Source of the DNA: an uncultured Gemmatimonadales bacterium | GTDB taxonomy: Bacteria; Gemmatimonadota; Gemmatimonadetes; Gemmatimonadales; GWC2-71-9 | DNA length: 64,000 bases | Direction of reading: 5' to 3' | Assembly (NCBI GenBank): GCA_963825055.1 | Contig: CAWGSK010000030.1 | Location: forward strand, 18,882-82,881 | In this document: piece after piece, positions 1 to 64,000 of the stretch | How positions within the stretch are numbered: the stretch's first letter is position 1 | Layout: each line of letters starts with the position of its first letter | The notes under the pieces: model-generated | What the model saw: only the letters and a program-made list of their open reading frames with translations | What the model was told of the DNA's origin: nothing | Databases searched by the model: none | Position numbers and translations under genes: made by a program

Positions 1-537
1 TGCCAGCGCCGCCAGCGCCGCCAGCGCCCCGTACTTGGCGACGGTGATCAGGTTCATCACCACCGCGGCGTAGTTGACCCCCAGATAGTTGAACAGGCCC
101 ACGACCACAACGGCCCCCGCCGCGAACCAGTGCACCTGCGCCGGGCTCAGGTCGGCGAAGTATCCCAGGTACTCGGCAAAGAGAGTCGCAATCGCCCCAA
201 GCGCCGAGGCCCGGATGACAGCCATCTCGCTCCAGCCGAAGAGAAACGCCGGCAACGGCCCGAAAGCCTCGAGGATGTAGGCGAAGACGCCGCCCGAGCG
301 GGGAAGCGAGGCGGCCAGTTCGGCGAAGGTCAGTGCCCCGAACAGCGCGATCAGGCCGCCCAGCACCCAGCCGAGCAGAACCGGGCCGGAATAGGAAAGC
401 TGGCCCGCCACCACCGCAGGAACGCGGAAAATCCCGCTGCCGATGGTCGAACCCACCAGGACAGCGATCGCGCTCCACAACCCCAGGTTGCGGGGCAGCC
501 GCTCTCCCCAGGCATCTCGTTCCAGTTCGACGCTCAT
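1..537 (-). CDS. APC-family amino acid permease (N-terminal part; gene runs off the window start)
   Basis: My own minus-strand translation from ATG at 537 gives MSVELERDAWGERLPRNLGLWSAIAVLVGSTIGSGIFRVPAVVAGQLS... The frame stays open to base 1. It is hydrophobic, and the GSGIF motif is typical of APC transporters. It is absent from the ORF track because it is truncated. Confidence 0.75.
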   Translation of the reverse strand, partial: MSVELERDAWGERLPRNLGLWSAIAVLVGSTIGSGIFRVPAVVAGQLSYSGPVLLGWVLGGLIALFGALTFAELAASLPRSGGVFAYILEAFGPLPAFLFGWSEMAVIRASALGAIATLFAEYLGYFADLSPAQVHWFAAGAVVVVGLFNYLGVNYAAVVMNLITVAKYGALAALAALA

Positions 538-770
538 TTTGGACGGATCCTCGTGGGGGACGGGGTCAGGAGGTCAGGAAGTCGGGAGGTCGGGCACTCG
601 GGAAGCGGGAGTTTGTTGCCTGACCCTGAACGAAGAGGGAAAGCGGCATTATCTTAGACGCCTGCCCGAACCGGGTCCGGCGTAAGGTGGCGCCGACACT
701 ATCCGTTGACAAGGTACGGCGGCGCGGGCCCCGCACTGCCACGGCCGGGGCATGTTGCCATTCGGACACC

Positions 771-2687
771 ATGGAGCAAGACGTAATGCAGGCCTCCGCA
801 GATTCCACCCGGCTCTACCGTCGCATCGCCTGGACCGGTGCCTGGCTCGCCTTCGGCCTGATTGTGCTCGGGGGCGTCGTCCGCATCACCGGCTCAGGTA
901 TGGGCTGCGGCGACCACTGGCCGAAATGCAACGGCCACTGGTTCCCGCCCTTCGATGACATCACGACGGTCATCGAATGGGGACACCGGTGGGTCGCGGC
1001 CCTCCTGAGTACCGTGGTCATCGGCTTCGCGGCGTGGGGCGGCTGGCGTTACCGCGGCACCCCTGCACTCGGGGGCCCCGCTCTCCTGGCCGGCGTGCTG
1101 CTCGTGGTCCAGGTCCTGCTCGGGCCGGTCATCGTCAAGCTGGACCTGCCACGCCCCGTCGTGGTGGTCCACCTCCTCAATGCCATGGCCCTGCTCGCCG
1201 TCCTGATGGTCGCTGGACTGCGCGCCGCTCCGGGCGGCCCCGGCCCCCGCCGAAGCCCCTTCGACGGCCGCGGACTCGGGGCGACCCTGGCCCTGCTGGG
1301 GCTGGTCACCCTGTTCTTCGGCGCGATGACCGCCAATTACAACGCCGGACTGCTCTGCCTCGGCTTCCCGCTCTGCAACGGGAGCCTGGCCCCCCCGGCC
1401 AGTGAGCTGGCGGGCATCCACTGGACCCATCGGATGCTGGCTTTCACATTCGCCATCCTGGCTCTCGTTTTCGCCGCCAGGGTATCCAGGCTTCCCGCCC
1501 CTGCGTTCCGGTCACTTCGGCGCTCAGCGTGGCTCCTCGTGGCCCTCACGGCCGCCCAGATCGGCATTGCCGCCGCGATGGTCCTGCGCCTGCTGCCCCC
1601 TACGCTCCGCGCCCTGCACCTCATGGCGGGCACCGCCGTCTGGATGGGTCTCGTTCTCCTGGTATACCGGATTCTCCGAACAAGCGCCGAAGAAACACCT
1701 GAGATAGTTCGGGAGACGGAACCGGCCGTGGCGGGACAGGGCCTGTTCCGCGACCTGGTCTCCCTGACCAAGCCCCGGATCATCTCTCTGCTGCTGGTGA
1801 CCACCCTGGCCCCCATGTTTATCACGGGCGCGGGCCTGCCCTCGGCGGCACTGGTCCTCTGGGTGGTGATTGGCGGCTACCTGATGGCGGGGGGCGCCAA
1901 CGCCATCAACATGTGGTTCGACCGGGACATCGACACCCGGATGAGCCGGACGAAACTCCGGCCCATCCCTTCGGGCCGTCTCTCGCCCGGCTTCGTGCTG
2001 GGCTTCGGTACCGGGCTCGGGGCGGCGGCGTTCGGGATTTTCTATTTCCTGGTGAACCCGCTGGCCGCCTGGCTGGCCCTGGGCGGGCTGCTCTTCTACG
2101 TCCTGGTCTATACGATGTGGCTCAAGCGCTCGAGCCCGCAGAACATCGTCATCGGCGGGGCTGCGGGCGCCTTTCCTCCCCTTGTCGGCTGGACCGCGGT
2201 CACCGGGCACCTGGATCTGCCGGCGCTGTACCTCTTTGCCATCGTGTTCTACTGGACCCCACCCCACTTCTGGGCGCTGGCCCTCATCAAGCAGAAGGAG
2301 TATGCCAACGCGCGCATTCCCATGATGCCTGTCGTCAGGGGCGAGCGGCAGACCAAGATCCAGATGCTGGGCTACACCCTGATGCTGATCCCGCTCACAG
2401 TGCTGCCCTGGCTCTCGGGCACGCTGGGCTGGGTCTACCTGGCGGCGGCCCTGCTGCTGGGCGCGCGCCTGCTGTGGTACTGCCTGAAGCTGCTCCGCGA
2501 AGAGTCCGTCACGCCGACTGCCTGGAAAATGTACAAGTACTCCCTGGCCTACCTCTTCCTGCTGTTCGCGGCGATGGGCGTGGACCGCGCCATCCCGCTG
2601 GACCATCCTTTCCAGCCCACGCCGGTCATGATCCTCAAGATGGAACCGACAGCCCCGTCGCCGGCCATCACCCACACGCACAACTGA
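771..2687 (+). CDS. Fused heme A synthase (CtaA/COX15) and heme O synthase (CtaB/CyoE, protoheme IX farnesyltransferase)
   Basis: ORF 687..2687. The N-terminal half carries the CtaA-like VRITGSGMGCGDHWPKCNG. The C-terminal half carries UbiA-family CtaB motifs (LTKPRIISLLL, GGANAINMWFDRDIDTRMSRTKLRPIPSG). The start is ambiguous: GTG 687, ATG 771, or ATG 786, which has GGAG 9 nt upstream. Confidence 0.85.
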   Translation: MEQDVMQASADSTRLYRRIAWTGAWLAFGLIVLGGVVRITGSGMGCGDHWPKCNGHWFPPFDDITTVIEWGHRWVAALLSTVVIGFAAWGGWRYRGTPALGGPALLAGVLLVVQVLLGPVIVKLDLPRPVVVVHLLNAMALLAVLMVAGLRAAPGGPGPRRSPFDGRGLGATLALLGLVTLFFGAMTANYNAGLLCLGFPLCNGSLAPPASELAGIHWTHRMLAFTFAILALVFAARVSRLPAPAFRSLRRSAWLLVALTAAQIGIAAAMVLRLLPPTLRALHLMAGTAVWMGLVLLVYRILRTSAEETPEIVRETEPAVAGQGLFRDLVSLTKPRIISLLLVTTLAPMFITGAGLPSAALVLWVVIGGYLMAGGANAINMWFDRDIDTRMSRTKLRPIPSGRLSPGFVLGFGTGLGAAAFGIFYFLVNPLAAWLALGGLLFYVLVYTMWLKRSSPQNIVIGGAAGAFPPLVGWTAVTGHLDLPALYLFAIVFYWTPPHFWALALIKQKEYANARIPMMPVVRGERQTKIQMLGYTLMLIPLTVLPWLSGTLGWVYLAAALLLGARLLWYCLKLLREESVTPTAWKMYKYSLAYLFLLFAAMGVDRAIPLDHPFQPTPVMILKMEPTAPSPAITHTHN

Positions 2688-2717
2688 GCCACCGACCCGC
2701 CGCCGTCCGGGGCCTGC

Positions 2718-4528
2718 ATGGCTGACGCGCCGGCCCGTTTCCGGGTTCCTCCCCCCACCGAGCTCGGCCGGCTCTGGCCCAGGGTGCGCCCGTACCGCTG
2801 GAGCCTGGCTCTCGCCGCGCTCGCCCTGGTCGTCAGCGCGGCGATCGGCCTGGCCTTCCCCCTTATCGTGGGCAAGCTGCTGGATGCGGCATTCCTCGAC
2901 CGGGGCCGTGAGATTCTCGACCGGATCGCCCTCGGCCTGGTCGGGCTCTTCGCCGTCCAGGCCCTGCTGAATTACGCCCAGACGTACCTGCTGAGTGCCA
3001 CCGGCGAGCGGGCGGTCGCCGGACTCCGCCGCGAGTTGTTCGGGAAGCTGCTGGAGATGCCACCAGGCTTCTTCGCCGAGCGCCGGACCGGCGAACTCAC
3101 CAGCAGGCTCACGACCGACGTGGCGCAGCTCCAGGGCGTCATGAGCCACCAGATTGCCGAATTCAGCCGGCAGGCACTCTCGCTGGTGGGGGGGTAGTCC
3201 TCCTCTCCCTGCTCCAGCCGCGACTCACGTTCACGGCGCTTCTGGTCGTGCCCTTCGTGGTGTTCTCGGCCATCTTCTTCGGCCGTCGGCTCCGTTCCAT
3301 CAGCACCGGGGTGCAGGACCAGGTCGCCTCGGCTACCGCGATGGCGGACGAGGCGTTCAGCCAGATCCGGACGGTCCAGAGCTTCGTGCAGGAGCCCGCG
3401 GAGCGGCAGCGGTACGGAGATCGTGTCGCGGCGATTGTCGAGCGAGCCCTCAAGCGGGCCCATGTCCGTGGCGTGTTCTTCGGCGTGATCACCTTCGCCA
3501 CATTCGTGGGGGTCGTGATCGTGCTCTGGCAGGGCGGACTGCTGGTGCTGGCCGGGAAGCTGACGGCAGGGACGCTGGTCGCGTTCCTCCTGTACACGAT
3601 CTACATCGCGGCAGCCATCGGGTCGCTGGCGTCCTTCTTCAGTCAATACCAGGAATCGGTCGGGGCCGCGCGGCGGGTGTTCGAGATCCTCGAGGGCCCG
3701 GTTGCGATCGCCGACCCGGTGGAACCTGTGGCCCTGCCTTCGCCGGTGCGGGGCCGGGTCACATTCGAGCAGGTCTCGTTCACGTACCCTGGTGGCGTGG
3801 AGGCGCCCGGAATCATCCCGCCTCCCACCGTCCGGGATATAACCATTCGGGTCGAGGCGGGCGAGACCGTCGCCATCGTGGGCCCTTCGGGCGCCGGGAA
3901 GACGACACTGGTCTCCCTCCTCCCCCGGTTCTGGGACGTGACCGCCGGCCGGATCCTGCTGGACGGGGTCGACATCCGCCAGTTGCGCCTGGCCGACCTG
4001 CGCCGGGCTATCGGTCTGGTCCCCCAGGAACCGGCGCTCTTCAGCGGCACCATCGAAGAGAACGTCGCCTATGCCAGGCCGGACGCCTCGGCGGACGAGG
4101 TGGAGCAGGCCGCGCGGATCGCGCATGCCCACGAGTTCATCGAGCGTTTCCCTGAGGGGTATGCGACCCTGGTGGGCGAGCGGGGTGTCAAGCTTTCCGG
4201 CGGCCAGCGGCAGCGGGTCGCCATCGCGCGGGCTGTGCTCAAGGACCCGGCCGTTCTCATACTGGACGAGGCCACGAGCAGCCTGGACAACGAGAGCGAG
4301 CGGCTGATCGAGGCCGCGCTGGAGAAGCTGCTCGTGGGAAGGACAACGTTCATCATCGCGCACCGGCTGAGCACGGTGCAGCGGGCCGACCGGCTGCTGG
4401 TCATGAACTACGGCCGGATCGTGGAGGAGGGGACGCACGAGGAACTCCTGGCGCTGGGCGGGCTGTACGCCCGGCTCTACCAGAGGCAATTTCGGGAGGA
4501 GTTCCGCGAGACACCGCCCGGGCCCTGA
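2718..4528 (+). pseudogene. MsbA-like ABC exporter (fused permease and ATPase), frame broken in a G homopolymer
   Basis: ORF fragments 2718..3197 and 3248..4528 together make one type-1 ABC exporter. It has a TM domain, Walker A GPSGAGKTT, signature LSGGQRQR and Walker B LILDEATS. The frame breaks at the run of 7 G at 3188..3194. One extra G would read ...SLVGGVVLLSLLQPRLTFTALLVVPFVV... continuously. This may be a sequencing error rather than a true pseudogene. Confidence 0.6.
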
Positions 4529-4585
4529 CTGCCGGGACGGGACCTTCGCCTCCGAGCCACCAGTGGGTCGACGTGCGGAGGAGCA

Positions 4586-4647
4586 AACCCTGCAACAGCA
4601 GTGCCCCCCGCCGCGACTGCGACGGGGGGCACTGTTGTTACAGGGTT
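4586..4647. terminator. Long GC-rich hairpin between convergent genes (bidirectional terminator candidate)
   Basis: AACCCTGCAACAGCAGTGCCCCCCG ... CGGGGGGCACTGTTGTTACAGGGTT form imperfect arms of about 25 nt. It lies between the ABC exporter stop (4528) and the stop of the minus-strand lipoprotein (4658). Confidence 0.5.
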
Positions 4648-4657
4648 ACCGACTGAC

Positions 4658-6289
4658 CTACTGTGCGTGCATGGTCAGTTTGATCACACCGGGGTTCGGG
4701 TCGAAGAGTATGACGGCCAGCAGGTAATCTCCGGGGGTCAGCGCAACCGTCGTAGTCTCCGGTTGGCCGTTGCCGTTGGCGCCCCCGGTGTGGCCGAAGG
4801 AGTCGGCACCGGAATCGAGAATGTTGTTGAATCCGGAGTCGATGACGTAGAGCCCGAGGTCTCCGTCACTGCTCCATTCGAGCGTCATGTCATACGTGGT
4901 GTTCGCCGGGACGGTGATCCGGTAGAACCGCGAGTCGTTTGCCGCGAACGTACCCCCACCGAACCCGCCACCGTCATAAGTCACGTTGGTATTGCCCGAC
5001 GTCGGGAGCGGAAGGAACGAGGCGTTGAACGGGTCGTCCGTGTTCAGGAACGGAGAGGCGGCCGCGGTGATAAGCTGGGTCGCGTCGAGGGACAGTACGA
5101 ATGGCCCAACGACGACGCCATCAATGGTCGGACGGCCAACTGATCCCGGCGGCGCAACGAACGTGACCGTCGTGCTGTCCGTCGACACGTTCGTGATGTA
5201 GCTGTTGAGCCCCCCGAACGACACATTGACGGAAGCCGGATCGAGCACGAAACCGGGGTCCGCCGTCATCGTGACCGTGGCGCCCGCGGCTGGGTTCGTG
5301 GCGGAGAAGGTTACCGGTGCATTCGGGACGACCGGAGACTTCACGCGCGTCGAGTCCGTGAGGTTGAACGCGAACAGGGGTGATCCGGTGGCAATGACAC
5401 CGTTGATGGTGATGGGCGCGTCCGTGTTCGGCGGCACCAGCACGCTCAGCATTGTGCTGTCGGCGCTGATACCCACCAGAATCGCGGAACTGTCGGCCGC
5501 AAAGTTCACGGTGGCGGACGGGAGGATCCGCAGCCCCGACGGCACCGTCAGGACGACCGTATCCGAGCTCGTCGGGGTGGTCGTGTTATAGGTGGCGCCG
5601 AGCTTTCCAAAGCCTTCGGTCGTGAGCGAGAGTGAGGTCGGCACCGAGAACTGCTGCCCGGGCAGGTAGCCAACTACCACGTCGTTCAGGGTCACGGGGC
5701 CGGAGACTCCGGGAGGCGGCACGAAGGTAATCTGCGTGCTGTCGGCCGACACCCCGATGAGAATCGGGCTTGCGACGCCACCCGCGAGCGTCACGGTCGA
5801 CGTGGAGGTGAACGTTATGCCTGCCGGCAGGGTGATCGTGACCGTGTCCCCGTTGGTCGGCGTCGTCGCGGACAGGGCAGCCACGATCTTGGACGGGACA
5901 ATATTCACGTCCACGGTGACCGACTTGCCTGCCGCATCTACGTCAAACGAACCCGAGACAAACGTGGAGGAGTCCTGTCCCTTCACGAAGAACCGGGCAC
6001 GGGTCTTGAGGTTGTCGCCGCCGATCACAAGGCCGTACCCGGTGTCCTGGTTCACGACGAGGCCGGCGGTCTTATTGCTGATGGTGAATTCGGCCTCGTT
6101 CTGGTTCCCGAGATCGTTCACCGCTTCCACGACGACCGCTTCACTGTCCACGTTGCTCACGAAGACGATCTGCGGGGTCGCCTTGATGCTGGCGATGGTA
6201 TCCAGGTTTGTGTCGAAGGCATTCCCTCCGCACGCCCAGATCCCGCCGGCCACGGCGACCAGGATCGAACCACGTACCAAACGGTTCAT
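4658..6289 (-). CDS. Secreted lipoprotein with three IPT/TIG-like Ig repeats and a C-terminal PPC (pre-peptidase C-terminal)-like domain
   Basis: ORF 4658..6376. The likely start is ATG 6289 (MNRLVRGSILVAVAGGIWAC, a lipobox-like signal). There are three internal repeats of about 75 aa, each containing ...SADST.ITFV.PPG..GP.T..GV... The C-terminal tail reads TYDMTLEWSSDGDLGLYVID...GDYLLAVILFD. Confidence 0.6.
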   Translation of the reverse strand: MNRLVRGSILVAVAGGIWACGGNAFDTNLDTIASIKATPQIVFVSNVDSEAVVVEAVNDLGNQNEAEFTISNKTAGLVVNQDTGYGLVIGGDNLKTRARFFVKGQDSSTFVSGSFDVDAAGKSVTVDVNIVPSKIVAALSATTPTNGDTVTITLPAGITFTSTSTVTLAGGVASPILIGVSADSTQITFVPPPGVSGPVTLNDVVVGYLPGQQFSVPTSLSLTTEGFGKLGATYNTTTPTSSDTVVLTVPSGLRILPSATVNFAADSSAILVGISADSTMLSVLVPPNTDAPITINGVIATGSPLFAFNLTDSTRVKSPVVPNAPVTFSATNPAAGATVTMTADPGFVLDPASVNVSFGGLNSYITNVSTDSTTVTFVAPPGSVGRPTIDGVVVGPFVLSLDATQLITAAASPFLNTDDPFNASFLPLPTSGNTNVTYDGGGFGGGTFAANDSRFYRITVPANTTYDMTLEWSSDGDLGLYVIDSGFNNILDSGADSFGHTGGANGNGQPETTTVALTPGDYLLAVILFDPNPGVIKLTMHAQ

Positions 6290-6388
6290 ACTGTGCACCT
6301 CATTCCTGAGAGATGGTGAGTAGCTTCCGCGAATGTACACCCTGATCCGGCCCCACACCAGAACCGGAGGACCCACAGTGTCCGGATC

Positions 6389-7825
6389 TCAATTGCTCGG
6401 CGCGTAGCCGGTGTAGAAGTCGACACCCAGGAACTGTCCGATGTCCCGAACCGCGTCTTCCCCGAGCACATCCCGCCAGCTCGGCAGTCCGCGGTACTGG
6501 AGGTCGTTGGACTGGAGGAGCACGTAGTTGCCGAGCCCCGTCCGGTCCGCGAACACGAAGTACCTGTCCCGACCCCGCGTGTATCTCCAGACTTCGTACG
6601 TCGGGGCAACACCCGACCGGACCCGCTCCAGCGTCTCATCCGGCTTGCCGTAAACGGCCCAGATTTCCCCCCTGGGGGTTTTCCATCCCGGGCGGTTTGA
6701 GCGGCCGGGCTCGCCGAACTTCTGGTTCGCGTAGGCGACGGTAGCGTAGAACTGCTCCCGCGCCTCGTTCCGCGAGGTCGAGGAATCAGGGTCGCGCTTC
6801 TTCCAGAACTGGGTGAGGAAGTTCCGCTTGGCCGCAGTAGACAGATCTCCGCTGTACGGCTTCAGCTCCCCACTCTGCGCGATAAACGTCAGTGGCTCCT
6901 CGTACACGTCGAGCGAATCCGCCTCCATGGTGGCGAAGAACCCTTCGTCCGTCACCCGCACGGCCGCGCGACGCTCCGCCTCCTGGGCCACTGCCTCCTG
7001 CAACCCCTGCATGCTGAACCCGGCGGACCGCATCACGGTGTCTTCCGGCATCTCGAGGGTTACATCCAGGCGGTACTGCCCTCCCGGCAACCCTTCGAGG
7101 TCCACATCGCCGAGGAGGATCCCTCCTCCCGCGGCCAGCTGGACCGGCCGCGGCGGCCGCTCCAGATACACCTTTCCGTCCGTGCCCAGCACTGAAACCT
7201 TCATCATTCCGGAGGCCGGCGTGTCACTGTAGGCCTCAAGGAAGTAATACAGGCTCGCGTGGAAGGGGGTCAGGCGAAGGTCGGCAATCGACGTGATCAT
7301 CAACTGTCCTGCCCGCCACTCGGAGCCTGAAGGCATCGAGTCCCCGGTCACGGCGCGGATCTGCGGCGACAGCAGCAGGTCCGATGCGAGCGGCTCGTCT
7401 GCATACCCCCGGATCTGCCGCACCGCCCGGCTGGTTCGGCCCGAGACCGAATCCTCCACCGTGACTTCCAGCTCGTACTGCCCGGGCAACACGTGGAACT
7501 CCATCATGTTGACCGTGAACGCCCCGGGCTCGCGGAGGTCGGCCCGCACATGCTGCTGCGGCCAGGAGTCCTCGAGAAGCTTGAGCCCGCTGGAGTCCCG
7601 TACCACGAAGGCAATGCGGTAACTCATGATGCCGTCAGGCCCCATGACCGTCGGCTGCATCAGGTCCAGCGGGACCTGCACGAAGGCGCGAACCTTCGTC
7701 TGGTTGCCGTCCGCCCGGTAGAACCGTACCGCCCGCACCGCCACACCACTGTCGGCCTGCGCCGACACGGGGGCCGGCGCCAGGGCCAGGGCCGCTGCCA
7801 GCGCGGCGAGAGTCAATCCTGCCAT
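6389..7825 (-). CDS. GWxTD domain-containing secreted protein
   Basis: ORF 6389..7879. The likely start is ATG 7825, with GAGGTG upstream and the signal MAGLTLAALAAALALAPAPVSAQ. The C-terminal region RPGWKTPRGEIWAVYGKPDE matches the GWxTD signature with D replaced by P. Confidence 0.7.
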   Translation of the reverse strand: MAGLTLAALAAALALAPAPVSAQADSGVAVRAVRFYRADGNQTKVRAFVQVPLDLMQPTVMGPDGIMSYRIAFVVRDSSGLKLLEDSWPQQHVRADLREPGAFTVNMMEFHVLPGQYELEVTVEDSVSGRTSRAVRQIRGYADEPLASDLLLSPQIRAVTGDSMPSGSEWRAGQLMITSIADLRLTPFHASLYYFLEAYSDTPASGMMKVSVLGTDGKVYLERPPRPVQLAAGGGILLGDVDLEGLPGGQYRLDVTLEMPEDTVMRSAGFSMQGLQEAVAQEAERRAAVRVTDEGFFATMEADSLDVYEEPLTFIAQSGELKPYSGDLSTAAKRNFLTQFWKKRDPDSSTSRNEAREQFYATVAYANQKFGEPGRSNRPGWKTPRGEIWAVYGKPDETLERVRSGVAPTYEVWRYTRGRDRYFVFADRTGLGNYVLLQSNDLQYRGLPSWRDVLGEDAVRDIGQFLGVDFYTGYAPSN

Positions 7826-7889
7826 GCCACCTCTTGATGTGCCCGGACAGGAATCCTGCCCCGACCGGGCCGCATCCATGCTTCGAAAG

Positions 7890-9011
7890 TTACCAGCCGA
7901 TATTGAAGCTGAAGAAGTTGGTCGAGCCGAGCACGCCCATGTACTTCCAGGCGTAGTCCACGCCCAGGCGGAAGTTGCCCGTCTGGTAGTTCAGCCCGCC
8001 GCCGAACGCCAGGCCCTGGAGGTTTTCCTCGTCCAGCAGCGCCGTCGACGACAGGCTGGCCGGCTCCAGGTTGTTCGCCGGGTTGTACGAGTAGCTCCCC
8101 CGCAGGGCGACCCCGAAGGCGCTGCCCCCCAGCTGGTCCAGCATCCACTCCGCCCCGGCCGAGAAGCCCGCCGAGTTGTTGTTCGGCTGGTTGAAGTCAC
8201 TCAGCACCGTCAGCCGGTTCGACGCCCCCGTCAGGAGGTCGTACGCCAGCCCCACCCGGAACGTCGTTGGCAGCGGGAAGCCCTTCGTCCGCAGCCGCGC
8301 CGGCTGGTCCAGGCTCGGCACCGGGTCCTCGCCCGGCAGCGGATCCCGCGCCGAGCCCGTGTTCAGCGCGTCCCCGCTGTAGCTCAGGTCCGTGCCCAGG
8401 TTCGCCAGCACGAACGAGAACTTCACCGGGTGGTTGTTCAGCATCGCGTGGAAGTTCGTCCCGAAGTCCACCGCAAACGCCGACCCGTTCGCATCGCCCA
8501 GGTTGTCCGAGACGAACTTCGCCGTGATGCCCGCACTGAAGCGGTCCGAGAAGTTCTCCGCGTACGTCAGGCCCGCGAACGTCTCATTCACCGAGTACAC
8601 CGACCCCGTGCCTTCCGGCTGGTCCACCGTGTACACCGGCTGGTCATTGAACCCGAACGTCCCCAGCTGGAGCCCGAACGTCCGGGCCCCGTTGCCGAAC
8701 GGGAACGCAATCCCGCCCCACGTGTACCGGGTCCCGGCCACGTAGTCATACGTCCCCAGCATCGCCCCCGGCCGCGCCATCAGCGCCGCGCCGGCGGGAT
8801 TGTAGTACAGGGCACTCACGTCGCTGGCGATCGCCGAATAGGCTCCGCCCAGCGCCGTGCCCCGCGCCCCGGCTCCCAGCAGCAGAAACTCCGCCGCCGT
8901 CGTGCCATAGGGCGTGTTGTCCTGGTTGACGTCCTGCGCCAGCCCCACGGCCGGCAGCCCGCTCAGCAGGGCGCCTACCACCAACCACCGCTTCAGGGAA
9001 AAGTCACGCAT
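7890..9011 (-). CDS. porV: PorV/PorQ-family outer membrane beta-barrel (type IX secretion shuttle, FadL-like)
   Basis: 373 aa. It has a signal peptide followed by TTAAEFLLLGAGARGTALGGAYSAIASDVSALYYNPAGAA, the characteristic PorV N-terminal motif. The sequence is rich in Gly and aromatic residues and ends ...FFSFNIGW. Confidence 0.75.
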   Translation of the reverse strand: MRDFSLKRWLVVGALLSGLPAVGLAQDVNQDNTPYGTTAAEFLLLGAGARGTALGGAYSAIASDVSALYYNPAGAALMARPGAMLGTYDYVAGTRYTWGGIAFPFGNGARTFGLQLGTFGFNDQPVYTVDQPEGTGSVYSVNETFAGLTYAENFSDRFSAGITAKFVSDNLGDANGSAFAVDFGTNFHAMLNNHPVKFSFVLANLGTDLSYSGDALNTGSARDPLPGEDPVPSLDQPARLRTKGFPLPTTFRVGLAYDLLTGASNRLTVLSDFNQPNNNSAGFSAGAEWMLDQLGGSAFGVALRGSYSYNPANNLEPASLSSTALLDEENLQGLAFGGGLNYQTGNFRLGVDYAWKYMGVLGSTNFFSFNIGW

Positions 9012-9083
9012 TGAATCTCACCTCTCCTGGATGGGGAGGACGGGGCCACCACCGTGGCCGCCCCGCCCCCCTTGGTCCCTGGC

Positions 9084-12000
9084 CTACTGAGCGAAGTTGA
9101 CGATCGTAAAGCGGCCCACCCGCCGGGCGTTGCCACTCTCGATGTGGTAGAAGTACACCCCGCTGGCGACCACCTGGTTGTTGCGGTTCCGCACGTCCCA
9201 GGTCTCCGCCCCCCCGAAGGCCGCGGCGTGGTGCTCCAGCAGCCGCACCAGCACCCCGCTCGAGGAGTAGATCCGGATGATCGCATTGTCCGGCAGGTTC
9301 ACGAACTTGATGATCTTCGTGTCCGTCGTCTGCTCGAACTCGTTCGTCACGTAGTACGGATCCGGCACCGTGTGGACCTGGCTCAGGTCCGCGTCCGTCG
9401 GCGCGTTGATCTGGTTCGTCACGTCATAACTCACCCGCAACGTCGCTCCCACCGCCGTCATGGGAAGGATGTCCTCGGGGTTGGAGTACGTATACGGACC
9501 TTCGTTACCGGCATCGCCGTTACCACCGGTGATGGCGCCGACATACTGCCGGAGTGACCAGACCGTCCCGGCAGCAGGCACCTGCCCGCCGGCGAGTTCA
9601 AAGGTGAACCAGTCTCCCGGCATCGCGAGAACGAAGCCCGCGTTGGTGGCTACCGGACTCGACGTCGCCGCCGAGAGGCTCGGACTGAAGAAGGAAACCG
9701 GTCCCGGGACCACCGTCTGGCTCAGGGTATACGTATCCGAGCCGGAGATGCTCGTGCCGAGCGAGCGCACCGGCTCGACACAACCCAGGTCCGTGGAGGT
9801 CAATTCCGTGCGACCATCGAAGCATCCCGTGGTCGCGGCGTCCGCCGCGTTCAGGACGCCCCAGGTACCGCCGATCGTCGGGCTGAACGGCACCACCACG
9901 TTGTGGGTCACGTCGATCACCGAGTCGATCGCACCACCACTCCCCCAGTAGACGTTGTAGTCCGCCGCACGGTGCGCGCCGGCCTTGATGCCCTCGACCG
10001 GCCGGTACTCACCGCCACCCACCGACTGGTACGCCTGGGTATTCTGGATGGTGACCACACCGGACAGCTCGCCGGCATTGTTGAAGTTGGTGACGGTGTT
10101 GCCCGAGAAGTTGGGCTGGTTGCCCTCGATCGGGTCAACCTTGGTCTCGTTGTTCGCCGGCGAGGGGCCGTCGAACCACCGGGAGCCGTTGTAGGAGCAC
10201 CCGCTGTTGGTGGTGAAGCCGGCACGTCCATTGACGCAGCCGCGGCCGTAGAGACTGGCGTAGTCCGGGCCGCTCAGCTTCATGCTGACCTTGCCCTGGA
10301 GCGTGTAGCCCTGCCCACCGCCATACCGGGCCGCGAGGGACGGGTTCACCGCCACCGCGCCGAACTGCGCGGAGCCGGACACGACACCGATCTCCTGGTT
10401 CATGGTGATCGGGATCGAGAACGTTGAGGTATCAGGCCCGGAAGCCGCCGTCCACCAGTACACGTGCGGGGAGCCGCCGTACGGCGAGCCCAGCGCGATG
10501 CTGTCGAGCGTGGCGGAGAAGCTGCCGGAGGTGCTCAGCACGCTGGCCACGAAGTCACCGAACCCGATGGTCCACGACTTCGCCGGCGGGAACGGCCCGG
10601 AGAACTGCCCCGTGGTCGGGTCGATGGTCGGGAGCGGCTGGGTCGGGTCGAGCACCACGCCACGGCCTTCGATGTTGGCGCTGGTGATCGTGCCGACGTT
10701 CTCATAGTTCGCCGCCGGCCGCCGCGGGGTCACCGGCTTGGTGTTGCGCGGCGACTCGAGATTCGACGGACCGGACTGGAACGAGTTGATGTCGAACGCC
10801 GTCACGGAATAGAAATACCGGAAGTTATTCCGTGGCGTCTGGTCCACGTACACGAACGGCACGCCGTTATCCGACAGCTGCGGATATACGGTGTTGTTGC
10901 CCGTCACCGCCGTGTCCGCGATCAGGACGATCGCCGTCCCGTCGGCCAGTGCCGTCCGCTCGCCCAGCTTCACCTGGACGATCTGTCCCACCAGCGGCAC
11001 GTCATTGTGCGCCGTCCGGGGCACGCCCGGGGTGATGGGATCGTACGTCGTGGGGCAGTCGGTCGTGATGGCCAGTTCCGGCGCGCAGAGCGGCGTCGGG
11101 TTCACCTGGGCCGCGTAGTCCGAAATGACCGTGCCGCCGTAGTCGAACTGCGCGAGCAGGGTCAGCGAGTTCGGCGCGTCCACCCGGCCCCGGTAGACCC
11201 GGTAGCCTTCGACGTCGAACTGGCGGTAGTTCGGGTCATACAGGGAATTCGTCGGATCCGAGGCCAGCTGGTAGTACGGGTCACCCGTGGTCTCGGAGAC
11301 CGAGGGGCGCCACAGCACCGTCACCTGGTTGTCGCCCGGCACCAGGAAGAACTCTGGCGGTTCCGGGGCGAACGGGAGCAGGAACCCACCGTCGAACACG
11401 GCCTGCGCCACCCGCGCCTTGCCGAGCAGGGAGCCCGGGACCACGTCAAACTCTTCCTGCTCCAGGATCCCGTTACCACTGGTGTCCGTGGCGCTCAGGA
11501 AGCCGGTCAGCGAGTCGATCGGGTTGACCCCGTTCGCCACGATGGCCGGGTCGGTCAGGCCCGCGATGATCGTCGGGTTGCCAGGCGGCACGTTACAGCT
11601 CGGGCCGGGGCAGGTGCCGGTCTGGACCGGGGCGGCGAAGATGTACGCCACCACTACCGAGCCGAACTCGCCCGGGCCCAGGGTCAGCGGGCCGGACGAC
11701 TGATAGAAGCGCATGTCGAACGGACCGCTGCCGCGAATGAAGCAGATCTTCGTATTGACCGGGTCGAAGTTACAGGCGTCGTCGCCGGCGGCCGTGTTGA
11801 TGTTGCCGGAGACGTAGCGCCACAGCTGTGTCGTGTTCCCGGGATCGGAGAAGCCGCCGCCGTTCGTGGTGTTGCTGAACAGCGTCAGGCCCACTTCCTG
11901 GCCATTGATCTCCGGGCTCTTCAGGTATTTCACGCCGACGAAGCCGGCGCCGGAGAAGAAGGGCTTGGAGAAGATGGCCGGGTCGAAGGACCAGCCATCC

Positions 12001-12965
12001 ACCCGGGAGAACGCGTTCTCGTAGGTATAGCCCAGGGAAAACGGCACGTTCACCGACGCGTAGTTGTTGCCGGCGCTGCCCACGTCCATGTCCGCCGAGA
12101 AGTTGGCGTACAGGTCCGTGATGGTGTAGCCCCCGCTCGGCAGGGTCACGCCGAAGGTGCTGTTGTTCCGCTGCTGGAACTCCTGGGCCTTCTGGATCAG
12201 GATGTCCCGCATCCCCGGCCGGACGGCGGCATAGTCCGCCGGATTCGCGGACGTAACGTTGTAGAACGTGTAGACGAAGTAGACGATGTCTTCATTGCCC
12301 GATGGGTAGTTCCAGCCCATGCCACGCTGTTCCACCATGACACCCAGCGGGTGCGGCCGGCCGGCGATCAGGCCCGGGTTGCCGTCCCACGTGAGCCACC
12401 AGACGTCGCCCTGCGAGGCCGAGGTCCGGCCCTGCAGGAGCGGGTTGAAGATGTCGGCCGTCGCGTCGCCGCTCGGCACCCGGGCCGCCAGGGCCACCGG
12501 GTCGCTCGTGGCCGCGTCACCGATGAAGGCCGCATCGGCCAGGTTGGTCGTGTTGTAGATCGGCGCGACTTCATCACCGTGGGTCGTGGTGCCCTTCGGG
12601 TCGAAGAGGAACGCGCCAGTCGTGTCGCCGGCCCACGGACCGCCGTTGGGGCCGATGATGCCGGCCACCTGCAGGCCGGAGTTGAAGACGTACTGGTCGG
12701 CCGTACCCTTCGGCCAGAAGCCGCCACCGATCGTGGACGAGTTGTTCGAGTCAACGCAGACCTCGCCGATGCTCGTCAGGCCGCAATAGACGCGGTTGAT
12801 CGTGAGCGCCCCGAGAGCTCGGGCAAACAGGCGGAACCCGCGGGTGTTTTTGGCGCCCGGCTCCGGCGACGCGGACGCTACCTGGGGCAGCGCCGCGGCG
12901 AGGGCCAGGGCCAGCAGCCCCGCCAGCATCACGCCTCGCTTACGAAGTAGTGAGTGCATTGGCAT
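9084..12965 (-). CDS. Large secreted protein (1293 aa) with a T9SS C-terminal sorting domain; function unknown
   Basis: Signal peptide MPMHSLLRKRGVMLAGLLALALAAALPQVASA. The C-terminus IIRIYSSSGVLVRLL...WDVRNRNNQVVASGVYFYHIESGNARRVGRFTIVNFAQ fits the Por secretion tail pattern. Cysteines occur in pairs. I recognised no catalytic motif. Confidence 0.7.
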   Translation of the reverse strand: MPMHSLLRKRGVMLAGLLALALAAALPQVASASPEPGAKNTRGFRLFARALGALTINRVYCGLTSIGEVCVDSNNSSTIGGGFWPKGTADQYVFNSGLQVAGIIGPNGGPWAGDTTGAFLFDPKGTTTHGDEVAPIYNTTNLADAAFIGDAATSDPVALAARVPSGDATADIFNPLLQGRTSASQGDVWWLTWDGNPGLIAGRPHPLGVMVEQRGMGWNYPSGNEDIVYFVYTFYNVTSANPADYAAVRPGMRDILIQKAQEFQQRNNSTFGVTLPSGGYTITDLYANFSADMDVGSAGNNYASVNVPFSLGYTYENAFSRVDGWSFDPAIFSKPFFSGAGFVGVKYLKSPEINGQEVGLTLFSNTTNGGGFSDPGNTTQLWRYVSGNINTAAGDDACNFDPVNTKICFIRGSGPFDMRFYQSSGPLTLGPGEFGSVVVAYIFAAPVQTGTCPGPSCNVPPGNPTIIAGLTDPAIVANGVNPIDSLTGFLSATDTSGNGILEQEEFDVVPGSLLGKARVAQAVFDGGFLLPFAPEPPEFFLVPGDNQVTVLWRPSVSETTGDPYYQLASDPTNSLYDPNYRQFDVEGYRVYRGRVDAPNSLTLLAQFDYGGTVISDYAAQVNPTPLCAPELAITTDCPTTYDPITPGVPRTAHNDVPLVGQIVQVKLGERTALADGTAIVLIADTAVTGNNTVYPQLSDNGVPFVYVDQTPRNNFRYFYSVTAFDINSFQSGPSNLESPRNTKPVTPRRPAANYENVGTITSANIEGRGVVLDPTQPLPTIDPTTGQFSGPFPPAKSWTIGFGDFVASVLSTSGSFSATLDSIALGSPYGGSPHVYWWTAASGPDTSTFSIPITMNQEIGVVSGSAQFGAVAVNPSLAARYGGGQGYTLQGKVSMKLSGPDYASLYGRGCVNGRAGFTTNSGCSYNGSRWFDGPSPANNETKVDPIEGNQPNFSGNTVTNFNNAGELSGVVTIQNTQAYQSVGGGEYRPVEGIKAGAHRAADYNVYWGSGGAIDSVIDVTHNVVVPFSPTIGGTWGVLNAADAATTGCFDGRTELTSTDLGCVEPVRSLGTSISGSDTYTLSQTVVPGPVSFFSPSLSAATSSPVATNAGFVLAMPGDWFTFELAGGQVPAAGTVWSLRQYVGAITGGNGDAGNEGPYTYSNPEDILPMTAVGATLRVSYDVTNQINAPTDADLSQVHTVPDPYYVTNEFEQTTDTKIIKFVNLPDNAIIRIYSSSGVLVRLLEHHAAAFGGAETWDVRNRNNQVVASGVYFYHIESGNARRVGRFTIVNFAQ

Positions 12966-13034
12966 CCTCTCTCGTGCTTAAACGTGTGGTTGGCCAGCCG
13001 GTCCGTTGCCGGACCGGCCAGCCCCCCGTGAGTA

Positions 13035-16000
13035 CTAGAAGTTGACTTCGATGCCGAGGCGCAGCCGCCGCGGGGTACCGGTAAAGTTGTCCGTCCCGCG
13101 GCCGATGAAGTAGAGCGCGTCAGAGGCCGCCTTCTGCTCATCCAGGCTGAAGATGTGGTCACCGTCGCCGTAGCGCTGTTCCGCCCGGATCAGGTACACG
13201 CAGCTTGGCGAGGCAGGGGTACCGCCCGCGGTCTGCCACGAGCCGCAGCCCGAGGCCACCGCGCCACCGAAGCGAAGGTCGATGGAGCCGTCGCCACCGT
13301 AGACCGCGTTCTTGATGGCCTCCGAGGCGAACAGCGAGCTGTCCGACTTGAACTGCTGGACCTGCTCCACCTCGTTCACGATGTCGTTCGTGGTCGTGAA
13401 GACCTGGAGAACATTCCGGAAGTTGAGGATGTTGCGGGCGTCCAGGTAGGCGGTCAATTCGACGCCGCCGAGCCCGAAGCCCTTCGTGAAGCGCATGTCG
13501 AGCTGCTTGAATGCCGGCTCACGGGCGCCGAAGAAGTCACCCACGAAGTTCTGGTTGCAGACCTGCCCGCTGACGACGCCGCGGTTACCGAGGTCGTCAC
13601 CCGGGCACTTCGTGTAGGCCTCACCGCTGGAATACCGGAAGAGCGCCGTGATACCGACGTTCCCCAGGATCGATCCCAGCGTGGTCCCCTGCTTGAAGTC
13701 GTCAGGAATCGTGAGGGCGAAGGAGCCGGTGAGGTTATGCGGACGGCTCGTCGCAGTCGGGAAAATGCCCTGCGGCGGCGGCTGGTTGCCACCCGAGACC
13801 TGGTTCACGATCCGGGAGCCGAAGTTGATGTAGGTGAACGGGTCGGACCCGGTGTTCTTCGCATCCTGGTACGTGTAGGCCAGGACGCCGTTGAAGAAGC
13901 GGCCGATCCGGCGGTCGAGCCGGACGTCGATACCGCGGGTGTTGCCGAAGTCCGCGGAGGTGAGCACCCGGATGTCCTGGTTCCGGCCGAAGAGCGGATC
14001 GAACTTCGAGATGAGCCGGCCGGCCGCGTTGGACAGGTTGTCCTTGTTGTACGCGGAGAGGTCGAGCACCATGTCGTCGCTGAACGCGTGACGGATGCCG
14101 AACTCGAAGGTGATCGTCTTGCCGAAGTCCAGGTCGGACCCGTAGACGTGGTTCGTGTTGGTGATGGCCAGGTCCGTGTTGATACCGGTCAGGACCACGC
14201 CGAAGTCCGGTACCTGCACCTGGTGGGCGTAGGAGAGCCGGAAGTTCGTGCGGTCGGTCACCGGGAAGGAGACCTGGATGTGCGGGCTCACATAGTTGTG
14301 GCTCTGGTCCCGCACGAAGTTCGCTGTCGGGTCCGTCGGGTCGAAGCCCGGGGCCGACGAGATCCGCGGGAAGTCAGCCGGACGGCTCGCACGGGAATCG
14401 TAGTAGTCGTACCGCAGGCCGCCGACCAGGACCACGTCACCGAGGTCGAGACGATCCTCAAGGAAGAGGTCGTAGCGGATCGGCTTCTCGTGGAAGATGT
14501 CCGAGAAGGCCTGGCTGGTGAGGCTGTGTGAGTAGCTGGCAATGTCGTACCGGGTGAATTCGCCGCCGATCTTCACACGGTTGTACCGGTCGAGCTGCCA
14601 GTCCAGGTTGGCCTTGCCGACCACGCGCTTTTCATTGTACAGCGACATCCGGCCGGTCGGACCGCCGCCCTCGGCGAAGCCCGTCAGGCCGTACGCATTG
14701 TTCCGGTATACGTCGATGACGTTGTACTGGTCGCGATTTTCCAGGTCGAACGGCGAGCGACGCGACCCCGGCGTGTTCAGCCGGTAGTTGTTGATCAGCT
14801 CATCATTGATCGGGAAATTGTCGAAGTTGAACAGGAAGTCCATGCTGCCGAGAATGAACCCACCCCACGGATTGCGGGTGTCGATCTCGCTCTGCCGCGT
14901 GAGCGGCGCGAGGATCGTCTGGTCGGTCTGGTAGGACAGGGCGACGTCAAGCGCCAGCGCCCGCTCCGCCGACCGCGCCAGGTTCTGGGTCCAGCCCAGC
15001 GTGACGTTGTTGCTGCGGGACCGGTTGCCGAACAGCGCCTGCGGATTGTACAGGTTGCCGTAGCTGAAGTTCCGGCCCTGGCTCTGGCTCCGCTGCCCGC
15101 TCAGGAAGATGCGGCTGCCCTGGCCGAACGTGTAGTTCATCTTGCCGGCCAGCTGGTAGACCGTCGAGGCACTGACCGGAATCCGGATGCCCTGGCAGTC
15201 CGCGCCGTAGTTGTTCTTGATATCCGCGTTCGTGCTGTTGTCAAACGCGTCGCACTTGCCCGTGTAGATCGCGTAGTTCGACACGTCCACGAACGACGTG
15301 TCCGCATTCGGGCCGAAGTTGCTGGGCACCGCGACCGTGGTGTCGATCCCCGCCTCGACGAACAGCGGGTAGTTCTCGACGCCCTGGCCGCTTTCCGCCG
15401 ACTGCTGCCCCTCGAGCACGCCCGAGAGGAAGAAGGTCAGGTTCTCGCGGACGGGGCCGCTGACGCTGGCTCCGATGCGGTTGAAGCCCGGACCGGCCGT
15501 CTTGCCGAAGACCTCGTCCGTCTCGTAGCGCAGGTTGCCGGCAAAGCTCTGGCCGCCGTTGCGGGTTTCAATGTTGATGATACCCGACTGCGCGTTGCCA
15601 AACTCGGCCGATGATGCGCCCGTCGTGACCGACGCCTGCTCGAACCCGTTGGTGCCGACGGAAATACCGCCGGTACCGTTCGAGCCCACGAAGGCATTGC
15701 CACGGTAGCCCGGCGAGACCGGCACGCCGTCAATGTACGTGGCCGCCTCGTCGGACCGGCCGCCCCGGATGTTGATGCGGCCACCGCTCGGGCTCGCCAC
15801 GACACCTGGCTGCAGTGCCAGCACGTCGTTGATCCGGTCGGCCGGCAGCTTGGCGACGTAGTCACCGTCCAGCCGCTGCTTGGTCGAGACCTCGTCTCGA
15901 GGCACCAGCTGCTGCCGCGCGCCGACCACGACGACCGAGTCCACCTGGAACGGCGTCTGCTCGAGCGTGACGTCCGTGGTCAGCGTCTGGCCGGCGAGGA

Positions 16001-16301
16001 CCTTGATGTCCCGCACCTCCGTACGCTTGTAACCCACGAACGCGGCCCGTACGGTCGCAGGACCGATCGGCACGTTGTTGAAGAAGTAGTAACCCTGGTT
16101 GTTGGTCAGAGTCGCGAACGCGGTACCCACGATGGTGACCTGGGCATTCGCAATCGGTGCACCCGACTGATCGCGTACTCTGCCTTCGATCTTACCAGTC
16201 GCCTGCGCATAGAGCGATCCCGCTCCAAGCGCGAGGCCGACTGCCGCCAGCGCAAACCACCGCGCTGCGCGGGCGAAGGCCCCTACACAACTTTGTTTCA
16301 T
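13035..16301 (-). CDS. TonB-dependent receptor-like outer membrane barrel with an N-terminal carboxypeptidase-regulatory-like domain (Oar-like architecture)
   Basis: ORF 13035..16355. ATG 16301 is preceded by GGAGG. The signal ends ...GAGSLYAQ. The N-terminal domain reads GKIEGRVRDQSGAPIANAQVTIVGT...NNQGYYFFNNVP. Plug motifs are LALQPGVV and INIRGGRSDEAATYIDGVP. The C-terminal residue is F (LRLGIEVNF). Confidence 0.8.
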   Translation of the reverse strand: MKQSCVGAFARAARWFALAAVGLALGAGSLYAQATGKIEGRVRDQSGAPIANAQVTIVGTAFATLTNNQGYYFFNNVPIGPATVRAAFVGYKRTEVRDIKVLAGQTLTTDVTLEQTPFQVDSVVVVGARQQLVPRDEVSTKQRLDGDYVAKLPADRINDVLALQPGVVASPSGGRINIRGGRSDEAATYIDGVPVSPGYRGNAFVGSNGTGGISVGTNGFEQASVTTGASSAEFGNAQSGIINIETRNGGQSFAGNLRYETDEVFGKTAGPGFNRIGASVSGPVRENLTFFLSGVLEGQQSAESGQGVENYPLFVEAGIDTTVAVPSNFGPNADTSFVDVSNYAIYTGKCDAFDNSTNADIKNNYGADCQGIRIPVSASTVYQLAGKMNYTFGQGSRIFLSGQRSQSQGRNFSYGNLYNPQALFGNRSRSNNVTLGWTQNLARSAERALALDVALSYQTDQTILAPLTRQSEIDTRNPWGGFILGSMDFLFNFDNFPINDELINNYRLNTPGSRRSPFDLENRDQYNVIDVYRNNAYGLTGFAEGGGPTGRMSLYNEKRVVGKANLDWQLDRYNRVKIGGEFTRYDIASYSHSLTSQAFSDIFHEKPIRYDLFLEDRLDLGDVVLVGGLRYDYYDSRASRPADFPRISSAPGFDPTDPTANFVRDQSHNYVSPHIQVSFPVTDRTNFRLSYAHQVQVPDFGVVLTGINTDLAITNTNHVYGSDLDFGKTITFEFGIRHAFSDDMVLDLSAYNKDNLSNAAGRLISKFDPLFGRNQDIRVLTSADFGNTRGIDVRLDRRIGRFFNGVLAYTYQDAKNTGSDPFTYINFGSRIVNQVSGGNQPPPQGIFPTATSRPHNLTGSFALTIPDDFKQGTTLGSILGNVGITALFRYSSGEAYTKCPGDDLGNRGVVSGQVCNQNFVGDFFGAREPAFKQLDMRFTKGFGLGGVELTAYLDARNILNFRNVLQVFTTTNDIVNEVEQVQQFKSDSSLFASEAIKNAVYGGDGSIDLRFGGAVASGCGSWQTAGGTPASPSCVYLIRAEQRYGDGDHIFSLDEQKAASDALYFIGRGTDNFTGTPRRLRLGIEVNF

Positions 16302-16483
16302 GGAGTCCTCCAATGGCGTGATCACGAAGTACTGCCGAGCCATCAACAAACGCACGTCCCCCCGGCAGATTCCTGGGGACGATAGACCCTGATGCTGGAC
16401 ACGGACCTGCTAGTAAAGCGAGGGGTTGCAACTAGCTGACTTCTGAGATCTTGGACTCCGGTCGCGGCCCGACCGGAGCAGAC

Positions 16484-16512
16484 AATATGGGACGCCCCCT
16501 GTAGCATGTCAA
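16484..16512 (-). promoter_or_regulatory. Sigma70-like promoter candidate for the envelope operon
   Basis: The minus strand reads TTGACA, a 17-nt spacer, then CATATT. A perfect 9-bp hairpin follows immediately (16456..16478, CTCCGGTCG/CGACCGGAG). The ATG at 16301 is about 180 nt downstream. Confidence 0.4.
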
Positions 16513-16583
16513 GAAAGCGTCACGACTTGCGACATTCGGTGCGAGCCGGTGTAACCCTGTGAAACATCGTGAGATGACCTCGA

Positions 16584-16655
16584 GGCGGTGAAGACGGTCA
16601 GGACGGTCAGGGCGGTCTGGGCGGTCTGGGCGGTCTTGTCCGTCCTGTCCGTCAT
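16584..16655. repeat. Tandem 9-nt repeat array (8 units) forming an imperfect palindrome at the 3' end of the M24 peptidase gene
   Basis: Units are GGCGGTGAA GACGGTCAG GACGGTCAG GGCGGTCTG GGCGGTCTG GGCGGTCTT GTCCGTCCT GTCCGTCAT. The outer units are inverted copies: GACGGTCAGGACGG versus CCGTCCTGTCCGTC, with 1 mismatch. Confidence 0.8.
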
Positions 16656-17827
16656 GCCACTATCAGATCCACCTGCGGCGCCTCCGGCGTCACCCGCGGA
16701 CCGGAGAGACCCATATGGACGTTGATCTCGCTCCGAACCCCGAAACGACCCTCAAGATACACCCCGGGCTCCACCGAAAAACCCACTCCCGGTAAAAGGA
16801 CCCGCTCATCCCGGGTTTCGTAACTGTCCAGATGTGGCCCCGAGCCGTGAAGGTCACGATCGATGGAGTGTCCTGTCCGGTGGACAAATGCCTCACCGTA
16901 GCCGGCCCCTTCTATAATAGCCCGCGCTGCCCGGTCCAGCTCGAACCCCCTGACAGGCCGCCCGGCAGAAGCCGCCGACCGCGCCAGCTCGACCGCGGCA
17001 TCCCGGGCATCACGTACCGTTTCCCAGACGGAAAGCACGTCCGCCGGCGGCTCGGCCCCGGCAAACCCCATCCAGGTCTGGTCGGCGAAGACCGTCCGCC
17101 GACTCCGGCCACCCCACAGGTCCAGCAACACCACATCCCCCGCCTGAAGCTCCGCGTCCTTCCCCTCCATCGGCTCATAGTGCGGATTGGCCGAGTTCGG
17201 CCCGAAACCCACAATCGGAAGGGTATCGAGGGCAAGCCCGCCCTCCTTCATGTCCGCAATCACCCGCCGCTGGAGTTCCACTTCCCGAAGACCCGATCCA
17301 GCCTGCCGAACTGCGTCCTGCACCGCCCGCCGGGCGACCCGGGCCAGTACCTCCGCCGCGAAAAGGTGGTCCTCCAGCTCCTCCGGGGTCCAGGCCGCGG
17401 CAAAACGGGTCACGAGGCTGGAGGACGGAACCACGGTGGCCCCGAGACGGGTCAGGAGCTGGATCACGCCATGGGGCACACGGTCCAGGTAGGGCACCGC
17501 ATCCTCGGGCGAGACCTCCATGGCGACCGTCCGGCCGGCGACCACCCCACGCAGCGCCTCATGCAACTCCTCCCAGCGGGCATACGGCACGACGCGCCCG
17601 GGAAAGTCCTTGAACGGCTGCAACTCGATCCGGTGCACGACGGCCACCGGGTCGCCCGCTTTCGGCAGGTAGACGAACAGCCGGCGTGTTCCCATGCCCA
17701 GGGGGCCAAGCATCCTCGGCGTGACCGGGTTCACCCCATGGAAATCGTAGAGGAGCCAGCCATCGGCTCCCAGTTCATTCAGGGTCTCGGCCAGAAGGCC
17801 TCGATCCAGCCCCGCCAGGTCGGTCAT
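16652..17827 (-). CDS. M24-family metallopeptidase (Xaa-Pro aminopeptidase/dipeptidase-like)
   Basis: 391 aa. Metal-ligand motifs of the pita-bread fold are present: HRTGHSIDRDLHGSGP and VGFSVEPGVY. Confidence 0.8.
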   Translation of the reverse strand: MTDLAGLDRGLLAETLNELGADGWLLYDFHGVNPVTPRMLGPLGMGTRRLFVYLPKAGDPVAVVHRIELQPFKDFPGRVVPYARWEELHEALRGVVAGRTVAMEVSPEDAVPYLDRVPHGVIQLLTRLGATVVPSSSLVTRFAAAWTPEELEDHLFAAEVLARVARRAVQDAVRQAGSGLREVELQRRVIADMKEGGLALDTLPIVGFGPNSANPHYEPMEGKDAELQAGDVVLLDLWGGRSRRTVFADQTWMGFAGAEPPADVLSVWETVRDARDAAVELARSAASAGRPVRGFELDRAARAIIEGAGYGEAFVHRTGHSIDRDLHGSGPHLDSYETRDERVLLPGVGFSVEPGVYLEGRFGVRSEINVHMGLSGPRVTPEAPQVDLIVA

Positions 17828-18450
17828 TCGTCATCTCCCACGTGCGTTGCTTCCCAGTGACAGCGAGCCGCCCCCTGCATCCGGCACCCGCGGTGCAGCA
17901 TCGCCCCCTCGAACCCGGTCTGCAGCCGGAGGAGCTCGGCGAAGGCCGCCCCGTAGAAGGCGCAACTCCGCGAGGCGCCGTCAGACATCACCCCGATGGG
18001 CTCGGCGAGCTCCGCCTCGGCAGTGGACCCGCTCATGGTCAGGCGGCCGCGGAACACCCGCCACGCCACCCGCCGCGCCACGCGAAAGCCGACCCGCCGG
18101 CCCAGAAAACCCGGCGTCGAGTGCACCAGCGACCGCACCGCGATGGTGGCGGTACGCACCGCGTGCCGGGCTGCACGCCGCCCCGCGTCGGCAAAGACAA
18201 GCGAAGCATCGGGGCGCCGGTCCACCAGGCGGAATACTGACACCACCTCTTCCTCGGGGAGCGACTGGTTGCGACGCATGGCATCCGTGTAGCGCTGGAT
18301 CTGCGCCGCCACGGTGGCGCTCAGGCCAAGCCGCTTCGCGACGATTTCTGCCGCGACCTCGCTCAGGCCGTCTTCCACGGGCGTATCGAGGTTGCGCATC
18401 GCTTCGAGCAGGCTCAACGGGATGATCGCGGAGACGCGGTCGGCTGGCAC
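17824..18450 (-). CDS. Hypothetical protein with a V4R-like cysteine motif at the C-terminus (small-molecule-binding domain candidate)
   Basis: C-terminal part of ORF 17824..18906. The tail reads SCAFYGAAFAELLRLQTGFEGAMLHRGCRMQGAARCHWEA. The start is uncertain: GTG 18450, ATG 18399 or ATG 18564. Codon bias weakens upstream of about 18450. The stop overlaps the ATG of the M24 gene (ATGA at 17824..17827). Confidence 0.45.
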   Translation of the reverse strand: MPADRVSAIIPLSLLEAMRNLDTPVEDGLSEVAAEIVAKRLGLSATVAAQIQRYTDAMRRNQSLPEEEVVSVFRLVDRRPDASLVFADAGRRAARHAVRTATIAVRSLVHSTPGFLGRRVGFRVARRVAWRVFRGRLTMSGSTAEAELAEPIGVMSDGASRSCAFYGAAFAELLRLQTGFEGAMLHRGCRMQGAARCHWEATHVGDDE

Positions 18451-18570
18451 GGCAGGCTGTCTCGGGCTTCGGGACGGGTCGCTCGGGCGATGTCGGCCGA
18501 ATCCTAACCGCGCATCGAGGCAGGAGCCAGTAGGAGTTGCTTTCCGGAGCGGCTTCCGGGACATTCCGGC

Positions 18571-19137
18571 ATGACCACGCACGCCCTGGCGCGGGAAGAA
18601 TTCGACGCCGTGGTCCTGCCTCACCTCGACCTGCTCTACCGGACGGCGTTGCGGTTCACGTCCGACCCGGCCCGCGCCGAGGACCTGGTGCAGGATACCA
18701 TGCTCAAGGCCTACCGCTCGCGTACCAGCTTCCAGCCGGGAACCAACGCCCGGGCATGGCTGTTGACCATCCTGCGTAACACGTTCATCAACGCGTACCA
18801 TCGCCGGAAGCGCGAACCGGTCGCCATGGACATCGAGGCGATGGAATCGAGCCTGCGGCCCCGGCCGGATGACCCGGCCGCCGCCGACGGGGCCTTTCTC
18901 GATCACATCGTCGACGAGCGCATCCTCCAGGCCCTGGATGCCCTTCCGCAGGAGTTCCGGGAAGTGCTGGTGCTGAGCGACGTGGAAAACCTGCCCTACG
19001 CGGAGATCGCCCAGGCACTCGACCTGCCCCTGGGCACGGTGAAGTCCCGCCTCTTCCGTGCCCGGCGTCTCATGCGCGCCGAGCTGTATCGCTACGCCGT
19101 GGAGGTGGGTTACCTGTCACCCCGGAGGACTCCATGA
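18571..19137 (+). CDS. ECF-type RNA polymerase sigma factor (SigR/SigE-like)
   Basis: Region 2 reads LLYRTALRFTSDPARAEDLVQDTMLKAY and WLLTILRNTFIN. Region 4 reads LPYAEIAQALDLPLGTVKSRLFRARR. Confidence 0.9.
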   Translation: MTTHALAREEFDAVVLPHLDLLYRTALRFTSDPARAEDLVQDTMLKAYRSRTSFQPGTNARAWLLTILRNTFINAYHRRKREPVAMDIEAMESSLRPRPDDPAAADGAFLDHIVDERILQALDALPQEFREVLVLSDVENLPYAEIAQALDLPLGTVKSRLFRARRLMRAELYRYAVEVGYLSPRRTP

Positions 19138-19397
19138 CCCATGATCACGATTGCGGCGCCGGGGGAGATCCCTGCGGGGAGGCGATGCGGGAGCTGGTGG
19201 ACTACCTGAAGGGCGAAGTCCCCTCCGACGCGGCCGACCGCATCCGGGAACATCTCGCGAAGTGCAGGCCCTGCGAGGGGGAAGCCCACTTCGAGGAACA
19301 CTTCCTCGCCCTGCTGGAGACACGCCTCCGCGGAGAGCGCTGCCCCGACCGCCTCAAGGCCCGGATCCGCGAAGCGCTCGACGCCATCGAGTCCTGA
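19134..19397 (+). CDS. Cytoplasmic zinc-binding anti-sigma factor (ZAS family, RsrA-like)
   Basis: 87 aa with no TM segment. The HLAKCRPC motif fits H-x3-C-x2-C, and there is an upstream Cys. An ATGA overlap links it to the sigma factor gene. Confidence 0.8.
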   Translation: MTHDHDCGAGGDPCGEAMRELVDYLKGEVPSDAADRIREHLAKCRPCEGEAHFEEHFLALLETRLRGERCPDRLKARIREALDAIES

Positions 19398-19440
19398 CAT
19401 CCCCAGCCTGCCCCTTGCCATCCTGCTGTCCGGTGCCGTC

Positions 19441-20163
19441 GTGGCCGGTGCGGCACTTACCGGTCACCTCGGACGATCAGGCGCCGCCGCAGCCATGCTG
19501 GTAGGCACCGCCGTGCTCACGGGCGCGGGTTACGCGGGAGGCCTGACCCTCCTGCTCTTCTTCGTAGGCGCCTCGGCCGTCGGGCACCTCGCGCCCGACC
19601 CGGCCCGCCACCTCGGCGCGCGGGGCGGCCGCCGGGATGCCTGGCAGGTGCTCGCCAACGGCGGCGCCGCCGCCGTTTCCGCCCTCCTCTTCCCCGGTCC
19701 CCTGGCGCTCTGGATGGTGGTTGCGAGCCTCGCGGCTGCCGCCTCCGACACCTGGGCCTCCGGCCTTGGCGCCCTCTCGCGCCGGGAGCCCCGCGACATC
19801 CTCCGGTGGCGGACGGTGCCGGCCGGTACCAGCGGTGGCGTCACCGCGCTGGGGACCGCCGGGGGACTGATCGGCGCCCTGACAGTGGCGCTCCCCCTCG
19901 GCCTCCTGACCCGGGCCGCACCCCCGGCCGCGGCCGCAATGGGGATAGGTTTCGGGGGGATGCTGCTGGACTCGCTCCTGGGCGCCTGGCTGCAGGGCAA
20001 ATTCGCCTGCCGACGGTGCGGGATGAACAGTGAGCGCCGGCGGCACGCATGCGGAGACCTGACAGAGAGGACCGGAGGCCTGACATGGCTCACCAACGAC
20101 GGCGTGAATGCAATCGTAACGGTTTCGGCCGCTGCGGTGTCGTGGTGGGCCTGGCCCTGGTAG
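19441..20163 (+). CDS. DUF92 (TMEM19/COG1836) family integral membrane protein
   Basis: 240 aa, polytopic. Motifs include DAWQVLANGGAAA, ASDTWASGLG, VPAGTSGGVTALGTAGGL and DSLLGAWLQ. It has a GTG start. Confidence 0.7.
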   Translation: MAGAALTGHLGRSGAAAAMLVGTAVLTGAGYAGGLTLLLFFVGASAVGHLAPDPARHLGARGGRRDAWQVLANGGAAAVSALLFPGPLALWMVVASLAAAASDTWASGLGALSRREPRDILRWRTVPAGTSGGVTALGTAGGLIGALTVALPLGLLTRAAPPAAAAMGIGFGGMLLDSLLGAWLQGKFACRRCGMNSERRRHACGDLTERTGGLTWLTNDGVNAIVTVSAAAVSWWAWPW

Positions 20164-20564
20164 CTGCCCTCCTCGGTTGCCGGGCAGAACTCCGATCACC
20201 CACCAGCCCGGGACGGGACACCCCTGACATCGGAACAGGCGGGGGCGGGGACGGCCTGGCGGGAAGCCCGCTGGCCGGCTCGTGGGCCGCCACGTTCCTC
20301 ATCACGCTCCCGACCGACATCCAGCAGCAGACCATCACCTGGACGTTCCGCACGGACGGGGCCTGTGCCCGAACCGTCTCCACCTACTCCACACTTGAGG
20401 ACCGCACGCTCACGACCACCTCCACCTGTGCCTGGGCGGCGGACGGGTCGAGCATCACCGTACAGTACGCTGGCAACACCACAGCGGTGACCTTCGCGTG
20501 GAGCCTGGCGGGGTTCTCACCAGACCGGCTGGTCCTGGACGGAGTCGAGTATGTCCGGCGCTAG
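20085..20564 (+). CDS. Hypothetical lipoprotein
   Basis: ORF 20049..20564. ATG 20085 gives MAHQRRRECNRNGFGRCGVVVGLALVAALLGC, a positively charged n-region followed by a lipobox. It overlaps the end of DUF92 and the start of the next gene. Confidence 0.45.
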   Translation: MAHQRRRECNRNGFGRCGVVVGLALVAALLGCRAELRSPTSPGRDTPDIGTGGGGDGLAGSPLAGSWAATFLITLPTDIQQQTITWTFRTDGACARTVSTYSTLEDRTLTTTSTCAWAADGSSITVQYAGNTTAVTFAWSLAGFSPDRLVLDGVEYVRR

Positions 20565-21780
20565 CGTACCACGTACGGCGGACGTGCTGGTGGCCGGGGC
20601 TGGTCCGGCCGGCAGCCGGCTGGCTGCCCGGCTCGCCTCGGCCGGGTACGACGTCCTGCTGGTCGATCGCGCGGCCTTCCCCCGCGACAAGGCCTGCGCC
20701 GAATACATGAGCCCGGCCACCCTTGAACTTCTCGACCGGGCCGGTGTCCTCGCGCTGGCGGACGCGGCAGGGGCCAACGCGATCGCGGGCACGTCCGTGT
20801 TCGCCCCGCGCGGCTCGCACCTGACGGGCCTGTTCGCCCGCGCGGGACATCGACCGTTCCGCGAGACGGGGATGTCGCTGCCCCGCCGGGTCCTGGACCA
20901 GCTTCTGCTGGACGCCGCCCGCGCTGCCGGAGCCCGGGTGCTCGAGCGCACCACAGTCGAGGCGGTTCTCCGCACGGATGGCCGGGTCTCGGGGGCCCGC
21001 CTGCGTACCGCCGACGGATGCCACCACGAGGTCTCGGCACGGGTCATCGCCGGCACCGACGGGTTGCGCAGCGTGGTCGCCCGGGCAATGGGGCGGCCGC
21101 GGCAACTCGCCCCGCGCCGGATGGCCTTTGTGGCGCACGTGGAGGGCGTTCACGGCCTGGCCGACACCGCACAGATGCACGTCTCCGCCCGGGGATACGT
21201 CGGCCTCAATCCCCTTGGCGGCGATCGGGCGAACGTGTCGCTGGTCCTGGGCCGGGAGCATGCCGTCCGTTCCTCGGGTAGAGTGGAGCCGTTCTTCTTT
21301 GAATCGCTGGAGACGTTTCCAGGGGTGCGTGGTCGCGTGCCGCGCCATGGCCTGGTTCGGGAGGTGCTCGTCACCGGCCCCTTTCACCAGTGGGCTCGCT
21401 CCGTCATCACGGATGGCGCGCTGGTGGCGGGTGACGCCGCCGATTTCTTCGATCCGTTCACGGGCGAGGGCATCTATTGTGCGCTTCGGGGCGCCGAGAT
21501 GGCCGCCGACGTGCTGGAGGAGGCACTGGCAATCCCGGGGCCGGTGACGCGGCGCTCGCTCCAGCCCTACGCCCGGCGGCGGCGCCGCGCGTTTGCGGGG
21601 AAGTGGGCGGTCGAACGCATGATCGGCTACGCCATGAATGCGCCGGCGCTGTTCGACCGGGCCGTCGCACGGCTCGGGCGCCGGGGGTCCATGGCGGATA
21701 CGCTGATCGGCGTGACGGGCGACTTCGTCCCGGCGCGCGAGGTGCTGAATCCGCTCTTCCTCGCCCGGATGGTCTGGTGA
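20551..21780 (+). CDS. FAD-dependent oxidoreductase, geranylgeranyl reductase family
   Basis: The dinucleotide fold reads DVLVAGAGPAGSRLAARLASAGYDVLLVDR. The family motif GDAADFFDPFTGEGIYCAL is present. Confidence 0.8.
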   Translation: MSGASVPRTADVLVAGAGPAGSRLAARLASAGYDVLLVDRAAFPRDKACAEYMSPATLELLDRAGVLALADAAGANAIAGTSVFAPRGSHLTGLFARAGHRPFRETGMSLPRRVLDQLLLDAARAAGARVLERTTVEAVLRTDGRVSGARLRTADGCHHEVSARVIAGTDGLRSVVARAMGRPRQLAPRRMAFVAHVEGVHGLADTAQMHVSARGYVGLNPLGGDRANVSLVLGREHAVRSSGRVEPFFFESLETFPGVRGRVPRHGLVREVLVTGPFHQWARSVITDGALVAGDAADFFDPFTGEGIYCALRGAEMAADVLEEALAIPGPVTRRSLQPYARRRRRAFAGKWAVERMIGYAMNAPALFDRAVARLGRRGSMADTLIGVTGDFVPAREVLNPLFLARMVW

Positions 21781-22262
21781 CGCCCCCGCCGGTCGATCCC
21801 TCTGAGTTCCGGCGCCTGCTGGGCCGCTTCGCCACCGGTGTGGCCATCGTCACGGCCACGGACACGGACGGGAATCCGGCGGGCATGACCGCCAACAGCC
21901 TGACCGCGGTATCGCTCGATCCGCCGCTGGTGTCCGTCTGCGTGGATCGCGCGGCAGACATGCATGTCGTGATGGAAGGCTCGCAGGCCTGGGTCGTGAA
22001 CATTCTCGAATCGGGGCAGGAGTCCCTGAGCCGCCGCTTCGCCCTCAAGCACCCGGACCGGTTCGAGGGCGTCGGGTTCCGGCAGCAAGAGGGGCTCATC
22101 CTGCTCGAAGGTGCGCTCGCGCACATCATCTGCGAACCATTCGCCCGCCACGCCGTGGGCGACCACACGATCTTCATCGGCCGGGTCGTGGGCGGCGAGA
22201 CACACCCGGGAGCGCCACTGCTCTACTATCGGGGCGGATACGCCGGGCTGGGTCGCGGATGA
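21777..22262 (+). CDS. Flavin reductase-like FMN-binding domain protein
   Basis: GTG 21777 overlaps the preceding stop (GTGA). The sequence contains FATGVAIVTATDTDGNPAGMTANSLTAVSLDPPLVSVCV. The upstream part of track ORF 21477..22262 lies inside the previous gene. Confidence 0.75.
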   Translation: MTPPPVDPSEFRRLLGRFATGVAIVTATDTDGNPAGMTANSLTAVSLDPPLVSVCVDRAADMHVVMEGSQAWVVNILESGQESLSRRFALKHPDRFEGVGFRQQEGLILLEGALAHIICEPFARHAVGDHTIFIGRVVGGETHPGAPLLYYRGGYAGLGRG

Positions 22263-22954
22263 CCGACGTGTTGCGCCCCCCTCCCGGCCGTGAACTGCTG
22301 GACGATCCCCATGCCGATGAACGCGCCGCCGGCCTCTCGCTCCACAACATCGCGCGCAGCAACCGCTGGTTCGGGGGCGTTGGCGCCGTCCGGTTCGGGC
22401 TGCGCCGGCTCCTCGCGGGGGCGGGCCTTCCCCGCACCCTGACGCTGCTCGACATCGGAACCGGTATGGGAGATCTGCCCCGCGCCCTGGTCACCACAGC
22501 CCGCCGGGCAGGACACGTTCTCCGGCCATTCGGCGTGGACTGGCTGCGGATCGCGGCCCGGCTGGCCGGGCGCCAGGGCACGCCGACCGTCGTGGCCGAC
22601 GTTGAGGCGCTGCCCGTCCGCGAGCAGAGCGTCGACATCGTTCTCCTGAGCCAGTTCCTGCATCACTTCCCGGCCGACCAGGCCTCCAGGATCCTGATAG
22701 AGGCCGACCGGATCGCCCGGCACGGCGTCATCGTGGCGGACCTGCGCCGCAATGGCGCGGCGGTCGCCGGCTTCTGGATCGGGTCACGGCTTCTCGGGTT
22801 CGATGCAGGCACCCGCGCCGATGGCATCACCTCGGTGCGGCGGGGATACAGCCTGCCCGAGTTCCAGGGCCTGTTCCGCCGGGCCGGGGTGAACGCCTCC
22901 GTTCACCGGCGGCCGGCCTATCGCCTTATCGGCTACTGGCGCCCTGCCCGCTGA
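22259..22954 (+). CDS. Class I SAM-dependent methyltransferase
   Basis: Motif I reads LLDIGTGMGDLP, followed by VDIVLLSQFLHHF. An ATGA overlap links it to the flavin reductase gene. Confidence 0.75.
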   Translation: MTDVLRPPPGRELLDDPHADERAAGLSLHNIARSNRWFGGVGAVRFGLRRLLAGAGLPRTLTLLDIGTGMGDLPRALVTTARRAGHVLRPFGVDWLRIAARLAGRQGTPTVVADVEALPVREQSVDIVLLSQFLHHFPADQASRILIEADRIARHGVIVADLRRNGAAVAGFWIGSRLLGFDAGTRADGITSVRRGYSLPEFQGLFRRAGVNASVHRRPAYRLIGYWRPAR

Positions 22955-23415
22955 TGCGGACCCTGGACCGGCTGTCCATGCGCGCACCACCGCGGGTGGT
23001 GTACGAGGCCGCGCGGGATGTCGAGCGCTGGCCGGACGTGTTGCCGCACTATCGGTGGGTACGGTTCCGGGAACGGAGGCCTGATGGCGGCGTGGTGGAG
23101 ATGGCCGCCTGGCGGCCCTTCGGGGTTTTCCACTGGCCCACGTGGTGGGTCTCCGAGATGTGGACCGATTCGTCGCTGTACACGGTTCGATACCGTCACG
23201 TAGCCGGCATCACCGCGGGGATGGATGTCCGGTGGGAGATTGTGGAGGATGGCGGAGGTTCCGTCATCTCCATTGTTCACGAATGGACGGGCCCGCGGTG
23301 GCCGCTGGTGGGCGGCATGGCTGCCAGCCTGGTCATCGGACCGGTGTTCATCCATGGCATCGCGTCCCGAACCCTCGCCGGGATTCGCCGGCATGTCGAG
23401 CAGTCACATGAATGA
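22954..23415 (+). CDS. SRPBCC-superfamily protein (polyketide cyclase/dehydrase or lipid-binding type)
   Basis: 153 aa. The N-terminus MRAPPRVVYEAARDVERWPDVLPHY is typical of cyclase/dehydrase SRPBCC proteins. A TGATG overlap links it to the methyltransferase gene. Confidence 0.6.
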   Translation: MRTLDRLSMRAPPRVVYEAARDVERWPDVLPHYRWVRFRERRPDGGVVEMAAWRPFGVFHWPTWWVSEMWTDSSLYTVRYRHVAGITAGMDVRWEIVEDGGGSVISIVHEWTGPRWPLVGGMAASLVIGPVFIHGIASRTLAGIRRHVEQSHE

Positions 23416-24649
23416 ACGTCGCGTTGTCATCACAGGGCTGGGCCTGATCACGCCGATCGGGACCGGTCCGGACGGTGTCTGGGCCGGCCTGCGCGCCCGG
23501 CAGAGCGCAGTCCGGGAGATCACCCGCTTCGATCCGTCGCCGTTCCGCAGTCACATCGCGGCGGAGATACCCGAGTTCCATGCGGTGGACCACATGGATT
23601 CCCGGCGCGCGCGGCGACTCGACCGCTTCTCCCAGCTGAGCATCGCGTCCGCGCGCCTCGCCATCGAGGACGCCAGCCTCCGCATCGAGCGGGAGGACTC
23701 GGACCGGCTGGGCGCGATGATGGGTACGGCGCTGGGGGGCGTGGCGCAGGCGGAGGCCCAGCACGCGCGCTACCTGGAAGGCGGAATCCGGAACGTGGAC
23801 CCCGCACTCGCGCTGACGGTCTTCGCGGGGGCGGCAAGCTGCAATATGGCGATCGAATTCGGGCTGACCGGCCCCAACTCCACCAACGGCATGAGCTGCG
23901 CATCCGGGACCATTGCCATCGGCGATGGTTTCCGGACGATTCGCCGCGGCGAGGCGGACGTGATGCTGGCCGGCGGCATCGAGGCTCCCCTGTCCCCGCT
24001 CAGTTTCGGGGCGTTCGCCATCATCCGCGCCATGTCCACGCGGAATGAGGCCCCGGGGAGCGCCAGCCGTCCCTTCGATGCCGGACGCGACGGGTTTGTC
24101 ATGGGCGAAGCCGCCGCCGTGCTCGTTCTGGAGGAGCGGAGCCGCGCGGTGGCCCGCGGGGCACGGATCTATGCCGAAGTCCTGGGGTACGGCCTCACCA
24201 ACGATGCGCACCACATGACCGCGCCGAGGCCGGACGGGGTCCAGGCCGCCCGGGCGATCCGCCTGGCCCTGGCGGATGCGCACGTGGTGGCCGGAGAGAT
24301 CGGATATATCAACGCCCACGGGTCCTCGACGCCGCTGAATGACCCGACCGAGACCGGGTCCATCCGTCAGGTCTTCGGGGAGCAGGCGGGGCGGATTCCA
24401 GTGAGCGGGACCAAGGGGTACTATGGGCACGCGCTGGGCGCGAGCGGCGCCGTCGAGGCCGGCATCTGCGCGCTGGCCAGCACGAACGGGTGGCTTCCCC
24501 CCACCATCAACCTCACCACGCCTGACCCGGCGTGCGACCTCGACTACCTGCCCGGCGAAGGCCGGAAGGCGAGCCCGGAGTTTCTCCTGAGCAATTCATT
24601 CGGGTTCGGGGGGATCAACGCCGCGCTCGTCTTCCAGCGCGCGAGCTGA
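23393..24649 (+). CDS. Beta-ketoacyl synthase, FabF/KAS II type
   Basis: The N-terminus is RRVVITGLGLITPIG. The active-site Cys lies in GMSCASGT, and the His residues lie in INAHGSSTPLND and GHALGASGAVEA. The start is ATG 23393 or 23408; both overlap the previous stop at 23415. Confidence 0.85.
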   Translation: MSSSHMNERRVVITGLGLITPIGTGPDGVWAGLRARQSAVREITRFDPSPFRSHIAAEIPEFHAVDHMDSRRARRLDRFSQLSIASARLAIEDASLRIEREDSDRLGAMMGTALGGVAQAEAQHARYLEGGIRNVDPALALTVFAGAASCNMAIEFGLTGPNSTNGMSCASGTIAIGDGFRTIRRGEADVMLAGGIEAPLSPLSFGAFAIIRAMSTRNEAPGSASRPFDAGRDGFVMGEAAAVLVLEERSRAVARGARIYAEVLGYGLTNDAHHMTAPRPDGVQAARAIRLALADAHVVAGEIGYINAHGSSTPLNDPTETGSIRQVFGEQAGRIPVSGTKGYYGHALGASGAVEAGICALASTNGWLPPTINLTTPDPACDLDYLPGEGRKASPEFLLSNSFGFGGINAALVFQRAS

Positions 24650-24734
24650 CCGCCGCCTTGCTGGGGCCGGGCCCGGCCCCTAAATTGGCCGCCGTTGTGT
24701 GGTTCCCCTCCAACTCCAACGCGGGATTGTCCTG

Positions 24735-25424
24735 ATGCCGTCGTTACCTCGCCGGGCGGTCGCGGAGCTTGTCGGTACCTTCGGGCTGGTTTTCATCGGC
24801 GCCGGCTCGGTCATGATGAGCACGTACGCCGGAACGAACTACGGGCTCCTTGGGATCGCCCTGGCGCACGCGGTGGTCCTGTCGGTCATGGTGACCGCCA
24901 CGATGAACATCTCCGGCGGGCACCTGAATCCCGCGGTCACGGTCGGCTTCATCGTGACGCGCCGTATCGACGCGATATCGGCCATCACCTACCTGCTGGC
25001 CCAGCTCGCCGGCGCCGTCCTCGCCGCCGCCCTGCTGCACTACTTCATCCCCGCCAACCTGTCGCGCGTGGGCGCGCTGGGCACCCCGCTCATCTCGGGG
25101 AACGTCACGCTCGGCATGGCGATCGGCCTCGAGGCGGTACTCACCTTCTTCCTGGTGTCGGCCGTGTTTGGCACCGTCGTCGCGGTTGACGCCCCGAAGG
25201 TCGGCGGTTTCGGTGTCGGCCTCGTGCTGCTGTTCGACATCCTGGTGGGCGGCCCGCTGACCGGCGCGGCCATGAACCCGGCACGCGCCTTCGGCCCGGC
25301 CCTGGTCAGCGGGACATGGACCGGACACGTCGCCTACTGGGCGGGACCGCTCCTCGGCGGGATCGTCGCGGCGCTGTTGTGGGACCTGGTGCTGCTGAGG
25401 GAAACGCATGACCGGAAGGTGTGA
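24735..25424 (+). CDS. aqpZ: Aquaporin / MIP-family channel
   Basis: Two NPA boxes are present (SGGHLNPAVT and AAMNPARAFGP), with six hydrophobic segments. The probable start is ATG 24735 within ORF 24699..25424. Confidence 0.9.
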   Translation: MPSLPRRAVAELVGTFGLVFIGAGSVMMSTYAGTNYGLLGIALAHAVVLSVMVTATMNISGGHLNPAVTVGFIVTRRIDAISAITYLLAQLAGAVLAAALLHYFIPANLSRVGALGTPLISGNVTLGMAIGLEAVLTFFLVSAVFGTVVAVDAPKVGGFGVGLVLLFDILVGGPLTGAAMNPARAFGPALVSGTWTGHVAYWAGPLLGGIVAALLWDLVLLRETHDRKV

Positions 25425-25428
25425 AAGA

Positions 25429-25512
25429 AGTGAATAGTGAGTAGTGAGTAGTGCTTCAGTGCCGGGATCCCGCCTTAAAGCACTAATCACCACCCACTAT
25501 TCACTATTCACT
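25429..25512. repeat. Heptad-repeat palindrome (AGTGAGT units) between convergent genes
   Basis: Left arm: AGTGAAT AGTGAGT AGTGAGT AGTGCTT. Right arm: AAGCACT AATCACC ACCCACT ATTCACT ATTCACT, its imperfect reverse complement. The loop is about 21 nt. Confidence 0.85.
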
Positions 25513-25638
25513 ACGCACCGCTTTCTTCTCCTGCCGCCGCGTCCGCACCACCAGGCTCACCGTGTAGCTCAGGTAAACCACCGCCGTCACGATGTAGGCC
25601 GCCACCATGTAGCTGCCGTTGTCCGGAAGGCTATGCAC
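25504..25638 (-). CDS. ccmD: Candidate heme exporter protein CcmD (small single-TM protein)
   Basis: It is below the ORF-track size cutoff. My own translation from GTG 25638 gives VHSLPDNGSYMVAAYIVTAVVYLSYTVSLVVRTRRQEKKAVRSE; ATG 25608 is an alternative start. It has one TM segment followed by a basic tail. It sits immediately after ccmC and overlaps the ccmC stop. Confidence 0.5.
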   Translation of the reverse strand: MHSLPDNGSYMVAAYIVTAVVYLSYTVSLVVRTRRQEKKAVRSE

Positions 25639-26329
25639 CGGTCCCCTCCTCATCCAGTGTCTGCAGCAGCGCCAGCCCGTAGCGCCACGTCACGAATCCC
25701 AGGTACAGCAGCGTCGCCACCCCGAAGGAGATGAGGAGCGTCCGCAGCATCACGGGCGGCAGGGAGGGTGCGCTCGGCTTGAGCACGATCGGCTGGGGAT
25801 GGAGCGTGCGGAAGAGATAGACGCTCAAGTGGATGAAGGGCACCAGCACCAGGCCGAGGATTCCCACCACCGCGCTGAACCGGGCGCGCTCATCCGGGTC
25901 GGCGATCGCCGCCCGGAGCACGCGGTAACCCACGAAGAGGAAAAACAGGAACAGCGTGAGGGTGAGGCGCGCGTCCCAGGTCCACCATGCGCCCCAGATT
26001 GGCTTTCCCCAGATGGGGCCGGTGGTGAGCATGATGGCGCTGAAGGCGAGCCCGACCTCGGCGGAGGAGGCGGCGAAGAGATCCAGCCGCCGGTCCCGCA
26101 GCCAGAGGTAGAGGATGCTCACGATACCGACCAGCGAGAACGCCAGCAGGGCGGACCAGGCGGCCGGAGCGTGGATGTAGAAGATCTTCTGGGCCAGGCC
26201 CTGCCGCGCCTCGATCGGCGTGTAGCGCAGGGCCAGGACGTAGACGACCGCCAGGCCCAGAAGGGCCAGGCCCGTGATCCACATGCCCCGGCGAATCGTC
26301 CGGCGGGCCTGCGCATCGCTCAGGATCAT
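25631..26329 (-). CDS. ccmC: Cytochrome c maturation heme exporter subunit CcmC
   Basis: The Trp-rich motif WGKPIWGAWWTWDARLT is present in a polytopic membrane protein. Confidence 0.9.
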   Translation of the reverse strand: MILSDAQARRTIRRGMWITGLALLGLAVVYVLALRYTPIEARQGLAQKIFYIHAPAAWSALLAFSLVGIVSILYLWLRDRRLDLFAASSAEVGLAFSAIMLTTGPIWGKPIWGAWWTWDARLTLTLFLFFLFVGYRVLRAAIADPDERARFSAVVGILGLVLVPFIHLSVYLFRTLHPQPIVLKPSAPSLPPVMLRTLLISFGVATLLYLGFVTWRYGLALLQTLDEEGTGA

Positions 26330-27006
26330 TCGTCCACCACGAAAGCGAAAAGGAGGGTCGAGAGTACCAGGAACACCACGTCGTATACGGCGAGTAACCT
26401 AAGCCAGCCCATCAACTCACTCAACGGCCTCCCGCTCAGCAGCCGGGACGTTGCCTGGGCCGCCGCGAGCAGGGGCGGCACCATGAATGGCAGGAGCATC
26501 ACCGGCAGCATGAGCTCGGCAAACCGGGTGCGAACCGCCATGGCGCTGAACATGGTGCCTGCGGCCACGAAACCGATTGTCGCCAGGGCGATCACGGCGC
26601 TGATTCCCGGTAGCGCGTGCCCCAGGTCGACATTGAAGAAGAGCACGAAAAGGGGGACGGTGATCAACTCGACGATACCGACGAAGACCAGGTTCGCCAC
26701 GACTTTCCCGAGGTACAGTGCCTCCCGCGGCACCGGCGCGAGGCGCAGGCCGGAGAGCGCGTCGTGTTCGCGCTCCACATGGAATGACCGGTTGAGCGTG
26801 ATCACCGCCGCGAAGGCTATCGTCACCCACAGGACGCTCGGCGCCAGGTCCACCATCGCGGTGGCAGTGGGGTCGCGGGAGAAGTTGAACACGACCAGGA
26901 CCAGTGCGGCGAACGTCACGGAAGACAGCAGCGCGGTCCGGCTGCGGAACTCGAGCCGGAGATCCTTGGCGGCCACTACCAGGGCCAGACGGAGCGCGCG
27001 GATCAT
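26326..27006 (-). CDS. ccmB: Heme exporter permease CcmB
   Basis: From ATG 27006 the sequence reads MIRALRLALVVAAKDLRLEFRSRTALLS... It is hydrophobic. ATGA overlaps link it to ccmA and ccmC. Confidence 0.85.
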   Translation of the reverse strand: MIRALRLALVVAAKDLRLEFRSRTALLSSVTFAALVLVVFNFSRDPTATAMVDLAPSVLWVTIAFAAVITLNRSFHVEREHDALSGLRLAPVPREALYLGKVVANLVFVGIVELITVPLFVLFFNVDLGHALPGISAVIALATIGFVAAGTMFSAMAVRTRFAELMLPVMLLPFMVPPLLAAAQATSRLLSGRPLSELMGWLRLLAVYDVVFLVLSTLLFAFVVDE

Positions 27007-27713
27007 CCGGCAGCCTCCAGGCACCGCCGCTCGAATGCCTGCACGTCACCCTTCCTGGCCTCGGTAAACGCCCAGGACCCACCCGCCAGCAGGGCCACGT
27101 GCGTGGCCTCGGCCCAGACCTCGGTCGGCTGGTGGGTCACCACCAGCGCGGAGCCGCCGGCATCGCGGTGCCGGGCCAGCTGTCGCCGCAGCGTGCCGGA
27201 GGAATGCGAATCGAGCCCCGTAAAGGGCTCGTCCAGGAGGAGCAGGAGCGGGGAATGCAGCAGCGCCCGGGCCACTGCCGCCCGCTGGCGCATCCCCCGG
27301 CTCAGGCTCCGGAGGAGGTCATCGGCCCGGGGGCCGAGGTCGGCCAGCTCGATACCCGCAGCAGCGATGGTGGAGGGCATCGCGAGATCGTGGCATCGCG
27401 CCGCGAACACCAGGTTCTCCCGGAGGGTCAGGTCGTCGTACAGCATGGTCTCATGCGCCACGTACCCGATACCGCGCCGGGTCTCCGGGTCGCGGCGGTC
27501 GAGCGCAATCCCGCCGATCCGCACCGTGCCGGACTGGGCCGCGAGCAGGCCGGCCAGGATCCGGAGCAGCGTGCTCTTCCCCGAACCGTTCCGCCCGGCC
27601 ACCAGCCACAGCTCTCCCGCTCCGACGGTGAGGTCCAGGTCGCGGAAGACCGTGACCCGCCCGAATCTCCGGGTCAGCCCGCGGGCTTCGACGGTCGGTG
27701 CCTCAGGCGGCAT
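27003..27713 (-). CDS. ccmA: Heme exporter ATP-binding protein CcmA
   Basis: Walker A is GRNGSGKSTLL, the signature is LSRGMRQR, and Walker B is LLLLDEP. It sits directly upstream of ccmB. Confidence 0.85.
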   Translation of the reverse strand: MPPEAPTVEARGLTRRFGRVTVFRDLDLTVGAGELWLVAGRNGSGKSTLLRILAGLLAAQSGTVRIGGIALDRRDPETRRGIGYVAHETMLYDDLTLRENLVFAARCHDLAMPSTIAAAGIELADLGPRADDLLRSLSRGMRQRAAVARALLHSPLLLLLDEPFTGLDSHSSGTLRRQLARHRDAGGSALVVTHQPTEVWAEATHVALLAGGSWAFTEARKGDVQAFERRCLEAAG

Positions 27714-28068
27714 CGATGGTCTGGGCGAGCGTGTCGAGATCGAAAGGCTTGACGAGATAACCGGAATATGCGAGGTCGAGCATGCGGAGTTGTGGCTCGC
27801 TGCTGACGTAGGCGGTGGTGATGATCACGGGAAGGTCCGGGCGGATTTCACGGATCCGCCGGAGGAGGTCCACTCCGTCGGTGTCGGGCAGCCTCATGTC
27901 GAGCACGACGACTTCGGGCTCGTGCACGCGCAGACGGCCCATTGCCTCGCTGCCACTGGCGGCGAACGCCATGTCGTAGCGGGGGTGAAAGTAACGCTGG
28001 TAACTGGTCCGGAGCGCCGGCTCATCCTCGATGAAGAGGACCCGGCGTCGCGGCGGGCTTGGATCCAT
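27703..28068 (-). CDS. Stand-alone response regulator receiver domain (CheY-like)
   Basis: 121 aa. Motifs are RVLFIEDEP, VVVLDMRLPDTDG and PVIITTAY. The 3' end overlaps the ccmA start by 11 nt. Confidence 0.85.
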   Translation of the reverse strand: MDPSPPRRRVLFIEDEPALRTSYQRYFHPRYDMAFAASGSEAMGRLRVHEPEVVVLDMRLPDTDGVDLLRRIREIRPDLPVIITTAYVSSEPQLRMLDLAYSGYLVKPFDLDTLAQTIDAA

Positions 28069-28210
28069 CCCTGCTCACCTATCGCAGCGAGGCGTTGGCC
28101 AACGGTGCAATATAGCGGAGGATGGGACTCGCGCACGGCGGGCCGGGAGACGGGCAGCAGGCCCCGGACGGAGGAGGCCTCCCTCCGGTCGCCTGCGACC
28201 CGCCTGCGGG

Positions 28211-28522
28211 TTACCCGTGGTGGGTCTCAAGCAGGAAAAGGTCGTCCAGTTTCGTGAGCATGAGCAGGTAACGCAGCTCATCACTGGTGTTGCGCAGGAC
28301 CACGTCGCGCTGCCGTTCGGCGGCCTTGCGCTGGATCAGCATCAGCGCGCCGAGTCCGGCGGAGTCCACCCGCGTTGTGGCCTTCAGGTCGATGATCAGC
28401 TGCCCATCGCCTTGTGGCAGGTCGTCCAGCAGGCGGAAGGCTTCCTGACGGAAGTTATTACGCGAATCCAGCCCCAGGTGTTCGGGTGCGGACAGCATGG
28501 CTTTCTTCGGGTTCGGCGACAT
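28211..28522 (-). CDS. STAS domain protein (anti-sigma-factor antagonist family)
   Basis: 103 aa with LIIDLKATTRVDSAGLGALMLIQRK. A strong GGAGGA lies upstream of ATG 28522. Confidence 0.7.
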   Translation of the reverse strand: MSPNPKKAMLSAPEHLGLDSRNNFRQEAFRLLDDLPQGDGQLIIDLKATTRVDSAGLGALMLIQRKAAERQRDVVLRNTSDELRYLLMLTKLDDLFLLETHHG

Positions 28523-28952
28523 GTTTCCTCCGCCACCCGGAAACGAGCAAAGCGTGGGGGGTCCACGCCGCTCCTATGGCTGAACGCACCACGCTTTCGC
28601 GTTGCATTCCACCTTCGGCACCGAGCTATCTCCCATCGGGAGACCTCTGGTTTTGCGGCCCCGGATCGCTCCGGGTGTGCTCTTATCGGGCGGATCAATT
28701 GTCTGCGAGCCTTTCGGGCCCGCGGTCACTGTAGATGGCGAGACGGGTGCCAGAACCCAGACCGAGTTGTGCCCCAACGACTTAGGAGCGCCGTGCAATA
28801 GCGTGCGCAGGCCTTTTCCCTAGCACTCCGCCTGTGGCGTGGGAGAACTGCAACGCGAAAATCAGCACTCCCGAACGGGCCGTTCCCGTTTACATATGTA
28901 TGGTACCGTGTCGCAGGACATCACTGGCCGTCCCCCAACCAGACGGAACACC

Positions 28953-30905
28953 ATGAGCGACCAACTCGACACCCTTCTTTCCGAGCAGCGCAGCTTCCCG
29001 CCCGACCAGGCCTTCCAGGACCAGGCCAATGCACAGCCGGAGATCTACGATCGCGCCGCAAGGGACCGGGAAGCCTTCTGGGCCGAGGAGGCCAGGGCCC
29101 TGGACTGGATCACCCCCTGGACGACGGTGCTGGAGTGGAAACGCCCCCATGCGAAATGGTTCGTGGGCGGCACACTCAACGTTTCCGCCAATTGTCTCGA
29201 CCGGCACCTGGCCGGTCCACGGCGCAACAAGGCCGCGCTCATCTGGGAGGGAGAGCCCGGCGACCGCCGGGTCCTGACGTACCGTGACCTCTGGCGCGAA
29301 GTGAACCGGGCTGCCTCCGGGCTCAAGAAGCTCGGCGTGAAGAAGGGAGACCGGGTCGCCATCTATCTGCCCATGATCCCCGAGGCCGCCATCGCCATGC
29401 TGGCGTGTGCCCGGATCGGGGCGGTGCATTCGGTGGTCTTCGGCGGCTTCTCCGCGGAGTCCCTCCGGGACAGAATCAATGACGCGGAGGCCAAGGTCCT
29501 GATCACGGCTGACGGCGGGTACCGGCGGGGTGGGATCGTACCCCTCAAACGGTTTGCCGACGAGGCCGTGAAGGAGTGTCCCTCCATCCAGCACGTGGTG
29601 GTGGTTCGCCGTCGCGCCGGGTCCGAGGGCGACGAGGCCTTTGCGTCCTTCAACGAGGGCCGGGATCACTGGTGGCACCGCCTGCTGGATTCCGCCGAGC
29701 CCCGCTGCGAGCCCGAGCCGATGGACGCCGAGGACATGCTGTTCATCCTCTATACGTCCGGCACCACCGGGAAGCCCAAGGGCATCGTCCATACGACCGG
29801 AGGCTACCTCACGCACGTCACTGCCACCACGAAGTACGTCTTCGACCTGAAAGACGAGGACGTCTTCTGGTGCTCGGCGGATGTCGGCTGGGTGACTGGG
29901 CACTCCTACGTGGTCTATGGCCCGCTCGCCAACGGGGCCACGGTCCTCATGTACGAGGGGGCCCCTGACTGGCCGGAGCGCGACCGGTTCTGGGATATCA
30001 TCGAGAAGTACGGCGTCACGGTGTTCTACACCGCCCCCACCGCAATCCGCGCTTTCATGAAGTGGGGCGACACCCACCCGGCAAAGCATGACTTGTCCAG
30101 CCTCCGCCTTCTCGGCACCGTGGGTGAGCCGATCAACCCGGAGGCGTGGATGTGGTACCACCGGCACATCGGTGAGGAACGGTGCCCCATCGTGGACACC
30201 TGGTGGCAGACCGAGACCGGAGGCATCATGATCACGCCGTTGCCCGGAGTCACCGCGACCAGGCCCGGCTCGGCTACCGTACCGTTCCCGGGCATCTGCG
30301 CGGAACTGGTGGACAGCACCGGGAAGGCCATTCCCCAGGGCGGCGGCTTCCTGACCATCACCGAGCCATGGCCGGGGATGCTCCGGACGATCTACGGCGA
30401 TGACGAGCGCTACCGGGAGACGTACTGGAGCCGGTTCCCCGACCGCTACTTCGCCGGCGATGGTGCCAAGCGGGGGGAAGACGGCTACTGGTGGATCCTG
30501 GGCCGGGTGGACGACGTGCTGAATATCGCCGGGCATCGGATCGGCACCATGGAGGTCGAGAGTGCGCTGGTGGACCACCCGGCCGTAGCCGAGGCGGCCG
30601 CCGTCGGCAAGGCGCATGAACTCAAGGGCCAGGCCCTGGCGGCGTTCGTCACGCTGAGGGAAGGCCGGGACCCCACCGACGAGCTGAAGGATGACCTGAA
30701 GGAGCACGTCGTCACCAAGATCGGGGCCATTGCCCGCCCGGACGACATCATCTTCACCGCGGACCTCCCCAAGACCCGGAGCGGGAAAATCATGCGCCGG
30801 CTCCTTAAGGACATCGCCGAGGGGCGGGCGCTGGGTGACACCACCACGCTGGCGGACCCCAACGTGGTGCAGGCGCTGAAGGAGAAGTACGAGGGGAGTG
30901 AGTAG
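28953..30905 (+). CDS. acs: Acetyl-CoA synthetase
   Basis: The AMP-binding motif [11 protein letters not shown] is present, along with WWQTETGG and [14 protein letters not shown] 28953 gives [17 protein letters not shown]... Track ORF 28839 starts upstream of this. Confidence 0.95.
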
Positions 30906-31021
30906 TGGGTAGTGAGTAGTGCTTTAGGGAAAGTCCCCTGCACAATGGGCAGCCCCGATCGCGATGCTTCCGCGCGGCAGTGAAGCCTGCCACAAAGCTA
31001 CTCGCTACTCACTACTCACTA
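30897..31021. repeat. Heptad-repeat palindrome (AGTGAGT units), same family as 25429..25512
   Basis: Left arm: AGTGAGT AGTGGGT AGTGAGT AGTGCTT (30897..30924). Right arm: AAAGCTA CTCGCTA CTCACTA CTCACTA (30994..31021). The loop is 69 nt. The acs stop TAG (30903..30905) and the kup stop TAG (31019..31021) both lie inside the arms. Confidence 0.85.
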
Positions 31022-32926
31022 CAACTGTATCTGCGCCCCCATCTCCACCACCCGGTTCGGCGGCAGGCCGAAGTAGGCGGTGGCGGTGCGGGCGTTTCGC
31101 GTCATGATGATGAAGAGTCGTTTGCGCCAGCCCGCCATCTTCGACTTGCCGGTGGGAAGCAGGGTCTCCCGGCCCAGGTAGAAGGTCGTCTCCATCAGCT
31201 TGATGGAGAGGCCACGGGCCTCGAGGATTCGCAGCACCGCCGCCATGTCCGGCGACTCCATGAAACCGTAGCGGACCAGCACCTGGAGGAATCCTTCGGT
31301 CAGCGGCTTGATCTCCACCCGCTCGGTTTCTGGGACGGTCGGGATCTCATCCGACACGAAGCTCATCAACAGCACGCGCTCGTGCAGCACCTTGTTGTGC
31401 TTGATGTGATGCAGGAGCACCGGCGGCGCGCCGCTCACGTCGGAAGTCATGAAGACGGCGGTGCCCGGGACACGCGCGGGCTGGCGGCGGGCGATGTCCC
31501 CCAGAAAAAGGTCAATCGGCAGGGAGTTGCTGCGCATGATGCTGGAAAGGAAGAACCGTCCCCGCTTCCAGGTGGACATCAGGACGAATATGATGCCCGC
31601 CACCATCAGTGGGAACCACCCGCCATGGGGAATCTTCACGAGGTTGGCGAGCAGGAAGGCCAGGTCGACGAAGAGCAGGGCCGCCCCGAGGATGGCCACC
31701 CGCCACCAGCCCCATCGCCACCGCTCCCGCGCCACGGCACAGAAGAGAATTGTGGTGACAGCCATGGTACCCGTCACCGCCACGCCGTAGGTCGCGGCCA
31801 GTGCCGAGGAGGTCCGGAAACCCAGCACCAGCCCCACGCAGGCGATCCCGACGGCGATGTTCACCTCGGGGATGTAGATCTGCCCGACCTCGGTCTCCGA
31901 GGTGTGCACAATGGTCACGCGCGGGCTGTAGCCGAGCTGGACGGCCTGCTGGGTCAGGGAGAACGCCCCGGAGATCAGCGCCTGCGACGCCACCACCGCG
32001 GCAGCCGTCGCAATGCCGATCATGGGATACAGCGCCCACCCCGGGACCAGCGAATAGAACGGATTGACCGCCGCGGCCGGATTGCGCAGTAGCAGCGCCC
32101 CCTGGCCGAAATAGTTGAGCAGGAGGGCAGGCAGGACGAAACAGAACCAGGCGAGGCGGATCGGCCGCTTGCCGAAATGTCCCATGTCGGCGTAGAGGGC
32201 CTCGCCGCCGGTAACCACCAGGACCACCGCCGCGAGGACGAGGAACCCCGTCTTCCCCTCCCGGCTCAGGAAATCCACCGCGTGGAGCGGCGACAGGGCG
32301 CGGAGGACGTCGGGCTCCTGCAGGATCCCATGCACGCCCAGGGCCGCAATGCACACAAACCACACCGACGTCACCGGCCCGAACATCTTGCCGACCGCCG
32401 CGGTCCCGTGCTTCTGCACCGCAAACAGCCCGACGATGATGACCAGGCTGATCCAGATGACCCAGTGCTGGAGCGCGGGCGCGGCCACCGCGAGCCCCTC
32501 CATCGCCCCGAGGACGGAGATGGCCGGCGTGATGATGCCGTCCCCGTAGAGGAGCGCGGAGCCGAACAGCCCGGCCATGATCAGGAGCCAGCGGCGCCCG
32601 CGGACGTTGACGCGCGGGCGGAGGAGGGCGAGCAGGGCCAGAATCCCACCCTCGCCCCGGTTGTCCGCCTGCATCATGAACCCCAGGTACTTGAAGCTCA
32701 CAATGAAATTGAGTGACCAGAAGATCAGCGACAGGACCCCCAGCACGTTCGCCGGGGATGCGGTGATACCGTAGACGCCGTAGAAGCACTCCCGCAGGGC
32801 GTACAGCGGGCTGGTGCCGATATCGCCGTACACCACGCCCAGGGCGGCAAAGGAGAGAAAAAACAGGGCCTTGCCCCGCGGGGACGGGGCGTCGGGCCCT
32901 TGGGGCGGCAGGGGCGTCTCACTCAT
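31019..32926 (-). CDS. kup: KUP/HAK/KT potassium uptake transporter
   Basis: The family motif GVVYGDIGTSPLYAL is present. The protein has about 12 TM segments and a cytoplasmic C-terminal domain. ATG 32926 overlaps the stop of the VKOR gene (ATGA). Confidence 0.9.
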   Translation of the reverse strand: MSETPLPPQGPDAPSPRGKALFFLSFAALGVVYGDIGTSPLYALRECFYGVYGITASPANVLGVLSLIFWSLNFIVSFKYLGFMMQADNRGEGGILALLALLRPRVNVRGRRWLLIMAGLFGSALLYGDGIITPAISVLGAMEGLAVAAPALQHWVIWISLVIIVGLFAVQKHGTAAVGKMFGPVTSVWFVCIAALGVHGILQEPDVLRALSPLHAVDFLSREGKTGFLVLAAVVLVVTGGEALYADMGHFGKRPIRLAWFCFVLPALLLNYFGQGALLLRNPAAAVNPFYSLVPGWALYPMIGIATAAAVVASQALISGAFSLTQQAVQLGYSPRVTIVHTSETEVGQIYIPEVNIAVGIACVGLVLGFRTSSALAATYGVAVTGTMAVTTILFCAVARERWRWGWWRVAILGAALLFVDLAFLLANLVKIPHGGWFPLMVAGIIFVLMSTWKRGRFFLSSIMRSNSLPIDLFLGDIARRQPARVPGTAVFMTSDVSGAPPVLLHHIKHNKVLHERVLLMSFVSDEIPTVPETERVEIKPLTEGFLQVLVRYGFMESPDMAAVLRILEARGLSIKLMETTFYLGRETLLPTGKSKMAGWRKRLFIIMTRNARTATAYFGLPPNRVVEMGAQIQL

Positions 32927-33357
32927 GCCGCCATCCGGGGGCGCGAGGATCGCCAGGCAAGGAGGGAGGCGATGAACAGCAGCAGGACGATGACCGCCGA
33001 CCCGACGCACCAGCGGCAGATGGCATGGATCACGAACAGTTCGAGCGCGGTGAGGTACGCGGCAAACGCGAGCGCGCCACCACTCAGGGCCACCAGTACG
33101 GCATCGGGCCAGGTCCGCCCGGCGTAACGGGCGGACAGTCCGGCGAGGGCCACGCCCAGCATCAGGACGTATCCCACCAGGCCGATGAGCGAGACCTCCA
33201 CGCCAAGGAACCGGGCGTATGGGCTCAGTTGAACGGTCTCACACCCGCCAGTACCGCACGCCAGCGTGCCGATGTACCCGAGCTTGTACAGGTAGAGGTA
33301 GGCCGCCACGAACACGCCCGCGAGGCTGAGGATGGCGGCCGCCATCCGGTATTTCAT
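32923..33357 (-). CDS. Vitamin K epoxide reductase (VKOR) family protein
   Basis: 144 aa with 4 TM segments. The loop cysteines are CGTGGC and the active-site CXXC is CRWC. Confidence 0.8.
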   Translation of the reverse strand: MKYRMAAAILSLAGVFVAAYLYLYKLGYIGTLACGTGGCETVQLSPYARFLGVEVSLIGLVGYVLMLGVALAGLSARYAGRTWPDAVLVALSGGALAFAAYLTALELFVIHAICRWCVGSAVIVLLLFIASLLAWRSSRPRMAA

Positions 33358-34043
33358 GGGGTCGTGTCAGCGGCGATGAGCGTGTTGACCATCTGCTCGA
33401 TCCGGTCGGAGCCGACCGCGCCGGGCACGAGCGTATTCCCGATCACGAACGTGGGCGTGGAGTTGGCGCCGACCCGGACGGCTTCCTGGAGGCTGGCCTC
33501 AATGCGCCCGGCGTACTTCGCCGACTCCATGCAGGCATCGTACTGGCCCATGTCCAGGCCGTTCTGCTTCGCGTAGTCCCGGAAAAGGTTTCCAGCGTTG
33601 TTCGACGCCGACCACGCGGCCTGCCCGTCGTACAGGGCGGCATGCTGCTCCCAGAACTTCCCCTGCTCGTCAGCGCAGGCGGCGGAGTGGGCCGCCAGCC
33701 GCGAATGAGAGTGGATGTTCAGCGGGAAGTCCCGGTACCGCCAGCGGACCTTGCCGGTCTCGATGAGGCGCCGCTTCACCGCCCCGAACTGCTGGAGTTC
33801 GAACCCCTGACAGGCAGGACACTGATAATCCGCATACTCGGTGATCATGACCGGCGCGGTCTCGCTGCCGAGGTAGTAGCCGCTGAACCCCGCGGTGTCG
33901 GACGCGACGATCTGCACGTCGGCGGGGATCGTCACGTTCCCGGGACGGTTGAAGACAATCCAGGCCAGGCCCCCAAACCCGGCTACCGCCAGTACCACGA
34001 ATACCACGTAGAAGCGGCCTAGTCCCCCCTCGGTGGACGCCAT
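33354..34043 (-). CDS. DsbA-family thiol:disulfide oxidoreductase (membrane-anchored thioredoxin fold)
   Basis: It has an N-terminal TM anchor and the motif YADYQCPACQGFE (CPAC). An ATGA-type overlap links it to the VKOR gene. Confidence 0.85.
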   Translation of the reverse strand: MASTEGGLGRFYVVFVVLAVAGFGGLAWIVFNRPGNVTIPADVQIVASDTAGFSGYYLGSETAPVMITEYADYQCPACQGFELQQFGAVKRRLIETGKVRWRYRDFPLNIHSHSRLAAHSAACADEQGKFWEQHAALYDGQAAWSASNNAGNLFRDYAKQNGLDMGQYDACMESAKYAGRIEASLQEAVRVGANSTPTFVIGNTLVPGAVGSDRIEQMVNTLIAADTTP

Positions 34044-34336
34044 GGATCGTCTTCCTCCGGTTCATCGCTGCTTGGTGTGAAGCCGGATCCCCGGGCCTCC
34101 TCCACGATACGGCGGCTCTCGGCGATTTCCGGCGTGTCGTATGTGCACCTGACCTCGTAGTGGAACAACTCACTGCGGGCCTCGCCCAGCAACCGGATGA
34201 GCTCCGGAACGTGCCCCAGGAGGTCATCCGCCCCATCCAGGCGGTCGATCCGATCCCTCAACTCACGCAACAGCGCCCGCAGACGATCAGCCCGCTCCCT
34301 GCCGTAGATTTCTTCGTGATCCGCCACGCCAGCCAT
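34019..34336 (-). CDS. Hypothetical protein (acidic, helical)
   Basis: 105-aa ORF with good GC3 bias and no family I recognise. It overlaps the DsbA start by 25 nt. Confidence 0.4.
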   Translation of the reverse strand: MAGVADHEEIYGRERADRLRALLRELRDRIDRLDGADDLLGHVPELIRLLGEARSELFHYEVRCTYDTPEIAESRRIVEEARGSGFTPSSDEPEEDDPWRPPRGD

Positions 34337-34422
34337 CCTTCAGCGAACCGAAGTCCGCCCGGGTCCGTAAGAGAAGTAGGGAAACATAACTACGGGCCCA
34401 GACCACGGGGCGTATGTTCGGT

Positions 34423-34451
34423 TTGCACCAATCGGTGCAAGCATGTATATT
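34423..34451 (+). promoter_or_regulatory. Sigma70-like promoter with an overlapping perfect palindromic operator
   Basis: TTGCAC (34423..34428), a 17-nt spacer, then TATATT (34446..34451). The palindrome TTGCACC-AATC-GGTGCAA (34423..34440) covers the -35 element and part of the spacer. GGAGGG lies 6 nt upstream of ATG 34486. This is a locally AT-richer island. Confidence 0.5.
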
Positions 34452-34485
34452 AAGAGGATACTGAAACCACTTTGGAGGGTGATGC

Positions 34486-34764
34486 ATGGCCAAGAAAAAG
34501 ACCGGGCAGTCCGAATTCCCTCCTGCGTTCAGCCAAGCACGTGATGAGATGTTCAGCCATATCCTCCGCTGCGGCGTGCTGGAGGCAGAGCCTCCGCACC
34601 AGAAGGAATGGTTCGATGATACCATGCTGTACCTCGCGGAGCGCTACGAGCAGCTGAGCGAGGAGGCACTGGCCGAGCTTCGAGTCCTGGGCGAGCGGTA
34701 TTGCCAGCCGGTAATCAACAACCGGGTGGCCGAGCCGGAAACGGCCGGAGCCGCCTCGGAGTAA
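34486..34764 (+). CDS. Hypothetical small protein
   Basis: 92 aa (MAKKKTGQSEFPPAFSQARDEMFSHILRCGV...). It has a good RBS and promoter context but no family I recognise. Confidence 0.5.
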   Translation: MAKKKTGQSEFPPAFSQARDEMFSHILRCGVLEAEPPHQKEWFDDTMLYLAERYEQLSEEALAELRVLGERYCQPVINNRVAEPETAGAASE

Positions 34765-34804
34765 CGCAGGTGACCGGGCCACCGCCCGGTATATAGAGCA
34801 TGAA

Positions 34805-34837
34805 GACGCGGCCCGCCGGAATCCGGCGGGCCGCGTC
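34805..34837. terminator. Perfect 15-bp GC hairpin between convergent genes
   Basis: GACGCGGCCCGCCGG-AAT-CCGGCGGGCCGCGTC, followed by CTTTC. Confidence 0.6.
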
Positions 34838-34848
34838 CTTTCATATCA

Positions 34849-35295
34849 TCAGCGTGCCCGGCGCCAGCGCCAGGCAGCCCCTACGCGCACGCCGCCTCCC
34901 AATCCGACCTCCAGCGCCCAGCCGGCCGGCAGCGCGGGCGCCGACTCCACCCCGAAAACCAGCACGACATAGCCGTCCGTGCCGTCCCCGCTCACCAGCG
35001 CAATGCCCCCGCCGGCGTAGGGCGTCAGCCCCGTGGTGCTGGGCTGGAGGAGGAAATGAGCGACGAGTTCGCCCCGGGCCGCCGGGTCCCCGCCCCGGCT
35101 GCCACCCAGGAGACCCGCCATCACGCGCGAATGGGACGAGCGGAGCGCAACGAAGCCACCAGCACCCGCGAAGTCGCGATCGGCGAACGTCGCCACCGCG
35201 AGAGGCCCGTACTCCATCACCCGCTGGGCGCGGGCGGGGGCCGGGAGGATCGACCCCGCCCCCAGCACGATCAGGCTAGTCCAGCACCACTTCAT
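34849..35295 (-). CDS. Hypothetical secreted Gly-rich protein (small beta-barrel-like)
   Basis: 148 aa with signal MKWCWTSLIVLGAGSILPAPARAQ. The sequence alternates Gly/Ala with hydrophobic residues. Confidence 0.45.
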   Translation of the reverse strand: MKWCWTSLIVLGAGSILPAPARAQRVMEYGPLAVATFADRDFAGAGGFVALRSSHSRVMAGLLGGSRGGDPAARGELVAHFLLQPSTTGLTPYAGGGIALVSGDGTDGYVVLVFGVESAPALPAGWALEVGLGGGVRVGAAWRWRRAR

Positions 35296-35686
35296 GCGTG
35301 ATGTCGATGTCGGGGGCCAGGGAGTGAACCACCGAGCAGTATTTCTCGAGGCTCAGTTCCACCGCGCGCCCAGCCTTTGCCTCGTCCAGACCGTCACCCC
35401 GCAGGTGGTAGGCGAGGTGCAGGGCGACATATCGCCGCGGCTCCTCCTCGCGGCGGGTCCCGGAAGCCTCCACCCGGAACGCACGCAGGTCGATCCGCAT
35501 CTTCTGGATGATGTGGACGACGTCCGCCGCACTGCACGATGCGACGGCCAGCAGGAGCGTCAGCATCGGCCCCGGACCCATCGCGTTGTCGCCGTCGATG
35601 GTGATCCAGGGACGGTTCGCCTCCCCGCCCTCGAACCGCAGGTCCTTCTTCCAGTCCAGTGTGATGCGCTTGATTTCCTGGGCCAC
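35276..35686 (-). CDS. OsmC/Ohr-family peroxiredoxin-like protein
   Basis: From GTG 35686 the sequence reads VAQEIKRITLDWKKDLRFEGG... Conserved cysteines lie in AVASCSAADVV and EKYCSVVHSL. The upstream part of track ORF 35276..35788 would overlap the neighbouring gene. Confidence 0.75.
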   Translation of the reverse strand: MAQEIKRITLDWKKDLRFEGGEANRPWITIDGDNAMGPGPMLTLLLAVASCSAADVVHIIQKMRIDLRAFRVEASGTRREEEPRRYVALHLAYHLRGDGLDEAKAGRAVELSLEKYCSVVHSLAPDIDITHEVVLD

Positions 35687-35699
35687 GTGGCACCCTCGG

Positions 35700-36278
35700 T
35701 CAGGTGGATCCGGGCGCTGGCCCGGAAGGATCGCGCGGCGCGGTACGAAGCCGGCGGGCCTCGCGCGATGCGACGCGCTGGTAGTCATACACGGCGTACA
35801 GCCCCATCCCGGCCGTCGCCCAGGCCAGGGGCCGGAGCAGCACCGAGTCCGCCAGGAATGCGACCAGGGTGAGGACCTGCGCCAGGGTCACGGCCTTCCC
35901 GCCGGCACGAGCCGGAATGGCGGCAGCTTTCTTCCGCCGGAGCGTGACGAGGAACGCGAGCGTCGCCCAGGCGTCCCGAACCAGAACCCCGGCGACTTCG
36001 TAGAACTGGAGCCGGCCGGAGACGGCCACCACTCCGAATGCCGCGGCCATGAACAGCTTGTCCGCGATCGGATCGAAGACGGGGCCCAGCCTGGACCCGC
36101 CCCAGCGCCGTGCCAGGTAGCCATCGAGAAGGTCTGACGCCGCGGCCGCTGCCAGGATAGCGAACCGGACCCCGGTCCCCGGCACCAGCACGAAGGCGAC
36201 CGCGAGCGGGATCCGGAGGACCGATAACGTGTCGGCCGGAGACCACCGGCCGGGTTGCTCAGCCACCCGCCGGCCCAT
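35700..36278 (-). CDS. CDP-alcohol phosphatidyltransferase (PgsA-like)
   Basis: The family motif DLLDGYLARRWGGSRLGPVFDPIADK is present (D-G-x2-A-R...G-x3-D-x3-D). Confidence 0.85.
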   Translation of the reverse strand: MGRRVAEQPGRWSPADTLSVLRIPLAVAFVLVPGTGVRFAILAAAAASDLLDGYLARRWGGSRLGPVFDPIADKLFMAAAFGVVAVSGRLQFYEVAGVLVRDAWATLAFLVTLRRKKAAAIPARAGGKAVTLAQVLTLVAFLADSVLLRPLAWATAGMGLYAVYDYQRVASREARRLRTAPRDPSGPAPGST

Positions 36279-36319
36279 ACCTTCGGACGAGCCCCCACTT
36301 CCCCGCCCCGGACAGGCCC

Positions 36320-36778
36320 ATGGACCTCACGCTGCTGCGCCAGACCGCCATCTTCGCCGACATTGACGACGGCGAGATCATGCGCGTCGCCGAAACCTGC
36401 CAGGAGCTCACGTTCGGTGGAGGAGACTTCGTGTTCCACGAAGGGGAACCCGGCAACCGGCTGTACATCGTCGCCGAAGGCGAGGTACGAATCAGCCGCA
36501 ACATTCCAGGCTCAGGCGAGGAAGCCCTCGCGGTCCTGAAACCCGGCGCGTGTTTCGGGGAGATGTCGGTCTTCGACCGTTCCCAGCGGTCCACCGATGC
36601 GATCGCCAATGGGCCCTGCCGCCTCATCTCCATCTCCCGATCCGATTTCGAACTCCTGCTCGACTTCAACCGCGAGCTCGCTCACAAGGTGCTCTGGTCC
36701 GTTGTCCGGCTGCTCTCCACGCGGCTCCGCGTTACGAACGATAACCTCCGGACCTTCCTGGCGATGTCGATGTTCTGA
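36320..36778 (+). CDS. Cyclic nucleotide-binding domain protein (no DNA-binding domain)
   Basis: 152 aa with the cNMP-binding core GEPGNRLYIVAEGEVRISR...GACFGEMSVFD. Confidence 0.8.
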   Translation: MDLTLLRQTAIFADIDDGEIMRVAETCQELTFGGGDFVFHEGEPGNRLYIVAEGEVRISRNIPGSGEEALAVLKPGACFGEMSVFDRSQRSTDAIANGPCRLISISRSDFELLLDFNRELAHKVLWSVVRLLSTRLRVTNDNLRTFLAMSMF

Positions 36779-36850
36779 CAGACGGACAGACGGACAGGCG
36801 GTCAGTCGGTCGGTGGGTCCGCCTGACCGCCCGTCCGCCCGTCCGTCCCG
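36779..36850. repeat. Tandem 8-nt repeat array (9 units) forming an imperfect palindrome
   Basis: Units are CAGACGGA CAGACGGA CAGGCGGT CAGTCGGT CGGTGGGT CCGCCTGA CCGCCCGT CCGCCCGT CCGTCCCG. CAGGCGG (36795..36801) pairs with CCGCCTG (36819..36825). The right arm encodes the last ~16 aa of the M16 peptidase. Confidence 0.8.
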
Positions 36851-39435
36851 CGCACCACCCCCTCGGCCCTCCGCCCATCTCCCAGTATCTCCCCCGCCAC
36901 CCGCTGGACGTCGCCCCGCGTCACTGATCGATAGCCCGCGGCCGGGTCCTGCAGGTCACGAAGGCCGGTGCCGATCAGCCACGCCTCGAGTATCTCACCC
37001 AGGACAGCCGATCCGCTCTGGCGGCTGACCAGCGCCTGTCCGGCCAGGTACTCCACGGCGCGCTCAAGCTCCTTCTCCTCGACCGGTTCCCGGATGAACC
37101 GGTCGAGCTCAGCCAGCATCGCATCTCGTGCTTCGGCTTCGCGTGACGGCGCCATGGCGATGTAGGTCAGGAAAGCCCCGGCCCCGCCTCGCTGCCACGA
37201 CGACGCAAGGACGGTATAGGCCAGGCTGCGCCGATCGCGGAGAGCCTCGAACAGCCTGCCTCCCAGTCCACTGGCGATCGCGCTCAATACCTCGGCGGTA
37301 TGCCTGTCCGCCGCACGCCGGGACGGACCGGGGAAAATCATCGCCAGGGCAGTCTGCGCCCTGGCCCGTTCCTTCACGTCCTGAAGCACGCCCGTCATTC
37401 CCATCGTCTGCGCGAGGCCGCCCTCACTCGCCGGAGTCTCCGGGAGATCCGCGACGACGCCGGCCAGCGTCTCCATCATCTGCCCGGGCTCCAGGTCGCC
37501 GACCGCCACCAGGACCGGACGCGCAGCCCGGGAGCTACGATGCCAGTCGCGCAGGTCCTCCACACCGATCCCCATCAGGGTATCGGGAAGGCCATGCACC
37601 GGGAGACCGTAGCCCTGGTCGCCAAACGCCGCCCGGAATCCGAGAAGCAGCGGATAACGGACCATGTCGTTCTCGACCTGCCGCGCCTCTTCAACCAGGA
37701 GCGAGCGTTCACGCGCCACATCCTCGTCCCGGTACTCGGGCGTTGCCTCCACGGCCGCCAGCAGCGATGCCGCCTCGGCCATCCGGTCGCTGCGCACGGT
37801 GACGGCAAAACCGGTCCAGTCGGCGGCAGCCGAGGTGCCCAGCGCACCACCGAGCCGTTCGAAGGCGAAGGCAAGTTCCGCGGCATCCCGGCCGGCTGCC
37901 CCACGCACGGCCGCGCGCGCCGCAAGTGCGGCAAGCCCCGCCTTCGCGGGCGGGTCCGCCAGAAGGCGGCGGCGGTAGAACCCCATCGTGACCAGGGGAA
38001 CGCCGGCCTTTTGCCGCACAAGGAGGTCCGCCGCGGGAAGCTCGGCGTGCAGTACGCCGGATTTCATGGACGACCGGACGGAGCGTGAAACAACCGTCTC
38101 CGGTGGCCGAGGTACCTGGTCCGTCACAACCGGCAACGCGACCACCGCCAGCGCACGCTCGACCGCCTCGACCGTGAGGTCGTCGCCGCGGCCTTCGGGG
38201 AGATGGACGACGGCACTGATGGTTCCCGGATCGAGATATCGCAGCGCCGCCTCGCGGACCTCCTCGGCGGTCACCCGTCCGAGCGCTTCATAGGCGCGAT
38301 CCAGGTAGGCGACATCCTGCAGCGCCTCAGCGGAGGCGAGCGCACTCGCCCGGCCATCCATCGATTCCAGCTGGCGCGCCCAGCGCGTCAGGAGGAGTGC
38401 GCGCGCACGCTCCATGTCGCCGGGGCGCGGACCGGACATGGCCAGCCGCGAAACCCCCTCGGCGATTCCGGTCAGGACAGCGGGGATCCGCTCCGGTTCC
38501 GTCTCCGCCGTGATGCTGAAGACACCGAGCTCAGTCGGGGTGTAGTGGTGGCACCCGACCGACGTGACCAGCCCTGTCGTCCGGAGCCCCTGGTAGAGCC
38601 AGCTCCCCCGGCCCAGTCCCAGCACGGCAGCGACGAGATCGAGCGCGGGAGCGTCGGGATGCAGCGGTGGCACGCCACGCCAGCCCAGGGCGAGCTGGGC
38701 CCCGACAATATCACCGCGGAGCGTCCGTACGTGGACGCCGTCCCGGGCAGGCTCCCCTGGCGATGGCGCGATCACGCCCGCTTCCGCGGACCAGTCGCCG
38801 TAAGCCTCATGCGCCAGCCGGACCGCTGCCGCCACGTCGATATCACCCACGATCGCCACGATGGTCCGTGACGGGACGTAGCGCGACGTGTAATACCCCC
38901 ACACGTCTTCGCGTGTCAGCCGGGAGAGTTCCTCCTCGGTACCGATTCTCCAGCGCCGGATCCGGTGCCGGTCGTACATGACTTCATGGAGTGTTTCCCA
39001 GGTCACCGCCGCAGGCGAGTCCTTCTTCCGTCGGGCTTCCTGGATAATCACCTGGAGTTCGCGGGCCAGCTCACCTTCATCGACCACCGAGTGGCGCAGG
39101 GCGTCCGACTGGATGTCCAGCGCCGTCTCCAGCCGGTCGGCGGGCAGTACCACGTAGTAGGAAGTGTGATCGTAGCCGGTACCGGCGTTGAGATACCCAC
39201 CTGCCGCCTTGGTTTCCCGCGCAATGTCCCCGACTCCGCGGCGCCGGGTTCCCTTGAAGAACATGTGTTCCAGCACGTGCGAGATCCCGACCCATTGATC
39301 GGGCTCGTCGAAAAAACCGGCCTCGACGTGGGTCACCACGGCCGCGGCCGGCGCAGAGGGGTCGCGCTGGACCAGGAGCCGCAGCCCGTTGGGCAGGACC
39401 TCGCGGTGAACGGTGTCCGTCCAGGTCTGGCTCAT
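36802..39435 (-). CDS. M16-family (insulinase/pitrilysin-like) zinc peptidase, double-length single chain
   Basis: ATG 39435 gives MSQTWTDTVHREVLPNGLRLLVQRD... The inverted zinc motif HVLEH lies in ISHVLEHMFFKGT. At about 877 aa it is equivalent to two M16 halves. The start overlaps the stop of the upstream gene (ATGA). Confidence 0.85.
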   Translation of the reverse strand: MSQTWTDTVHREVLPNGLRLLVQRDPSAPAAAVVTHVEAGFFDEPDQWVGISHVLEHMFFKGTRRRGVGDIARETKAAGGYLNAGTGYDHTSYYVVLPADRLETALDIQSDALRHSVVDEGELARELQVIIQEARRKKDSPAAVTWETLHEVMYDRHRIRRWRIGTEEELSRLTREDVWGYYTSRYVPSRTIVAIVGDIDVAAAVRLAHEAYGDWSAEAGVIAPSPGEPARDGVHVRTLRGDIVGAQLALGWRGVPPLHPDAPALDLVAAVLGLGRGSWLYQGLRTTGLVTSVGCHHYTPTELGVFSITAETEPERIPAVLTGIAEGVSRLAMSGPRPGDMERARALLLTRWARQLESMDGRASALASAEALQDVAYLDRAYEALGRVTAEEVREAALRYLDPGTISAVVHLPEGRGDDLTVEAVERALAVVALPVVTDQVPRPPETVVSRSVRSSMKSGVLHAELPAADLLVRQKAGVPLVTMGFYRRRLLADPPAKAGLAALAARAAVRGAAGRDAAELAFAFERLGGALGTSAAADWTGFAVTVRSDRMAEAASLLAAVEATPEYRDEDVARERSLLVEEARQVENDMVRYPLLLGFRAAFGDQGYGLPVHGLPDTLMGIGVEDLRDWHRSSRAARPVLVAVGDLEPGQMMETLAGVVADLPETPASEGGLAQTMGMTGVLQDVKERARAQTALAMIFPGPSRRAADRHTAEVLSAIASGLGGRLFEALRDRRSLAYTVLASSWQRGGAGAFLTYIAMAPSREAEARDAMLAELDRFIREPVEEKELERAVEYLAGQALVSRQSGSAVLGEILEAWLIGTGLRDLQDPAAGYRSVTRGDVQRVAGEILGDGRRAEGVVRGTDGRTGGQADPPTD

Positions 39436-40133
39436 TCGCGACCTCCAGCACCCAGGGGACGGAAGCGGAGGATCAGCAGCGCGCCCAGGACCACCCCGCC
39501 GCCGTATCCGAGGACGTGCCACAGGGCTCCCCCGGCTGGCTGTGGGCCGCCGGGCTGGGCCAGATGGAATGGCGGGAGGATGGTGGCGAGCACGCTCCAG
39601 CCGCCGGAAAGACTGCCTGTCTGGTCCAGTTTGTGGAGGACGGATTCGACGACCAGGACAAGAAAGGCGAGGGCCCAGTCGTAGCGGCTCACCGTGGAAG
39701 CCAGGAAGACCAGCCCGCCGAGCAGCAGGTACAGCATCGCCATCCCGCCGAGCAGCGCCGGATCGAGCGTGAACGGCCCGCTCGTGAGTGCGATCGCCCC
39801 ATAGGCAAGCGGGACGAAGAGCACCACGGCGATGCCGCCGAGGAGCCATCGCAGCATGTAATGAGAAAGCGGCGAGACCGGCCGGTTGAAGTAGCTGCGG
39901 AAGTATCCCCGCCGGAAATCACCGCTCACCATCTGGGCCGTGGCGATGAGCACGAACGGGAGTGAGGCCTGCTGGATGACGCTCCCGAGCAGCCGACCCG
40001 CCCCCGCCGGCGTTACCCCCGCCTTCCAGGCTCCGGCGGCCAGCAGGCCCGCGACGATCACGAACAGGGCCGCGGGTCCCATGAGCAGGTCCACCGCGAG
40101 CCACGGGACGTACCGGAGCGGGTTCCGCCTCAT
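39432..40133 (-). CDS. Polytopic membrane protein, putative permease partner of the adjacent ABC ATPase
   Basis: 233 aa with about 6 hydrophobic segments and no motif I recognise. ATGA overlaps occur on both sides. Confidence 0.5.
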   Translation of the reverse strand: MRRNPLRYVPWLAVDLLMGPAALFVIVAGLLAAGAWKAGVTPAGAGRLLGSVIQQASLPFVLIATAQMVSGDFRRGYFRSYFNRPVSPLSHYMLRWLLGGIAVVLFVPLAYGAIALTSGPFTLDPALLGGMAMLYLLLGGLVFLASTVSRYDWALAFLVLVVESVLHKLDQTGSLSGGWSVLATILPPFHLAQPGGPQPAGGALWHVLGYGGGVVLGALLILRFRPLGAGGRE

Positions 40134-41038
40134 GAGGACTCCCCGACGGCCCGGCGAAAGGCAGCCTCGAGGCGACCCTCCTCGGGATAGAACGCCGTCA
40201 CCGTCACCCCTGCGCCAATGAGGTGCGCGAGGGTGGCATTGAGGGCCGCGAGGTCCCCGGTAAGCCGGAACTCCACTCCGCGACTCTCCGGCAACGGCTC
40301 GGCCCCGGCCAGGGCATCGAGTGCGGGGTGAGGCGCCCGGACCACCAGCCGCCAGGCACCGGCTTCCTCATGATCCCGCGCTTCCACCACGCGCTGGAGC
40401 CTTCCATGGTGGAGGATGGCCACCCGGTCCGCCACCCGCTCGAGCTCGTCCAGGTTGTGCGACGCAATGACGATGGCGCGATCGGGATGGCGCAGTTCGC
40501 GGACGATGTCGCGAAACTCCTGCGTCCAGAGCGGGTCCAGGCCGTGCGTCGGCTCGTCCAGGATCAGAACCTCCCGCGGGGCAAGCACGGCCTGGGCGAG
40601 GCCCAGCCGCTGGAGATTGCCCTTGGAAAGCCGCCGGACCTGGCGGGTGCGGTACTCCTCGAGGCCCAGCCGGTCGGTGACATGGGCCATGCGTTCCCGC
40701 AGCTCGATTCGTCCGAGCCCGTCGAGCGTTCCATAGCGTCGGAGCGCGGAGGAGACCGTCCACCGGCCGGGGACGGCCAGCAGTTCGGGCAGGTATCCGA
40801 TGCCGTGCCGTTCGACGTAGGCGCGGGGGGCGGCGCCGTCGATGGTGGCACGGCCGGCGCTGGGGCGCAGGTAGCCGAGAAGGAGAGACAGGAGGGTGGA
40901 CTTGCCGGCCCCGTTCGGGCCGGCGATGCCCACTACCTCACCCCGTTCTATCGTGAGGGAGACCTCGTCCAGCGCCTGCACCCGCCGTCGCCGCAGTGGA
41001 GAGACGTAGGCCTTGGACAGGCCCTCCAGCACGATCAT
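40130..41038 (-). CDS. ABC transporter ATP-binding protein
   Basis: From ATG 41038 the sequence reads MIVLEGLSKAY... Walker A is GPNGAGKSTLL, the signature is LSKGNLQRLGLAQAV, and Walker B is LILDEPTHGLD. Confidence 0.85.
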   Translation of the reverse strand: MIVLEGLSKAYVSPLRRRRVQALDEVSLTIERGEVVGIAGPNGAGKSTLLSLLLGYLRPSAGRATIDGAAPRAYVERHGIGYLPELLAVPGRWTVSSALRRYGTLDGLGRIELRERMAHVTDRLGLEEYRTRQVRRLSKGNLQRLGLAQAVLAPREVLILDEPTHGLDPLWTQEFRDIVRELRHPDRAIVIASHNLDELERVADRVAILHHGRLQRVVEARDHEEAGAWRLVVRAPHPALDALAGAEPLPESRGVEFRLTGDLAALNATLAHLIGAGVTVTAFYPEEGRLEAAFRRAVGESS

Positions 41039-42153
41039 TGAATGATACGGACGATGCCGGCCTGGGCGCTGGCCCTGAGGAAGGCCTCCGGGTCGGAGGT
41101 GGGAATGATGACGCCGGTCTCGGCGCGGCCGCGCTCGGCCTGGGACAGCATGTACTCGTTCAGCGTCGCGTGGGCCCACTCGCGGTCAGCGAACTTGAGC
41201 TGCCAGAGGATTTCCTCCCAGGTGCCGTTGTACGTCTGGCCGGACAGCGTGGCAACCTGGTGCGGCTCCGATGCGCCCGGCCGCCGCTGCATGGCGTGCA
41301 GCTCGGCCATGAGGGTGCCGAACAGTTCGAGCTGGTTGGGGTCGCGCACCGAGCCGTCAGCCTGCTGCGCTTCCACTTCGGCCAGCAGCAGGTCCACGCT
41401 GTCCGGCTCTCCCGCGATCTCGCCGAGACGCGCCAGCCACGGCACCAGCTCGGGGTCCTCATCCGGCAGGCGGTAGGTGGCCTTCCGCAGCTCGATGCAG
41501 CGCCACAGCCCGAGTTCCTCGTAGTGATCCTCGGGCGAAGTCCGGTCGAGGTGATACAATGCCGCCTCGGACTCCCCGCGGTCGTACAGGAGGTTGGCCA
41601 GGTAGATCCGGGCGTCGCTGTGATCGGGATCCAGCTCCAGGGCGCGGCGCAGCCAGTACATCGCCTGGTCCTCCTGCCCCAGCCGGTGCGTCGCGTATCC
41701 GGTGCAGGCCGCGGCCTCGGGTGACTCAGGCTGGGCGGCTACCGCCAGTTCGAAGTAGCGGTGAGCGTGCAGCAGGAGCCCGTCACGGAACAGGGCCCGG
41801 CCCACCTGCAGCATCAGGTCGTGGTCATCCTGGAACCCAAGCGCGAGGATCTGCTCGAAGACGGCCAGGCCGCCGGCCTCGTCCCCGATCTTGAGCAGGA
41901 CTTCCCCGAGACCTGCGAGCCCATCCTCGTGGTCCGGTTCCAGCGACAGCGCCGACTCGAATCCGCGGCGTGCCCAGGCATACTCCTCCCGCGCCAGCCA
42001 CGCGTAGGCGCGACCGATGTGGAGTTCGACTGCCTGGGGGTAGAGCGCGAGACCTTCGTTGAGGAGGGTGAGTGCGTCGTCGTAACGACCGTCGCTGTAG
42101 AGTTGATGTGCCTGTTCGTCGTAATCGTCGGAACTCAGGAAGCGATCCGACAT
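41035..42153 (-). CDS. Tetratricopeptide repeat (TPR) protein
   Basis: 372 aa with several TPR-like units (YSDGRYDDALTLLNEGLALYP, EYAWARRGFESALSLEPDH, and others). Confidence 0.7.
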   Translation of the reverse strand: MSDRFLSSDDYDEQAHQLYSDGRYDDALTLLNEGLALYPQAVELHIGRAYAWLAREEYAWARRGFESALSLEPDHEDGLAGLGEVLLKIGDEAGGLAVFEQILALGFQDDHDLMLQVGRALFRDGLLLHAHRYFELAVAAQPESPEAAACTGYATHRLGQEDQAMYWLRRALELDPDHSDARIYLANLLYDRGESEAALYHLDRTSPEDHYEELGLWRCIELRKATYRLPDEDPELVPWLARLGEIAGEPDSVDLLLAEVEAQQADGSVRDPNQLELFGTLMAELHAMQRRPGASEPHQVATLSGQTYNGTWEEILWQLKFADREWAHATLNEYMLSQAERGRAETGVIIPTSDPEAFLRASAQAGIVRIIQ

Positions 42154-42228
42154 CGGCAGGGCCTCCAGGGAGGTGATGCAGTAAGGTAGAGTTTCGCGTG
42201 AAGCCGAGCAAGAGAGGAAAAGACCGTT

Positions 42229-42708
42229 CTACTTCACCCGCGTCTCCCCGAGGCCCAGTTGGCGGAGCAGGGCGCGCAACTCGTCCTGCTCGCGCGCGGA
42301 CAGGACGGCAAACCGGCGCGCAATCCCCTGCGCGTGACGGGGGAAGGCCTGGTCCATGAGTCCTTTACCCCGTGGGGTCAGGCGGGCGTAGACGACCCGG
42401 CGGTCCGTGTCGCACCGTTCCCGTTCCACCCATCCCGCGGCCTCGAGATTGTCCACTACATAGGTGACGTTCCCGCTGCTTACGAGCAGTTTCTGGCCGA
42501 TCTCGCTCAGCGGCAGCGGGCCAACGTGATACAGCGCCTCCAGCAGCGCAAACTGCGGCAGCGTGAGGCCATCCTCCCGCGCCAGTTGCTCTGCCGTCCT
42601 CTGGACCGAGCTGAAGCAGCGGGCCAGGGCAACCCAGCAGCGCAGCGCACGCTGTTCCGCCGCGGGACGCGGCGGACGGTCCGGAGGGCGCTCCTTCATG
42701 CCCGCCAC
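42229..42708 (-). CDS. MarR-family transcriptional regulator
   Basis: The winged helix reads LTLPQFALLEALYHVGPLPLSEIGQKLLVSSGNVTYVVDNLEAAGWVERE...DRRVVYARLTPRG. Confidence 0.85.
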   Translation of the reverse strand: MAGMKERPPDRPPRPAAEQRALRCWVALARCFSSVQRTAEQLAREDGLTLPQFALLEALYHVGPLPLSEIGQKLLVSSGNVTYVVDNLEAAGWVERERCDTDRRVVYARLTPRGKGLMDQAFPRHAQGIARRFAVLSAREQDELRALLRQLGLGETRVK

Positions 42709-42713
42709 GGCTC

Positions 42714-44342
42714 CTATTCTTCCGTCATGTACGGATAACGGTAGTCGACCGGCGGCTCGAAGGTCTCCTTGATGACCCTGGGCGACACCCAGCGTACGAG
42801 GTTGAGCGGCGAGCCGGCCTTGTCGTTGGTCCCGCTGGCGCGCGCGCCCCCGAAGGGCTGCTGGCCCACCACGGCGCCGGTCGGCTTGTCATTGATGTAG
42901 AAGTTGCCGGCCGCGTTCCGGAGGGCGTGGTCCGCCTCCCGGATGGCGGATCGATCGCGGGCGAAGACCGCGCCCGTCAGGGCGTACGGCGAGGTGCTGT
43001 CCACCAGTTCCAGCGTTTCAGTCCACTTCGCGTCCGGGTAGACGTGCAGTGTCAGTACCGGCCCGAACAGCTCCTCGCACATTGTCCGGTACTTCGGGTC
43101 CTCCGCCACGATGACCGTCGGCTCCACGAAGTATCCCTTCGAGTCGTCGCACCCGCCACCGGTCAGGATGGAAGCACCAGACCCCTTCCCGACCGCGTCG
43201 ATGTGGCCCTTCAGCCGGTTGAAGGCCTTCTGGTCGATCACGGCCCCCATGAAGTTGCGGAAGTCGGCGATGTCGCCCATCCCCAGTTCCTCCACTTGCG
43301 CAACCAGTCGCTCCCGAACCCCGGTCCACAGCGACTGGGGAATGTAGGCCCGGGACGCGGCACTGCATTTCTGCCCCTGGTACTCGAACGCCCCCCGCAC
43401 CAGGGCGGTGGCCAGTTCGTCCACGCCGCTGCTCGCGTGGGCCACGATGAAGTCCTTGCCGCCGGTCTCGCCCACCAGCCGTGGATAGGAGGCGTAGGAC
43501 TCCAGGTTCTGCGCGACGGTCCGCCAGAGCAGCTGGAACACTGCCGTGGAGCCCGTGAAGTGGATCCCGGCGAGGGTCCGGTCGCCCAGGAGGAGCTCGG
43601 TGACGTCTCCCGAGGGACCGGGCAGGAAGTTGATGACGCCCGGCGGCATGCCGGCCGCCTCGAGCATCCGCATCATGTAATAGTTGCTGAGGGCCGCCGT
43701 ACCCGAGGGCTTCCAGATGACGGAGTTCCCCATCAGCGCGGGGGAAGTCGGGAGGTTGCCGCCGATGGAAGTGAAGTTGAACGGCGTGATCGCGTAGACG
43801 AAGCCCTCGAGCGGGCGGTGGTCCATCCGGTTCCACATCCCCGGCATGGAGGACGGCTGTTCCTCGTAAACGCCACGTGCGAAGTGCACGTTGAAACGGA
43901 GGAAATCAATCATCTCGCACGCGGCGTCGATCTCCGCCTGGTGCGCCGTCTTGCTCTGGCCGAGCATGGTGCTGGCGTTGAGTCGCTGGCGCCAGGAGCC
44001 GGCGAGGAGGTCTCCTGCCCGGAGAAAGACTGCCGCACGGTCCTCAAAGGACCACGATGCCCACTCACGGCGGGCTTCGTTGGCCGCCGCAATGGCCCGG
44101 CCGATGGTGGCACGGTCGGCCTGGTGCACCCGGGCCAGGACGTGGCCATGGTCGTGCGGGGCAACGACATCGTGGAGGTCGCCCGTGCGCACTTCCTCCC
44201 CGCCGATGATGCAGGGAATGTCGGCGATCTCGCCGCTCATGTGGCGGAGTTCGGCCTTGAGTGCGTCACGCGCCGTGGTACCTGGCGCATAGGAGAGCAC
44301 GGGTTCGTTGTGCGGGACGGGAACGGCTGGTATGGCACTCAT
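42714..44342 (-). CDS. pruA: L-glutamate gamma-semialdehyde (1-pyrroline-5-carboxylate) dehydrogenase
   Basis: From ATG 44342 the sequence reads MSAIPAVPVPHNEPVLSYAPG... Aldehyde dehydrogenase motifs are VGETGGKDF and the catalytic Cys in YQGQKCSAASR. Length is about 542 aa. Confidence 0.85.
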   Translation of the reverse strand: MSAIPAVPVPHNEPVLSYAPGTTARDALKAELRHMSGEIADIPCIIGGEEVRTGDLHDVVAPHDHGHVLARVHQADRATIGRAIAAANEARREWASWSFEDRAAVFLRAGDLLAGSWRQRLNASTMLGQSKTAHQAEIDAACEMIDFLRFNVHFARGVYEEQPSSMPGMWNRMDHRPLEGFVYAITPFNFTSIGGNLPTSPALMGNSVIWKPSGTAALSNYYMMRMLEAAGMPPGVINFLPGPSGDVTELLLGDRTLAGIHFTGSTAVFQLLWRTVAQNLESYASYPRLVGETGGKDFIVAHASSGVDELATALVRGAFEYQGQKCSAASRAYIPQSLWTGVRERLVAQVEELGMGDIADFRNFMGAVIDQKAFNRLKGHIDAVGKGSGASILTGGGCDDSKGYFVEPTVIVAEDPKYRTMCEELFGPVLTLHVYPDAKWTETLELVDSTSPYALTGAVFARDRSAIREADHALRNAAGNFYINDKPTGAVVGQQPFGGARASGTNDKAGSPLNLVRWVSPRVIKETFEPPVDYRYPYMTEE

Positions 44343-44418
44343 GTGGACACAGGGAAAGGGAACAGGCAACAGGAACCGGATGCCGCCGGCCAGGGGCGAC
44401 GGCGTTGAGAATAATAAG

Positions 44419-45384
44419 CTATGGGCGGGGGGATTCCGGCGCGCCCTCCCCGCGGTCGCCACGGATCTCGGGCGTGATGGGCGTGAGGCCCGAGGCACGC
44501 ACGATGGCCTGCCCCGAATCGGAGAAGACAAAATCCACGAACTCGCGAGCGAGGGCCGGGTGGGCGGCCGAGTCGGGAATGGTGAGGGCGTACACGATGG
44601 GCTCCCCGCGGAACGTGAGGGAATCGCGGTCTCCCGGGCCGGGCAGCCGCACCACTGCGTGGGCGTAGTACTCAGCCTTCGAGGGGTCGCTCAGGTTCAC
44701 CGCGGGGGGCAGGGACACCGAGGGGAGGCCGGTCGCATGCGCAATGGAAGCATAGGAGAATGCGTAGTCCAGCTCGCCCGTTTCCACCAGCGCGGTCAGG
44801 TCCGACTCCTTGGGGCGGATGTAGCGTTCCGGCACCGCGGCACGCAGGCGGGCGGCAAGGCCGGGCTGATGATAATACGACTCCGCGAGCTGGAAGACCA
44901 TCAGGGTACGGTATCCGTTGGGATCAAGGGCGGGGTTGGAGTGTCCCACCCGGACGTCGGGTCGCAGGAGCACCTGCCACCAGTTGTCGCCGTTGATGTC
45001 GGAGGCGCCCCGCGCATCCGGGGCATGCAGGAGGACCATGCTGTTCGTCGCGAAGAGCGCGTACCACGATGCGTGTGCCGGCACCAGCAGGGTCGGCATG
45101 ATCTGGTAGTCGGCGACACCGACCACGTCGGGAATGCGGTGAAGCTCCGTGAGCTTGCGCGCCGTCTCCAGGCTCCCGGCGTTCTCCTGGGCCACGGTCA
45201 CCCCGGGATGGGAAGCGGCGAAGGCCTCGAGCAAGTCATGAAACGGCCCCGCCAGGCTTCCCGCGTTGAACACCGTGAGCGGGCCGGTTTCGACCGGCCC
45301 GCGTTCCCGGCCGCAGGCTGCCAGCAGGAGACCGAGGCCCAGAAGCAGGGCCGGGCCGCGCCCCTTCACCACGTTCCCTGCCAT
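44419..45384 (-). CDS. Periplasmic solute-binding lipoprotein, molybdate/tungstate (ModA/WtpA)-like
   Basis: The lipobox is LLLGLGLLLAACG. The PBP-type N-terminus reads LTVFNAGSLAGPFHDLLEAF...ENAGSLETARK...DVVGVADY. Confidence 0.6.
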   Translation of the reverse strand: MAGNVVKGRGPALLLGLGLLLAACGRERGPVETGPLTVFNAGSLAGPFHDLLEAFAASHPGVTVAQENAGSLETARKLTELHRIPDVVGVADYQIMPTLLVPAHASWYALFATNSMVLLHAPDARGASDINGDNWWQVLLRPDVRVGHSNPALDPNGYRTLMVFQLAESYYHQPGLAARLRAAVPERYIRPKESDLTALVETGELDYAFSYASIAHATGLPSVSLPPAVNLSDPSKAEYYAHAVVRLPGPGDRDSLTFRGEPIVYALTIPDSAAHPALAREFVDFVFSDSGQAIVRASGLTPITPEIRGDRGEGAPESPRP

Positions 45385-46157
45385 TCCAGGGCCACGCCAC
45401 CCGCCCGGGGCAACACCGCCGGGGCCCGGATGCCGAAGATCGCCAGCCGCCCCGTCGCGAACTTCGCGCTGACGTACCCGAGCGCGGCACCTGCCGCGAC
45501 ATCGCTCAGCCAGTGTTTGTGGTCGTTCAGCCGGCTCCAGGCGGTGCCGGCGGCGAGCGTGTAGAGGCCCACCGTCGCCAGGGGCCGGTGGATTTCGTCC
45601 GAGAGGGAGGTGGCCAGGGCAAAGGCCATCGTGGTGTGCCCGGACGGGAAGCTGCTCTGTCCGGAGAACGGGGCAAAGTCGTCAGCGTCATCCAGGCGAT
45701 CCGCCGGCCGTGGCCGGCCGAACGCCAGCTTGGCACCACCCACCATGATACCGGCGGTGAGGATGGACCCGCCCACGCGAAGGCCGGCATCACGAATGCC
45801 GCCGTCGCCACTTGCCAGGCCCGCGGTCACCAGCCCGACGGCCACCGTCCCGTAGACCTCGGGTGAGCCGAAATGACGGAAAAAGCCCGCGACGTCATTG
45901 CTGGCATCCGAACGCGCCCGGATCATGTCCCGGTTGACGGGCTCGTCGACCAGCGTCAGGAACGCGAGTCCCCCGACCATTGCGGCCCCGTGCCACCACT
46001 GCAACCCCGCCGCTGGGCGGGGGGCCTGGGCCGTGGCCGGCGCCGGCGCCACCAGGAGGAAGGACAACACGAAGACCACGCACATGGAGACGTGGCGCGG
46101 CGGCAACGGGAAGGGCGGTCTGGACATTCGGCGAATCCGGATTGAGGCGGGGGCCAC
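45366..46157 (-). CDS. PAP2-family phosphatase
   Basis: Three PAP2 motifs are present: KLAFGRPRP, FPSGHT and SRLNDHKHWLSDV. The start is uncertain (ATG 46157, 46127 or 46085). Confidence 0.85.
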   Translation of the reverse strand: MAPASIRIRRMSRPPFPLPPRHVSMCVVFVLSFLLVAPAPATAQAPRPAAGLQWWHGAAMVGGLAFLTLVDEPVNRDMIRARSDASNDVAGFFRHFGSPEVYGTVAVGLVTAGLASGDGGIRDAGLRVGGSILTAGIMVGGAKLAFGRPRPADRLDDADDFAPFSGQSSFPSGHTTMAFALATSLSDEIHRPLATVGLYTLAAGTAWSRLNDHKHWLSDVAAGAALGYVSAKFATGRLAIFGIRAPAVLPRAGGVALEWQGTW

Positions 46158-46245
46158 TCACAATAATGTGGCGGGGGCTTTACATCCATACCCCGGAGGA
46201 TGACTTTTGAGGCGCTGCGTATCACCATTCACCCCGGAATCGAAC

Positions 46246-46605
46246 ATGAAACGTCTCGCGGTCGTACTGGCGCTATTCACCCTTGCCGGCTGCCGGAATT
46301 ACGACAACTGGGATGCCGTCTCCGACCAGGGAGGCCTGGTGCCGCCCGACGTCTACGCGACGTACGGTCGGGAACAGGCCATCGTCGTCGCCGTGGGCCG
46401 CGAGTTTGCCCGGCCCTACAACAGCGGCGCCGGAGCCCAGGCGCGGATCGCCACCGCCTACGCCCGCAAGTTCCCGGATGTGGTGAACGTGACCGCGGAC
46501 ACGCTGGGCAACCGGCTCACCATCCAGTTCAAGGACGGCTGGCTGGCCGCCGTGGTCCCGATCGACGACGGCAAGACCGGAGATGACACGAAGATTCCCT
46601 CCTGA
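46246..46605 (+). CDS. Hypothetical lipoprotein
   Basis: MKRLAVVLALFTLAGC from ATG 46246, within ORF 46207..46605. Confidence 0.55.
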   Translation: MKRLAVVLALFTLAGCRNYDNWDAVSDQGGLVPPDVYATYGREQAIVVAVGREFARPYNSGAGAQARIATAYARKFPDVVNVTADTLGNRLTIQFKDGWLAAVVPIDDGKTGDDTKIPS

Positions 46606-46611
46606 TCCCCG

Positions 46612-46938
46612 ATGAAGGACACCGGCTGCCTCCAGGTCATGACCATGCTTGAGTCACGCGAGGCGGCCGAGGGAATGGCCGGAACCCTGGTGAAGGAACA
46701 GCTGGCCGCCTGTGCGCAGGTGGCAGGCCCCGTCCAGAGCACGTACCGATGGCGTGACGCAGTCGAACAGGGCGAGGAGTGGATCTGCCAGTGCAAGATC
46801 CCCGCGGAGGCCTTCGAGGCCCTCGCCGCCCGCATCCGTGAGTTGCACTCCTACGACACGCCCGAAATCATCGCATTCCCCATCGTGGCTGGCGACCCTG
46901 CCTATCTCGCCTGGATCCGCGACGCCGTCCGCCTCTGA
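46612..46938 (+). CDS. cutA: Divalent-cation tolerance protein CutA
   Basis: The sequence contains LVKEQLAACAQVAGPVQSTYRWRDAVEQGEEW...HSYDTPEIIAFPI. Confidence 0.85.
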   Translation: MKDTGCLQVMTMLESREAAEGMAGTLVKEQLAACAQVAGPVQSTYRWRDAVEQGEEWICQCKIPAEAFEALAARIRELHSYDTPEIIAFPIVAGDPAYLAWIRDAVRL

Positions 46939-46963
46939 TCGACGCCCTTTCCCCGGAGCCGTC

Positions 46964-47692
46964 ATGACCGAACCCACCGCAGCCACCGCCGCCACACCCG
47001 CCGTCTGGGAAGACATCCTCGAGATCTTCTACGCGCCCTCACGTGTCTTCGCCCGGCGCGAAGGTCGAGGGTTCGGAGTGCCATGGCTGATCTACATCAT
47101 CCTTCTCGCCATCCTCTTCTTTGCCACCCGCAGCGCGCTCCAGCCGGTGTACGACGCCGAAACCTCCCGGCAGATGATGTCCGCGCTCGCCAAGAATCCG
47201 CAGATCAGCGAAGACATGGTGCGCACCCAGATGGAAATGGGGAAGAAATTCACCGGCGTGGCCATCATCCTCTTCGGGGCCCTGGCCCCCCTCCTGGTGG
47301 GCCTGCTCCTCTGGCTGGTGGGCAAGGCGGTGGGGGCGGCGGAGGTCCTGGGCGCGGCCGTGATGGTGGCAGTCATGTCGCAGTACCCCAGGCTCCTCGG
47401 ATTCGTGGCCGGCGCGATCCAGGCGGCGTTCATCGCACCGGAGAAGATCCGCGGACAGGCAAGTATCTCGCTGGGCCCCGCCCGGTTCATTGACCCGGAC
47501 ACGGCCAGCGCCCTGACCACCGGGCTGCTCGTCCGGCTGGACGTGTTCACCATCTGGGCCACGGTGCTCCTGGCCATCGGGCTCAAGGTCACCGGCAAGG
47601 TGGACATGACCAGGGCCGCCATCGTGGCCGCGGTAATCTGGGTGCTGGGCGCGCTCCCTGTGCTCCTCGGCGCGCTGGCCCAGCGAGGCTGA
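46964..47692 (+). CDS. Yip1-domain membrane protein
   Basis: From ATG 46964 the sequence reads MTEPTAATAATPAVWEDILEIFYAPSRVF... It has 5 hydrophobic segments. The upstream part of track ORF 46712 overlaps cutA. Confidence 0.6.
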   Translation: MTEPTAATAATPAVWEDILEIFYAPSRVFARREGRGFGVPWLIYIILLAILFFATRSALQPVYDAETSRQMMSALAKNPQISEDMVRTQMEMGKKFTGVAIILFGALAPLLVGLLLWLVGKAVGAAEVLGAAVMVAVMSQYPRLLGFVAGAIQAAFIAPEKIRGQASISLGPARFIDPDTASALTTGLLVRLDVFTIWATVLLAIGLKVTGKVDMTRAAIVAAVIWVLGALPVLLGALAQRG

Positions 47693-47696
47693 CATC

Positions 47697-47966
47697 GTGA
47701 AGAGAACCACGCTCGTCACCATCATCGTGATCCTCGCCTTCGTGATCCTGCTGGCATGGAGCACGCTCTCGGCCCAGCGGGTCGAGTGCGAGGTCTGTGT
47801 CACCCACCGGGGGCTGCGCAACTGCGCCACAGCCTCCGCCGAGAACCAGGGCGATGCGATTCAGGCGGCCCAGAATACCGCCTGTGGCACTATCTCGGCA
47901 GGCATGGATGACCGGATTGCCTGTGGAAGGGCCCAGCCCGAAGTCCTCCGCTGCCAGACCCGCTGA
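47697..47966 (+). CDS. Small membrane-anchored Cys-rich protein, unknown function
   Basis: 89 aa. It has an N-terminal TM/signal (MKRTTLVTIIVILAFVILLAWSTLSAQ) and then six cysteines. It starts 4 nt after the Yip1 stop. Confidence 0.5.
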   Translation: MKRTTLVTIIVILAFVILLAWSTLSAQRVECEVCVTHRGLRNCATASAENQGDAIQAAQNTACGTISAGMDDRIACGRAQPEVLRCQTR

Positions 47967-47989
47967 GCCGACCCGTGCAGGTTCTTCTC

Positions 47990-48031
47990 CCCGGCGGCGT
48001 CTCCCAGATAGGGCGCCGCCGGGATCTTTTT
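47990..48031 (+). terminator. Rho-independent terminator
   Basis: The stem is CCCGGCGGCG / CGCCGCCGGG with a 13-nt loop, followed by ATCTTTTT. Confidence 0.7.
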
Positions 48032-48183
48032 CGGCTCCCCGGTTGTAACTTGTTAGGAATGGAATACTTAGAAAGGTGAATCCCGGGCCGGGCCGCCACG
48101 GCAGGCACAGTCAGGCGAGGGCAATGGCACCAAGATTGCTCGTTCAGTTGCCGGAGCCAGCACCCCGACCGGGGGGATGAGAT

Positions 48184-48633
48184 ATGACCGACATGGAAAT
48201 CTCGATTCGCGACATGGAGGAAGGCGAGGAGTTTGGTGAATGGCTCGCCGACCTCATCGAGCGTGACGAAGCCGAGACCGGCCGCGCGATCCGCAGCGAA
48301 GACCGTTACCTGGTCCTCACTGACGCGATCGGCGACTGGATTGGCGGGCTGCGGTATTCCCTGCAGGGCGGAGTGGCCCGGCTGGTCCAGCTGGCCGTCC
48401 GCTCGAGCGAGCGCCACCAGGGGCACGCCCACCGCCTTCTGCAGGCATTCGAGGAGCGGGCAGTGGAGTCCGGCGCCCACCTCGTGGAATTCTGGACCGA
48501 CGACATCCGAAGCCATGGTTTCCTCTCCGCCATCGGCTGGCGCGCGGTGCTGGCCCGGGAGGATTACGTCGGGCACCGCCGCTGGTACCTGATGGAGAAG
48601 CCCCTCCCGCAGTTCGCCTCCGTCGAGTCCTGA
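48184..48633 (+). CDS. GNAT-family N-acetyltransferase
   Basis: 149 aa with the motif A-like segment LAVRSSERHQGHAHRLLQAFEERA. Confidence 0.65.
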   Translation: MTDMEISIRDMEEGEEFGEWLADLIERDEAETGRAIRSEDRYLVLTDAIGDWIGGLRYSLQGGVARLVQLAVRSSERHQGHAHRLLQAFEERAVESGAHLVEFWTDDIRSHGFLSAIGWRAVLAREDYVGHRRWYLMEKPLPQFASVES

Positions 48634-48727
48634 GCCACCGGCTGGCCTCAGGAAGCCAATAGGGACAGATTACGTATCTGTGTAGCGCTGACACCCGGCT
48701 CCCCTGGTGTCCCCCTGAAGTGACAGG

Positions 48728-49702
48728 ATGGAAATGAGCAACAGCCCCGCCGCATCTCTGCATTCCAAGATCGAGGTTCTTCAGGACCTCGAGAATCGGG
48801 TCCAGGACCTGATGGCCCGGCACGAGGAAAAGCGGGAGCTCTGGTATCCCTCGGAACTGCTGGATGCCGAAGACGGTGACACGGACGCGCATCTGGACAT
48901 GCTCCGGAAGCGGGCGCGGGGTATTCCCGATTCCGCCCGCGCCGCCATCGCCCTCAACCTCCTCACCGAGGAAGGCCTGCCACATTTTCACCGGCTCCTC
49001 GCCGTCTACCTCGGCGACGACAGCCACTGGCAGACCTGGAACAACCTCTGGACCGCCGAAGAGGACCGGCACGGTGCCGTGCTCCGGGACTACGTCCGCG
49101 AAGCCCGCCTCTATGACCAGCAGAAGCTCGAGCGCCTCCAGTTCGCGTACATCCGCAACGGGTTCCATCCCGGCTGGGATCGCGACCCGTATCGCGTGTT
49201 CGTCTATACCTCGGTGCAGGAGCGCGCGACGCAGGCTTCGCACGCCGGCACGGCACGGGTCGTCGGGGAGTACGAGCCTCTCCTCGGGACGGTGCTGAAC
49301 CGCGTGGCCGCCGAGGAGGCACGCCACTACACGTTCTACCGCACGGTGTTCGAGGAAATCCTGGCCCGTGATCCGGACCAGGCGCTCGAATCGGCCTCCC
49401 GGATTCTGCCGGGGATCGACATGCCGGGCGTGGCCATGCCCGGCTTCCGGGAATTCGCCGAGGTCGTGCGACGGTCCGGTATCTATGGGCCGTGGGATTA
49501 CATGCGCATCGTCCAGGAGCAGATCCGCTACTGGAAGATCGAGGGGCTGCGCGGGCTGTCGGAAATCGGGCGGGTGGCCCAGGAGAAGATCCTGGAGATC
49601 CCCGAACGATTGAAGCGGGTCGCGGAGCACATTGACCGTCGAAGCCGCTCGAAGACCTTCAGCTTTGACATTCTGTTCCATCGCGAATTCGCGATGGAGT
49701 AA
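48728..49702 (+). CDS. Soluble acyl-ACP desaturase (diiron, stearoyl-ACP desaturase family)
   Basis: Two E-E-x-x-H diiron boxes are present (TAEEDRHGAV and AAEEARHYTF), plus EEGLPHFHRLL. Confidence 0.85.
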   Translation: MEMSNSPAASLHSKIEVLQDLENRVQDLMARHEEKRELWYPSELLDAEDGDTDAHLDMLRKRARGIPDSARAAIALNLLTEEGLPHFHRLLAVYLGDDSHWQTWNNLWTAEEDRHGAVLRDYVREARLYDQQKLERLQFAYIRNGFHPGWDRDPYRVFVYTSVQERATQASHAGTARVVGEYEPLLGTVLNRVAAEEARHYTFYRTVFEEILARDPDQALESASRILPGIDMPGVAMPGFREFAEVVRRSGIYGPWDYMRIVQEQIRYWKIEGLRGLSEIGRVAQEKILEIPERLKRVAEHIDRRSRSKTFSFDILFHREFAME

Positions 49703-49720
49703 CCGGCGAATCCCTTCCCC

Positions 49721-50176
49721 ATGCTCCGGCGCTTCCCGGCCACCATTCCCGCCCTGCTGCTCGTGGGGCTTCTCGTCGCCTGCGGAAAGGACAAGCCGGC
49801 CACGCCGGAGGCGCGCCAGCAGGTCCGCGCGGAGGCGACAAAGGGAGATCCTGAAGCCGAGGCATCAGTCCTGGGGCGGGAAATCCGTGACCTGGTCGAC
49901 CGTGCCATGGCGTATCGCAGCTCGCATGGTGGACGGTCTCCCCGCTCCCTGCGCGAACTCGGTATCGATGAACTGACCCACGGCACCCGTCGGTCCCTGT
50001 CCGTAGTGGACGGGATGCCCCGGGTCACCGTGGCATTCCGCGTGACCGAGGGACGGCTGGTCGAATCGTGCTCCGGAAACGACCGGATCCTGGAGGATGC
50101 CACCCTGAGCGGGACCTATACGCTGGACTGCACATACGTGTCAGGGGGGAATACGACCTTCACGGTTGCGCGCTAG
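49721..50176 (+). CDS. Hypothetical lipoprotein
   Basis: MLRRFPATIPALLLVGLLVACG gives a lipobox signal. Confidence 0.55.
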   Translation: MLRRFPATIPALLLVGLLVACGKDKPATPEARQQVRAEATKGDPEAEASVLGREIRDLVDRAMAYRSSHGGRSPRSLRELGIDELTHGTRRSLSVVDGMPRVTVAFRVTEGRLVESCSGNDRILEDATLSGTYTLDCTYVSGGNTTFTVAR

Positions 50177-50179
50177 CCC

Positions 50180-50755
50180 GTGCTGATCGAAGAGGTCGTC
50201 CGATACCTCGTACTCGCGGCGTTTGCATTCGCCTGCCTCATTGCCCTCACCTGGTGGGCCCTCCGCGAAGGCCGCCTGGCCCCATCGAATCCCCTGGCGA
50301 AGTTCATGCGCCGCGCCGGGGACCCGTTCGTCCAGCCAATGGCGCGGCGGGTCGCCCGGATGGGAGGCAACTCCCAGGACGCACCGTTCTGGCTCATTGC
50401 AGCCGTGGTGCTGGGCGGACTGTTGCTGATTACGGCAACAGGCTGGCTGCTCGACATGATCGCGTACGTGCAGTACGCCTCGAGAAGCGGACCGCGGGCG
50501 TGGCTCCGGCTGCTGATCGACCTCGCCTATTTCCTCCTGGTCGCTGCCCTGGTGGTCCGGGTGGCCGCATCCTGGCTCGGTCTCTCGCGACAGGGTCCGG
50601 TTGTGGGCCTCGCTTTCCGCCTGACGGACTGGATCGTGCTCCCCATCCGGCGGCTGCTCCCCGCGATGGGGCCGCTGGACCTGAGCCCGCTGGTCGCCTG
50701 GCTCTTCCTGATGATTATCCGCTGGCTCCTGCACGCGATCGTTCCCGCGTTCTAG
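50180..50755 (+). CDS. yggT: YggT-family membrane protein
   Basis: Two YggT-like halves are present. Motifs are DPFVQPMARRV and WIVLPIRRLLPAMGPLDLSPLVAWLFL. It has a GTG start. Confidence 0.7.
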   Translation: MLIEEVVRYLVLAAFAFACLIALTWWALREGRLAPSNPLAKFMRRAGDPFVQPMARRVARMGGNSQDAPFWLIAAVVLGGLLLITATGWLLDMIAYVQYASRSGPRAWLRLLIDLAYFLLVAALVVRVAASWLGLSRQGPVVGLAFRLTDWIVLPIRRLLPAMGPLDLSPLVAWLFLMIIRWLLHAIVPAF

Positions 50756-50758
50756 GTC

Positions 50759-51052
50759 ATGCCCATCTCGCCGCGTGACGGCGGCGTCCGGCTCCGCCTC
50801 TACATCCAGCCCCGAGCCTCCCGCACCGAGGTGGCCGGCCTCCATGACGACGTCATTCGTATCCGCCTCGCCGCCCCGCCGGTGGATGGCGCGGCGAACA
50901 AATCCCTGGTCCGTTTCCTGGCGAGACGCCTCGGCGTCCGGCAGTCGGAGGTGACCCTCGCTGCGGGCCAGTCCAGTCGGCGCAAGACTGTGGATGTCAC
51001 GGGCCTGTCGGTGGAGGAAGCCCGGACCAGGCTCCTGAAGCCGGAGGCGTAG
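50759..51052 (+). CDS. DUF167 (YggU) family protein
   Basis: The sequence contains LYIQPRASRTEVAGLHDDVIRIRLAAPPVDGAANKSLVRFLA. Confidence 0.8.
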   Translation: MPISPRDGGVRLRLYIQPRASRTEVAGLHDDVIRIRLAAPPVDGAANKSLVRFLARRLGVRQSEVTLAAGQSSRRKTVDVTGLSVEEARTRLLKPEA

Positions 51053-51201
51053 AGCGCTTGCCGCACACGCCCCATCCGCCTACGTTCCGCAGACAATCGA
51101 ACCCGTGGTGATTTGCGCCTATTGCGGCCACGTTAAACAACTCGCTAAAACGCCGCCCGGGGTGTTTTGGCACCGCGGGTTTCCGTGTTTCGGGAGGTTT
51201 C

Positions 51202-54200
51202 ATGGCAGGTGAGGGAGGAGCAGGAGGGAAGGCGGCACGGCGTCCGGCACGAGCGCGCCGGCTGGAGGCGCTGCCCCGGCTCCTGGGGGAGCGCATCCTC
51301 CTGCTCGACGGCGCCATGGGCACCATGATCCAGCGCGCCCGGCCCGGCGAGGAGGACTACCGGGGGGAGCGGTTCCGGGAACACACGCGTGACTTGCGCG
51401 GAAACAACGACCTGCTGACGCTCACCCGTCCCGACCTGATCCGCGACATCCACGCCGCCTACCTCGCGGCCGGGGCGGACATCATCGAGACGAACACGTT
51501 CAACTCGACCGCGATCGCACAGGCCGACTACGGGCTGGAAGCCCTGGTCCCGGAGTTGAACCTCGCCGGGGCCGCGCTGGCGCGGGCCGCCGCCGATGCG
51601 GCTGAGGAGGCGGATGGCAACCCCCGGTGGGTCGCCGGGGTACTCGGGCCCACGAACCGCACGGCCTCGCTCTCGCCGGATGTGGGCAACCCGGCCGCAC
51701 GCAACGTGACCTTCGCCGAACTCGCCGAAGCCTATCGTGTCGCGGCCGCCGCCCTCGTGGAGGGAGGAGCCGACCTGCTCCTGATCGAGACCGTGTTCGA
51801 TACCCTGAACGCGAAGGCCGCAATCTACGCCGTGATGGAGCTGTTCCCTGACGTCACCACCCGCCCCCCACTCATGATCTCCGGCACCATCACCGATGCC
51901 AGCGGGCGCACATTGTCCGGCCAGACCACCGAGGCCTTCTGGTACTCCATCGCGCACGCCCAGCCCTTCAGTGTCGGGCTCAACTGCGCACTCGGCGCTT
52001 CACAGCTTCGTGCCCACGTGCAGGACCTGGCCCGCACCGCGCCGGTCCCGGTCAGCACGCACCCCAACGCGGGCCTGCCCAACGAGTTCGGCGAATACGA
52101 CGACACCCCCGCGTCCATGGCCAGCGTGCTGGGTGGCTTCGCCAAGGACGGGCTCGTGAACATCGTCGGCGGCTGTTGCGGCACGACACCCGACCACATC
52201 GCGGCCATCCGCGAGGCCGTGGCCGGATGCGCACCGCGCGCCCTGCCATCCTTCCCGCGCCGCTGCCGCCTGAGCGGCCTCGAGCCGCTGGTGATCAGCC
52301 CGGAATCCAACTTCGTGAACGTGGGCGAGCGCACCAACGTGACGGGCTCGCGCCGGTTTGCGAAGCTCGTCCTGTCGGGCGCCTACGAAGACGCGCTCGA
52401 GGTGGCCCGGGAGCAGGTGGAAAACGGGGCCCAGATCGTCGACGTCAACATGGACGAAGGGATGCTGGATTCCCGCGAGGCCATGCGGACCTTCCTGCGC
52501 CTCATCGCGTCGGATCCGGCCATCAGCCGGGTGCCGATCATGGTGGACAGCTCCCGCTGGGACGTCATCCAGGAAGGCCTCCAGCAACTCCAGGGGAAGG
52601 GTGTCGTCAACTCCATCAGTCTCAAGGAAGGCGAGGAGGAATTCCGGCAGCGCGCCCGGGAAGTGCGTCGCTACGGCGCGGCGGTGGTGGTGATGGCCTT
52701 CGACGAACAGGGCCAGGCCGACACTGCGGGACGGAAGGTCGCGATATGCACCCGCAGCTACCGGATCCTGACGGAGGAACTCGGCTTTCCGGCCGAGGAC
52801 ATCATCTTCGACCCGAATATCTTCGCCATCGGGACCGGCATGGAGGAGCATGCCGGCTACGCGCTCGCCTTCATCGAGGCCACGCGCCAGATCAAGGCCA
52901 CCCTCCCGCATGCCCTGGTGAGCGGCGGCGTTTCCAACGTCTCCTTCTCGTTCCGTGGCAACGCGCCGGTGCGCGAGGCGATGCACTCGGCGTTCCTGTA
53001 CCACGCGATCCGCGCCGGCATGGACATGGGAATCGTCAATGCCGGACAGCTTGCGATCTACGACGACATCCCGCAGGACCTCCTGGAGCGGGTGGAGGAC
53101 GTAATCCTCAACCGGCGGCAGGACGCCACCGAGCGGCTGCTCGAGGTCGCCCAGGACGCAACATCCCTGACGCGCGCGCACGGGCCCGACCTCTCCTGGC
53201 GGGAGCGCCCGGTCACCGAGCGCCTGACGCACGCGCTGGTGGAAGGAATCAACGCCTGGATCGTGGCGGACACCGAAGAGGCCCGCCAGGAATTCGACCA
53301 TGCCATCGAGGTGATCGAAGGGCCACTCATGGACGGCATGAACGTCGTGGGCGACCTGTTCGGCGCGGGGAAGATGTTCCTGCCGCAGGTCGTCAAGAGC
53401 GCCCGGGTCATGAAGCAGGCCGTCGCGCACCTCATTCCGTACATTGAGGCCGAACGGGCCGGAGCCCCGTCGCGCCCGCGCGGCAGGGTGGTGCTGGCCA
53501 CCGTCAAGGGCGACGTACACGACATCGGCAAGAACATCGTGGGCGTGGTCCTGCAGTGCAACAACTACGAGGTGATCGACCTTGGCGTGATGGTGCCCTG
53601 CCAGAAAATCCTGGATACGGCGCGGGAGCATGAAGCCGATCTCATCGGGCTGAGCGGCCTGATCACGCCGTCCCTCGAGGAAATGGTGTTCGTCGCTTCC
53701 GAGATGGAGCGCCAGGGTTTCGAGCAACCCCTGCTCATCGGGGGCGCCACGACGTCCCGGGCGCATACGGCCGTCCGGATCGAACCCGCCTATTCCGGGC
53801 CGACAGTGCACGTCCTCGATGCCTCCCGGGCGGTCGGAGTGGCCGGTACGCTGCTCAACCCCTCGGCCCGCGAGGCCTTTCACCGGGAGGTCCGCGCCGA
53901 CTACGCCGCCCTCCGTGAGTCACGGCGAGGCCGGCGCCAGGCACGCGAGCGCCAGGGCATCGAAGATGCGCGAGCCAACCGGTTCCGGATCGACTGGCCC
54001 TCGACCGATCCGCCCGCGCCGGCCGCGAACGGGATCACCGTCCTCGACCATTACCCGCTCGAAGAGTTGCGCGAGCGAATCGACTGGACGCCATTCTTCC
54101 AGACGTGGGAGTTGCGGGGGCATTACCCCGACATCCTCACCGACGAAGCCCAGGGCGCCACGGCGCGAGAACTCTACGCCGATGCCCAGGCCATGCTTGA

Positions 54201-54949
54201 CCGCATCATCCGTGAGCGCTCGGTGACCGCGCGTGCGGTGTTCGGCCTCTTCCCTGCCGCGGCCGATGGCGACGACATCGTCCTGTACGACGACCCCGGT
54301 CGGGAACGCGTCCGCGCCGTCGTCCACACGCTCAGGCAACAGATGACGAAGGGGCCGGACAGGCCCAATTACGCCCTGGCCGACTTCGTCGCCCCCGTCG
54401 GCAGCGGGGTCCCCGATCATCTCGGCGCCTTCGTGGTGACTGCCGGCATCGGCCTTCCGGAGCTCATTGCCCATTTCGAGGCGGCCAACGACGACTACTC
54501 CGCTATCATGGCTCGCGCGATCACCGACCGCCTGGCCGAGGCGTTCGCCGAGCGGCTGCACGAGCGGATCCGCCGCGAGTTCTGGGGCTATGCGCCGGAC
54601 GAACACCTGGACAACGCCGATCTGATCCGCGAGCGCTACCAGGGCATCCGACCCGCGCCGGGCTACCCCGCCTGCCCGGATCACACCGAGAAGCAGATCC
54701 TGTTCAGCCTGCTGGACGCGGAAGAACGGATCGGAGTCCGGCTGACCGAGAGTTGCGCCATGCTGCCGGCCGCATCCGTCAGCGGGTACTACTTCTGGCA
54801 TCCGGAGTCGCGGTACTTCGGGGTCGGTACCATCGAGCGGGACCAGCTCGAGGACTACGCCCGGAGAAAGGGCATGCCGGTGAATGAGCTTGCGCGCTGG
54901 CTCGCGCCGAACCTCGACCACACGCCGGAAGCACGCGCGGAGGAGGCCC

Positions 54950-54966
<17 letters not shown>
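51202..54966 (+). CDS. metH: Cobalamin-dependent methionine synthase
   Basis: 1254 aa. The Hcy domain carries [12 protein letters not shown] pterin-binding domain is present. The B12 motif is [11 protein letters not shown] (DxHxxG). The C-terminal AdoMet activation domain ends ...[12 protein letters not shown]. Confidence 0.95.
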
Positions 54967-56815
<1,849 letters not shown>

Positions 56816-56878
56816 ACCGCGGTGCCGCCGGGGGTATGTTCGACCCCTGACGAACCCCGACACCGAGGCCCTGCCTTC

Positions 56879-58039
56879 ATGGATACAACCACTGCCGCTC
56901 CCGCACTCACGACCCTGTCGGAAGAGGAGGAGCTTTTCCGCGACACCGTCCGCGATTTCGCACAGACCGAGATCGCCCCGCATGTCCACGCCATGGACCA
57001 GGAGGCGAAGTTCCGTCCGGATCTCATCCCGAAGTTTTTCGAACTTGGCCTCATGGGTATCGAGATCCCCGAGCAGTACGGCGGGGCCGGCGGCAACATC
57101 TTCCTCGCAACCCTGGCCATCGAGGAGCTCGCCCGGGTTGACGCATCCGCCGCCATTTATGTCGACGTCCACAACACGCTGGTGAACAACTGCGTCCTCC
57201 GCTGGGGCAACAAGGAGCAGCACACCCGGTACCTGCCCCGGCTGGCCAGTGGCATGCTGGGCGCCTTCGCCCTCTCCGAGCCCGGGAGCGGAAGTGACGC
57301 CTTCGCGCTCGCCACGCGCGCGGAAGAGCGGGACGACCACTGGGAGCTTACTGGCCGGAAATTCTGGATCACTAACGGCGCCGAGGCGGAGTTCTACATC
57401 GTCTTCGCGAACGAAGATCCGGCCAAGGGGTACAAGGGCATCACCGGTTTCATGGTGGAGCGGGATTTCGAGGGGTTCAGCGTCGGCAAGAGGGAGGACA
57501 AGCTGGGCATCCGGGCGTCCAGCACCACCGAACTGATCCTGGAGAAGTGCCGGGTACCGAAGGAGAACGTCCTCGGGCCTGTCGGGAAGGGATACAAGGT
57601 CAGTATCGAGACGCTGAACGAAGGCCGTATCGGAATCGGCGCGCAGATGATCGGCGTGGCTACCGGGGCCCTCGAGGCCGCCACGGCCTACGTCCAGGAG
57701 CGGGAGCAGTTCGGCCGGAAGATCAGTGAATTCCAGGCCGTGCAGTTCCAGCTGGCCCAGATGGCCACCGAACTGGAAGCTGCGCGGCTCATGGTCTACA
57801 ACGCCGCCCGCCTCAAGGATATGGGGCGCCCGTTCCTCCGCGAGGCCGCGATGGCCAAGCTGTACAGTTCACAGGTGGCCGATCATGTCACCTCCCAGAG
57901 CCTCGAGCTCTTCGGCGGCTACGGCTACTCGAAGGAGTACCCGGCGGAGAAATACTACCGCGATGCCAAGATCGGGACGATCTACGAAGGCACCAGCAAC
58001 ATGCAGCTCCAGACGATTGCGAAGCTGATGTTGCGGTAG
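56879..58039 (+). CDS. Acyl-CoA dehydrogenase
   Basis: From ATG 56879 the sequence reads MDTTTAAPALTTLSEEEELFRDTVRDFA... Further matches are FALSEPGSGSDA, the ACAD core, and C-terminal IYEGTSNMQLQTIAK. Confidence 0.9.
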   Translation: MDTTTAAPALTTLSEEEELFRDTVRDFAQTEIAPHVHAMDQEAKFRPDLIPKFFELGLMGIEIPEQYGGAGGNIFLATLAIEELARVDASAAIYVDVHNTLVNNCVLRWGNKEQHTRYLPRLASGMLGAFALSEPGSGSDAFALATRAEERDDHWELTGRKFWITNGAEAEFYIVFANEDPAKGYKGITGFMVERDFEGFSVGKREDKLGIRASSTTELILEKCRVPKENVLGPVGKGYKVSIETLNEGRIGIGAQMIGVATGALEAATAYVQEREQFGRKISEFQAVQFQLAQMATELEAARLMVYNAARLKDMGRPFLREAAMAKLYSSQVADHVTSQSLELFGGYGYSKEYPAEKYYRDAKIGTIYEGTSNMQLQTIAKLMLR

Positions 58040-58065
58040 CGTAACTCCTGTGGTGGCGCCCCCAC

Positions 58066-58096
58066 GGGGTCGGACGATTTAACCGTCCGGCCCCTT
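58066..58096 (+). terminator. Hairpin terminator candidate after the acyl-CoA dehydrogenase gene
   Basis: GGGGTCGGACG-ATTTAAC-CGTCCGGCCCC (one G:T pair), followed by TT. Confidence 0.45.
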
Positions 58097-58336
58097 CGCG
58101 TTTCGCAATTCGTTCGGGGGAATCTCCGCGAAGTGCGGCGTCCAGGTTGCCGCCTGATAAGGGGTTCCAGGAGGAAGCCAGCGGGGGGCTCCTGGGCCTG
58201 GATCTTGCTAGCCTGCAGGGTAGGTGTGAGATTCATCCGTCGGAAGCGGAAAACCGGTTCCGTACGAGGTGAAGGTCCCGCGGGCTCCCCACCGTCGGTC
58301 CAACGTAGCAGTCCCGTAGCTGGAGGCCGGTTCCTG

Positions 58337-59845
58337 GTGAAATCCCGGCGTGTTCTCTCTGTTGCCTTGTTCATGGCGGCCGCATCCGCGGCCGGGCCTC
58401 TGCACGCCCAGGTCCTCGGTCCAGACATGCGGGACCGCCTCGCCGACTGGTTTCGGACTTCGCAGCGGGTAGCCCCCGGACAGTGGGGGATCGCCATTGC
58501 CGACCAGGACGGGCGGCTCCTCTACGGAGTAGAGCCGCAGCAGATGCTCGTCCCTGCTTCCACTGTGAAGCTTTTCACCACCGGATACGCCCGAACCGTC
58601 CTGGGCAGCGATGCCCGGCTCAGCACACGGGTTCTCGGCCGCGGGATGCTGAATCCCGTCACCGGCACCTGGGAGGGCTCCTGGTCGCTTGAGGTGAACG
58701 GGGATCCGTCGCTGGAGAACCCGACCGGCGACGGGCCCCGTCTGGCCGACCTGGCCCGGCAGCTGGCCGACCGGGGCATCCGGCACTTGCGCGGCCCGCT
58801 TTCGGTTGTCAGCCTGGATGGGCTCAAGGCGGACGCGGAGTACCCCAGCACCTGGTCACCCAGGCATTGGGGCCGCCTCTTCGCCCCGCTGATCGGCCCG
58901 CTCACACTGCACGAGAACATCGTGTCGTTCACGCTCCGCCCCGCCGCCCGGGTCGGTGCCGCGCCGGAGATCGTCTCCGACGAGCCCCACGGGGTACGGA
59001 ACCTGGTCACGGTAAGAGCCCGCACCGTGTCGGGTCGCCGCAGTCAGCTGCGCCTGCAGTCGCGGGATGATGGCGGCTGGATCGTCTCCGGAACCATCGG
59101 CGCCCACGCCCGCACCCAGTACTTCGCCGCGGTGGCCTCCAACCCGAAGGCCGTCCTGGCCCGGGCCTGGGCGGCCGCCCTTGAGGAAGCAGGCGTCGAA
59201 TGGGTCCACACGGACCCGGACGAAGCCGCACCAGCCAGCTCCGAACCGTACGTCCTGGCCGAGGTTGCATCGCCCGTGTTCGACTCGGTGGCCAGCGAAG
59301 TCAATCGGCGGAGCCTGAACCTGGGTGCGGAACTCCTCCTCCAGTGGGCTGCGGGACGGTCCGGCGGGCCGGCGCTGCTGACCCGTCACGTCAAGGACAT
59401 CACCGGCGACTCGGCGGTCCACCTGGTGGACGGCAGCGGGCTCTCCGGTGAGGACCGCGCCTCGCCGATGATGTTCGTGCAGTACCTGGCCAGGCTGCCC
59501 CTGACCGAGGGAGGACGGAACTTCCCCATGCTCCTGCCGGCCAACGGGGTTGGGACGCTCAAGCGGCTCAGCACGGGTCTGCCGGAGCGTGGCGTGGTCC
59601 GCGCCAAGACCGGCACCCTGCGGGACGTCTCGGCGGTCACCGGATACCTCGGCCGGCCTGACGGCGTCCTCATCATTTCGCTCATGTACAACGGCAACAA
59701 GACCTACAACGCGCGCCAGCAGCAGTGGAGGCTTTTCCGCCTGCTGGGCGCCGACGGCGTCGCAATCCCGCGCGATACGCTCGTACCGGACGACATGCAG
59801 TTCGGTGGCGAGGATGAGGGTAGCACCGACGCCGTCAGCGACTGA
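58337..59845 (+). CDS. dacB: D-alanyl-D-alanine carboxypeptidase/endopeptidase, PBP4 (S13) family
   Basis: SxxK lies in PASTVKLFT. DGSGLS and KTGTL are also present. The probable GTG start at 58337 gives the signal VKSRRVLSVALFMAAASAAGPLHAQ. Track ORF 58133 begins upstream. Confidence 0.85.
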   Translation: MKSRRVLSVALFMAAASAAGPLHAQVLGPDMRDRLADWFRTSQRVAPGQWGIAIADQDGRLLYGVEPQQMLVPASTVKLFTTGYARTVLGSDARLSTRVLGRGMLNPVTGTWEGSWSLEVNGDPSLENPTGDGPRLADLARQLADRGIRHLRGPLSVVSLDGLKADAEYPSTWSPRHWGRLFAPLIGPLTLHENIVSFTLRPAARVGAAPEIVSDEPHGVRNLVTVRARTVSGRRSQLRLQSRDDGGWIVSGTIGAHARTQYFAAVASNPKAVLARAWAAALEEAGVEWVHTDPDEAAPASSEPYVLAEVASPVFDSVASEVNRRSLNLGAELLLQWAAGRSGGPALLTRHVKDITGDSAVHLVDGSGLSGEDRASPMMFVQYLARLPLTEGGRNFPMLLPANGVGTLKRLSTGLPERGVVRAKTGTLRDVSAVTGYLGRPDGVLIISLMYNGNKTYNARQQQWRLFRLLGADGVAIPRDTLVPDDMQFGGEDEGSTDAVSD

Positions 59846-59874
59846 CCCGCGTCAGGCGCAGATCCCGCTGGAGC

Positions 59875-59951
59875 AGGTCGAAAATCCAAGGTCGAAGGTC
59901 AGGGGTCGAATAGCTCTTCGACTTTCGACCTTCGACCTTCGACTTTCGCTT
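59875..59951. repeat. Heptad-repeat palindrome (AGGTCGA units) between convergent genes
   Basis: Left arm: AGGTCGA AAATCCA AGGTCGA AGGTCAG GGGTCGA A. Loop: TAGCTC. Right arm: TTCGACT TTCGACC TTCGACC TTCGACT TTCGCTT. Confidence 0.85.
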
Positions 59952-59960
59952 CTCAGCCTC

Positions 59961-60686
59961 TCACAGCATCAGGTGGGCCAGCTCCCGCCCCTCCGGCTTC
60001 GGCTGGTCGCCCTCCATCGGCTCCAGGGTCAGGGCCGCGCCCAGGACGGGCTCGTTGCCGGCGGGCATCCCCATGGTCAGGAGTGCCGGACGCCCCGGTC
60101 GGCTGTCGATGGTGGCGCCCCGGACCATGCCGTCGGGTCGGATGAACCAGAACTGGTAGACGTGCTCCGGGCCTGCGGGTGGCAGGCCATGCACCACGAC
60201 GTTCCAGCGGTGGGTGACCGGGTCGGCGAAGATCAGGAGGCCACCCTGGTGACCATCCATCGTGATCGAGGCCTGCATGACCCGCCCCGCATTTCGCATA
60301 ATCGAGAGAGTGTCGCGGACCGCGGCGAGCTCGACCCGCTCCGCCTCGAGATGCTGCTGCAGACGCTGACCCGCCGCCCGCCCACCGAGCCAGGCCCCGC
60401 CGGCCAGGAGCAGCCCGGCAACAGCGGCGGCCGTGGCCATGGCATTCCACCGCCAGCGACTTCCGCCGGCAGCCCGACCGAGAACCGCCGAACGAAACCC
60501 GGGAGGTGGTGCAGCGGGCGTGGCGGCCATGGGCAGCCAGCGCAGGTCACGCTCGATCTCCAGCACGGCCTCGCGACACTCCGCGCATCGCCGGAGATGA
60601 TCGGCGAAGGTACGTTCGGCCTCGGGATCGAGGCTCCGCGTCGCGTAGTCCGTCCGGTGCTCGACAAACCAGTCGTGCGAGTTCAT
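59961..60686 (-). CDS. Membrane anti-sigma factor (zf-HC2 N-terminus, RskA-like C-terminal domain)
   Basis: HLRRCAEC fits H-x3-C-x2-C. There is a central TM segment (AMATAAAVAGLLLAGGAWL). An ATGA overlap links it to the ECF sigma gene. Confidence 0.8.
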   Translation of the reverse strand: MNSHDWFVEHRTDYATRSLDPEAERTFADHLRRCAECREAVLEIERDLRWLPMAATPAAPPPGFRSAVLGRAAGGSRWRWNAMATAAAVAGLLLAGGAWLGGRAAGQRLQQHLEAERVELAAVRDTLSIMRNAGRVMQASITMDGHQGGLLIFADPVTHRWNVVVHGLPPAGPEHVYQFWFIRPDGMVRGATIDSRPGRPALLTMGMPAGNEPVLGAALTLEPMEGDQPKPEGRELAHLML

Positions 60687-61315
60687 CTGATCCAGTCCTT
60701 CAGGTGTGCCAGCGCCGGGCGCAGTTTGTCGAACGCCAGGCGCAGGCGGGTCTTGACGGTACCGATCGGCAGGTCGAGCCGTCCGGCGATCTCCGAATGG
60801 GTGAGCCCCTCGAAGTAGGAGAGGGCAACCACCCGCTGTTGCTCAGCGGGCAGGTCGTTCAAGGCAGCGTGGACCGCGTCATGCACGTGCCAGCCCGGCC
60901 GGGCGGCCTCGTTCGGCTCGACCGCACGATCAAACGGCTCGGTGGAACCGGCCTCCACCCGGACCCGCCGCAGCTTCCGCCGCCAGCGGCCCCGCGCCCG
61001 CAGCCGGTCAATGGCACGGTTGCGCGCCACGCGCATGAGCCAGGGCATGAGACCGTCAGCTTCCGGGTCCAGCAGGTGCGTCCGCCCCCAGAGAGTGACA
61101 AACGTGTCCTGCACCACCTCCTCCGCCTCATGCCGGTCGTGCAGCATTCCCTGCACAAGGCCGAGGAGCCACGGCGCGGCCACATCAATCAGCTCACCCA
61201 GCGCGTCTTCGTCGCCCCGCAGCAGCCGGTCGCGCAGGCCGCGCTCACGCTCGGCTGGTATCAGGCGGATCCCGCCCGCGCCGCTCTCCCGCCTCATGGA
61301 ACGTCCCATGCCCAT
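60683..61315 (-). CDS. ECF-type RNA polymerase sigma factor
   Basis: Motifs are EAEEVVQDTFVTLW, WLMRVARNRAIDRLR and LTHSEIAGRLDLPIGTVKTRLRLA. The start is ATG 61315, 61309 or 61297. The upstream part of the track ORF would run into the aminotransferase gene. Confidence 0.85.
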   Translation of the reverse strand: MGMGRSMRRESGAGGIRLIPAERERGLRDRLLRGDEDALGELIDVAAPWLLGLVQGMLHDRHEAEEVVQDTFVTLWGRTHLLDPEADGLMPWLMRVARNRAIDRLRARGRWRRKLRRVRVEAGSTEPFDRAVEPNEAARPGWHVHDAVHAALNDLPAEQQRVVALSYFEGLTHSEIAGRLDLPIGTVKTRLRLAFDKLRPALAHLKDWIR

Positions 61316-61346
61316 GAAACGAGCCGGAACCCGCGGGCAGTTTTCC

Positions 61347-62507
61347 TCACGCCGACAGGGGCCCCACGGCGCGCAGCCGTTCTGACGCCTGTTCCAGCAA
61401 TGGCAGGGTCTTACAGAATGCGAAGCGAACCATCGATCTCCCGCGCGACTGGTCATGGAAGAAGCTCGAGCCCGGCACCGGGGCCACGCCCACCTCCGAC
61501 GTAAGCCATCGGCTGAAGGTGGTATCGTCCTCTGCACTCAACGAGGAAAAGTCGGCCAGGACATAGTAGGCGCCCTCGGGCGGCACCAGATCGAACCCCG
61601 CATCGGCCAGGGCGCTGCAGAGCAGGTCCCGCCGTGCGCGATATCCGGACGCCAGGCCGTCGTAGTATGCCCGGTCCAGCTCTTCCAGGGCCACGGCGAC
61701 GCCGTCCTGAAGCGGTGCCGGGGCGCCCACGGTGAGAAAATCGTGGACCTTCCGGATGGCGCCGGTCAGGGCGGGCGGCGCGACAATCCAGCCCACCCGC
61801 CAGCCGGTGACACTGAACGTCTTGGAGGCCCCGCTGATGGTGACGGTCCGCTCCGCCATGCCCGGAAACGTGGCCAGCGGCCGGTGCTCTCCAGTGTACC
61901 GGATGTGCTCGTAGATCTCGTCGGTAAAGGCCAGCAGGTCATGCGTCCGGCAGAGGCTGGCGACGCCCTCCAGCTCGGCCGGGGTGAGCACGCGCCCCGA
62001 GGGGTTGCCCGGGGTATTGACGATGATCGCTCGCGTGCGCGGGGAGACGCTTTCCTTGAGCCGGTCCAGGTCGAGCGGCCGCCCCGGCTCCAGCGGTACG
62101 AACACGGGAGTCGCGCCACAGAGAATGGCGTCGGGTCCGTAATTCTCGTAGAACGGCTCCGGCACGATCACCTCGTCGCCCGGATCGACCAGGGCCAGCA
62201 GGGTGGACGCCATCGCTTCCGTCGCCCCGCATGTCACCGTCAGCATCGTCTCCGGGTCGACGGCCATGCCATACCATTCCCCGTAGCGGAGCGCGAGCAC
62301 CTCGCGCAGCCGCTTGCTCCCCCATGTGATCGCGTACTGGTTGACATCCGCCCGGATCGCCCGGCAAGCCGCCTCCTTCAGGGAATCCGGGGCGGGAAAG
62401 TCGGGGAAGCCCTGCGCCAGGTTGATGGCATCGTGCTGGCGCGCCAGGCGGGTCATTCCCCGGATGACGGACTCGTTGAAGGCGTGCGTGCGGCGAGCGG
62501 TGCGCAT
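61347..62507 (-). CDS. Class I/II pyridoxal-phosphate-dependent aminotransferase
   Basis: The PLP-lysine motif is SGASKTFSVTGWRVGW. NLAQGFPDF and IVNTPGNPSG are also present. Confidence 0.85.
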   Translation of the reverse strand: MRTARRTHAFNESVIRGMTRLARQHDAINLAQGFPDFPAPDSLKEAACRAIRADVNQYAITWGSKRLREVLALRYGEWYGMAVDPETMLTVTCGATEAMASTLLALVDPGDEVIVPEPFYENYGPDAILCGATPVFVPLEPGRPLDLDRLKESVSPRTRAIIVNTPGNPSGRVLTPAELEGVASLCRTHDLLAFTDEIYEHIRYTGEHRPLATFPGMAERTVTISGASKTFSVTGWRVGWIVAPPALTGAIRKVHDFLTVGAPAPLQDGVAVALEELDRAYYDGLASGYRARRDLLCSALADAGFDLVPPEGAYYVLADFSSLSAEDDTTFSRWLTSEVGVAPVPGSSFFHDQSRGRSMVRFAFCKTLPLLEQASERLRAVGPLSA

Positions 62508-62594
62508 TGCAGGTCTCGGGGGAAGGGGGCCCCGGCAAAATGGCCCCCCCGGTCAAGGACCGGGAGGGCCGGATTGATCACTCGCGGGAGGAAG

Positions 62595-62813
62595 TCAGCT
62601 GCGGCGGCCCGCCGTGACGAGCAACACGATACCACCCACAATGGCGATCCCGCCGATGATCGGGGGAATCGGAACCGTCTTGTTGTGCTCGGTGGTGATT
62701 TCCACCGGCCCGAGGTCGGTCGAGTCCTTGTCCCGGTATGTCACGCCCTGATAGATCAGCGCGAGAATGCCGCCGACAATGAGCACGATTCCGAGGATAC
62801 CCATGGGCTTCAT
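62595..62813 (-). CDS. Small two-TM membrane protein
   Basis: 72 aa (MKPMGILGIVLIVGGILALIYQGV...IGGIAIVGGIVLLVTAG). The start overlaps the stop of the upstream small gene (TGATG). Confidence 0.55.
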   Translation of the reverse strand: MKPMGILGIVLIVGGILALIYQGVTYRDKDSTDLGPVEITTEHNKTVPIPPIIGGIAIVGGIVLLVTAGRRS

Positions 62814-62998
62814 CAGCGGGCTCCGGAATGGGGCGTGTGGTCCATGCTGTGGAACTCACGGGTCCCCTGGAGCAGACGCACGACCGACAGGATGATGGCC
62901 AGAATCAGCAACCCGTGGATCAGGCCGCCGAAGGTTACCGAGAGTATGAGCCCGGCGAGCCAGAGAACGAGCAACAAGGCAATGACGACACTGAGCAT
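62813..62998 (-). CDS. lmo0937-family small membrane protein
   Basis: 61 aa. MLSVVIALLLVLWLAGLILSVTFGGLIHGLLILAIILSVVRLLQG matches the characteristic pattern of this family. Confidence 0.6.
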   Translation of the reverse strand: MLSVVIALLLVLWLAGLILSVTFGGLIHGLLILAIILSVVRLLQGTREFHSMDHTPHSGAR

Positions 62999-63165
62999 GC
63001 AATCTCCTGCATTGATGTGACAATGTGGGCCGAGTCCGGCCTCTGGTCATTGTGCTCCTCTGCGCGTGAAGTAGCCGTGACCCATATCACATGCCTCGGA
63101 TGGCCTGCTTTGCGGTCACCCTGCGGCCCCCCTTACATTCGGCCACCGCACTCATCGGGGGCCTG

Positions 63166-63363
63166 ATGGCTTCACCTGAACGACCGGCGCCATGGGCGCT
63201 GGCGGCGCTCGTGCATCTCGTCCTGCTGGCCTCGGTGCTCATCATGGCCGGGACCGCCTGGTTCCTGCGCACCTCAGGCATGATGGGGCCCGCCAGCCCC
63301 GATGACGGTGCCGGCCTCGGACTCCTGCTCTTCAGCGCCCCGGCCCGCATCGGACCCGCGTAA
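63166..63363 (+). CDS. Possible small membrane protein (weak call)
   Basis: Internal ATG of ORF 63091..63363 gives MASPERPAPWALAALVHLVLLASVLIMAGTAWFL... GC3 is high, but I see no RBS and recognise no family. Confidence 0.3.
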   Translation: MASPERPAPWALAALVHLVLLASVLIMAGTAWFLRTSGMMGPASPDDGAGLGLLLFSAPARIGPA

Positions 63364-63392
63364 CCACACCTTTCCCCTGACCCGGCACGGAA

Positions 63393-64000
63393 ATGCAGAA
63401 GACGTCCCTCACCTTTCTCGAACGACTGCTCGACAGCCCCGGCCCTTCCGGCTTCGAACGTGCCCCGGCCCGGATCTGGCGCGGCGAGGCGGAATCCATC
63501 GCGGACCTGGTCCGGGGCGATGTCGGCGGGAATTCCTACGCGACACTGAACGCCGAGGGCCGCCCGCGAGTGATGTTCGCGGGGCATATCGACGAGATCG
63601 GCATCATGGTGACCTGGATCGACGAGAACGGTTTCATCTTCTTCGACACGATCGGCGGGTGGGACCACCAGGTGTTCGTGGGACAGCGGATCCAGGTGCT
63701 CGGCCGCGACGGGCTCGTGCCGGGTGTGATCGGCAAGCAGGCGATCCACATGATCGACAAGGACGACCGCGACAAGGTCAGCAAGGCCTCCGATCTCTGG
63801 ATCGACATCGGGGCACAGGACCGTGCGGACGCCCAGTCCCGCGTGCGCGTGGGCGACGCGGGCGTGCTCGCGGCGGAGCTCCAGCACCTGCCCGGCGGCC
63901 GTCTCGTGAGCCGCAGCCTCGACAACCGGGTCGGCGCATTCGTGGTCCTCGAGGCGCTGCGGCTCCTTGCCGATGACCGTCCAGCCGCCGCCGTTACCGC
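63393..64000 (+). CDS. M42-family aminopeptidase (FrvX/YsdC-like), N-terminal part; runs off the window end
   Basis: My own translation from ATG 63393 gives MQKTSLTFLERLLDSPGPSGFERAPARIWRGEAE...MFAGHIDEIGIMVTWIDENGFIFFDTIGGWD...SLDNRVGAF. The frame stays open to base 64000. It is not in the ORF track because it is truncated. Confidence 0.8.
   Translation, partial: MQKTSLTFLERLLDSPGPSGFERAPARIWRGEAESIADLVRGDVGGNSYATLNAEGRPRVMFAGHIDEIGIMVTWIDENGFIFFDTIGGWDHQVFVGQRIQVLGRDGLVPGVIGKQAIHMIDKDDRDKVSKASDLWIDIGAQDRADAQSRVRVGDAGVLAAELQHLPGGRLVSRSLDNRVGAFVVLEALRLLADDRPAAAVT

Follow-up and report, generated by a model that had tools for sequence, protein, structure and literature searches.

Multiple lines of evidence from profile searches, structure prediction and gene neighborhoods identify the five minus-strand genes at positions 4658-16355 of the window (the whole stretch of DNA analysed, 64,000 nucleotides) as a real operon conserved across Gemmatimonadota, which encodes, in this order, a TonB-dependent transporter (TBDT), a large secreted protein that we denote BIG, a PorV/PorQ-family outer-membrane barrel, a GWxTD protein and a lipoprotein with Ig-like repeats and a PPC domain. 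The gene content, the families, the promoter and the conservation of this operon are established, as is the co-inheritance of TBDT with BIG and of BIG with the barrel. With respect to function, we tentatively propose that BIG is exported by the T9SS, is held by its cognate barrel and forms a capture and uptake unit with the TBDT, the GWxTD protein and the lipoprotein being accessory. The ORFs (13035-16355, 9084-12965, 7890-9011, 6389-7879 and 4658-6376) are separated by gaps of 69, 72, 10 and 12 nt, in agreement with the original prediction of five minus-strand genes with short gaps; the internal ATGs at 7825 (gene 4) and 6289 (gene 5) are the more likely starts and widen the final two gaps to 64 and 99 nt. 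The TBDT likely starts at the ATG at 16301, which is preceded by GGAGGA, rather than at the GTG at 16355 that opens the ORF. Hydrophobic stretches resembling signal peptides, judged by eye, are present at all five N-termini, as had been predicted.

BIG (9084..12965, minus strand) is a secreted, all-beta, multidomain protein of 1293 aa, as judged from the homologue search and an AlphaFold2 model, and belongs to a family that is so far uncharacterised and confined to Gemmatimonadota: 1150 homologues were found and all named ones come from this phylum. No Pfam domains were detected in BIG; a T9SS-type CTD is the sole part recognisable in profile searches, and the CTD of PorZ is the only match among PDB sequences. 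The AlphaFold2 model (pLDDT 73) yields only beta-supersandwich matches, all of them weak, and neither Pfam nor fold comparison of this model reveals a recognisable binding or catalytic domain in the body. The conserved Cys residues come in close pairs and therefore resemble disulfides rather than catalytic Cys. The CTD (residues about 1196-1293, starting with HTVPDPYY; 9087..9380, minus strand) is the best-conserved region of the protein (0.57 vs 0.37 for the body). In the window copy its matches to Por_Secre_tail (19.4 bits, cut-off 23) and CHU_C (21 bits, cut-off 27) are sub-threshold, and the match to the PorZ model is confined to model positions 686-756 (E 2e-7). Among 35 diverse members, however, all match the PorZ C-terminus (best E 1.6e-10), which is the nearest CTD in every case, 29 match Por_Secre_tail and seven the PorU model, so that the predicted CTD is upheld at the family level even though the window copy falls below the curated cut-offs. 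PorZ and PorU, each at once a substrate and a component of the T9SS, have CTDs that remain uncleaved, with PorQ anchoring PorZ and PorV anchoring PorU (PMC10947112); the BIG CTD resembles these uncleaved CTDs. Moreover, BIG is near-constant in length and conserved far above typical cargo, with full-length identities of 57-88% among the close relatives listed and 33-59% among diverse members. Together with the PorZ/PorU-like CTD, this conservation fits a conserved partner, as which BIG seems to behave, instead of the plain cargo of the original prediction.

Conservation within the operon is highest for the barrel encoded next (7890..9011, minus strand), which scores 147.6 bits against the PorV/PorQ family NF033709 (cut-off 90); conversely, the profile of its own family matches F. 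johnsoniae PorV (6h3i_F) with E 3e-11. The assignment as PorV stands as far as membership of this family goes, but an orthologous PorV is rejected: the barrel reaches 50.9 bits against an equivalog cut-off of 250 and is slightly nearer PorQ, its best equivalog score, where it is likewise far under the cut-off (68.3 vs 220). The barrel gene lies immediately 3' of BIG in 54 of 73 BIG copies, 49 with a TBDT gene upstream and five without, and the barrel is presumed to be the anchor for the BIG CTD. This pair is like PorZ-PorQ and PorU-PorV of P. gingivalis in combining a CTD protein, uncleaved there and proposed to be so here, with a 14-strand barrel of the PorV/PorQ family, and unlike them in that the barrel fails both equivalog cut-offs, and that the BIG and barrel genes are adjacent and embedded with TBDT and GWxTD genes. 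A second parallel is offered by the type-B CTD systems, in which the gene for a PorP/SprF-like barrel lies immediately 3' of the cargo gene. In these systems (SprB-SprF, PG1035-PorP) a large CTD protein on the cell surface has a dedicated anchoring barrel of the PorP-like kind, one per cargo (PMC9143113), an arrangement that we propose for BIG too, but the BIG CTD is type-A/PorZ-like and its barrel belongs to the PorV/PorQ rather than the PorP/SprF family.

Given these precedents, BIG and the barrel might be the phylum's equivalent of PorZ-PorQ (or PorU-PorV), functioning in the secretion and attachment of other CTD cargo rather than as a surface protein in its own right. The consistent proximity of the BIG CTD to PorZ, with seven members also touching PorU, the preference of the barrel for PorQ, the unusual conservation of BIG and the dual role of PorZ and PorU are all compatible with such a function. 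However, cargo attachment is established for PorZ and PorU and is only a rival reading for BIG, whose body is unrelated to theirs: by both sequence and fold it contains neither the two beta-propellers of PorZ nor the C25 peptidase of PorU, and its paired Cys do not look catalytic. Furthermore, repeated lineage-specific duplications of BIG and its tight link to the TBDT would be unexpected for attachment machinery. We therefore consider this role unlikely.

The GWxTD protein (6389..7879, minus strand; likely start ATG 7825) matches TIGR04514 with 78.9 bits (cut-off 28), which confirms its predicted assignment, the motif of the window copy being GWKTP. A signal peptide is followed by two Ig/Fn3-like sandwiches, and the alpha/beta GWxTD domain (DNA 6512-6979) forms the C-terminal part of the protein; no lipobox was found. 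In Foldseek comparisons the N-terminal half of its AlphaFold2 model (pLDDT 86) matches RbmA and transglutaminase C-terminal barrels. No mention of GWxTD was found in the literature searched, in keeping with the original statement that these proteins have no assigned function. The variable lipoprotein encoded last (4658..6376, minus strand; likely start ATG 6289) combines repeats of the Ig-like IPT/TIG type (TIG 20.2 bits, cut-off 20.9) with a PPC domain at the C-terminus (28.7 bits, cut-off 25.9) and carries a lipobox, IWA|C, whose Cys is kept in 30 of 33 orthologues. Orthologues vary in length between 271 and 667 aa, with identities of 25-42%, and some loci lack the gene or have another in its place.

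The succession of a FadL-superfamily barrel and a secreted protein with N-terminal beta-sandwiches invites comparison with BamG and BamH of F. johnsoniae, where a 14-strand FadL-family barrel, BamG, binds the beta-sandwich end of the surface protein BamH (PMC12611786). The barrel and the GWxTD protein could accordingly be the Gemmatimonadota counterparts of these components of the FCB-type BAM, in which case the operon would serve outer-membrane protein biogenesis, for example TBDT assembly and BIG display. Wherever the table of that study lists both bamG and bamH for an FCB representative outside Bacteroidota, which is so for six of them, the two genes are neighbors; for Gemmatimonas aurantiaca the adjacent pair is GAU_1453 (BamG) and GAU_1452 (BamH) (PMC12611786). 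Moreover, the barrel/GWxTD pair is universal throughout the order and well conserved, which an essential function would lead one to expect, and in nearly all cluster loci the GWxTD gene comes after that of the barrel. Against this identification, the barrel is assigned to the PorV/PorQ family by NCBIfam, and its family profile, which matches F. johnsoniae PorV, gives no match to a BamG chain up to E 10. F. johnsoniae BamH appears, from its accession number, to be a DUF4270 lipoprotein, whereas none of the operon proteins gives a DUF4270 signal at E up to 10 and the GWxTD protein lacks a lipobox. The search thus found no link in sequence, and none in fold either, 9N2D being outside the top 50 Foldseek matches of the GWxTD model, although its presence in the searched PDB copies is uncertain. 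On balance, we regard a BAM-accessory role as improbable.

The comparative data also bear on whether these genes act together at all. The order TBDT-BIG-barrel-GWxTD, in part followed by the lipoprotein gene, is retained in most of 79 Gemmatimonadota loci, and across Gemmatimonadales it is maintained down to 38% BIG identity, a conservation that the original prediction had left to be checked. Second-locus TBDT+BIG pairs group in a clade of their own whether the TBDTs or the BIGs are compared, so that the two genes have evidently been duplicated and retained as a unit. BIG+barrel pairs without the rest of the operon are found (L002, L045, L056), and one genome has the full cluster plus a separate pair of this kind; some loci (L019, L026, L072, L076, L083) have solitary BIG paralogues with neither TBDT nor barrel adjacent. 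Conceivably, the operon could comprise independent envelope proteins that are neighbors merely through inherited synteny within one order: the flanks (an M24 peptidase gene upstream, ABC transporter and COX15/UbiA genes downstream) are also syntenic in most loci, and termination might occur at the hairpins 3' of the TBDT and BIG genes. This we consider very unlikely, given the recurrence of both pairs at second loci, the single conserved promoter, and the four-gene core, GWxTD gene included, that is intact amid unrelated flanking genes in a relative with 35% identity (L084).

The promoter predicted at 16484..16512 (minus strand; TTGACA-17-CATATT) is of the sigma-70 type. In the window alone such matches are at chance level (one found vs 1.3 expected), yet TTGACA-17/18-NATAYT recurs 5' of the TBDT gene in 32 of 35 orthologous loci, and the promoter is therefore real. 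About 40 nt 5' of the -35 hexamer lies the motif GTTTCA-N4-RGTTAC (16551..16565, minus strand), 60-90% or more conserved among 33 aligned upstream regions and, from this conservation, a candidate transcription factor site of the direct-repeat type. Directly 3' of the -10 hexamer, the leader begins with a hairpin (16456..16483, minus strand) that shows compensatory changes in the cross-locus alignment (MFE -20.8 kcal/mol and z -3.05 for the window copy, 0/200 shuffles as stable). Just 3' of the TBDT stop codon is a perfect 14-bp GC-rich hairpin (12992..13023, minus strand; z -6.27, 0/200 shuffles as stable), a candidate attenuator or mRNA-stability element, and 62 loci have a hairpin at this position, with a median MFE of -43 kcal/mol. 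Another GC-rich hairpin follows the BIG stop codon (9035..9071, minus strand; for the window copy MFE -39 kcal/mol, z -2.0; position kept in 59 loci); the hairpin 3' of the barrel gene is weaker and not significant by folding in the window. The gaps contain only a hairpin and a Shine-Dalgarno sequence, which leaves little space for internal promoters. Since the hairpin after the TBDT gene is strong and that after BIG weaker, the single transcript probably entails graded read-through rather than even expression of all genes. At the boundary with the convergent ABC-transporter gene, the 129-nt gap (MFE -79 kcal/mol, z -7.1, 0/200 shuffles as stable) harbors a long hairpin of ~29 bp (4586..4647) that is likely a bidirectional terminator.

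As for the TBDT (13035..16301, minus strand), the predicted CarboxypepD_reg and Plug domains are recovered (Pfam, 72.7 and 37.6 bits), with additional matches of the orthologues to TonB_dep_Rec_b-barrel and OMP_b-brl_4. An N-terminal extension of the CarboxypepD_reg type is followed in the protein by a strand resembling a TonB box, the plug and a large barrel, whose final residue is Phe (present in 47 of 51 orthologues). The N-terminal domain has PDB matches to the corresponding domain of SusC, and the TBDT scores 41 bits against the SusC/RagA model, far under its cut-off of 368. The original prediction took the likeness to Myxococcus xanthus Oar, which is needed for PopC secretion, as a pointer to protein export; this argument is weak because the architecture of N-terminal extension, plug and barrel, which is also that of SusC, characterizes 28% of all TBDTs and is dominant in Bacteroidetes (PMC6434023). 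That BIG itself leaves through the TBDT is the least probable reading: TBDT-dependent protein secretion has precedent (PMC6434023), the two proteins are co-inherited and no other translocon is encoded in the operon or the window, but PopC has neither signal peptide nor CTD, a T9SS-type CTD has its own known translocon, SprA, reported in FCB phyla except Chlorobiota (PMC12611786), a folded all-beta protein of ~1,260 aa far exceeds in size whatever has been shown to cross a 22-strand barrel, and BIG+barrel pairs and solitary BIG copies lack a neighboring TBDT.

Thus, we propose that the operon builds an outer-membrane surface complex around two coupled pairs, BIG with the barrel and the TBDT with BIG. 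Sec would carry BIG over the inner membrane, and the type IX route, with the CTD as signal, would take it through the outer membrane. The operon would not be the self-contained secretion module originally envisaged, as no SprA- or PorKLMN-like protein is encoded in it or elsewhere in the 64-kb window; the presence of SprA in Gemmatimonadota is implied by a survey with Gemmatimonas aurantiaca in its species table that names Chlorobiota as the only FCB phylum without this translocon (PMC12611786). The CTD would be retained and bound to the barrel encoded downstream, so holding BIG on the surface, where it may associate with the TBDT. Most probably, this unit would capture a large or scarce external substrate for TonB-energised uptake, in the manner of SusC/SusD, RagA/RagB or TbpA/TbpB, in which a CarboxypepD_reg-extended TBDT is likewise encoded directly 5' of a surface-exposed partner, a location that we propose for BIG as well; the Ig-like surface lipoproteins SusE/F of Sus loci similarly have a counterpart in the operon. 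Unlike SusC/SusD and RagA/RagB, it has no SusD-like lipoprotein, and unlike in all three systems the partner is a 1,300-aa CTD protein and the proposed anchor a separate barrel. Substrate capture by BIG is argued by analogy, since no domain for binding or catalysis could be recognised in its body. The GWxTD protein and the variable lipoprotein may be accessory components, and the conserved promoter would drive expression, with the hairpins after the first genes grading the amounts of product.

The combination of TBDT, BIG, PorV/PorQ-like barrel and GWxTD protein is, in keeping with the original remark, undescribed, but its components belong to known kinds of system and its central pair has precedents in PorZ-PorQ, PorU-PorV and the type-B-CTD proteins with their PorP-like barrels. 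For the Gemmatimonadales, the order-wide conservation of this operon beside housekeeping genes would suit a core role in envelope biogenesis equally with one in nutrient uptake.

Five large minus-strand ORFs follow one another head to tail and encode, from 5' to 3', a TonB-dependent transporter (TBDT; 13035-16355), a 1293-aa protein with a type IX secretion system (T9SS)-type C-terminal domain (CTD), hereafter BIG (9084-12965), an outer-membrane barrel of the PorV/PorQ family (7890-9011), a GWxTD protein (6389-7879) and a lipoprotein (4658-6376). The observation of a five-gene operon is confirmed by the ORFs, by the family assignments of their products and by a conserved promoter; GC3 is 0.81-0.93 across all five genes. 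The inter-ORF gaps are 69, 72, 10 and 12 nt, the last two becoming 64 and 99 nt if genes 4 and 5 start at internal ATGs (7825 and 6289, respectively), which are more plausible starts than the ORF ends; for the TBDT, the likeliest start is the ATG at 16301, with GGAGGA before it. Judged by eye, the N-termini of all five products are signal-peptide-like.

BIG has 1150 database relatives (820 representatives at 50% clustering), and the best 120 of these are full length (~1,300 aa, 56-100% identity), every named one coming from Gemmatimonadota. A genome scan yielded 335 loci, of which the best 80 (79 distinct) were examined; taxonomy was read from these best 79, the distant representatives carrying no taxon label, and all named loci belong to Gemmatimonadota except for one MAG labelled Acidobacteria and one 'uncultured bacterium'. 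Conservation of gene order, whose absence the original prediction had named as one refuting outcome, was found in most of the 79 loci, where an M24 peptidase gene, the TBDT-BIG-barrel-GWxTD-lipoprotein series and an ABC-transporter gene recur down to a BIG identity of 38% (tblastn). Because the flanking genes are syntenic too, the exceptions are the informative cases. In locus L084, the BIG is 35% identical and the flanks are different, and TBDT-BIG-barrel-GWxTD is retained. Second loci carry either TBDT and BIG only (L027, L029, L031, L032, L046 and L074) or BIG and barrel only (L002, L045 and L056), and one genome contains the full cluster together with a separate BIG-barrel pair 35 kb apart. 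The TBDTs of L027, L031 and L046 are mutually nearest relatives, as are their BIGs, so that TBDT and BIG have been duplicated and kept as a pair. Solitary BIGs and tandem BIG-BIG arrangements also occur beside unrelated genes.

BIG has, in addition, been repeatedly duplicated within lineages: an extra copy lies 5' of the TBDT gene in three loci of one clade (L035, L065 and L067; BIG2-TBDT-BIG), L077 and L079 each contain two sister copies, and L083 (10001-17328) encodes tandem BIGs of 1219 and 1223 aa with neither TBDT nor barrel. Large genes for Ser/Thr protein kinases flank the second-locus TBDT-BIG pairs of L027 (3484-6501 and 15115-16656) and L029 (13922-16936).

The candidate promoter, TTGACA-17-CATATT, is a single site in the window, the number expected by chance; the same hexamers with the same spacing are found 5' of the TBDT gene in 32 of 35 orthologous loci, and such recurrence in genomes of 64-72% GC is strong footprint evidence for the predicted element. 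A second motif, GTTTCA-N4-RGTTAC (16551-16565, minus strand), is located approximately 40 nt 5' of the -35 hexamer and is conserved across 33 aligned upstream regions. A further GTGAC directly adjoins the -35 hexamer. Together these elements suggest half-sites of a direct repeat, spaced by one helical turn, an arrangement upstream of the TBDT gene that may resemble the sites used by OmpR/PhoB-type regulators. Synteny with L001 and L082 places an ECF sigma factor gene and a zf-HC2 anti-sigma gene (18571-19504, plus strand) in divergent orientation ~2.2 kb upstream of the operon, past the M24 peptidase gene and another gene that has no Pfam match; since the TBDT lacks an STN signalling domain, a regulatory link between this pair and the operon is not implied.

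In the aligned TBDT leaders, the Shine-Dalgarno sequence is conserved, as is a hairpin at the 5' end that shows compensatory changes (z -3.05); an Rfam search of 4658-16700 detected no known RNA or riboswitch upstream of the TBDT gene. Elsewhere in the window, a c-di-GMP-I riboswitch aptamer (28614-28691, minus strand; RF01051 at 52.1 bits, the gathering score being 35) and a SAM-II (SAM_alpha) riboswitch (51095-51168, plus strand; 50.9 bits) are present, the latter directly 5' of a gene for B12-dependent methionine synthase (51202-54966). Within the operon, GC-rich hairpins occur right after the stop codons of genes 1, 2 and 3, their position being kept in 62, 59 and 49 loci, respectively; in the window they score z -6.3 after the TBDT gene and z -2.0 after the BIG gene, and the one after the barrel gene is not significant. 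A stem of ~29 bp (z -7.1) separates gene 5 from the convergent ABC-transporter gene. Unlike the GC-rich hairpins of other loci, the long hairpin between the barrel and GWxTD genes of L004 (~5940-6070) is formed by an AT-rich repeat (TTTAGTGA units). Given that, apart from a hairpin plus Shine-Dalgarno sequence, the gaps contain little, the simplest reading of the layout is that the operon genes would be co-transcribed with graded read-through.

Judged by its sequence, the gene 1 product conforms to the architecture of Oar/SusC-type TBDTs, namely a CarboxypepD_reg extension, a TonB box, a plug and a 22-strand barrel. Profile searches upheld the assignments of CarboxypepD_reg (72.7 bits, in the N-terminal extension) and Plug (37.6 bits), with a TonB-box-like strand between the two, and the N-terminal domain matches the N-terminal extensions of SusC proteins in the PDB. 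The barrel model PF00593 gave no match in the window TBDT at E up to 1 and matched the orthologues in L001 and L084; some 830 aa follow the plug, and the C-terminal residue is Phe. The transporter differs from the SusC/RagA systems, which are defined by a TIGR04056 score of 368 bits or more together with an adjoining SusD-family lipoprotein: it scores 41.3 bits against this model, over the N-terminal part only, and none of the four proteins encoded downstream matches the SusD family. TBDTs of this kind that are encoded just 5' of a surface partner have an established role in uptake (SusCD, RagAB), and on this analogy we favor, over export, a role in which the TBDT and BIG would capture a substrate at the surface prior to its uptake. 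That the TBDT instead serves export is a low-probability alternative, and the likeness to the export-linked Oar protein of Myxococcus, on which the original prediction drew, is one of domain architecture and carries little weight, as the same N-extension/plug/barrel layout makes up 28% of TBDTs and prevails in Bacteroidetes, where it is the SusC architecture (PMC6434023).

With respect to the gene 3 product, the assignment to PorV holds at the level of the family and fails for PorV proper. The barrel matches the PorV/PorQ family model NF033709 over its full length with 147.6 bits (threshold 90; residues 37-371 on positions 1-324 of 326), whereas it scores 50.9 bits against the PorV equivalog NF033710 (cut-off 250), 68.3 bits, in the N-terminal half only, against the PorQ equivalog NF033711 (cut-off 220), and far under the cut-off of the 'PorV2' equivalog. 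A profile of the barrel family matches PorV of F. johnsoniae (6h3i_F; E 3e-11), and no operon member is more strongly conserved than the barrel (43-82% identity by tblastn across loci).

The partner encoded next to it, BIG, contains no Pfam domain besides a sub-threshold CTD, and its sole PDB match by sequence or profile search is the CTD of PorZ. Against TIGR04183 (Por_Secre_tail), which describes a C-terminal domain of ~70-100 aa at 23 bits or more, the CTD of the window BIG scores 19.4 bits (E 8e-4) and shows VPDPYY, IRIYSSSG and ASGVYFY-type motifs; among 35 diverse BIGs, 29 match this model at E up to 0.01 (best 3.8e-7), all 35 match the PorZ model over its last 70 positions (best E 1.6e-10), and seven weakly touch the PorU model NF033707 (best E 4e-4). 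Moreover, no stretch of the protein is better conserved than the CTD (mean pairwise column identity 0.57 versus 0.37 for the body). Identity with PorZ or PorU themselves was considered and rejected. PorZ proteins have two beta-propellers before the CTD and match their model in full at 260 bits or more, and the window BIG matches positions 686-756, the CTD, only (29.7 bits); PorU sortases are defined by a C25 peptidase domain of the gingipain type whose catalytic residues are a Cys/His pair, and neither Peptidase_C25 nor NF033707 matched the window BIG. Neither propeller nor peptidase emerged by sequence, profile or fold (AlphaFold2, Foldseek). The AlphaFold2 model of residues 30-1205 is nearly all beta (mean pLDDT 73, exceeding 90 over the final ~430 residues). 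Foldseek matches it only weakly (TM 0.10-0.16), to beta-supersandwich N-domains from enzymes of the GH94/GH116 type, and the arrangement of the conserved Cys residues in close pairs suggests that these form disulfides.

Type A CTD cargo is exported via SprA/PorKLMN, and its CTD is cleaved by PorU. PorZ and PorU are themselves T9SS proteins with uncleaved CTDs, seated on PorQ and PorV, respectively (PMC10947112), and type-B-CTD proteins are likewise held by PorP-like barrels (PMC9143113). Given that the conserved CTD of BIG adjoins a conserved PorV/PorQ-family barrel gene, the CTD is most simply read as a putative permanent anchor that would hold BIG on the barrel. The further claim of a self-contained secretion system had to be abandoned: neither the operon nor the 64-kb window encodes SprA- or PorKLMN-like proteins, the other large genes of the window being housekeeping ones. 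Export of BIG by a T9SS is nevertheless plausible, as Chlorobiota are described as the sole FCB phylum without SprA and SusCD in a study whose species table includes Gemmatimonas aurantiaca, which implies the presence of SprA in Gemmatimonadota (PMC12611786), and Gemmatimonadetes are listed among the phyla that possibly possess a T9SS (PMC11285876).

The gene 4 product is a GWxTD protein, in agreement with the original prediction (78.9 bits against TIGR04514, cut-off 28; 48.6 bits against PF20094, cut-off 26.9). Gly398 and Trp399 are invariant among its relatives, and the motif of the window protein (residues 398-402) reads GWKTP, the fifth position being Asp in at least 90% of relatives and Pro here. 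Its AlphaFold2 model, built from database homologues (pLDDT 86), comprises two Ig/Fn3-like sandwiches (47-290) followed by an alpha/beta GWxTD domain (293-490); the Foldseek matches (RbmA, transglutaminase C-terminal barrels) stem from the sandwiches, and Ig-like folds dominate the top 50, masking any match of the GWxTD domain itself. A single-sequence match of this domain to the PWe1 endolysin (E 0.007) is treated as chance because a 28-sequence profile failed to reproduce it, and the literature searched contains no mention of GWxTD.

A different reading of genes 3 and 4, which we regard as quite improbable, is that they encode the Gemmatimonadota BamG and BamH, the accessory pair of the FCB-type BAM complex, defined by homology to Fjoh_1412 (BamG) and Fjoh_0823 (BamH) and by association with BamA. 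In non-Bacteroidota FCB phyla, bamG, encoding a FadL-like barrel, and bamH are adjacent, as in G. aurantiaca (GAU_1453 and GAU_1452; PMC12611786), and the operon has precisely this order, with the barrel gene ahead of one for a secreted protein that contains sandwiches. However, the barrel profile matches PorV and, at E up to 10 in the PDB, no BamG chain, and 9N2D, an entry tied to the BAM complex, is not among the top 50 fold matches of the GWxTD model; a search meant to show that the local PDB copy contains this entry, through the BamP-like CarboxypepD_reg domain, gave no match, so that its presence in the libraries is unconfirmed. Moreover, going by its accession number, BamH of F. johnsoniae appears to be a DUF4270 lipoprotein, whereas DUF4270 is found in no operon protein and the GWxTD protein has no lipobox. 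A literature search with the GAU_1452/1453 locus tags found nothing, and a search for homologues that started from a relative of 64% GC gave no isolate genome.

Within the operon, conservation is lowest for the lipoprotein (25-42% identity, 271-667 aa), which is absent from some loci. Its lipobox reads IWA|C, and a lipobox is kept in 30 of 33 orthologues; PPC scores above its cut-off and IPT/TIG slightly under its own. In this N-terminal region (window 6230-6289, minus strand), the lipobox Cys of most orthologues is followed by x-x-D-P-T and then more acidic residues, a stretch that may resemble the surface-export signal of Bacteroidota lipoproteins.

The original prediction is thus partly right: around a CTD protein and its cognate barrel, the locus brings together a conserved set of genes not described in this combination, which would join CTD-on-barrel anchoring with the pairing of a TBDT and a surface partner, each of a known kind. 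A bolder and rather unlikely proposal is that TBDT, BIG, barrel and GWxTD protein form one unrecognised, Gemmatimonadota-specific outer-membrane machine in which the PorV-family barrel and the CTD dock BIG permanently on the TBDT. Such a machine would amount to a 'utilisome' assembled by the T9SS and independent of SusD or, in a more radical version, to a device for TonB-energised export or remodelling of surface material, and would provide the first function for the GWxTD domain, one of two families without a known function in the operon, the other being the 1,300-aa BIG family. Were the barrel and the GWxTD protein BamG and BamH after all, the operon would connect a particular transporter client with accessory subunits of the BAM complex.

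Gemmatimonadota are abundant soil bacteria whose cell envelope is, to our knowledge, almost unstudied. Here, outside Bacteroidota and in an operon kept throughout the order, a PorV/PorQ-family barrel and a PorZ-like CTD are found in fixed genetic partnership with a TBDT. If this partnership is physical, the principle of a CTD protein seated on its cognate barrel would extend from the T9SS machinery to nutrient transporters, and the locus would offer a tractable entry to the use of type IX components in non-Bacteroidota FCB bacteria.

Follow-up and report, generated by a model that had tools for sequence, protein, structure and literature searches.

A FabF-like ketosynthase coupled to an aromatase/cyclase-like SRPBCC protein in a predicted Gemmatimonadales operon, a candidate phenolic-lipid cassette

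Introduction

In the hidABC operon and in planctomycete operons, the genes follow the order methyltransferase, oxidoreductase and type III polyketide synthase (PKS) (PMC10896814, PMC8086630). The cassette described here, which most commonly runs methyltransferase – geranylgeranyl-reductase (GGR)-like flavoprotein – SRPBCC protein – ketosynthase (KS), can be likened to them by gene order, with the SRPBCC–KS pair standing where hidABC ends in a type III PKS. A phenolic-lipid operon of the hierridin/alkylresorcinol type is its closest functional counterpart, one left unconsidered in a sequence-only reading of the locus that had proposed a stress-induced membrane-lipid or small-metabolite modification pathway. 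No published description of the cassette was found.

Organization of the operon

The window is a 64-kb stretch (64,000 nucleotides) of DNA from an uncultured Gemmatimonadales bacterium. Gene calls and domain searches confirmed the nine head-to-tail genes reported earlier, and the unit counts ten with an aquaporin gene on the same strand. The features are as follows.

17824..18399, - strand: divergent gene "div208", a weakly V4R/BchJ-like small-molecule-binding protein (TIGR02019) of ~192-203 aa
18537..18565, + strand: promoter-like element TTGCTT-N17-GACATT, 5 nt before the sigma ATG, in leaderless-type geometry
18571..19137, + strand: ECF sigma factor, SigH/SigR-like (Sigma70_r2 and r4_2 domains)
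19134..19397, + strand: cytoplasmic ZAS anti-sigma factor, RsrA-like (zf-HC2 domain)
19441..20163, + strand: DUF92 integral membrane protein (PF01940, E 2e-52)
20085..20564, + strand: lipoprotein, 8-stranded beta-barrel, lipocalin-like (LLGC lipobox, AF2 model)
20551..21780, + strand: GGR-superfamily flavoprotein (TIGR02032, 159.7 bits against a cut-off of 158.8)
21777..22262, + strand: NAD(P)H:flavin reductase, HpaC/StyB/HsaB type (PF01613, E 1e-41)
22259..22954, + strand: SAM-dependent class I methyltransferase of the PRK06202 (NF004851) kind, NF004851 being its top family
22954..23415, + strand: SRPBCC protein, distinct aromatase/cyclase-like subfamily (alignment A1, PDB profile search)
23408..24649, + strand: FabF-like KS, distinct SRPBCC-linked subfamily (TIGR03150)
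24663..24686, + strand: GC-rich hairpin GGGGCCGGGCCCGGCCCC followed by TAAATT in the KS–MIP gap, read from the sequence and not called by the terminator scan
24699..25424, + strand: MIP-family channel, aquaporin Z-like, last gene (PF00230, E 2e-52)
25421..25511, + strand: long imperfect hairpin of heptamer repeats (-42.3 kcal/mol, z -6.5)

Neighbouring genes of the row either overlap, by 1-14 nt, or are separated by short gaps. The overlaps described earlier were all recovered (ATGA at sigma/anti-sigma and at flavin reductase/methyltransferase, GTGA at flavoprotein/flavin reductase, TGATG at methyltransferase/SRPBCC), and the SRPBCC and KS genes overlap by 8 nt (ATGAATGA). The 43-nt gap between the anti-sigma and DUF92 genes is peculiar to the window, most relatives having an xTGA overlap instead; the homology of DUF92 to its relatives reaches upstream to 19396, where no canonical start codon is present. 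A terminator scan of the row yielded no credible internal terminator. The hairpin in the KS–MIP gap is a possible attenuator, while the hairpin behind the MIP gene, whose energy was reached by 0 of 200 shuffles, is likely to mark the end of the unit and to be common to it and the convergent ccm genes.

The same gene order was found in two further loci (L001 and L002) and in dozens of metagenome contigs, and the row is met again in Gemmatimonadota genomes as well as soil metagenomes, down to 50-65% protein identity; the arrangement therefore exceeds chance. Downstream of relatives of the sigma factor (50-69% identical), in loci long enough to judge, lay the anti-sigma factor in 70/73, DUF92 in 40/46, the flavoprotein in 18/20, the flavin reductase in 16/17, the methyltransferase in 12/14, the SRPBCC protein in 11/13 and the KS in 10/12. 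Since the junctions are tight, internal terminators are lacking, a strong hairpin closes the row and the linkage is kept in relatives, the prediction that the ten genes form a single co-transcribed operon is well supported, in line with the coupled unit proposed before. The whole window was scanned for a second KS or chain-length factor (CLF), a type III PKS and an ACP-like DSL motif, and none was present, which bears out the earlier remark that ACP and CLF are missing; the enzyme set, as was also recognized, fits no textbook cluster, be it fatty-acid synthase (FAS), aryl-polyene or type II PKS.

The SRPBCC–ketosynthase pair

The SRPBCC protein is related to the aromatase/cyclases of type II PKS. 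The top 10 matches of a PDB profile search were all such enzymes (BexL, 8e-18; WhiE, 2e-13; TcmN, 2.5e-10; also ZhuI and StfQ), and the AF2 model (pLDDT 89) aligned with TcmN, WhiE and ZhuI in Foldseek at TM 0.77-0.86. Alignment A1 contains two invariant motifs, WP..LPHYR and H..G.T.GM.V.W, the former enclosing the equivalent of the aromatase/cyclase catalytic residue Tyr35; an equivalent of Arg69 of TcmN is not kept across the family. The aromatase/cyclase-like assignment is based on these PDB matches, the retained Tyr35 equivalent and the agreeing fold search.

The Cys-His-His triad of the KS is intact, as had been noted, judging from the motifs SCASG, AHHMTAP and NAHGSST. The enzyme scores higher against Bacillus subtilis FabF (407 bits) than against the actinorhodin KS (304 bits), shares 47-50% identity with Bacillus and Thermus FabF, and passes the TIGR03150 fabF model marginally (502 bits, cut-off 493.75). 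It is nevertheless not a housekeeping FabF: because 74 sequences share fixed substitutions in FabF motifs (GTALGG, DPxLALxVF (PxLALxVF)), none of the 84 loci examined includes an ACP gene, and the SRPBCC-linked KSs are more similar to one another across phyla (47-59%) than to FabFs (42-49%), the KS is placed in a separate subfamily.

When GTDB was scanned with a single SRPBCC motif, 453 matches were confirmed, and the best 80 loci were inspected. The KS gene lies directly 3' of the SRPBCC gene in 78 of these 80; in one of the two exceptions, the contig ends after SRPBCC. The loci belong to Armatimonadota, Chloroflexota, Eremiobacterota, Bacteroidota, Verrucomicrobiota, Rubrobacteraceae, Nitrospirota, Nitrospinota and Gemmatimonadota, so that the pair spans at least nine bacterial phyla. 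At 56/78 loci the KS gene starts before the SRPBCC gene has ended (median spacing -4 nt), and in no phylum are an ACP, CLF, ketoreductase or thioesterase encoded with the pair. The parts of the cassette are also physically tied by gene fusions, namely methyltransferase-SRPBCC (P0246) and flavoprotein-SRPBCC (P0341, P0342). A five-gene core had been suspected, and conservation in other genomes proved far wider than guessed, although its membership was not retained: SRPBCC and KS are invariant, the methyltransferase and flavoprotein are usual (neither was detectable at verrucomicrobial loci), and the flavin reductase is confined to Gemmatimonadota. An ordinary housekeeping fabF lying by chance beside unrelated genes, which would suit the TIGR03150 pass, is largely refuted, as the KS signature is fixed, acpP is not linked and coupling to SRPBCC is obligate throughout the nine phyla; together with the halogenase reading considered below, it is highly improbable.

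Tailoring enzymes and the proposed pathway

The methyltransferase and flavoprotein form a pair common to the cassette and to type III PKS clusters. Although the methyltransferase of the window scores only 116 bits against NF004851 (cut-off 243), this is the top family both for cassette methyltransferases of other phyla and for type III PKS-linked ones; in plasmid contexts, its homologues adjoin a type III PKS and an FAD monooxygenase in all 6 of the 6 inspected. The type III PKS-linked flavoproteins of alphaproteobacteria are of the same GGR-like kind and carry the same Cys as the flavoprotein of the window, where it lies in FPRDKACAEY; this Cys is invariant in 67/67 aligned sequences, of which 64 are cassette flavoproteins and 3 are linked to a type III PKS. 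The flavoprotein also matches the QhpG monooxygenase model at 95 bits; since the Cys is as in C=C-reducing GGRs, it may be a reductase rather than a hydroxylase. A two-component halogenase was considered, as CndH, a halogenase, is the best PDB match of the flavoprotein and the flavin reductase gene adjoins it; both Lys76 of CndH and the WxWxIP motif are absent, and this candidate was rejected.

We tentatively propose, at somewhat less than an even chance, that SRPBCC and KS stand in for the type III PKS of a phenolic-lipid pathway. The ancient core would be a two-protein synthase of the FabF-like KS and its translationally coupled SRPBCC partner. The KS would load a fatty acyl thioester from the host fatty-acid machinery and extend it with malonyl units without reduction, after which the SRPBCC protein would fold and dehydrate the poly-beta-keto end and cyclise it to give a head group of the resorcinol or pyrone type, the two together doing the job of the type III PKS in hierridin/alkylresorcinol operons. 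The PRK06202-type methyltransferase may then methylate the ring, and the flavoprotein may hydroxylate it or reduce the product, supplied in Gemmatimonadota with reduced flavin by the dedicated flavin reductase. The product is probably a decorated phenolic lipid of the resorcinol/quinol type, in this scheme a methylated alkyl-phenol or alkyl-quinol; we infer this product, the substrate and the flavoprotein chemistry. Against the proposal stand the missing ACP, CLF, ketoreductase and thioesterase, the strongly FabF-like KS, the lost Arg69 equivalent, the sub-threshold methyltransferase, the verrucomicrobial pairs without tailoring genes and the flavoprotein Cys. Additionally, we know of no precedent for a non-reducing iterative KS working on a housekeeping ACP.

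Several of these points would fit a modification of fatty-acyl chains in membrane lipids, without any aromatic product, in which SRPBCC and KS act as a special elongation or branch-point system on acyl-ACP, for example making or extending an unsaturated or unusual chain whose double bond is converted by the methyltransferase and a GGR-like ene-reductase into a mid-chain methyl branch. The methyltransferase BfaB and the FAD reductase BfaA make 10-methyl fatty acids in this manner. The FabF-like KS with its TIGR03150 pass, the lack of a dedicated ACP (so that the FAS ACP would be used) and the Cys retained within a C=C-reducing superfamily agree with this alternative, as do an armatimonadotal locus (L005) with a B12-radical-SAM enzyme, typically a C-methylase, adjoining SRPBCC-KS, and the presence among the carriers of Thermomicrobiales and Rubrobacteraceae, which are known for mid-chain methyl-branched lipids. 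We nevertheless consider it unlikely, given that the methyltransferase falls outside the cyclopropane/mycolic-acid synthase family and that NF004851 accompanies resorcinol-making type III PKSs, that the nearest solved SRPBCC relatives are aromatase/cyclases rather than acyl-ACP isomerases or dehydratases, and that both kinds of fusion are hard to fit if SRPBCC acts only on ACP-bound intermediates.

Tailoring of an isoprenoid quinone or chromanol is less probable still. The flavoprotein would be a MenJ/GGR-type side-chain reductase, the methyltransferase a UbiE/MenG-like enzyme methylating the ring, the SRPBCC protein a COQ10-like quinone binder and DUF92 a prenyl-phosphate kinase like VTE6 of plants, with the KS unrelated or accessory. 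MenJ, UbiE/MenG, MpqE and Ubi-hydroxylase models are indeed secondary matches of the flavoprotein and methyltransferases, PF03364 also spans COQ10 and RatA (some sources label homologues "COQ10"), and DUF92 lies in the Gemmatimonadota operon. However, DUF92 is limited to that phylum, a prenyltransferase is absent from every cassette, the COQ10-like structure 1t17 ranked far below the aromatase/cyclases in the PDB profile search, and the KS, the sole invariant and translationally coupled SRPBCC partner across phyla, would be left unexplained.

The sigma/anti-sigma module

The first two genes form a SigR/RsrA-like pair, as previously recognized. The best NCBIfam match of the sigma factor is TIGR02947 SigH_actino (154 bits, under the cut-off of 251), and the 87-aa anti-sigma factor scores 54.1 bits against TIGR03988 antisig_RsrA (cut-off 62.5), contains H40xxxC44xxC47 plus C14 and has no hydrophobic or transmembrane segment. 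The pair is a Gemmatimonadota addition, occupying the first two positions in one large sublineage.

The position of the sigma gene had been taken to indicate stress induction; a SigR-type motif, GGAAT-N18-GTT, was searched for and is absent. The element found has the conserved form TTGCKT-N17-nACATT, 5-8 nt ahead of the ATG, and looks like a housekeeping promoter of leaderless type; the pattern occurs 2 times in the window (0.27 expected), nACATT stands 5-8 nt 5' of the ATG in 51/73 related loci, and the -35 hexamers are TTGCGT-like in the window's subgroup. Redox-stress or sigma-dependent induction of the row thus becomes conjectural, and it is quite possible, if a little short of the probable, that the pair is a passenger inserted behind an older housekeeping-type promoter and regulates genes other than these enzymes, an alternative that touches only the stress-induction part of the interpretation. 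Three sigma-less Gemmatimonadales loci (L051, L071 and L072) carry the row div208-DUF92-flavoprotein-flavin reductase-methyltransferase-SRPBCC-KS, and in L051 and L072 the same element, there TTGCGA-N17-GACATT, directly precedes DUF92. Primary-sigma promoters of high-GC bacteria typically combine a conserved -10 with a variable -35, as seen here. By contrast, this sigma clade is almost invariably linked to the cassette and translationally coupled to DUF92; autoregulation is usual among ECF sigma genes, the promoter specificity of the clade may differ from that of SigR, and a conserved GGAAC(A/T)TAG block lies 60-70 nt upstream at many loci.

Gemmatimonadota accessory genes

The sigma module, DUF92, the lipocalin-like lipoprotein, the flavin reductase and the aquaporin are additions to the core confined to Gemmatimonadota, and only putative roles can be assigned to DUF92, the lipoprotein and the aquaporin. 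The lipoprotein (start at 20085 or at ~20142, where an identical public protein starts) is a possible envelope carrier of the lipid. Its AF2 model contains an 8-stranded barrel with pLDDT above 90 over residues 60-159; the match to Lipocalin_4 is sub-threshold (E 0.002), the Foldseek matches are weak, with E values no better than 0.004, but most of them are to lipocalins (Blc, for instance), and 7 homologues were found in all. The div208 gene, starting at 18399 or ~18435, matches TIGR02019 BchJ at 26 bits (E 6e-6); it lies divergently 5' of the sigma gene in 49/53 assessable metagenome loci and is also present in L001, L002, L051, L071 and L072. At the other end of the row, the MIP gene follows the KS in L001, L002 and 6/9 assessable metagenome loci.

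Organization of the gene row

The window contains a row of ten co-oriented genes encoding a sigma/anti-sigma pair, a set of putative lipid or polyketide enzymes and an aquaporin, followed by a hairpin.

18571-19137, + strand, ECF sigma factor with Sigma70_r2 and r4_2 domains
19134-19397, + strand, zf-HC2 anti-sigma factor, ATGA overlap with the sigma gene
19441-20163, + strand, DUF92 protein (open reading frame and Pfam/NCBIfam scans)
about 20085-20564, + strand, lipoprotein with an LLGC lipobox
20551-21780, + strand, flavoprotein of the geranylgeranyl reductase (GGR) superfamily, TIGR02032
21777-22262, + strand, flavin reductase (open reading frame and Pfam/NCBIfam scans)
22259-22954, + strand, class I methyltransferase, top family NF004851 (PRK06202)
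22954-23415, + strand, SRPBCC protein, 8-nt overlap with the ketosynthase gene
23408-24649, + strand, ketosynthase (KS) with intact Cys/His/His motifs
24699-25424, + strand, MIP aquaporin, tenth co-oriented gene, after a 49-nt gap containing a GC hairpin
25421-25511, directly past the MIP stop codon, long hairpin of tandem heptamers (TAGTGAG...), -42 kcal/mol, z -6.5

The first nine genes had been described in the sequence-only reading as a head-to-tail run, and open reading frame listing together with Pfam/NCBIfam scans recovers all of them at these coordinates, the overlapping junctions being likewise borne out in the nucleotide sequence. The G+C content of the window is 65-71%, and the closest relatives of its proteins belong to MAGs annotated as Gemmatimonadota or Gemmatimonadales. 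The same reading had seen no ACP or chain-length factor (CLF), and the 64-kb window indeed holds a single KS, with no second one, no CLF and no ACP-like motif in a DSL-motif scan.

Several members of the row call for separate comment. The lipoprotein is fast-evolving, with 7 homologues found, and its model is an 8-stranded barrel; since the fold-search matches, mostly lipocalins such as Blc, are all weak (E at or above 0.004), the description of the modelled protein as lipocalin-like is tentative. A one-base frame difference in the window removes the xTGA start of DUF92; codons homologous to those of its relatives continue in frame from 19396, no ATG, GTG or TTG precedes GTG 19441 (window 19395-19441), and this GTG is the first canonical start, implying either an N-terminal truncation or initiation at a non-canonical codon.

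Conservation of the row and operon status

Conservation of the core in other genomes was assessed in Gemmatimonadota contigs and in metagenome loci, and the row recurs in both. The full set of ten genes recurs in unchanged order on two contigs of Gemmatimonadota, 3.7 and 3.0 Mb long, with proteins 42-75% identical to those of the window. A metagenome scan seeded with the sigma factor of the window returned 80 loci with a sigma identity of 50-69%, for which the downstream genes were counted on contigs long enough to be assessed.

Table. Genes found downstream of the sigma gene in assessable metagenome loci
Anti-sigma factor: 70/73
DUF92: 40/46
Flavoprotein: 18/20
Flavin reductase: 16/17
Methyltransferase: 12/14
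SRPBCC protein: 11/13
KS: 10/12
MIP: 6/9

In the majority of the metagenome loci, the anti-sigma stop and the DUF92 start are joined by an xTGA overlap. Co-transcription of the regulators and the enzymes is well supported by this overlap in relatives together with the conserved row, and the sigma pair can firmly be regarded as part of the operon.

The SRPBCC-KS pair across phyla

The best conserved protein of the set is the SRPBCC protein, with 65-74% identity within the phylum Gemmatimonadota. Its subfamily is compact, comprising 577 clusters at 50% identity with the invariant motifs WP..LPHYR, H..G.T.GM.V.W, and F...IA..TL. A GTDB scan in which each species was represented by one genome, made with the pattern WP[EQR]ILPHYR alone (alignment pattern A2), gave 453 confirmed matches, a lower bound in which Gemmatimonadota are under-sampled, because the pattern misses even the WPDVLPHYR of the window itself. 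The best 80 of the 453 loci, which were analysed further, are distributed over Armatimonadota, Chloroflexota (Thermomicrobiales, Dehalococcoidia, Limnocylindria, Chloroflexia, Ktedonobacterales), Eremiobacterota/Vulcanimicrobiota, Bacteroidota (Chitinophagaceae, Ignavibacteriales), Verrucomicrobiota (Chthoniobacterales), Rubrobacteraceae, Nitrospirota, Nitrospinota, and Gemmatimonadota. A KS gene lies directly downstream of the SRPBCC gene in 78/80 of these loci, a single one in each case and 50-65% identical in product to the KS of the window, with the SRPBCC stop and the KS start overlapping in 56/78. No type III PKS was found in any of the 80 SRPBCC loci or within the 64-kb window.

The commonest form among the 80 loci is a four-gene cassette of methyltransferase, flavoprotein, SRPBCC and KS, around which several variants occur. 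The order in Bacteroidota is methyltransferase - SRPBCC - KS - flavoprotein, preceded in one locus (L015:7980-12895) by a dienelactone hydrolase and a cupredoxin, and an Armatimonadota locus (L005:8568-13361) reads B12-binding radical SAM - SRPBCC - KS - methyltransferase - dienelactone hydrolase; the alpha/beta hydrolase that recurs in these variants may fill the role of the release enzyme that is otherwise missing. The pair is accompanied by MFS_3, LPG_synthase_TM and RibD_C genes, in the order MFS_3 - LPG_synthase_TM - RibD_C - SRPBCC - KS with the housekeeping genes trmD and ffh nearby, in Chthoniobacterales (L029:5946-11701 and 14 other loci), where mapping of the window proteins detected neither methyltransferase nor flavoprotein beside it. 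Among the mapped loci, the flavin reductase, DUF92, lipoprotein, MIP, and sigma pair are confined to Gemmatimonadota, and within that phylum three Gemmatimonadales loci (L051, L071, L072) lack the sigma pair, so that DUF92 comes next after the divergent gene, ahead of flavoprotein, flavin reductase, methyltransferase, SRPBCC, and KS. The parts are further tied to one another by fusions among metagenomic proteins, of methyltransferase and SRPBCC (P0246) and of flavoprotein and SRPBCC (P0341, P0342).

Two further homologues deserve mention. An apparent cytochrome P450 N-terminus is fused to SRPBCC in P0309, which may be an assembly artefact, and P0148, 72% identical to the SRPBCC protein of the window and labelled 'Bacillota bacterium' at its source, probably derives from a mis-binned Gemmatimonadota contig.

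Relationship of the KS to FabF and to type II PKS enzymes

The KS of the window resembles FabF in many respects, including about 47-50% identity to the Bacillus and Thermus enzymes, which as true FabFs are its best solved relatives (B. subtilis, 407 bits and 47% identity; Thermus, 50%), intact triad motifs (SCASG, AHHMTAP, NAHGSST), Lys, and GFGG loop, and a marginal pass of the fabF model TIGR03150 (502.2 bits, cut-off 493.75). However, in place of the FabF pocket and interface motifs GxGIGG and SPFF(V/I)P, it carries GTALGG and DPALALTVF. Comparison of 74 SRPBCC-linked KSs with three true FabFs defined a signature of changes fixed in 86-100% of them, consisting of GxGIGG to GTALGG (in 100% of the 74), SPFF(V/I)PMMI to (D)PxLALxVF, HGTST to HGSST, and GGHNA to GGINA. 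These KSs are 47-59% identical to one another across phyla and 42-49% identical to FabF. In genomic context they also differ from FabF, never lying beside acpP and always being downstream of an SRPBCC gene, and the DSL-motif scan found no ACP gene in 84 loci. Judged from such comparisons, the SRPBCC-linked KS forms a separate, old subfamily and is probably not the housekeeping enzyme, a second fabF being expected in the carrier genomes. The possibility raised in the sequence-only reading, that the KS groups cleanly with housekeeping FabF, runs against the signature and the cross-phylum identities, and a housekeeping reading was rejected because, in the loci analysed, the KS carries this signature, is not linked to acpP, and is obligately coupled to SRPBCC.

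The KS shares with type II PKS enzymes its discrete nature and its Cys-His-His triad, whereas the cassette has neither CLF nor ACP, and FabF is a closer relative of the KS than the actinorhodin KS is. KS-CLF and ACP define a minimal type II PKS, and catalogues of these clusters take the KS-CLF pair as their anchor (PMC10132072); such catalogues would therefore miss the SRPBCC-KS cassette.

The SRPBCC protein as a relative of aromatase/cyclases

A profile search of the SRPBCC subfamily against the PDB placed type II PKS aromatase/cyclases in all of the top 10 positions, including BexL (8e-18), WhiE (2e-13), TcmN (2.5e-10), ZhuI, and StfQ, with generic START/COQ10-like structures ranking well below. 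The AF2 model (pLDDT 89) aligns in Foldseek with TcmN, WhiE, and ZhuI at TM 0.77-0.86, and the protein thus combines the helix-grip fold with a specific sequence relationship to known aromatase/cyclases. Tyr35 and Arg69 (TcmN numbering) are catalytic pocket residues of TcmN/WhiE-type aromatase/cyclases. The catalytic Tyr of TcmN and WhiE aligns with the Tyr of the invariant LPHYR, and equivalents of Trp28, Trp65, Met91, and Trp95 are likewise kept in comparison with TcmN, WhiE, ZhuI, and BexL. In contrast to TcmN, the Arg69 equivalent is not kept in the SRPBCC family, its position being occupied by Q or M, and an invariant Arg follows the Tyr.

The methyltransferase, the flavoprotein and known phenolic-lipid clusters

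NF004851 (PRK06202) is the top family of the methyltransferase of the window as well as of the cassette methyltransferases of Thermomicrobiales and Bacteroidota and of those linked to type III PKSs. The window protein is ~32% identical to the type III PKS-linked ones and scores below the NF004851 cut-off, and the methyltransferase of Deinococcus sp. QL22 is a full member at 318 bits. A type III PKS is present in 6/6 plasmid contexts inspected, and tblastn of the SRPBCC protein against plasmids gave no match.

The flavoprotein meets TIGR02032 marginally (159.7 bits, cut-off 158.8), followed by QhpG (an aromatic-ring monooxygenase), MenJ, and Ubi-hydroxylases, and its family includes both reductases and aromatic-ring monooxygenases (QhpG, LodB). 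It has the GGR Cys and the GDAA..DP.TG.GI motif in common with GGR, MenJ, and QhpG, but its YxWxFP has degenerated to YVGLNP and it has a flavin reductase partner in Gemmatimonadota. The GGR Cys is invariant in 67/67 aligned proteins, namely 64 from cassettes and the GGR-like flavoproteins beside type III PKSs of three alphaproteobacteria. The best PDB match is the halogenase CndH; a halogenase reading of the flavoprotein and flavin reductase was rejected, the position of CndH K76 being Ile or Ala and WxWxIP being absent, with YVGLNP in its place.

The order methyltransferase - FAD oxidoreductase - type III PKS is found in the cyanobacterial hierridin operon hidABC and in planctomycete mtr-fdo-t3pks operons, in which the PKS makes alkylresorcinols and its two companion enzymes modify the ring (PMC10896814, PMC8086630). 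This order of methyltransferase, oxidoreductase and synthase is shared by the cassette (HidA and HidB being compared by published gene order), and the three functions of such hid, planctomycete, and srsABC-type systems are a synthase that gives a fatty chain its resorcinol head, a methyltransferase, and an FAD oxidoreductase. The type III PKS clusters inspected also have in common with the cassette the methyltransferase family NF004851 and a GGR-like kind of flavoprotein. The cassette differs in having no type III PKS, the SRPBCC protein and FabF-like KS occupying its position. This is how a cluster would be expected to look after non-orthologous displacement of its synthase, as we infer to have happened here.

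A separate arrangement was observed on plasmid pLA3 of Novosphingobium pentaromativorans (L165), where a type III PKS cluster has its own KS, a phosphopantetheine-binding protein, and a DUF2147 gene. A PRK06202-type methyltransferase is divergent from this cluster and is followed by an ECF sigma factor, FecR, and a TonB receptor, giving another instance of a sigma factor beside a type III PKS cluster. The KS adjoining the type III PKS was checked and lies outside the SRPBCC-linked subfamily.

Proposed pathway and its significance

Because the gene order and the kinds of methyltransferase and flavoprotein are those of hierridin operons, with SRPBCC and KS replacing the type III PKS, a pathway is proposed in which the KS would extend a fatty acyl thioester with malonyl units, the aromatase/cyclase-like SRPBCC partner would close the ring, and the methyltransferase and flavoprotein would decorate it, with reduced flavin supplied in Gemmatimonadota by the flavin reductase. 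The main weaknesses of this proposal are the lack of CLF, ACP, reductase, and thioesterase, the closeness of the KS to FabF, and the occurrence of the pair without tailoring genes in some loci. In addition, the GGR-type Cys suggests reduction rather than hydroxylation by the flavoprotein.

The chief rival is an acyl-chain pathway, in which a special elongation step would be combined with a methyl branch introduced via methylenation and reduction. The FabF-likeness of the KS, the GGR fold of the flavoprotein, and the B12-radical-SAM neighbour in one Armatimonadota locus all fit such a pathway, which is nevertheless at odds with the company kept by the methyltransferase family and with the relatives of the SRPBCC protein, and it is considered unlikely.

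The cassette is regarded as a putative phenolic-lipid cluster with a displaced synthase, to which the Gemmatimonadota-specific fusion with a putative thiol switch adds a further twist, and literature searches found no prior description of it. In its full extent, the phenolic-lipid reading would make SRPBCC-KS an unrecognised 'type II-like' counterpart, lacking CLF and ACP, of the alkylresorcinol-forming type III PKSs, present in at least nine soil phyla, most of them uncultured, overlooked by present-day cluster finders, and in Gemmatimonadota wired to an RsrA-type thiol switch, with a membrane antioxidant (alkyl-quinol) made under oxidative or electrophile stress; taken as a whole, this is a tentative possibility, held with some doubt.

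If the pair is a resorcinol- or pyrone-lipid synthase, phenolic lipids would be known to arise by a third kind of enzyme system, in addition to type III PKSs and DarAB-type systems. The pair would then also be an extant case of a KS that derives from FabF and cooperates with an aromatase/cyclase although it has no CLF and no ACP of its own, a point relevant to how type II PKSs originated in fatty-acid synthesis. Soil groups that are abundant but poorly cultured (Gemmatimonadota, Chloroflexota, Armatimonadota, Eremiobacterota, Chthoniobacterales) commonly have the module, whose product could represent a lipid class or biomarker that is widespread but unassigned. Its obligate fusion, in one lineage, to a putatively thiol-sensing sigma switch may help to address when and why such lipids would be made. 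Even with other chemistry, the protein pair is cleanly recognisable by its KS signature and SRPBCC motif, its members being currently annotated 'fabF' and 'SRPBCC family protein'.

The sigma/anti-sigma pair and the promoter

The ECF sigma factor has only sigma-2 and sigma-4 domains, with the cognate anti-sigma gene directly downstream; the anti-sigma factor, of 87 aa, carries H40-C44-C47 and C14 and has no hydrophobic stretch, as in a soluble protein. The SigR/RsrA likeness put forward in the sequence-only reading holds for the best family models, the HxxxCxxC motif with an N-terminal Cys, and solubility, but both proteins score below the curated cut-offs (sigma against TIGR02947 SigH_actino, 154.3 bits, cut-off 251.55; anti-sigma against TIGR03988 antisig_RsrA, 54.1 bits, cut-off 62.5). 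The arrangement of an ECF sigma followed by a small soluble zinc anti-sigma (ZAS) factor with these Cys residues is that of SigR-RsrA and SigH-RshA. Unlike those systems of Actinomycetota, the Gemmatimonadota pair lacks a GGAAT-N18-GTT promoter and is situated within a biosynthetic operon, not among thioredoxin-system targets.

An ECF promoter had been considered upstream of 18571 and 19441, and GGAAT-N18-GTT occurs in neither place, its 6 matches in the window comparing with 6.0 expected; a generic sigma-70 promoter scan likewise found nothing. In an alignment of 73 upstream regions, 51 have a conserved nACATT that precedes the start codon of the sigma gene (ATG) by 5-8 nt, with a TTGCGT-like hexamer 17 nt further upstream in the subgroup of the window, the overall element being TTGCKT-N17-nACATT and that of the window TTGCTT-N17-GACATT at 18537-18565. 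This geometry suggests a leaderless transcript from a promoter of the primary-sigma type. The occurrence of TTGCGA-N17-GACATT-N7-ATG directly before DUF92 in the sigma-less L051 and L072 indicates that the promoter is older than, or independent of, the adjacent sigma genes. A GGAAC(A/T)TAG block is also conserved 60-70 nt upstream of the sigma gene, falling in one subgroup inside the stretch that encodes the N-terminus of the divergent gene product, and no fixed -10 partner was found 16-17 nt after it.

The sole other match in the window to TTGC-N19-21-ACATT, at 63110-63139 on the + strand, has no start codon within 5-8 nt and is therefore probably unrelated. Another ECF sigma gene, a paralogue with 35% identity over 130 aa, lies at 60743-61126 on the - strand. 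The divergent gene upstream of the row, at 17824-18399 on the - strand, encodes a protein of ~200 aa with conserved Cys residues and a weak match to BchJ/V4R (small hydrophobic ligand-binding); it accompanies the cassette in Gemmatimonadota with or without the sigma pair, and may therefore be the real local regulator or sensor. Finally, palindromes built from other heptamer repeats are intergenic in five related loci (L085, L093, L105, L139, L140), and together with the hairpin past the MIP gene they resemble a Gemmatimonadota family of REP-like or terminator elements.

Follow-up and report, generated by a model that had tools for sequence, protein, structure and literature searches.

The window, i.e., the whole stretch of 64,000 nt that was analyzed, belongs to a metagenome-assembled genome (MAG) with a completeness of 87% and a contamination of 6%. 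It contains the convergent genes acs and kup, which encode an acetyl-CoA synthetase-like protein and a Kup potassium transporter, and both genes end within a palindrome of 126 nt (30896-31021), which consists of two arms of four TAGTGAG-type heptads each and a unique loop of 69 nt between them (Table 1). The original prediction had described the arms in this way and had located the TAG codons of both genes inside them, in agreement with the sequence. It had also claimed that the heptads offer stop codons in all frames, which is arithmetically right within three units: a forward tandem of TAGTGAG contains TAG at the offsets 0, 7, and 14 and TGA at the offsets 3, 10, and 17. Within the window, the heptad pattern is matched 10 times, compared to 0.57 expected matches. 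A repeat search revealed that the 23-nt cores of the arms are 91% complementary and lie 78 nt apart, and RNA folding, which had been suggested as a check, predicts a very stable stem on both strands (plus strand -66.3 kcal/mol, z about -5.5; minus strand -64.4 kcal/mol, z about -5.0). A scan for intrinsic terminators between positions 30400 and 31500 yielded no terminator-like site. An Rfam search of positions 30500-31400 resulted only in chance-level miRNA matches and in none for the loop, which holds no ORF, including any of the PF05635/TIGR02436 type. Within its own genome, the loop matched only itself at E<0.1, without a second copy.

Table 1. Genes and palindrome at the acs/kup junction, and further array hairpins in the window.
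Feature	Coordinates	Strand	Remarks
Acetyl-CoA synthetase-like gene (acs), putative start	28839..30905	+	Pfam AMP-binding, AMP-binding_C, ACAS_N; TAG 30903-30905 belongs to second heptad of left arm
Kup potassium transporter gene (kup)	31019..33010	-	Pfam K_trans, K_trans_C; ends ...GAQIQL-TAG; TAG 31019-31021 belongs to outermost heptad of right arm
Left arm	30896..30924	+	(G)AGTGAG TAGTGGG TAGTGAG TAGTGCT(T); covers last two acs codons (Ser-Glu) and TAG; register by inspection
Loop	30925..30993		69 nt; predicted fold with three small internal hairpins
Right arm	30994..31021	-	TAGTGAG TAGTGAG TAGCGAG TAGCTTT (minus-strand reading); kup stops at its outermost TAG (31019-31021)
Second TAGTGAN hairpin, short-loop subfamily	25429..25513		Inner palindrome TAGTGCTTCAG...TAAAGCACTA
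AGGTCGA / CTTCGAC-class hairpin	59875..59948		15-nt gap; no stop triplets; between convergent genes
8-mer array hairpin	36776..36850		GACAGACG... / CCGCCCGT...; first unit overlaps TGA of ORF 36320-36778
9-mer array pair	16584..16653		GGCGGTCAG... / GTCCTGTCC...; related to GGCGGTCR class

Comparison with related genomes was used to reconstruct the junction before the palindrome was present. In four genomes of the same taxonomic family acs and kup are also convergent, but the spacers between them are only 1, 9, 10, and 21 nt long and contain no hairpin, and the spacers at 12 metagenome loci range from -4 to 23 nt. Therefore, the element was inserted between the two convergent genes. The kup TAG has the identical codon position in seven of eight genomes of the taxonomic family, kup also ends with TAG in 16 of 24 metagenomic relatives without the element, and the C-terminus of Kup is conserved among relatives lacking it. 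Thus, the kup stop is ancestral and doubles as the TAG of the outer heptad. Hence, the prediction that the element supplies both stops holds for acs, the TAG of which is encoded by the arm, but not for kup. The Acs proteins of relatives end with ...YEGQES, ...YEADEG, or ...YEDKE directly before the stop codon, and the Acs protein of this MAG has been shortened by about one residue and now ends with an arm-encoded Ser-Glu-TAG. A metagenome scan with the Acs C-terminus retrieved nearest relatives of at most 85% identity, hence no filled and empty alleles of the same species. As the relatives retain the gene pair with a hairpin-free spacer, the junction can do without a terminator and without an additional stop.

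Analysis of the whole genome with TRF identified 552 arrays of period 7 and 230 of period 8. About 199 array pairs are inverted, and 120 of these pairs are non-overlapping hairpins with a short gap. The acs/kup palindrome is one copy of this dispersed repeat family of about 120 hairpins, which are built from inverted arrays of 7-9-mers. The units fall into at least seven classes, and 40-42 of the hairpins are of the TAGTGAN type. Because the arms are inverted tandem arrays, a long periodic stem can form in the DNA or the RNA. The genome contains 149 TAGNGAN runs, compared to none for permuted control heptads, and tandem TAGTGAG, TAGTGAC, and TAGGGAG are each found 50-59 times, versus zero for five permuted control heptads. 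Forty TAGTGAN hairpins have a common innermost unit and palindrome (TAGTGCTTCAG...CTGAAGCACTA), and their loops are unrelated and 6-110 nt long. The polarity is pronounced, with 29 pairs in which the stops face the incoming genes versus a single pair with the opposite orientation. About one third of the family is free of stop triplets, namely, 40 hairpins on the basis of the left-arm unit, or 46 when stops are required on both arms. The occurrence of the TAGTGAS unit is patchy; it was found in six of 301 genomes of the phylum and is abundant in only two. An exact 22-mer was present in only three unrelated MAGs among 185,579 species genomes, and in none of 40 close relatives.

The hairpins are tightly associated with the ends of genes. 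The second TAGTGAN hairpin of the window supplies no stop; it begins 4 nt past the TGA that ends a MIP/aquaporin gene (24699-25424). In tandem contexts of this MAG, the median distance of hairpins is 4 nt from the stop codon and 139 nt from the start codon, the latter being approximate because genes were called as crude, GC3-based ORF picks (78% coverage). Of the hairpins at 37 sites that offer 100 or more free nt, 23 are located within 15 nt of a stop codon and none within 15 nt of a start codon (p=4e-22), and in a second genome from a different family (G188) the respective numbers are 9 and 0 of 12 (p=9e-10). In both genomes and for all unit classes, the hairpins and the upstream stop are separated by a median of 4-6 nt, and hairpins without stop triplets adjoin stop codons as tightly as stop-bearing ones. 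The stop codon of a gene reading into the repeat is contained in 44 of the 149 heptad runs. At convergent junctions, 46 of 113 hairpins were found, compared to a background of 14% (p about 1e-11), and hairpins are depleted at divergent junctions (p=5e-4). The convergent enrichment was not replicated in G188 (3 of 35), and it was therefore dropped as a general rule. A lack of enrichment at gene ends had been named in advance as an outcome that would speak against the original prediction. As the census ties the hairpins to gene 3' ends genome-wide, this objection does not apply.

PF05635 is the protein family of 23S rRNA intervening sequences (IVSs) and forms a four-helix bundle. The eight inverted array pairs with gaps of 413-492 nt coincide exactly with the eight PF05635 genes of the genome; one of these cassettes (contig C13:112600-113162, with its PF05635 gene at 112759-113073) has arms of TAGTGAC/TAGTGCT units. 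The main unit classes of the hairpins each match the arms around one of the eight genes, and the units of 101 of the 120 hairpins differ by at most one mismatch from a cassette unit. Bracketing by arrays was also found in relatives, in a MAG of the Alphaproteobacteria, and in Gallionella, strictly at 28 of 46 loci. G188 has three hairpin classes, GCTATTG (21 hairpins), TAGTGAC (13), and GCTGCGT (3), and for each of them one PF05635 gene of that genome has a matching unit next to it. PF05635 proteins with the same unit are modestly more alike than others (0.41 versus 0.31, p=0.035). Nevertheless, a strict protein-to-unit specificity was rejected, because the identity between the TAGTGAC-cassette proteins of this MAG and of G188 is only 39%, and proteins and units correlate weakly overall. 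The loops of the TAGTGAN hairpins have no similarity to the interiors of the eight cassettes, and thus the idea that they are decayed cassettes was also abandoned. In the literature on PF05635/TIGR02436, no link to genome-wide heptamer hairpins was found. By analogy to REPINs and RAYTs, it is tempting to speculate that the heptamer and octamer hairpins and the PF05635 genes form one two-part system, in which, within a genome, every class of units is paired with an armed PF05635 gene of its own (here, eight genes for seven classes; in G188, three classes with a match). Empty hairpins might be placed, or might survive, only a few nt from stop codons via a mechanism that is linked to translation termination or to the 3' ends of genes, and stop-bearing units like TAGTGAG could merge with the stop codon itself.

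As arms of this design flank all eight PF05635 genes, one of them with TAGTGAC/TAGTGCT units like those of the palindrome, the acs/kup copy is best viewed as an empty IVS-type cassette. We consider it likely that the palindrome is an ORF-less heptamer hairpin of the IVS type, an inserted repeat, and that its all-frame stops are a permissive by-product. The element entered the short spacer between acs and kup, the ancestral kup TAG became the TAG of the outer heptad, and acs lost about one residue and gained its new end. Because TAGNGAN units, read inward, contain a TAG or TGA for each frame, an arm can abut or overlap the end of an ORF at almost no cost for the protein. In line with such a permissive role, hairpins with stops on both arms are more frequent at convergent junctions (35 of 74 versus 11 of the 46 others, p=0.012) and more often overlap ORF ends (50 of 108 versus 12 of 45, p=0.03). 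Thus, the all-frame stops would widen the range of survivable sites, rather than being the reason for the existence of the element. No movement, target-site duplication, or mobilizing enzyme was seen for the family. It has been described that REPs less than 16 nt from a stop codon cause ribosomes to stall and shield the 3' ends of mRNAs, as summarized in a later article (PMC12306157, citing Liang, Rudd and Deutscher, 2015). By analogy, the function of the hairpin, if any, would probably be REP-like: after transcription, the stem of about -65 kcal/mol would act as a REP element less than 16 nt away from the stop, it would form a 3' barrier against exonucleases and be a likely substrate of RNase III, and it might slow terminating ribosomes or read-through transcription.

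Co-option as a REP-like post-transcriptional element would be compatible with a selfish origin. Such an element, the stem of which begins at the stop codon or within it, would make terminating ribosomes stall, shield the 3' end of the upstream mRNA, and tune the expression of acs and kup. The short distance to the upstream stop in all classes and both genomes agrees with this idea, as does the skew of in-frame stops toward the first heptad (26:14:4 for the first, second, and third unit, p=3e-4). However, the adjacency to stops could instead result from insertion targeting or from survivorship in short spacers. In addition, the stability of sense and antisense stems did not differ for 57 tandem-context hairpins (p=0.12), and RNA-level selection on the transcribed strand was rejected for this reason; on balance, co-option is a possibility that we regard as rather doubtful. 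The original prediction had favored a stop-plus-terminator module, and a dedicated module would have been selected for translation stop in any frame from both sides and for termination of both convergent transcripts. The all-frame stops of the inward arms, the location of both gene stops inside them, the polarity of 29:1, the enrichment at gene 3' ends, and the high stability of the stem on either strand were rightly in its favor. Furthermore, hairpins with stops on both arms are enriched at convergent junctions of this genome (p=0.012), and transcripts of Xanthomonas start or stop at heptamer repeats above controls (PMC4692102). The hairpin may have a terminator-like or RNA-barrier effect. 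Yet the palindrome belongs to a dispersed family, one third of which lacks stops and is located equally near to stop codons; the gene pair of the relatives is hairpin-free, and the kup TAG is ancestral. Moreover, the U-tract of a canonical terminator is missing, at least five T within the next 10 nt being present at only 23 of 240 stem ends genome-wide, 24 of 44 TAGNGAN hairpins contain a mismatch every 7 bp, and 10 copies lie between divergent genes. Selection as a dedicated module is thus unlikely.

Arrays could also have grown locally, if a heptamer that was present by chance near a stop codon was multiplied by replication slippage, without any mobile element. The number of units per array, which ranges from 2 to 15 and is often unequal between the two arms of a hairpin, would be in line with local growth, and so would the differing heptamer numbers of Coxiella strains (PMC4990558) and the arrays of different units at the acs 3' end of about 17 of 79 relatives. 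However, slippage would explain neither the variant innermost unit and palindrome common to 40 copies, nor the polarity, nor the matched inverted pairs with few unit classes per genome that each match a PF05635 cassette, and a loop of 69 nt cannot come from an ancestral spacer of 1-21 nt; such an origin is very improbable. The least probable explanation, to which we assign hardly any likelihood, is a REPIN or classical MITE moved by a RAYT or another transposase. The repeat is indeed high-copy, extragenic, palindromic, and 3' of genes, and the genome contains two Y1_Tnp (PF01797) genes, but neither is bracketed by inverted arrays, so that a RAYT/REPIN identity was rejected. The arms are tandem arrays instead of a REP motif of 20-40 nt, and none of the elements found with these ends carries a transposase. 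Inverted ends, a feature of MITEs, are present, but inspection of the flanks revealed no evident target duplication, the boundaries being blurred by degenerate outer units.

An excess of 7-nt tandem repeats in bacterial genomes has long been noted. This MAG is an unusually rich case, with its many inverted-array hairpins of a handful of unit classes, each of which matches the arms of one PF05635 gene, and with a median position 4 nt past stop codons irrespective of the unit sequence. One organism could thus be used to address several questions, namely, the recognition of arrays by PF05635 proteins, the spread of the hairpins, and the effect of a stem at the stop codon on termination and mRNA decay. 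The results also call for caution in annotation, because some genes, at least 44 in this MAG, owe their TAG stop and their final few codons to the repeat.

There are published precedents for several properties of the element. Direct repeats of the heptamer TAACTGA occur in Beggiatoaceae, cyanobacteria, and Bacteroidetes, and it has been argued that their all-frame stops limit where the repeats can be located (MacGregor, 2015, PMC4679880). As in TAGTGAG, the forward unit yields a stop in each frame. However, the TAACTGA repeats are direct, with one inverted case only, they mostly lie just upstream of start codons, and they are hairpin-free. Inverted G-rich heptameric repeats that form G-quadruplexes have been described for Xanthomonas (GGGAATC) and Nostoc (GGGGAYT) (Rehm et al., 2015, PMC4692102). 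The Xanthomonas heptamers form tandems of 2-26 units, with 70-75 convergent inverted pairs per genome; the inverted repeats are found at or over stop codons, are transcribed, and are under-represented between divergent ORFs (PMC4692102). Tandem 7-nt units and inverted (convergent) array pairs are also found here. In contrast, the repeats of Rehm et al. (2015) occur in a different phylum, have no stop triplets, and were not linked to PF05635, whereas TAGTGAG has all-frame stops and contains no GGG run and thus no G-tract of the kind typical for the Xanthomonas and Nostoc units.

REP/BIME and REPIN-RAYT systems (PMC3116915; PMC12306157) are likewise composed of high-copy extragenic palindromes 3' of genes, with inverted pairs and with the same repeats on both sides of a single-copy gene. 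They differ in having a fixed REP motif rather than tandem-array arms and a Y1 transposase rather than a non-catalytic four-helix bundle. The IVS of Coxiella burnetii has a 28-bp stem with tandem heptamers, the number of which varies between strains, and is cut by RNase III midway along the stem (Warrier et al., 2016, PMC4990558). ORF-bearing 23S rRNA IVSs of Coxiella burnetii and Leptospira contain a PF05635 gene in the loop, and mobility has been proposed for them (PMC4990558). The acs/kup copy differs from these IVSs in being ORF-less, in its position between protein-coding genes instead of within rRNA, in its membership in a family of about 120 copies per genome, and in that its processing by RNase III is only predicted; what it has in common with them is the long stem of terminal inverted repeats made of tandem heptamers.

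The palindrome between the convergent acs-like and kup genes is a real, non-random element. Its arms of tandem heptads are separated by a loop of 69 nt; an inverted-repeat search found a 23-nt core with 91% complementarity, TRF a 7-nt unit with 3.6 copies per side, and the heptad pattern has ten matches in the window versus 0.57 expected. The original prediction had placed the TAG stops of both genes within the arms, and both positions proved to be exactly right. The predicted RNA fold is stable on both strands, with -66.3 kcal/mol on the plus strand (z ~-5.5) and -64.4 kcal/mol on the minus strand (z ~-5.0). The loop is single copy in the genome, and an Rfam search yielded no match for it.

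Positions of the acs/kup element, of further hairpins in the window, and of the PF05635 genes on other contigs of the genome
Feature	Position	Strand	Detail
acs/kup palindrome	30896-31021		126 nt
Left arm	from 30896	+	(G)AGTGAG TAGTGGG TAGTGAG TAGTGCT
Right arm	to 31021	read on minus strand	TAGTGAG TAGTGAG TAGCGAG TAGCTTT
Acetyl-CoA synthetase-like ORF (acs)	30903-30905		TAG stop, inside arm
Kup potassium transporter ORF	31019-31021		TAG stop, inside arm
Second TAGTGAN hairpin	25429-25513
Hairpins of other unit classes	59875-59948; 36776-36850; 16584-16653
Eight PF05635 genes	C12:281050, C13:276166, C13:112759, C7:210428, C9:7481, C2:172520, C12:680432, C7:175804		outside window

The genome is a MAG of 3.53 Mb with 68% G+C in 35 contigs (87% complete, 6% contamination reported). 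It contains 149 runs with two or more TAGNGAN units (TAGTGAC 122, TAGTGAG 116, TAGGGAG 86, TAGTGAT 51, TAGCGAG 29), and no tandem copies of five permuted control heptads. TAGNGAN points inward from both sides in 29 pairs versus one reversed pair. Whole-genome TRF revealed 552 arrays of period 7 and 230 of period 8, with about 199 pairs of arrays in inverted orientation; removal of overlaps left 120 short-gap hairpins, the median fold energy of which is -52 kcal/mol. Their unit classes are TAGTGAN, GGGAGTA, GTGGCAA, CGGTGAA, GAGTGGTT, GAGGTCGA, and GGCGGTCR. An innermost variant unit and the palindrome TAGTGCTTCAG...CTGAAGCACTA are common to the 40 TAGTGAN copies, the loops of which, 6 to 110 nt long, are unrelated to each other. 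In TAGNGAN hairpins throughout the genome, positions 1-3 and 5-6 (TAG.GA.) are nearly fixed. Two TAGTGAG hairpins (C12:548376-548486 and C21:19036-19146) are identical including their flanks, which probably reflects a duplicated region or redundancy of the MAG assembly. A (GGTCAGGA)x3.5 array at window 564-603 lies between divergent genes and is among the minority of arrays that are not beside a gene 3' end.

The genome contains eight genes for PF05635, the four-helix-bundle 23S rRNA intervening-sequence protein, and they coincide exactly with the eight inverted array pairs that have gaps of 413-492 nt; all are bracketed by inverted 7- or 8-mer arrays, with a different unit for each. The cassette at C13:112600-113162 has TAGTGAC arms and the same TAGTGCT inner unit as the acs/kup element, and 101 of the 120 empty, ORF-less hairpins have a unit at most one mismatch away from a cassette unit. 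By a strict test, 28 of 46 further PF05635 loci are bracketed in the same way; these loci belong to other families and genera of the order and to MAGs of Alphaproteobacteria, Gammaproteobacteria, and Gallionella, the MAGs being those that share the exact 22-mer. In the Alphaproteobacteria MAG, the sole PF05635 gene has TAGTGAG-type arms resembling the empty hairpin of that MAG. The TAGTGAS unit is patchily distributed; it occurs in 6 of 301 genomes of the phylum and is abundant only in this genome and in a member of another family, G188. The 769 kb covered for G188 contain three hairpin classes (GCTATTG 21, TAGTGAC 13, GCTGCGT 3), each of which matches the unit beside one PF05635 gene. The TAGTGAC-armed PF05635 proteins of the two genomes share only 39% identity, and overall, proteins with the same unit resemble each other only modestly more (0.41 versus 0.31, p=0.035), so that a strict pairing of protein and unit is not demonstrated. 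A TAGTGAT/TAGTGAG inverted pair at C3:86250-86524, outside the window, encloses 219 nt with a 67-codon ORF for a glycine-rich, membrane-like protein, for which a Pfam search gave no match; it may be a different cargo, or the arms may be independent. Hairpin arms of the Gallionella MAG (L007 5190-5340) and the Alphaproteobacteria MAG (L005 6930-7070) mix the AGTGNNN units GGTAAGT, GGGGAGT, TAGCGAA, and TAGTGAG, and the AGTG core recurs across unrelated phyla.

The census relative to gene ends, based on our own GC3-based ORF calls (78% coverage), revealed the proposed enrichment: 46 of 113 hairpins are at convergent junctions versus a background of 14% (p~1e-11), and divergent junctions are depleted (p=5e-4). 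In tandem contexts hairpins lie at medians of 4 nt past the upstream stop and 139 nt before the downstream start. Of the 37 sites that offer 100 or more free nt, 23 have the hairpin no more than 15 nt from the stop, and none has it that close to the start (p=4e-22). In G188, 26 of 29 hairpins are within 15 nt of a stop, with 9/12 (stop) versus 0/12 (start) (p=9e-10); the convergent-junction enrichment was not replicated there. The stop-free GCTATTG class of G188 also hugs stop codons, and therefore this is a trait of the whole hairpin kind and not of the TAG-bearing unit.

Comparison with relatives indicates that the acs/kup element is an insertion. The two genes are convergent in eight family genomes, with stop-to-stop spacers of 1, 9, 10, and 21 nt in four of them, and of -4 to 23 nt in 12 metagenomic relatives. 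The Acs C-terminus is ...YEGSE* here versus ...YEGQES*, ...YEADEG*, and ...YEDKE* in others; the final two codons and the stop are within the arm, and about one residue is lost. The proposal that the element supplies both stops holds for acs, but the C-terminal residue of Kup and its TAG position are unchanged in seven of the eight family genomes, and thus the kup TAG is ancestral and coincides with the outermost heptad. The hairpin was inserted between the genes, and its stop-rich arms permit overlap with both gene ends. In two relatives' genomes (G015, G016) and some 17 of the 79 metagenomic relatives, the acs stop is followed within about 15 nt by the start of a different 7-8-mer array or of a hairpin built from a different unit; the junction has repeatedly been colonised. 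Loci of other lineages with unrelated units at the acs 3' end are L050 (G016), L054 (G015), L057 (G012), and the roughly 17 metagenome loci, among them L107, L110, L139, L144, and L153; the units include GCGGGGAA, GGAATGGC, GTCGGACA, GGAATGTT, and others, with an onset 3-15 nt past the stop. The acs-kup interval of G015 and G012 is about 640-650 nt and includes an extra ORF.

Stop codons of genes reading into TAGNGAN runs are present in 44 of 149 runs, with the in-frame stop at the first, second, or third unit in a ratio of 26:14:4 (p=3e-4). If both arms carry stop triplets, a hairpin is more often convergently placed (35/74 versus 11/46, p=0.012) and overlaps an ORF end more often (50/108 versus 12/45, p=0.03). 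However, in about one third of the hairpins the units lack stop triplets, and by inspection stop triplets occur in independent cassette units of relatives at about chance frequency. It thus appears that having stops in every frame is a permissive by-product, by which TAG-bearing classes can settle atop ORF ends; MacGregor argued likewise for TAACTGA repeats (PMC4679880).

Of the proposed combined stop and bidirectional terminator module, the stops in the arms stand, but a U-tract was not found after the acs/kup stem and is present at only 23 of 240 stem ends genome-wide, and the acs-kup junction of relatives manages without a hairpin. In addition, unit position 7 differs between the arms in 24 of 44 TAGNGAN hairpins, so that many stems are 6-bp segments split by single mismatches every 7 bp. 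Stem stability has no bias to the transcribed strand (p=0.12). The original description was correct; its interpretation was too strong. The acs/kup element is an ORF-less member of a family of heptamer-armed hairpins, with a design related to rRNA intervening sequences. The more interesting lead is quantitative, namely, the match of the unit classes to armed four-helix-bundle genes and the unit-independent hugging of stop codons. This kind of element is already in print, and the closest functional precedents include the Coxiella intervening sequence, the stem of which is cut mid-stem by RNase III (PMC4990558), and the inverted GGGAATC heptamers of Xanthomonas, which are transcribed and have positions at or over stop codons (PMC4692102).
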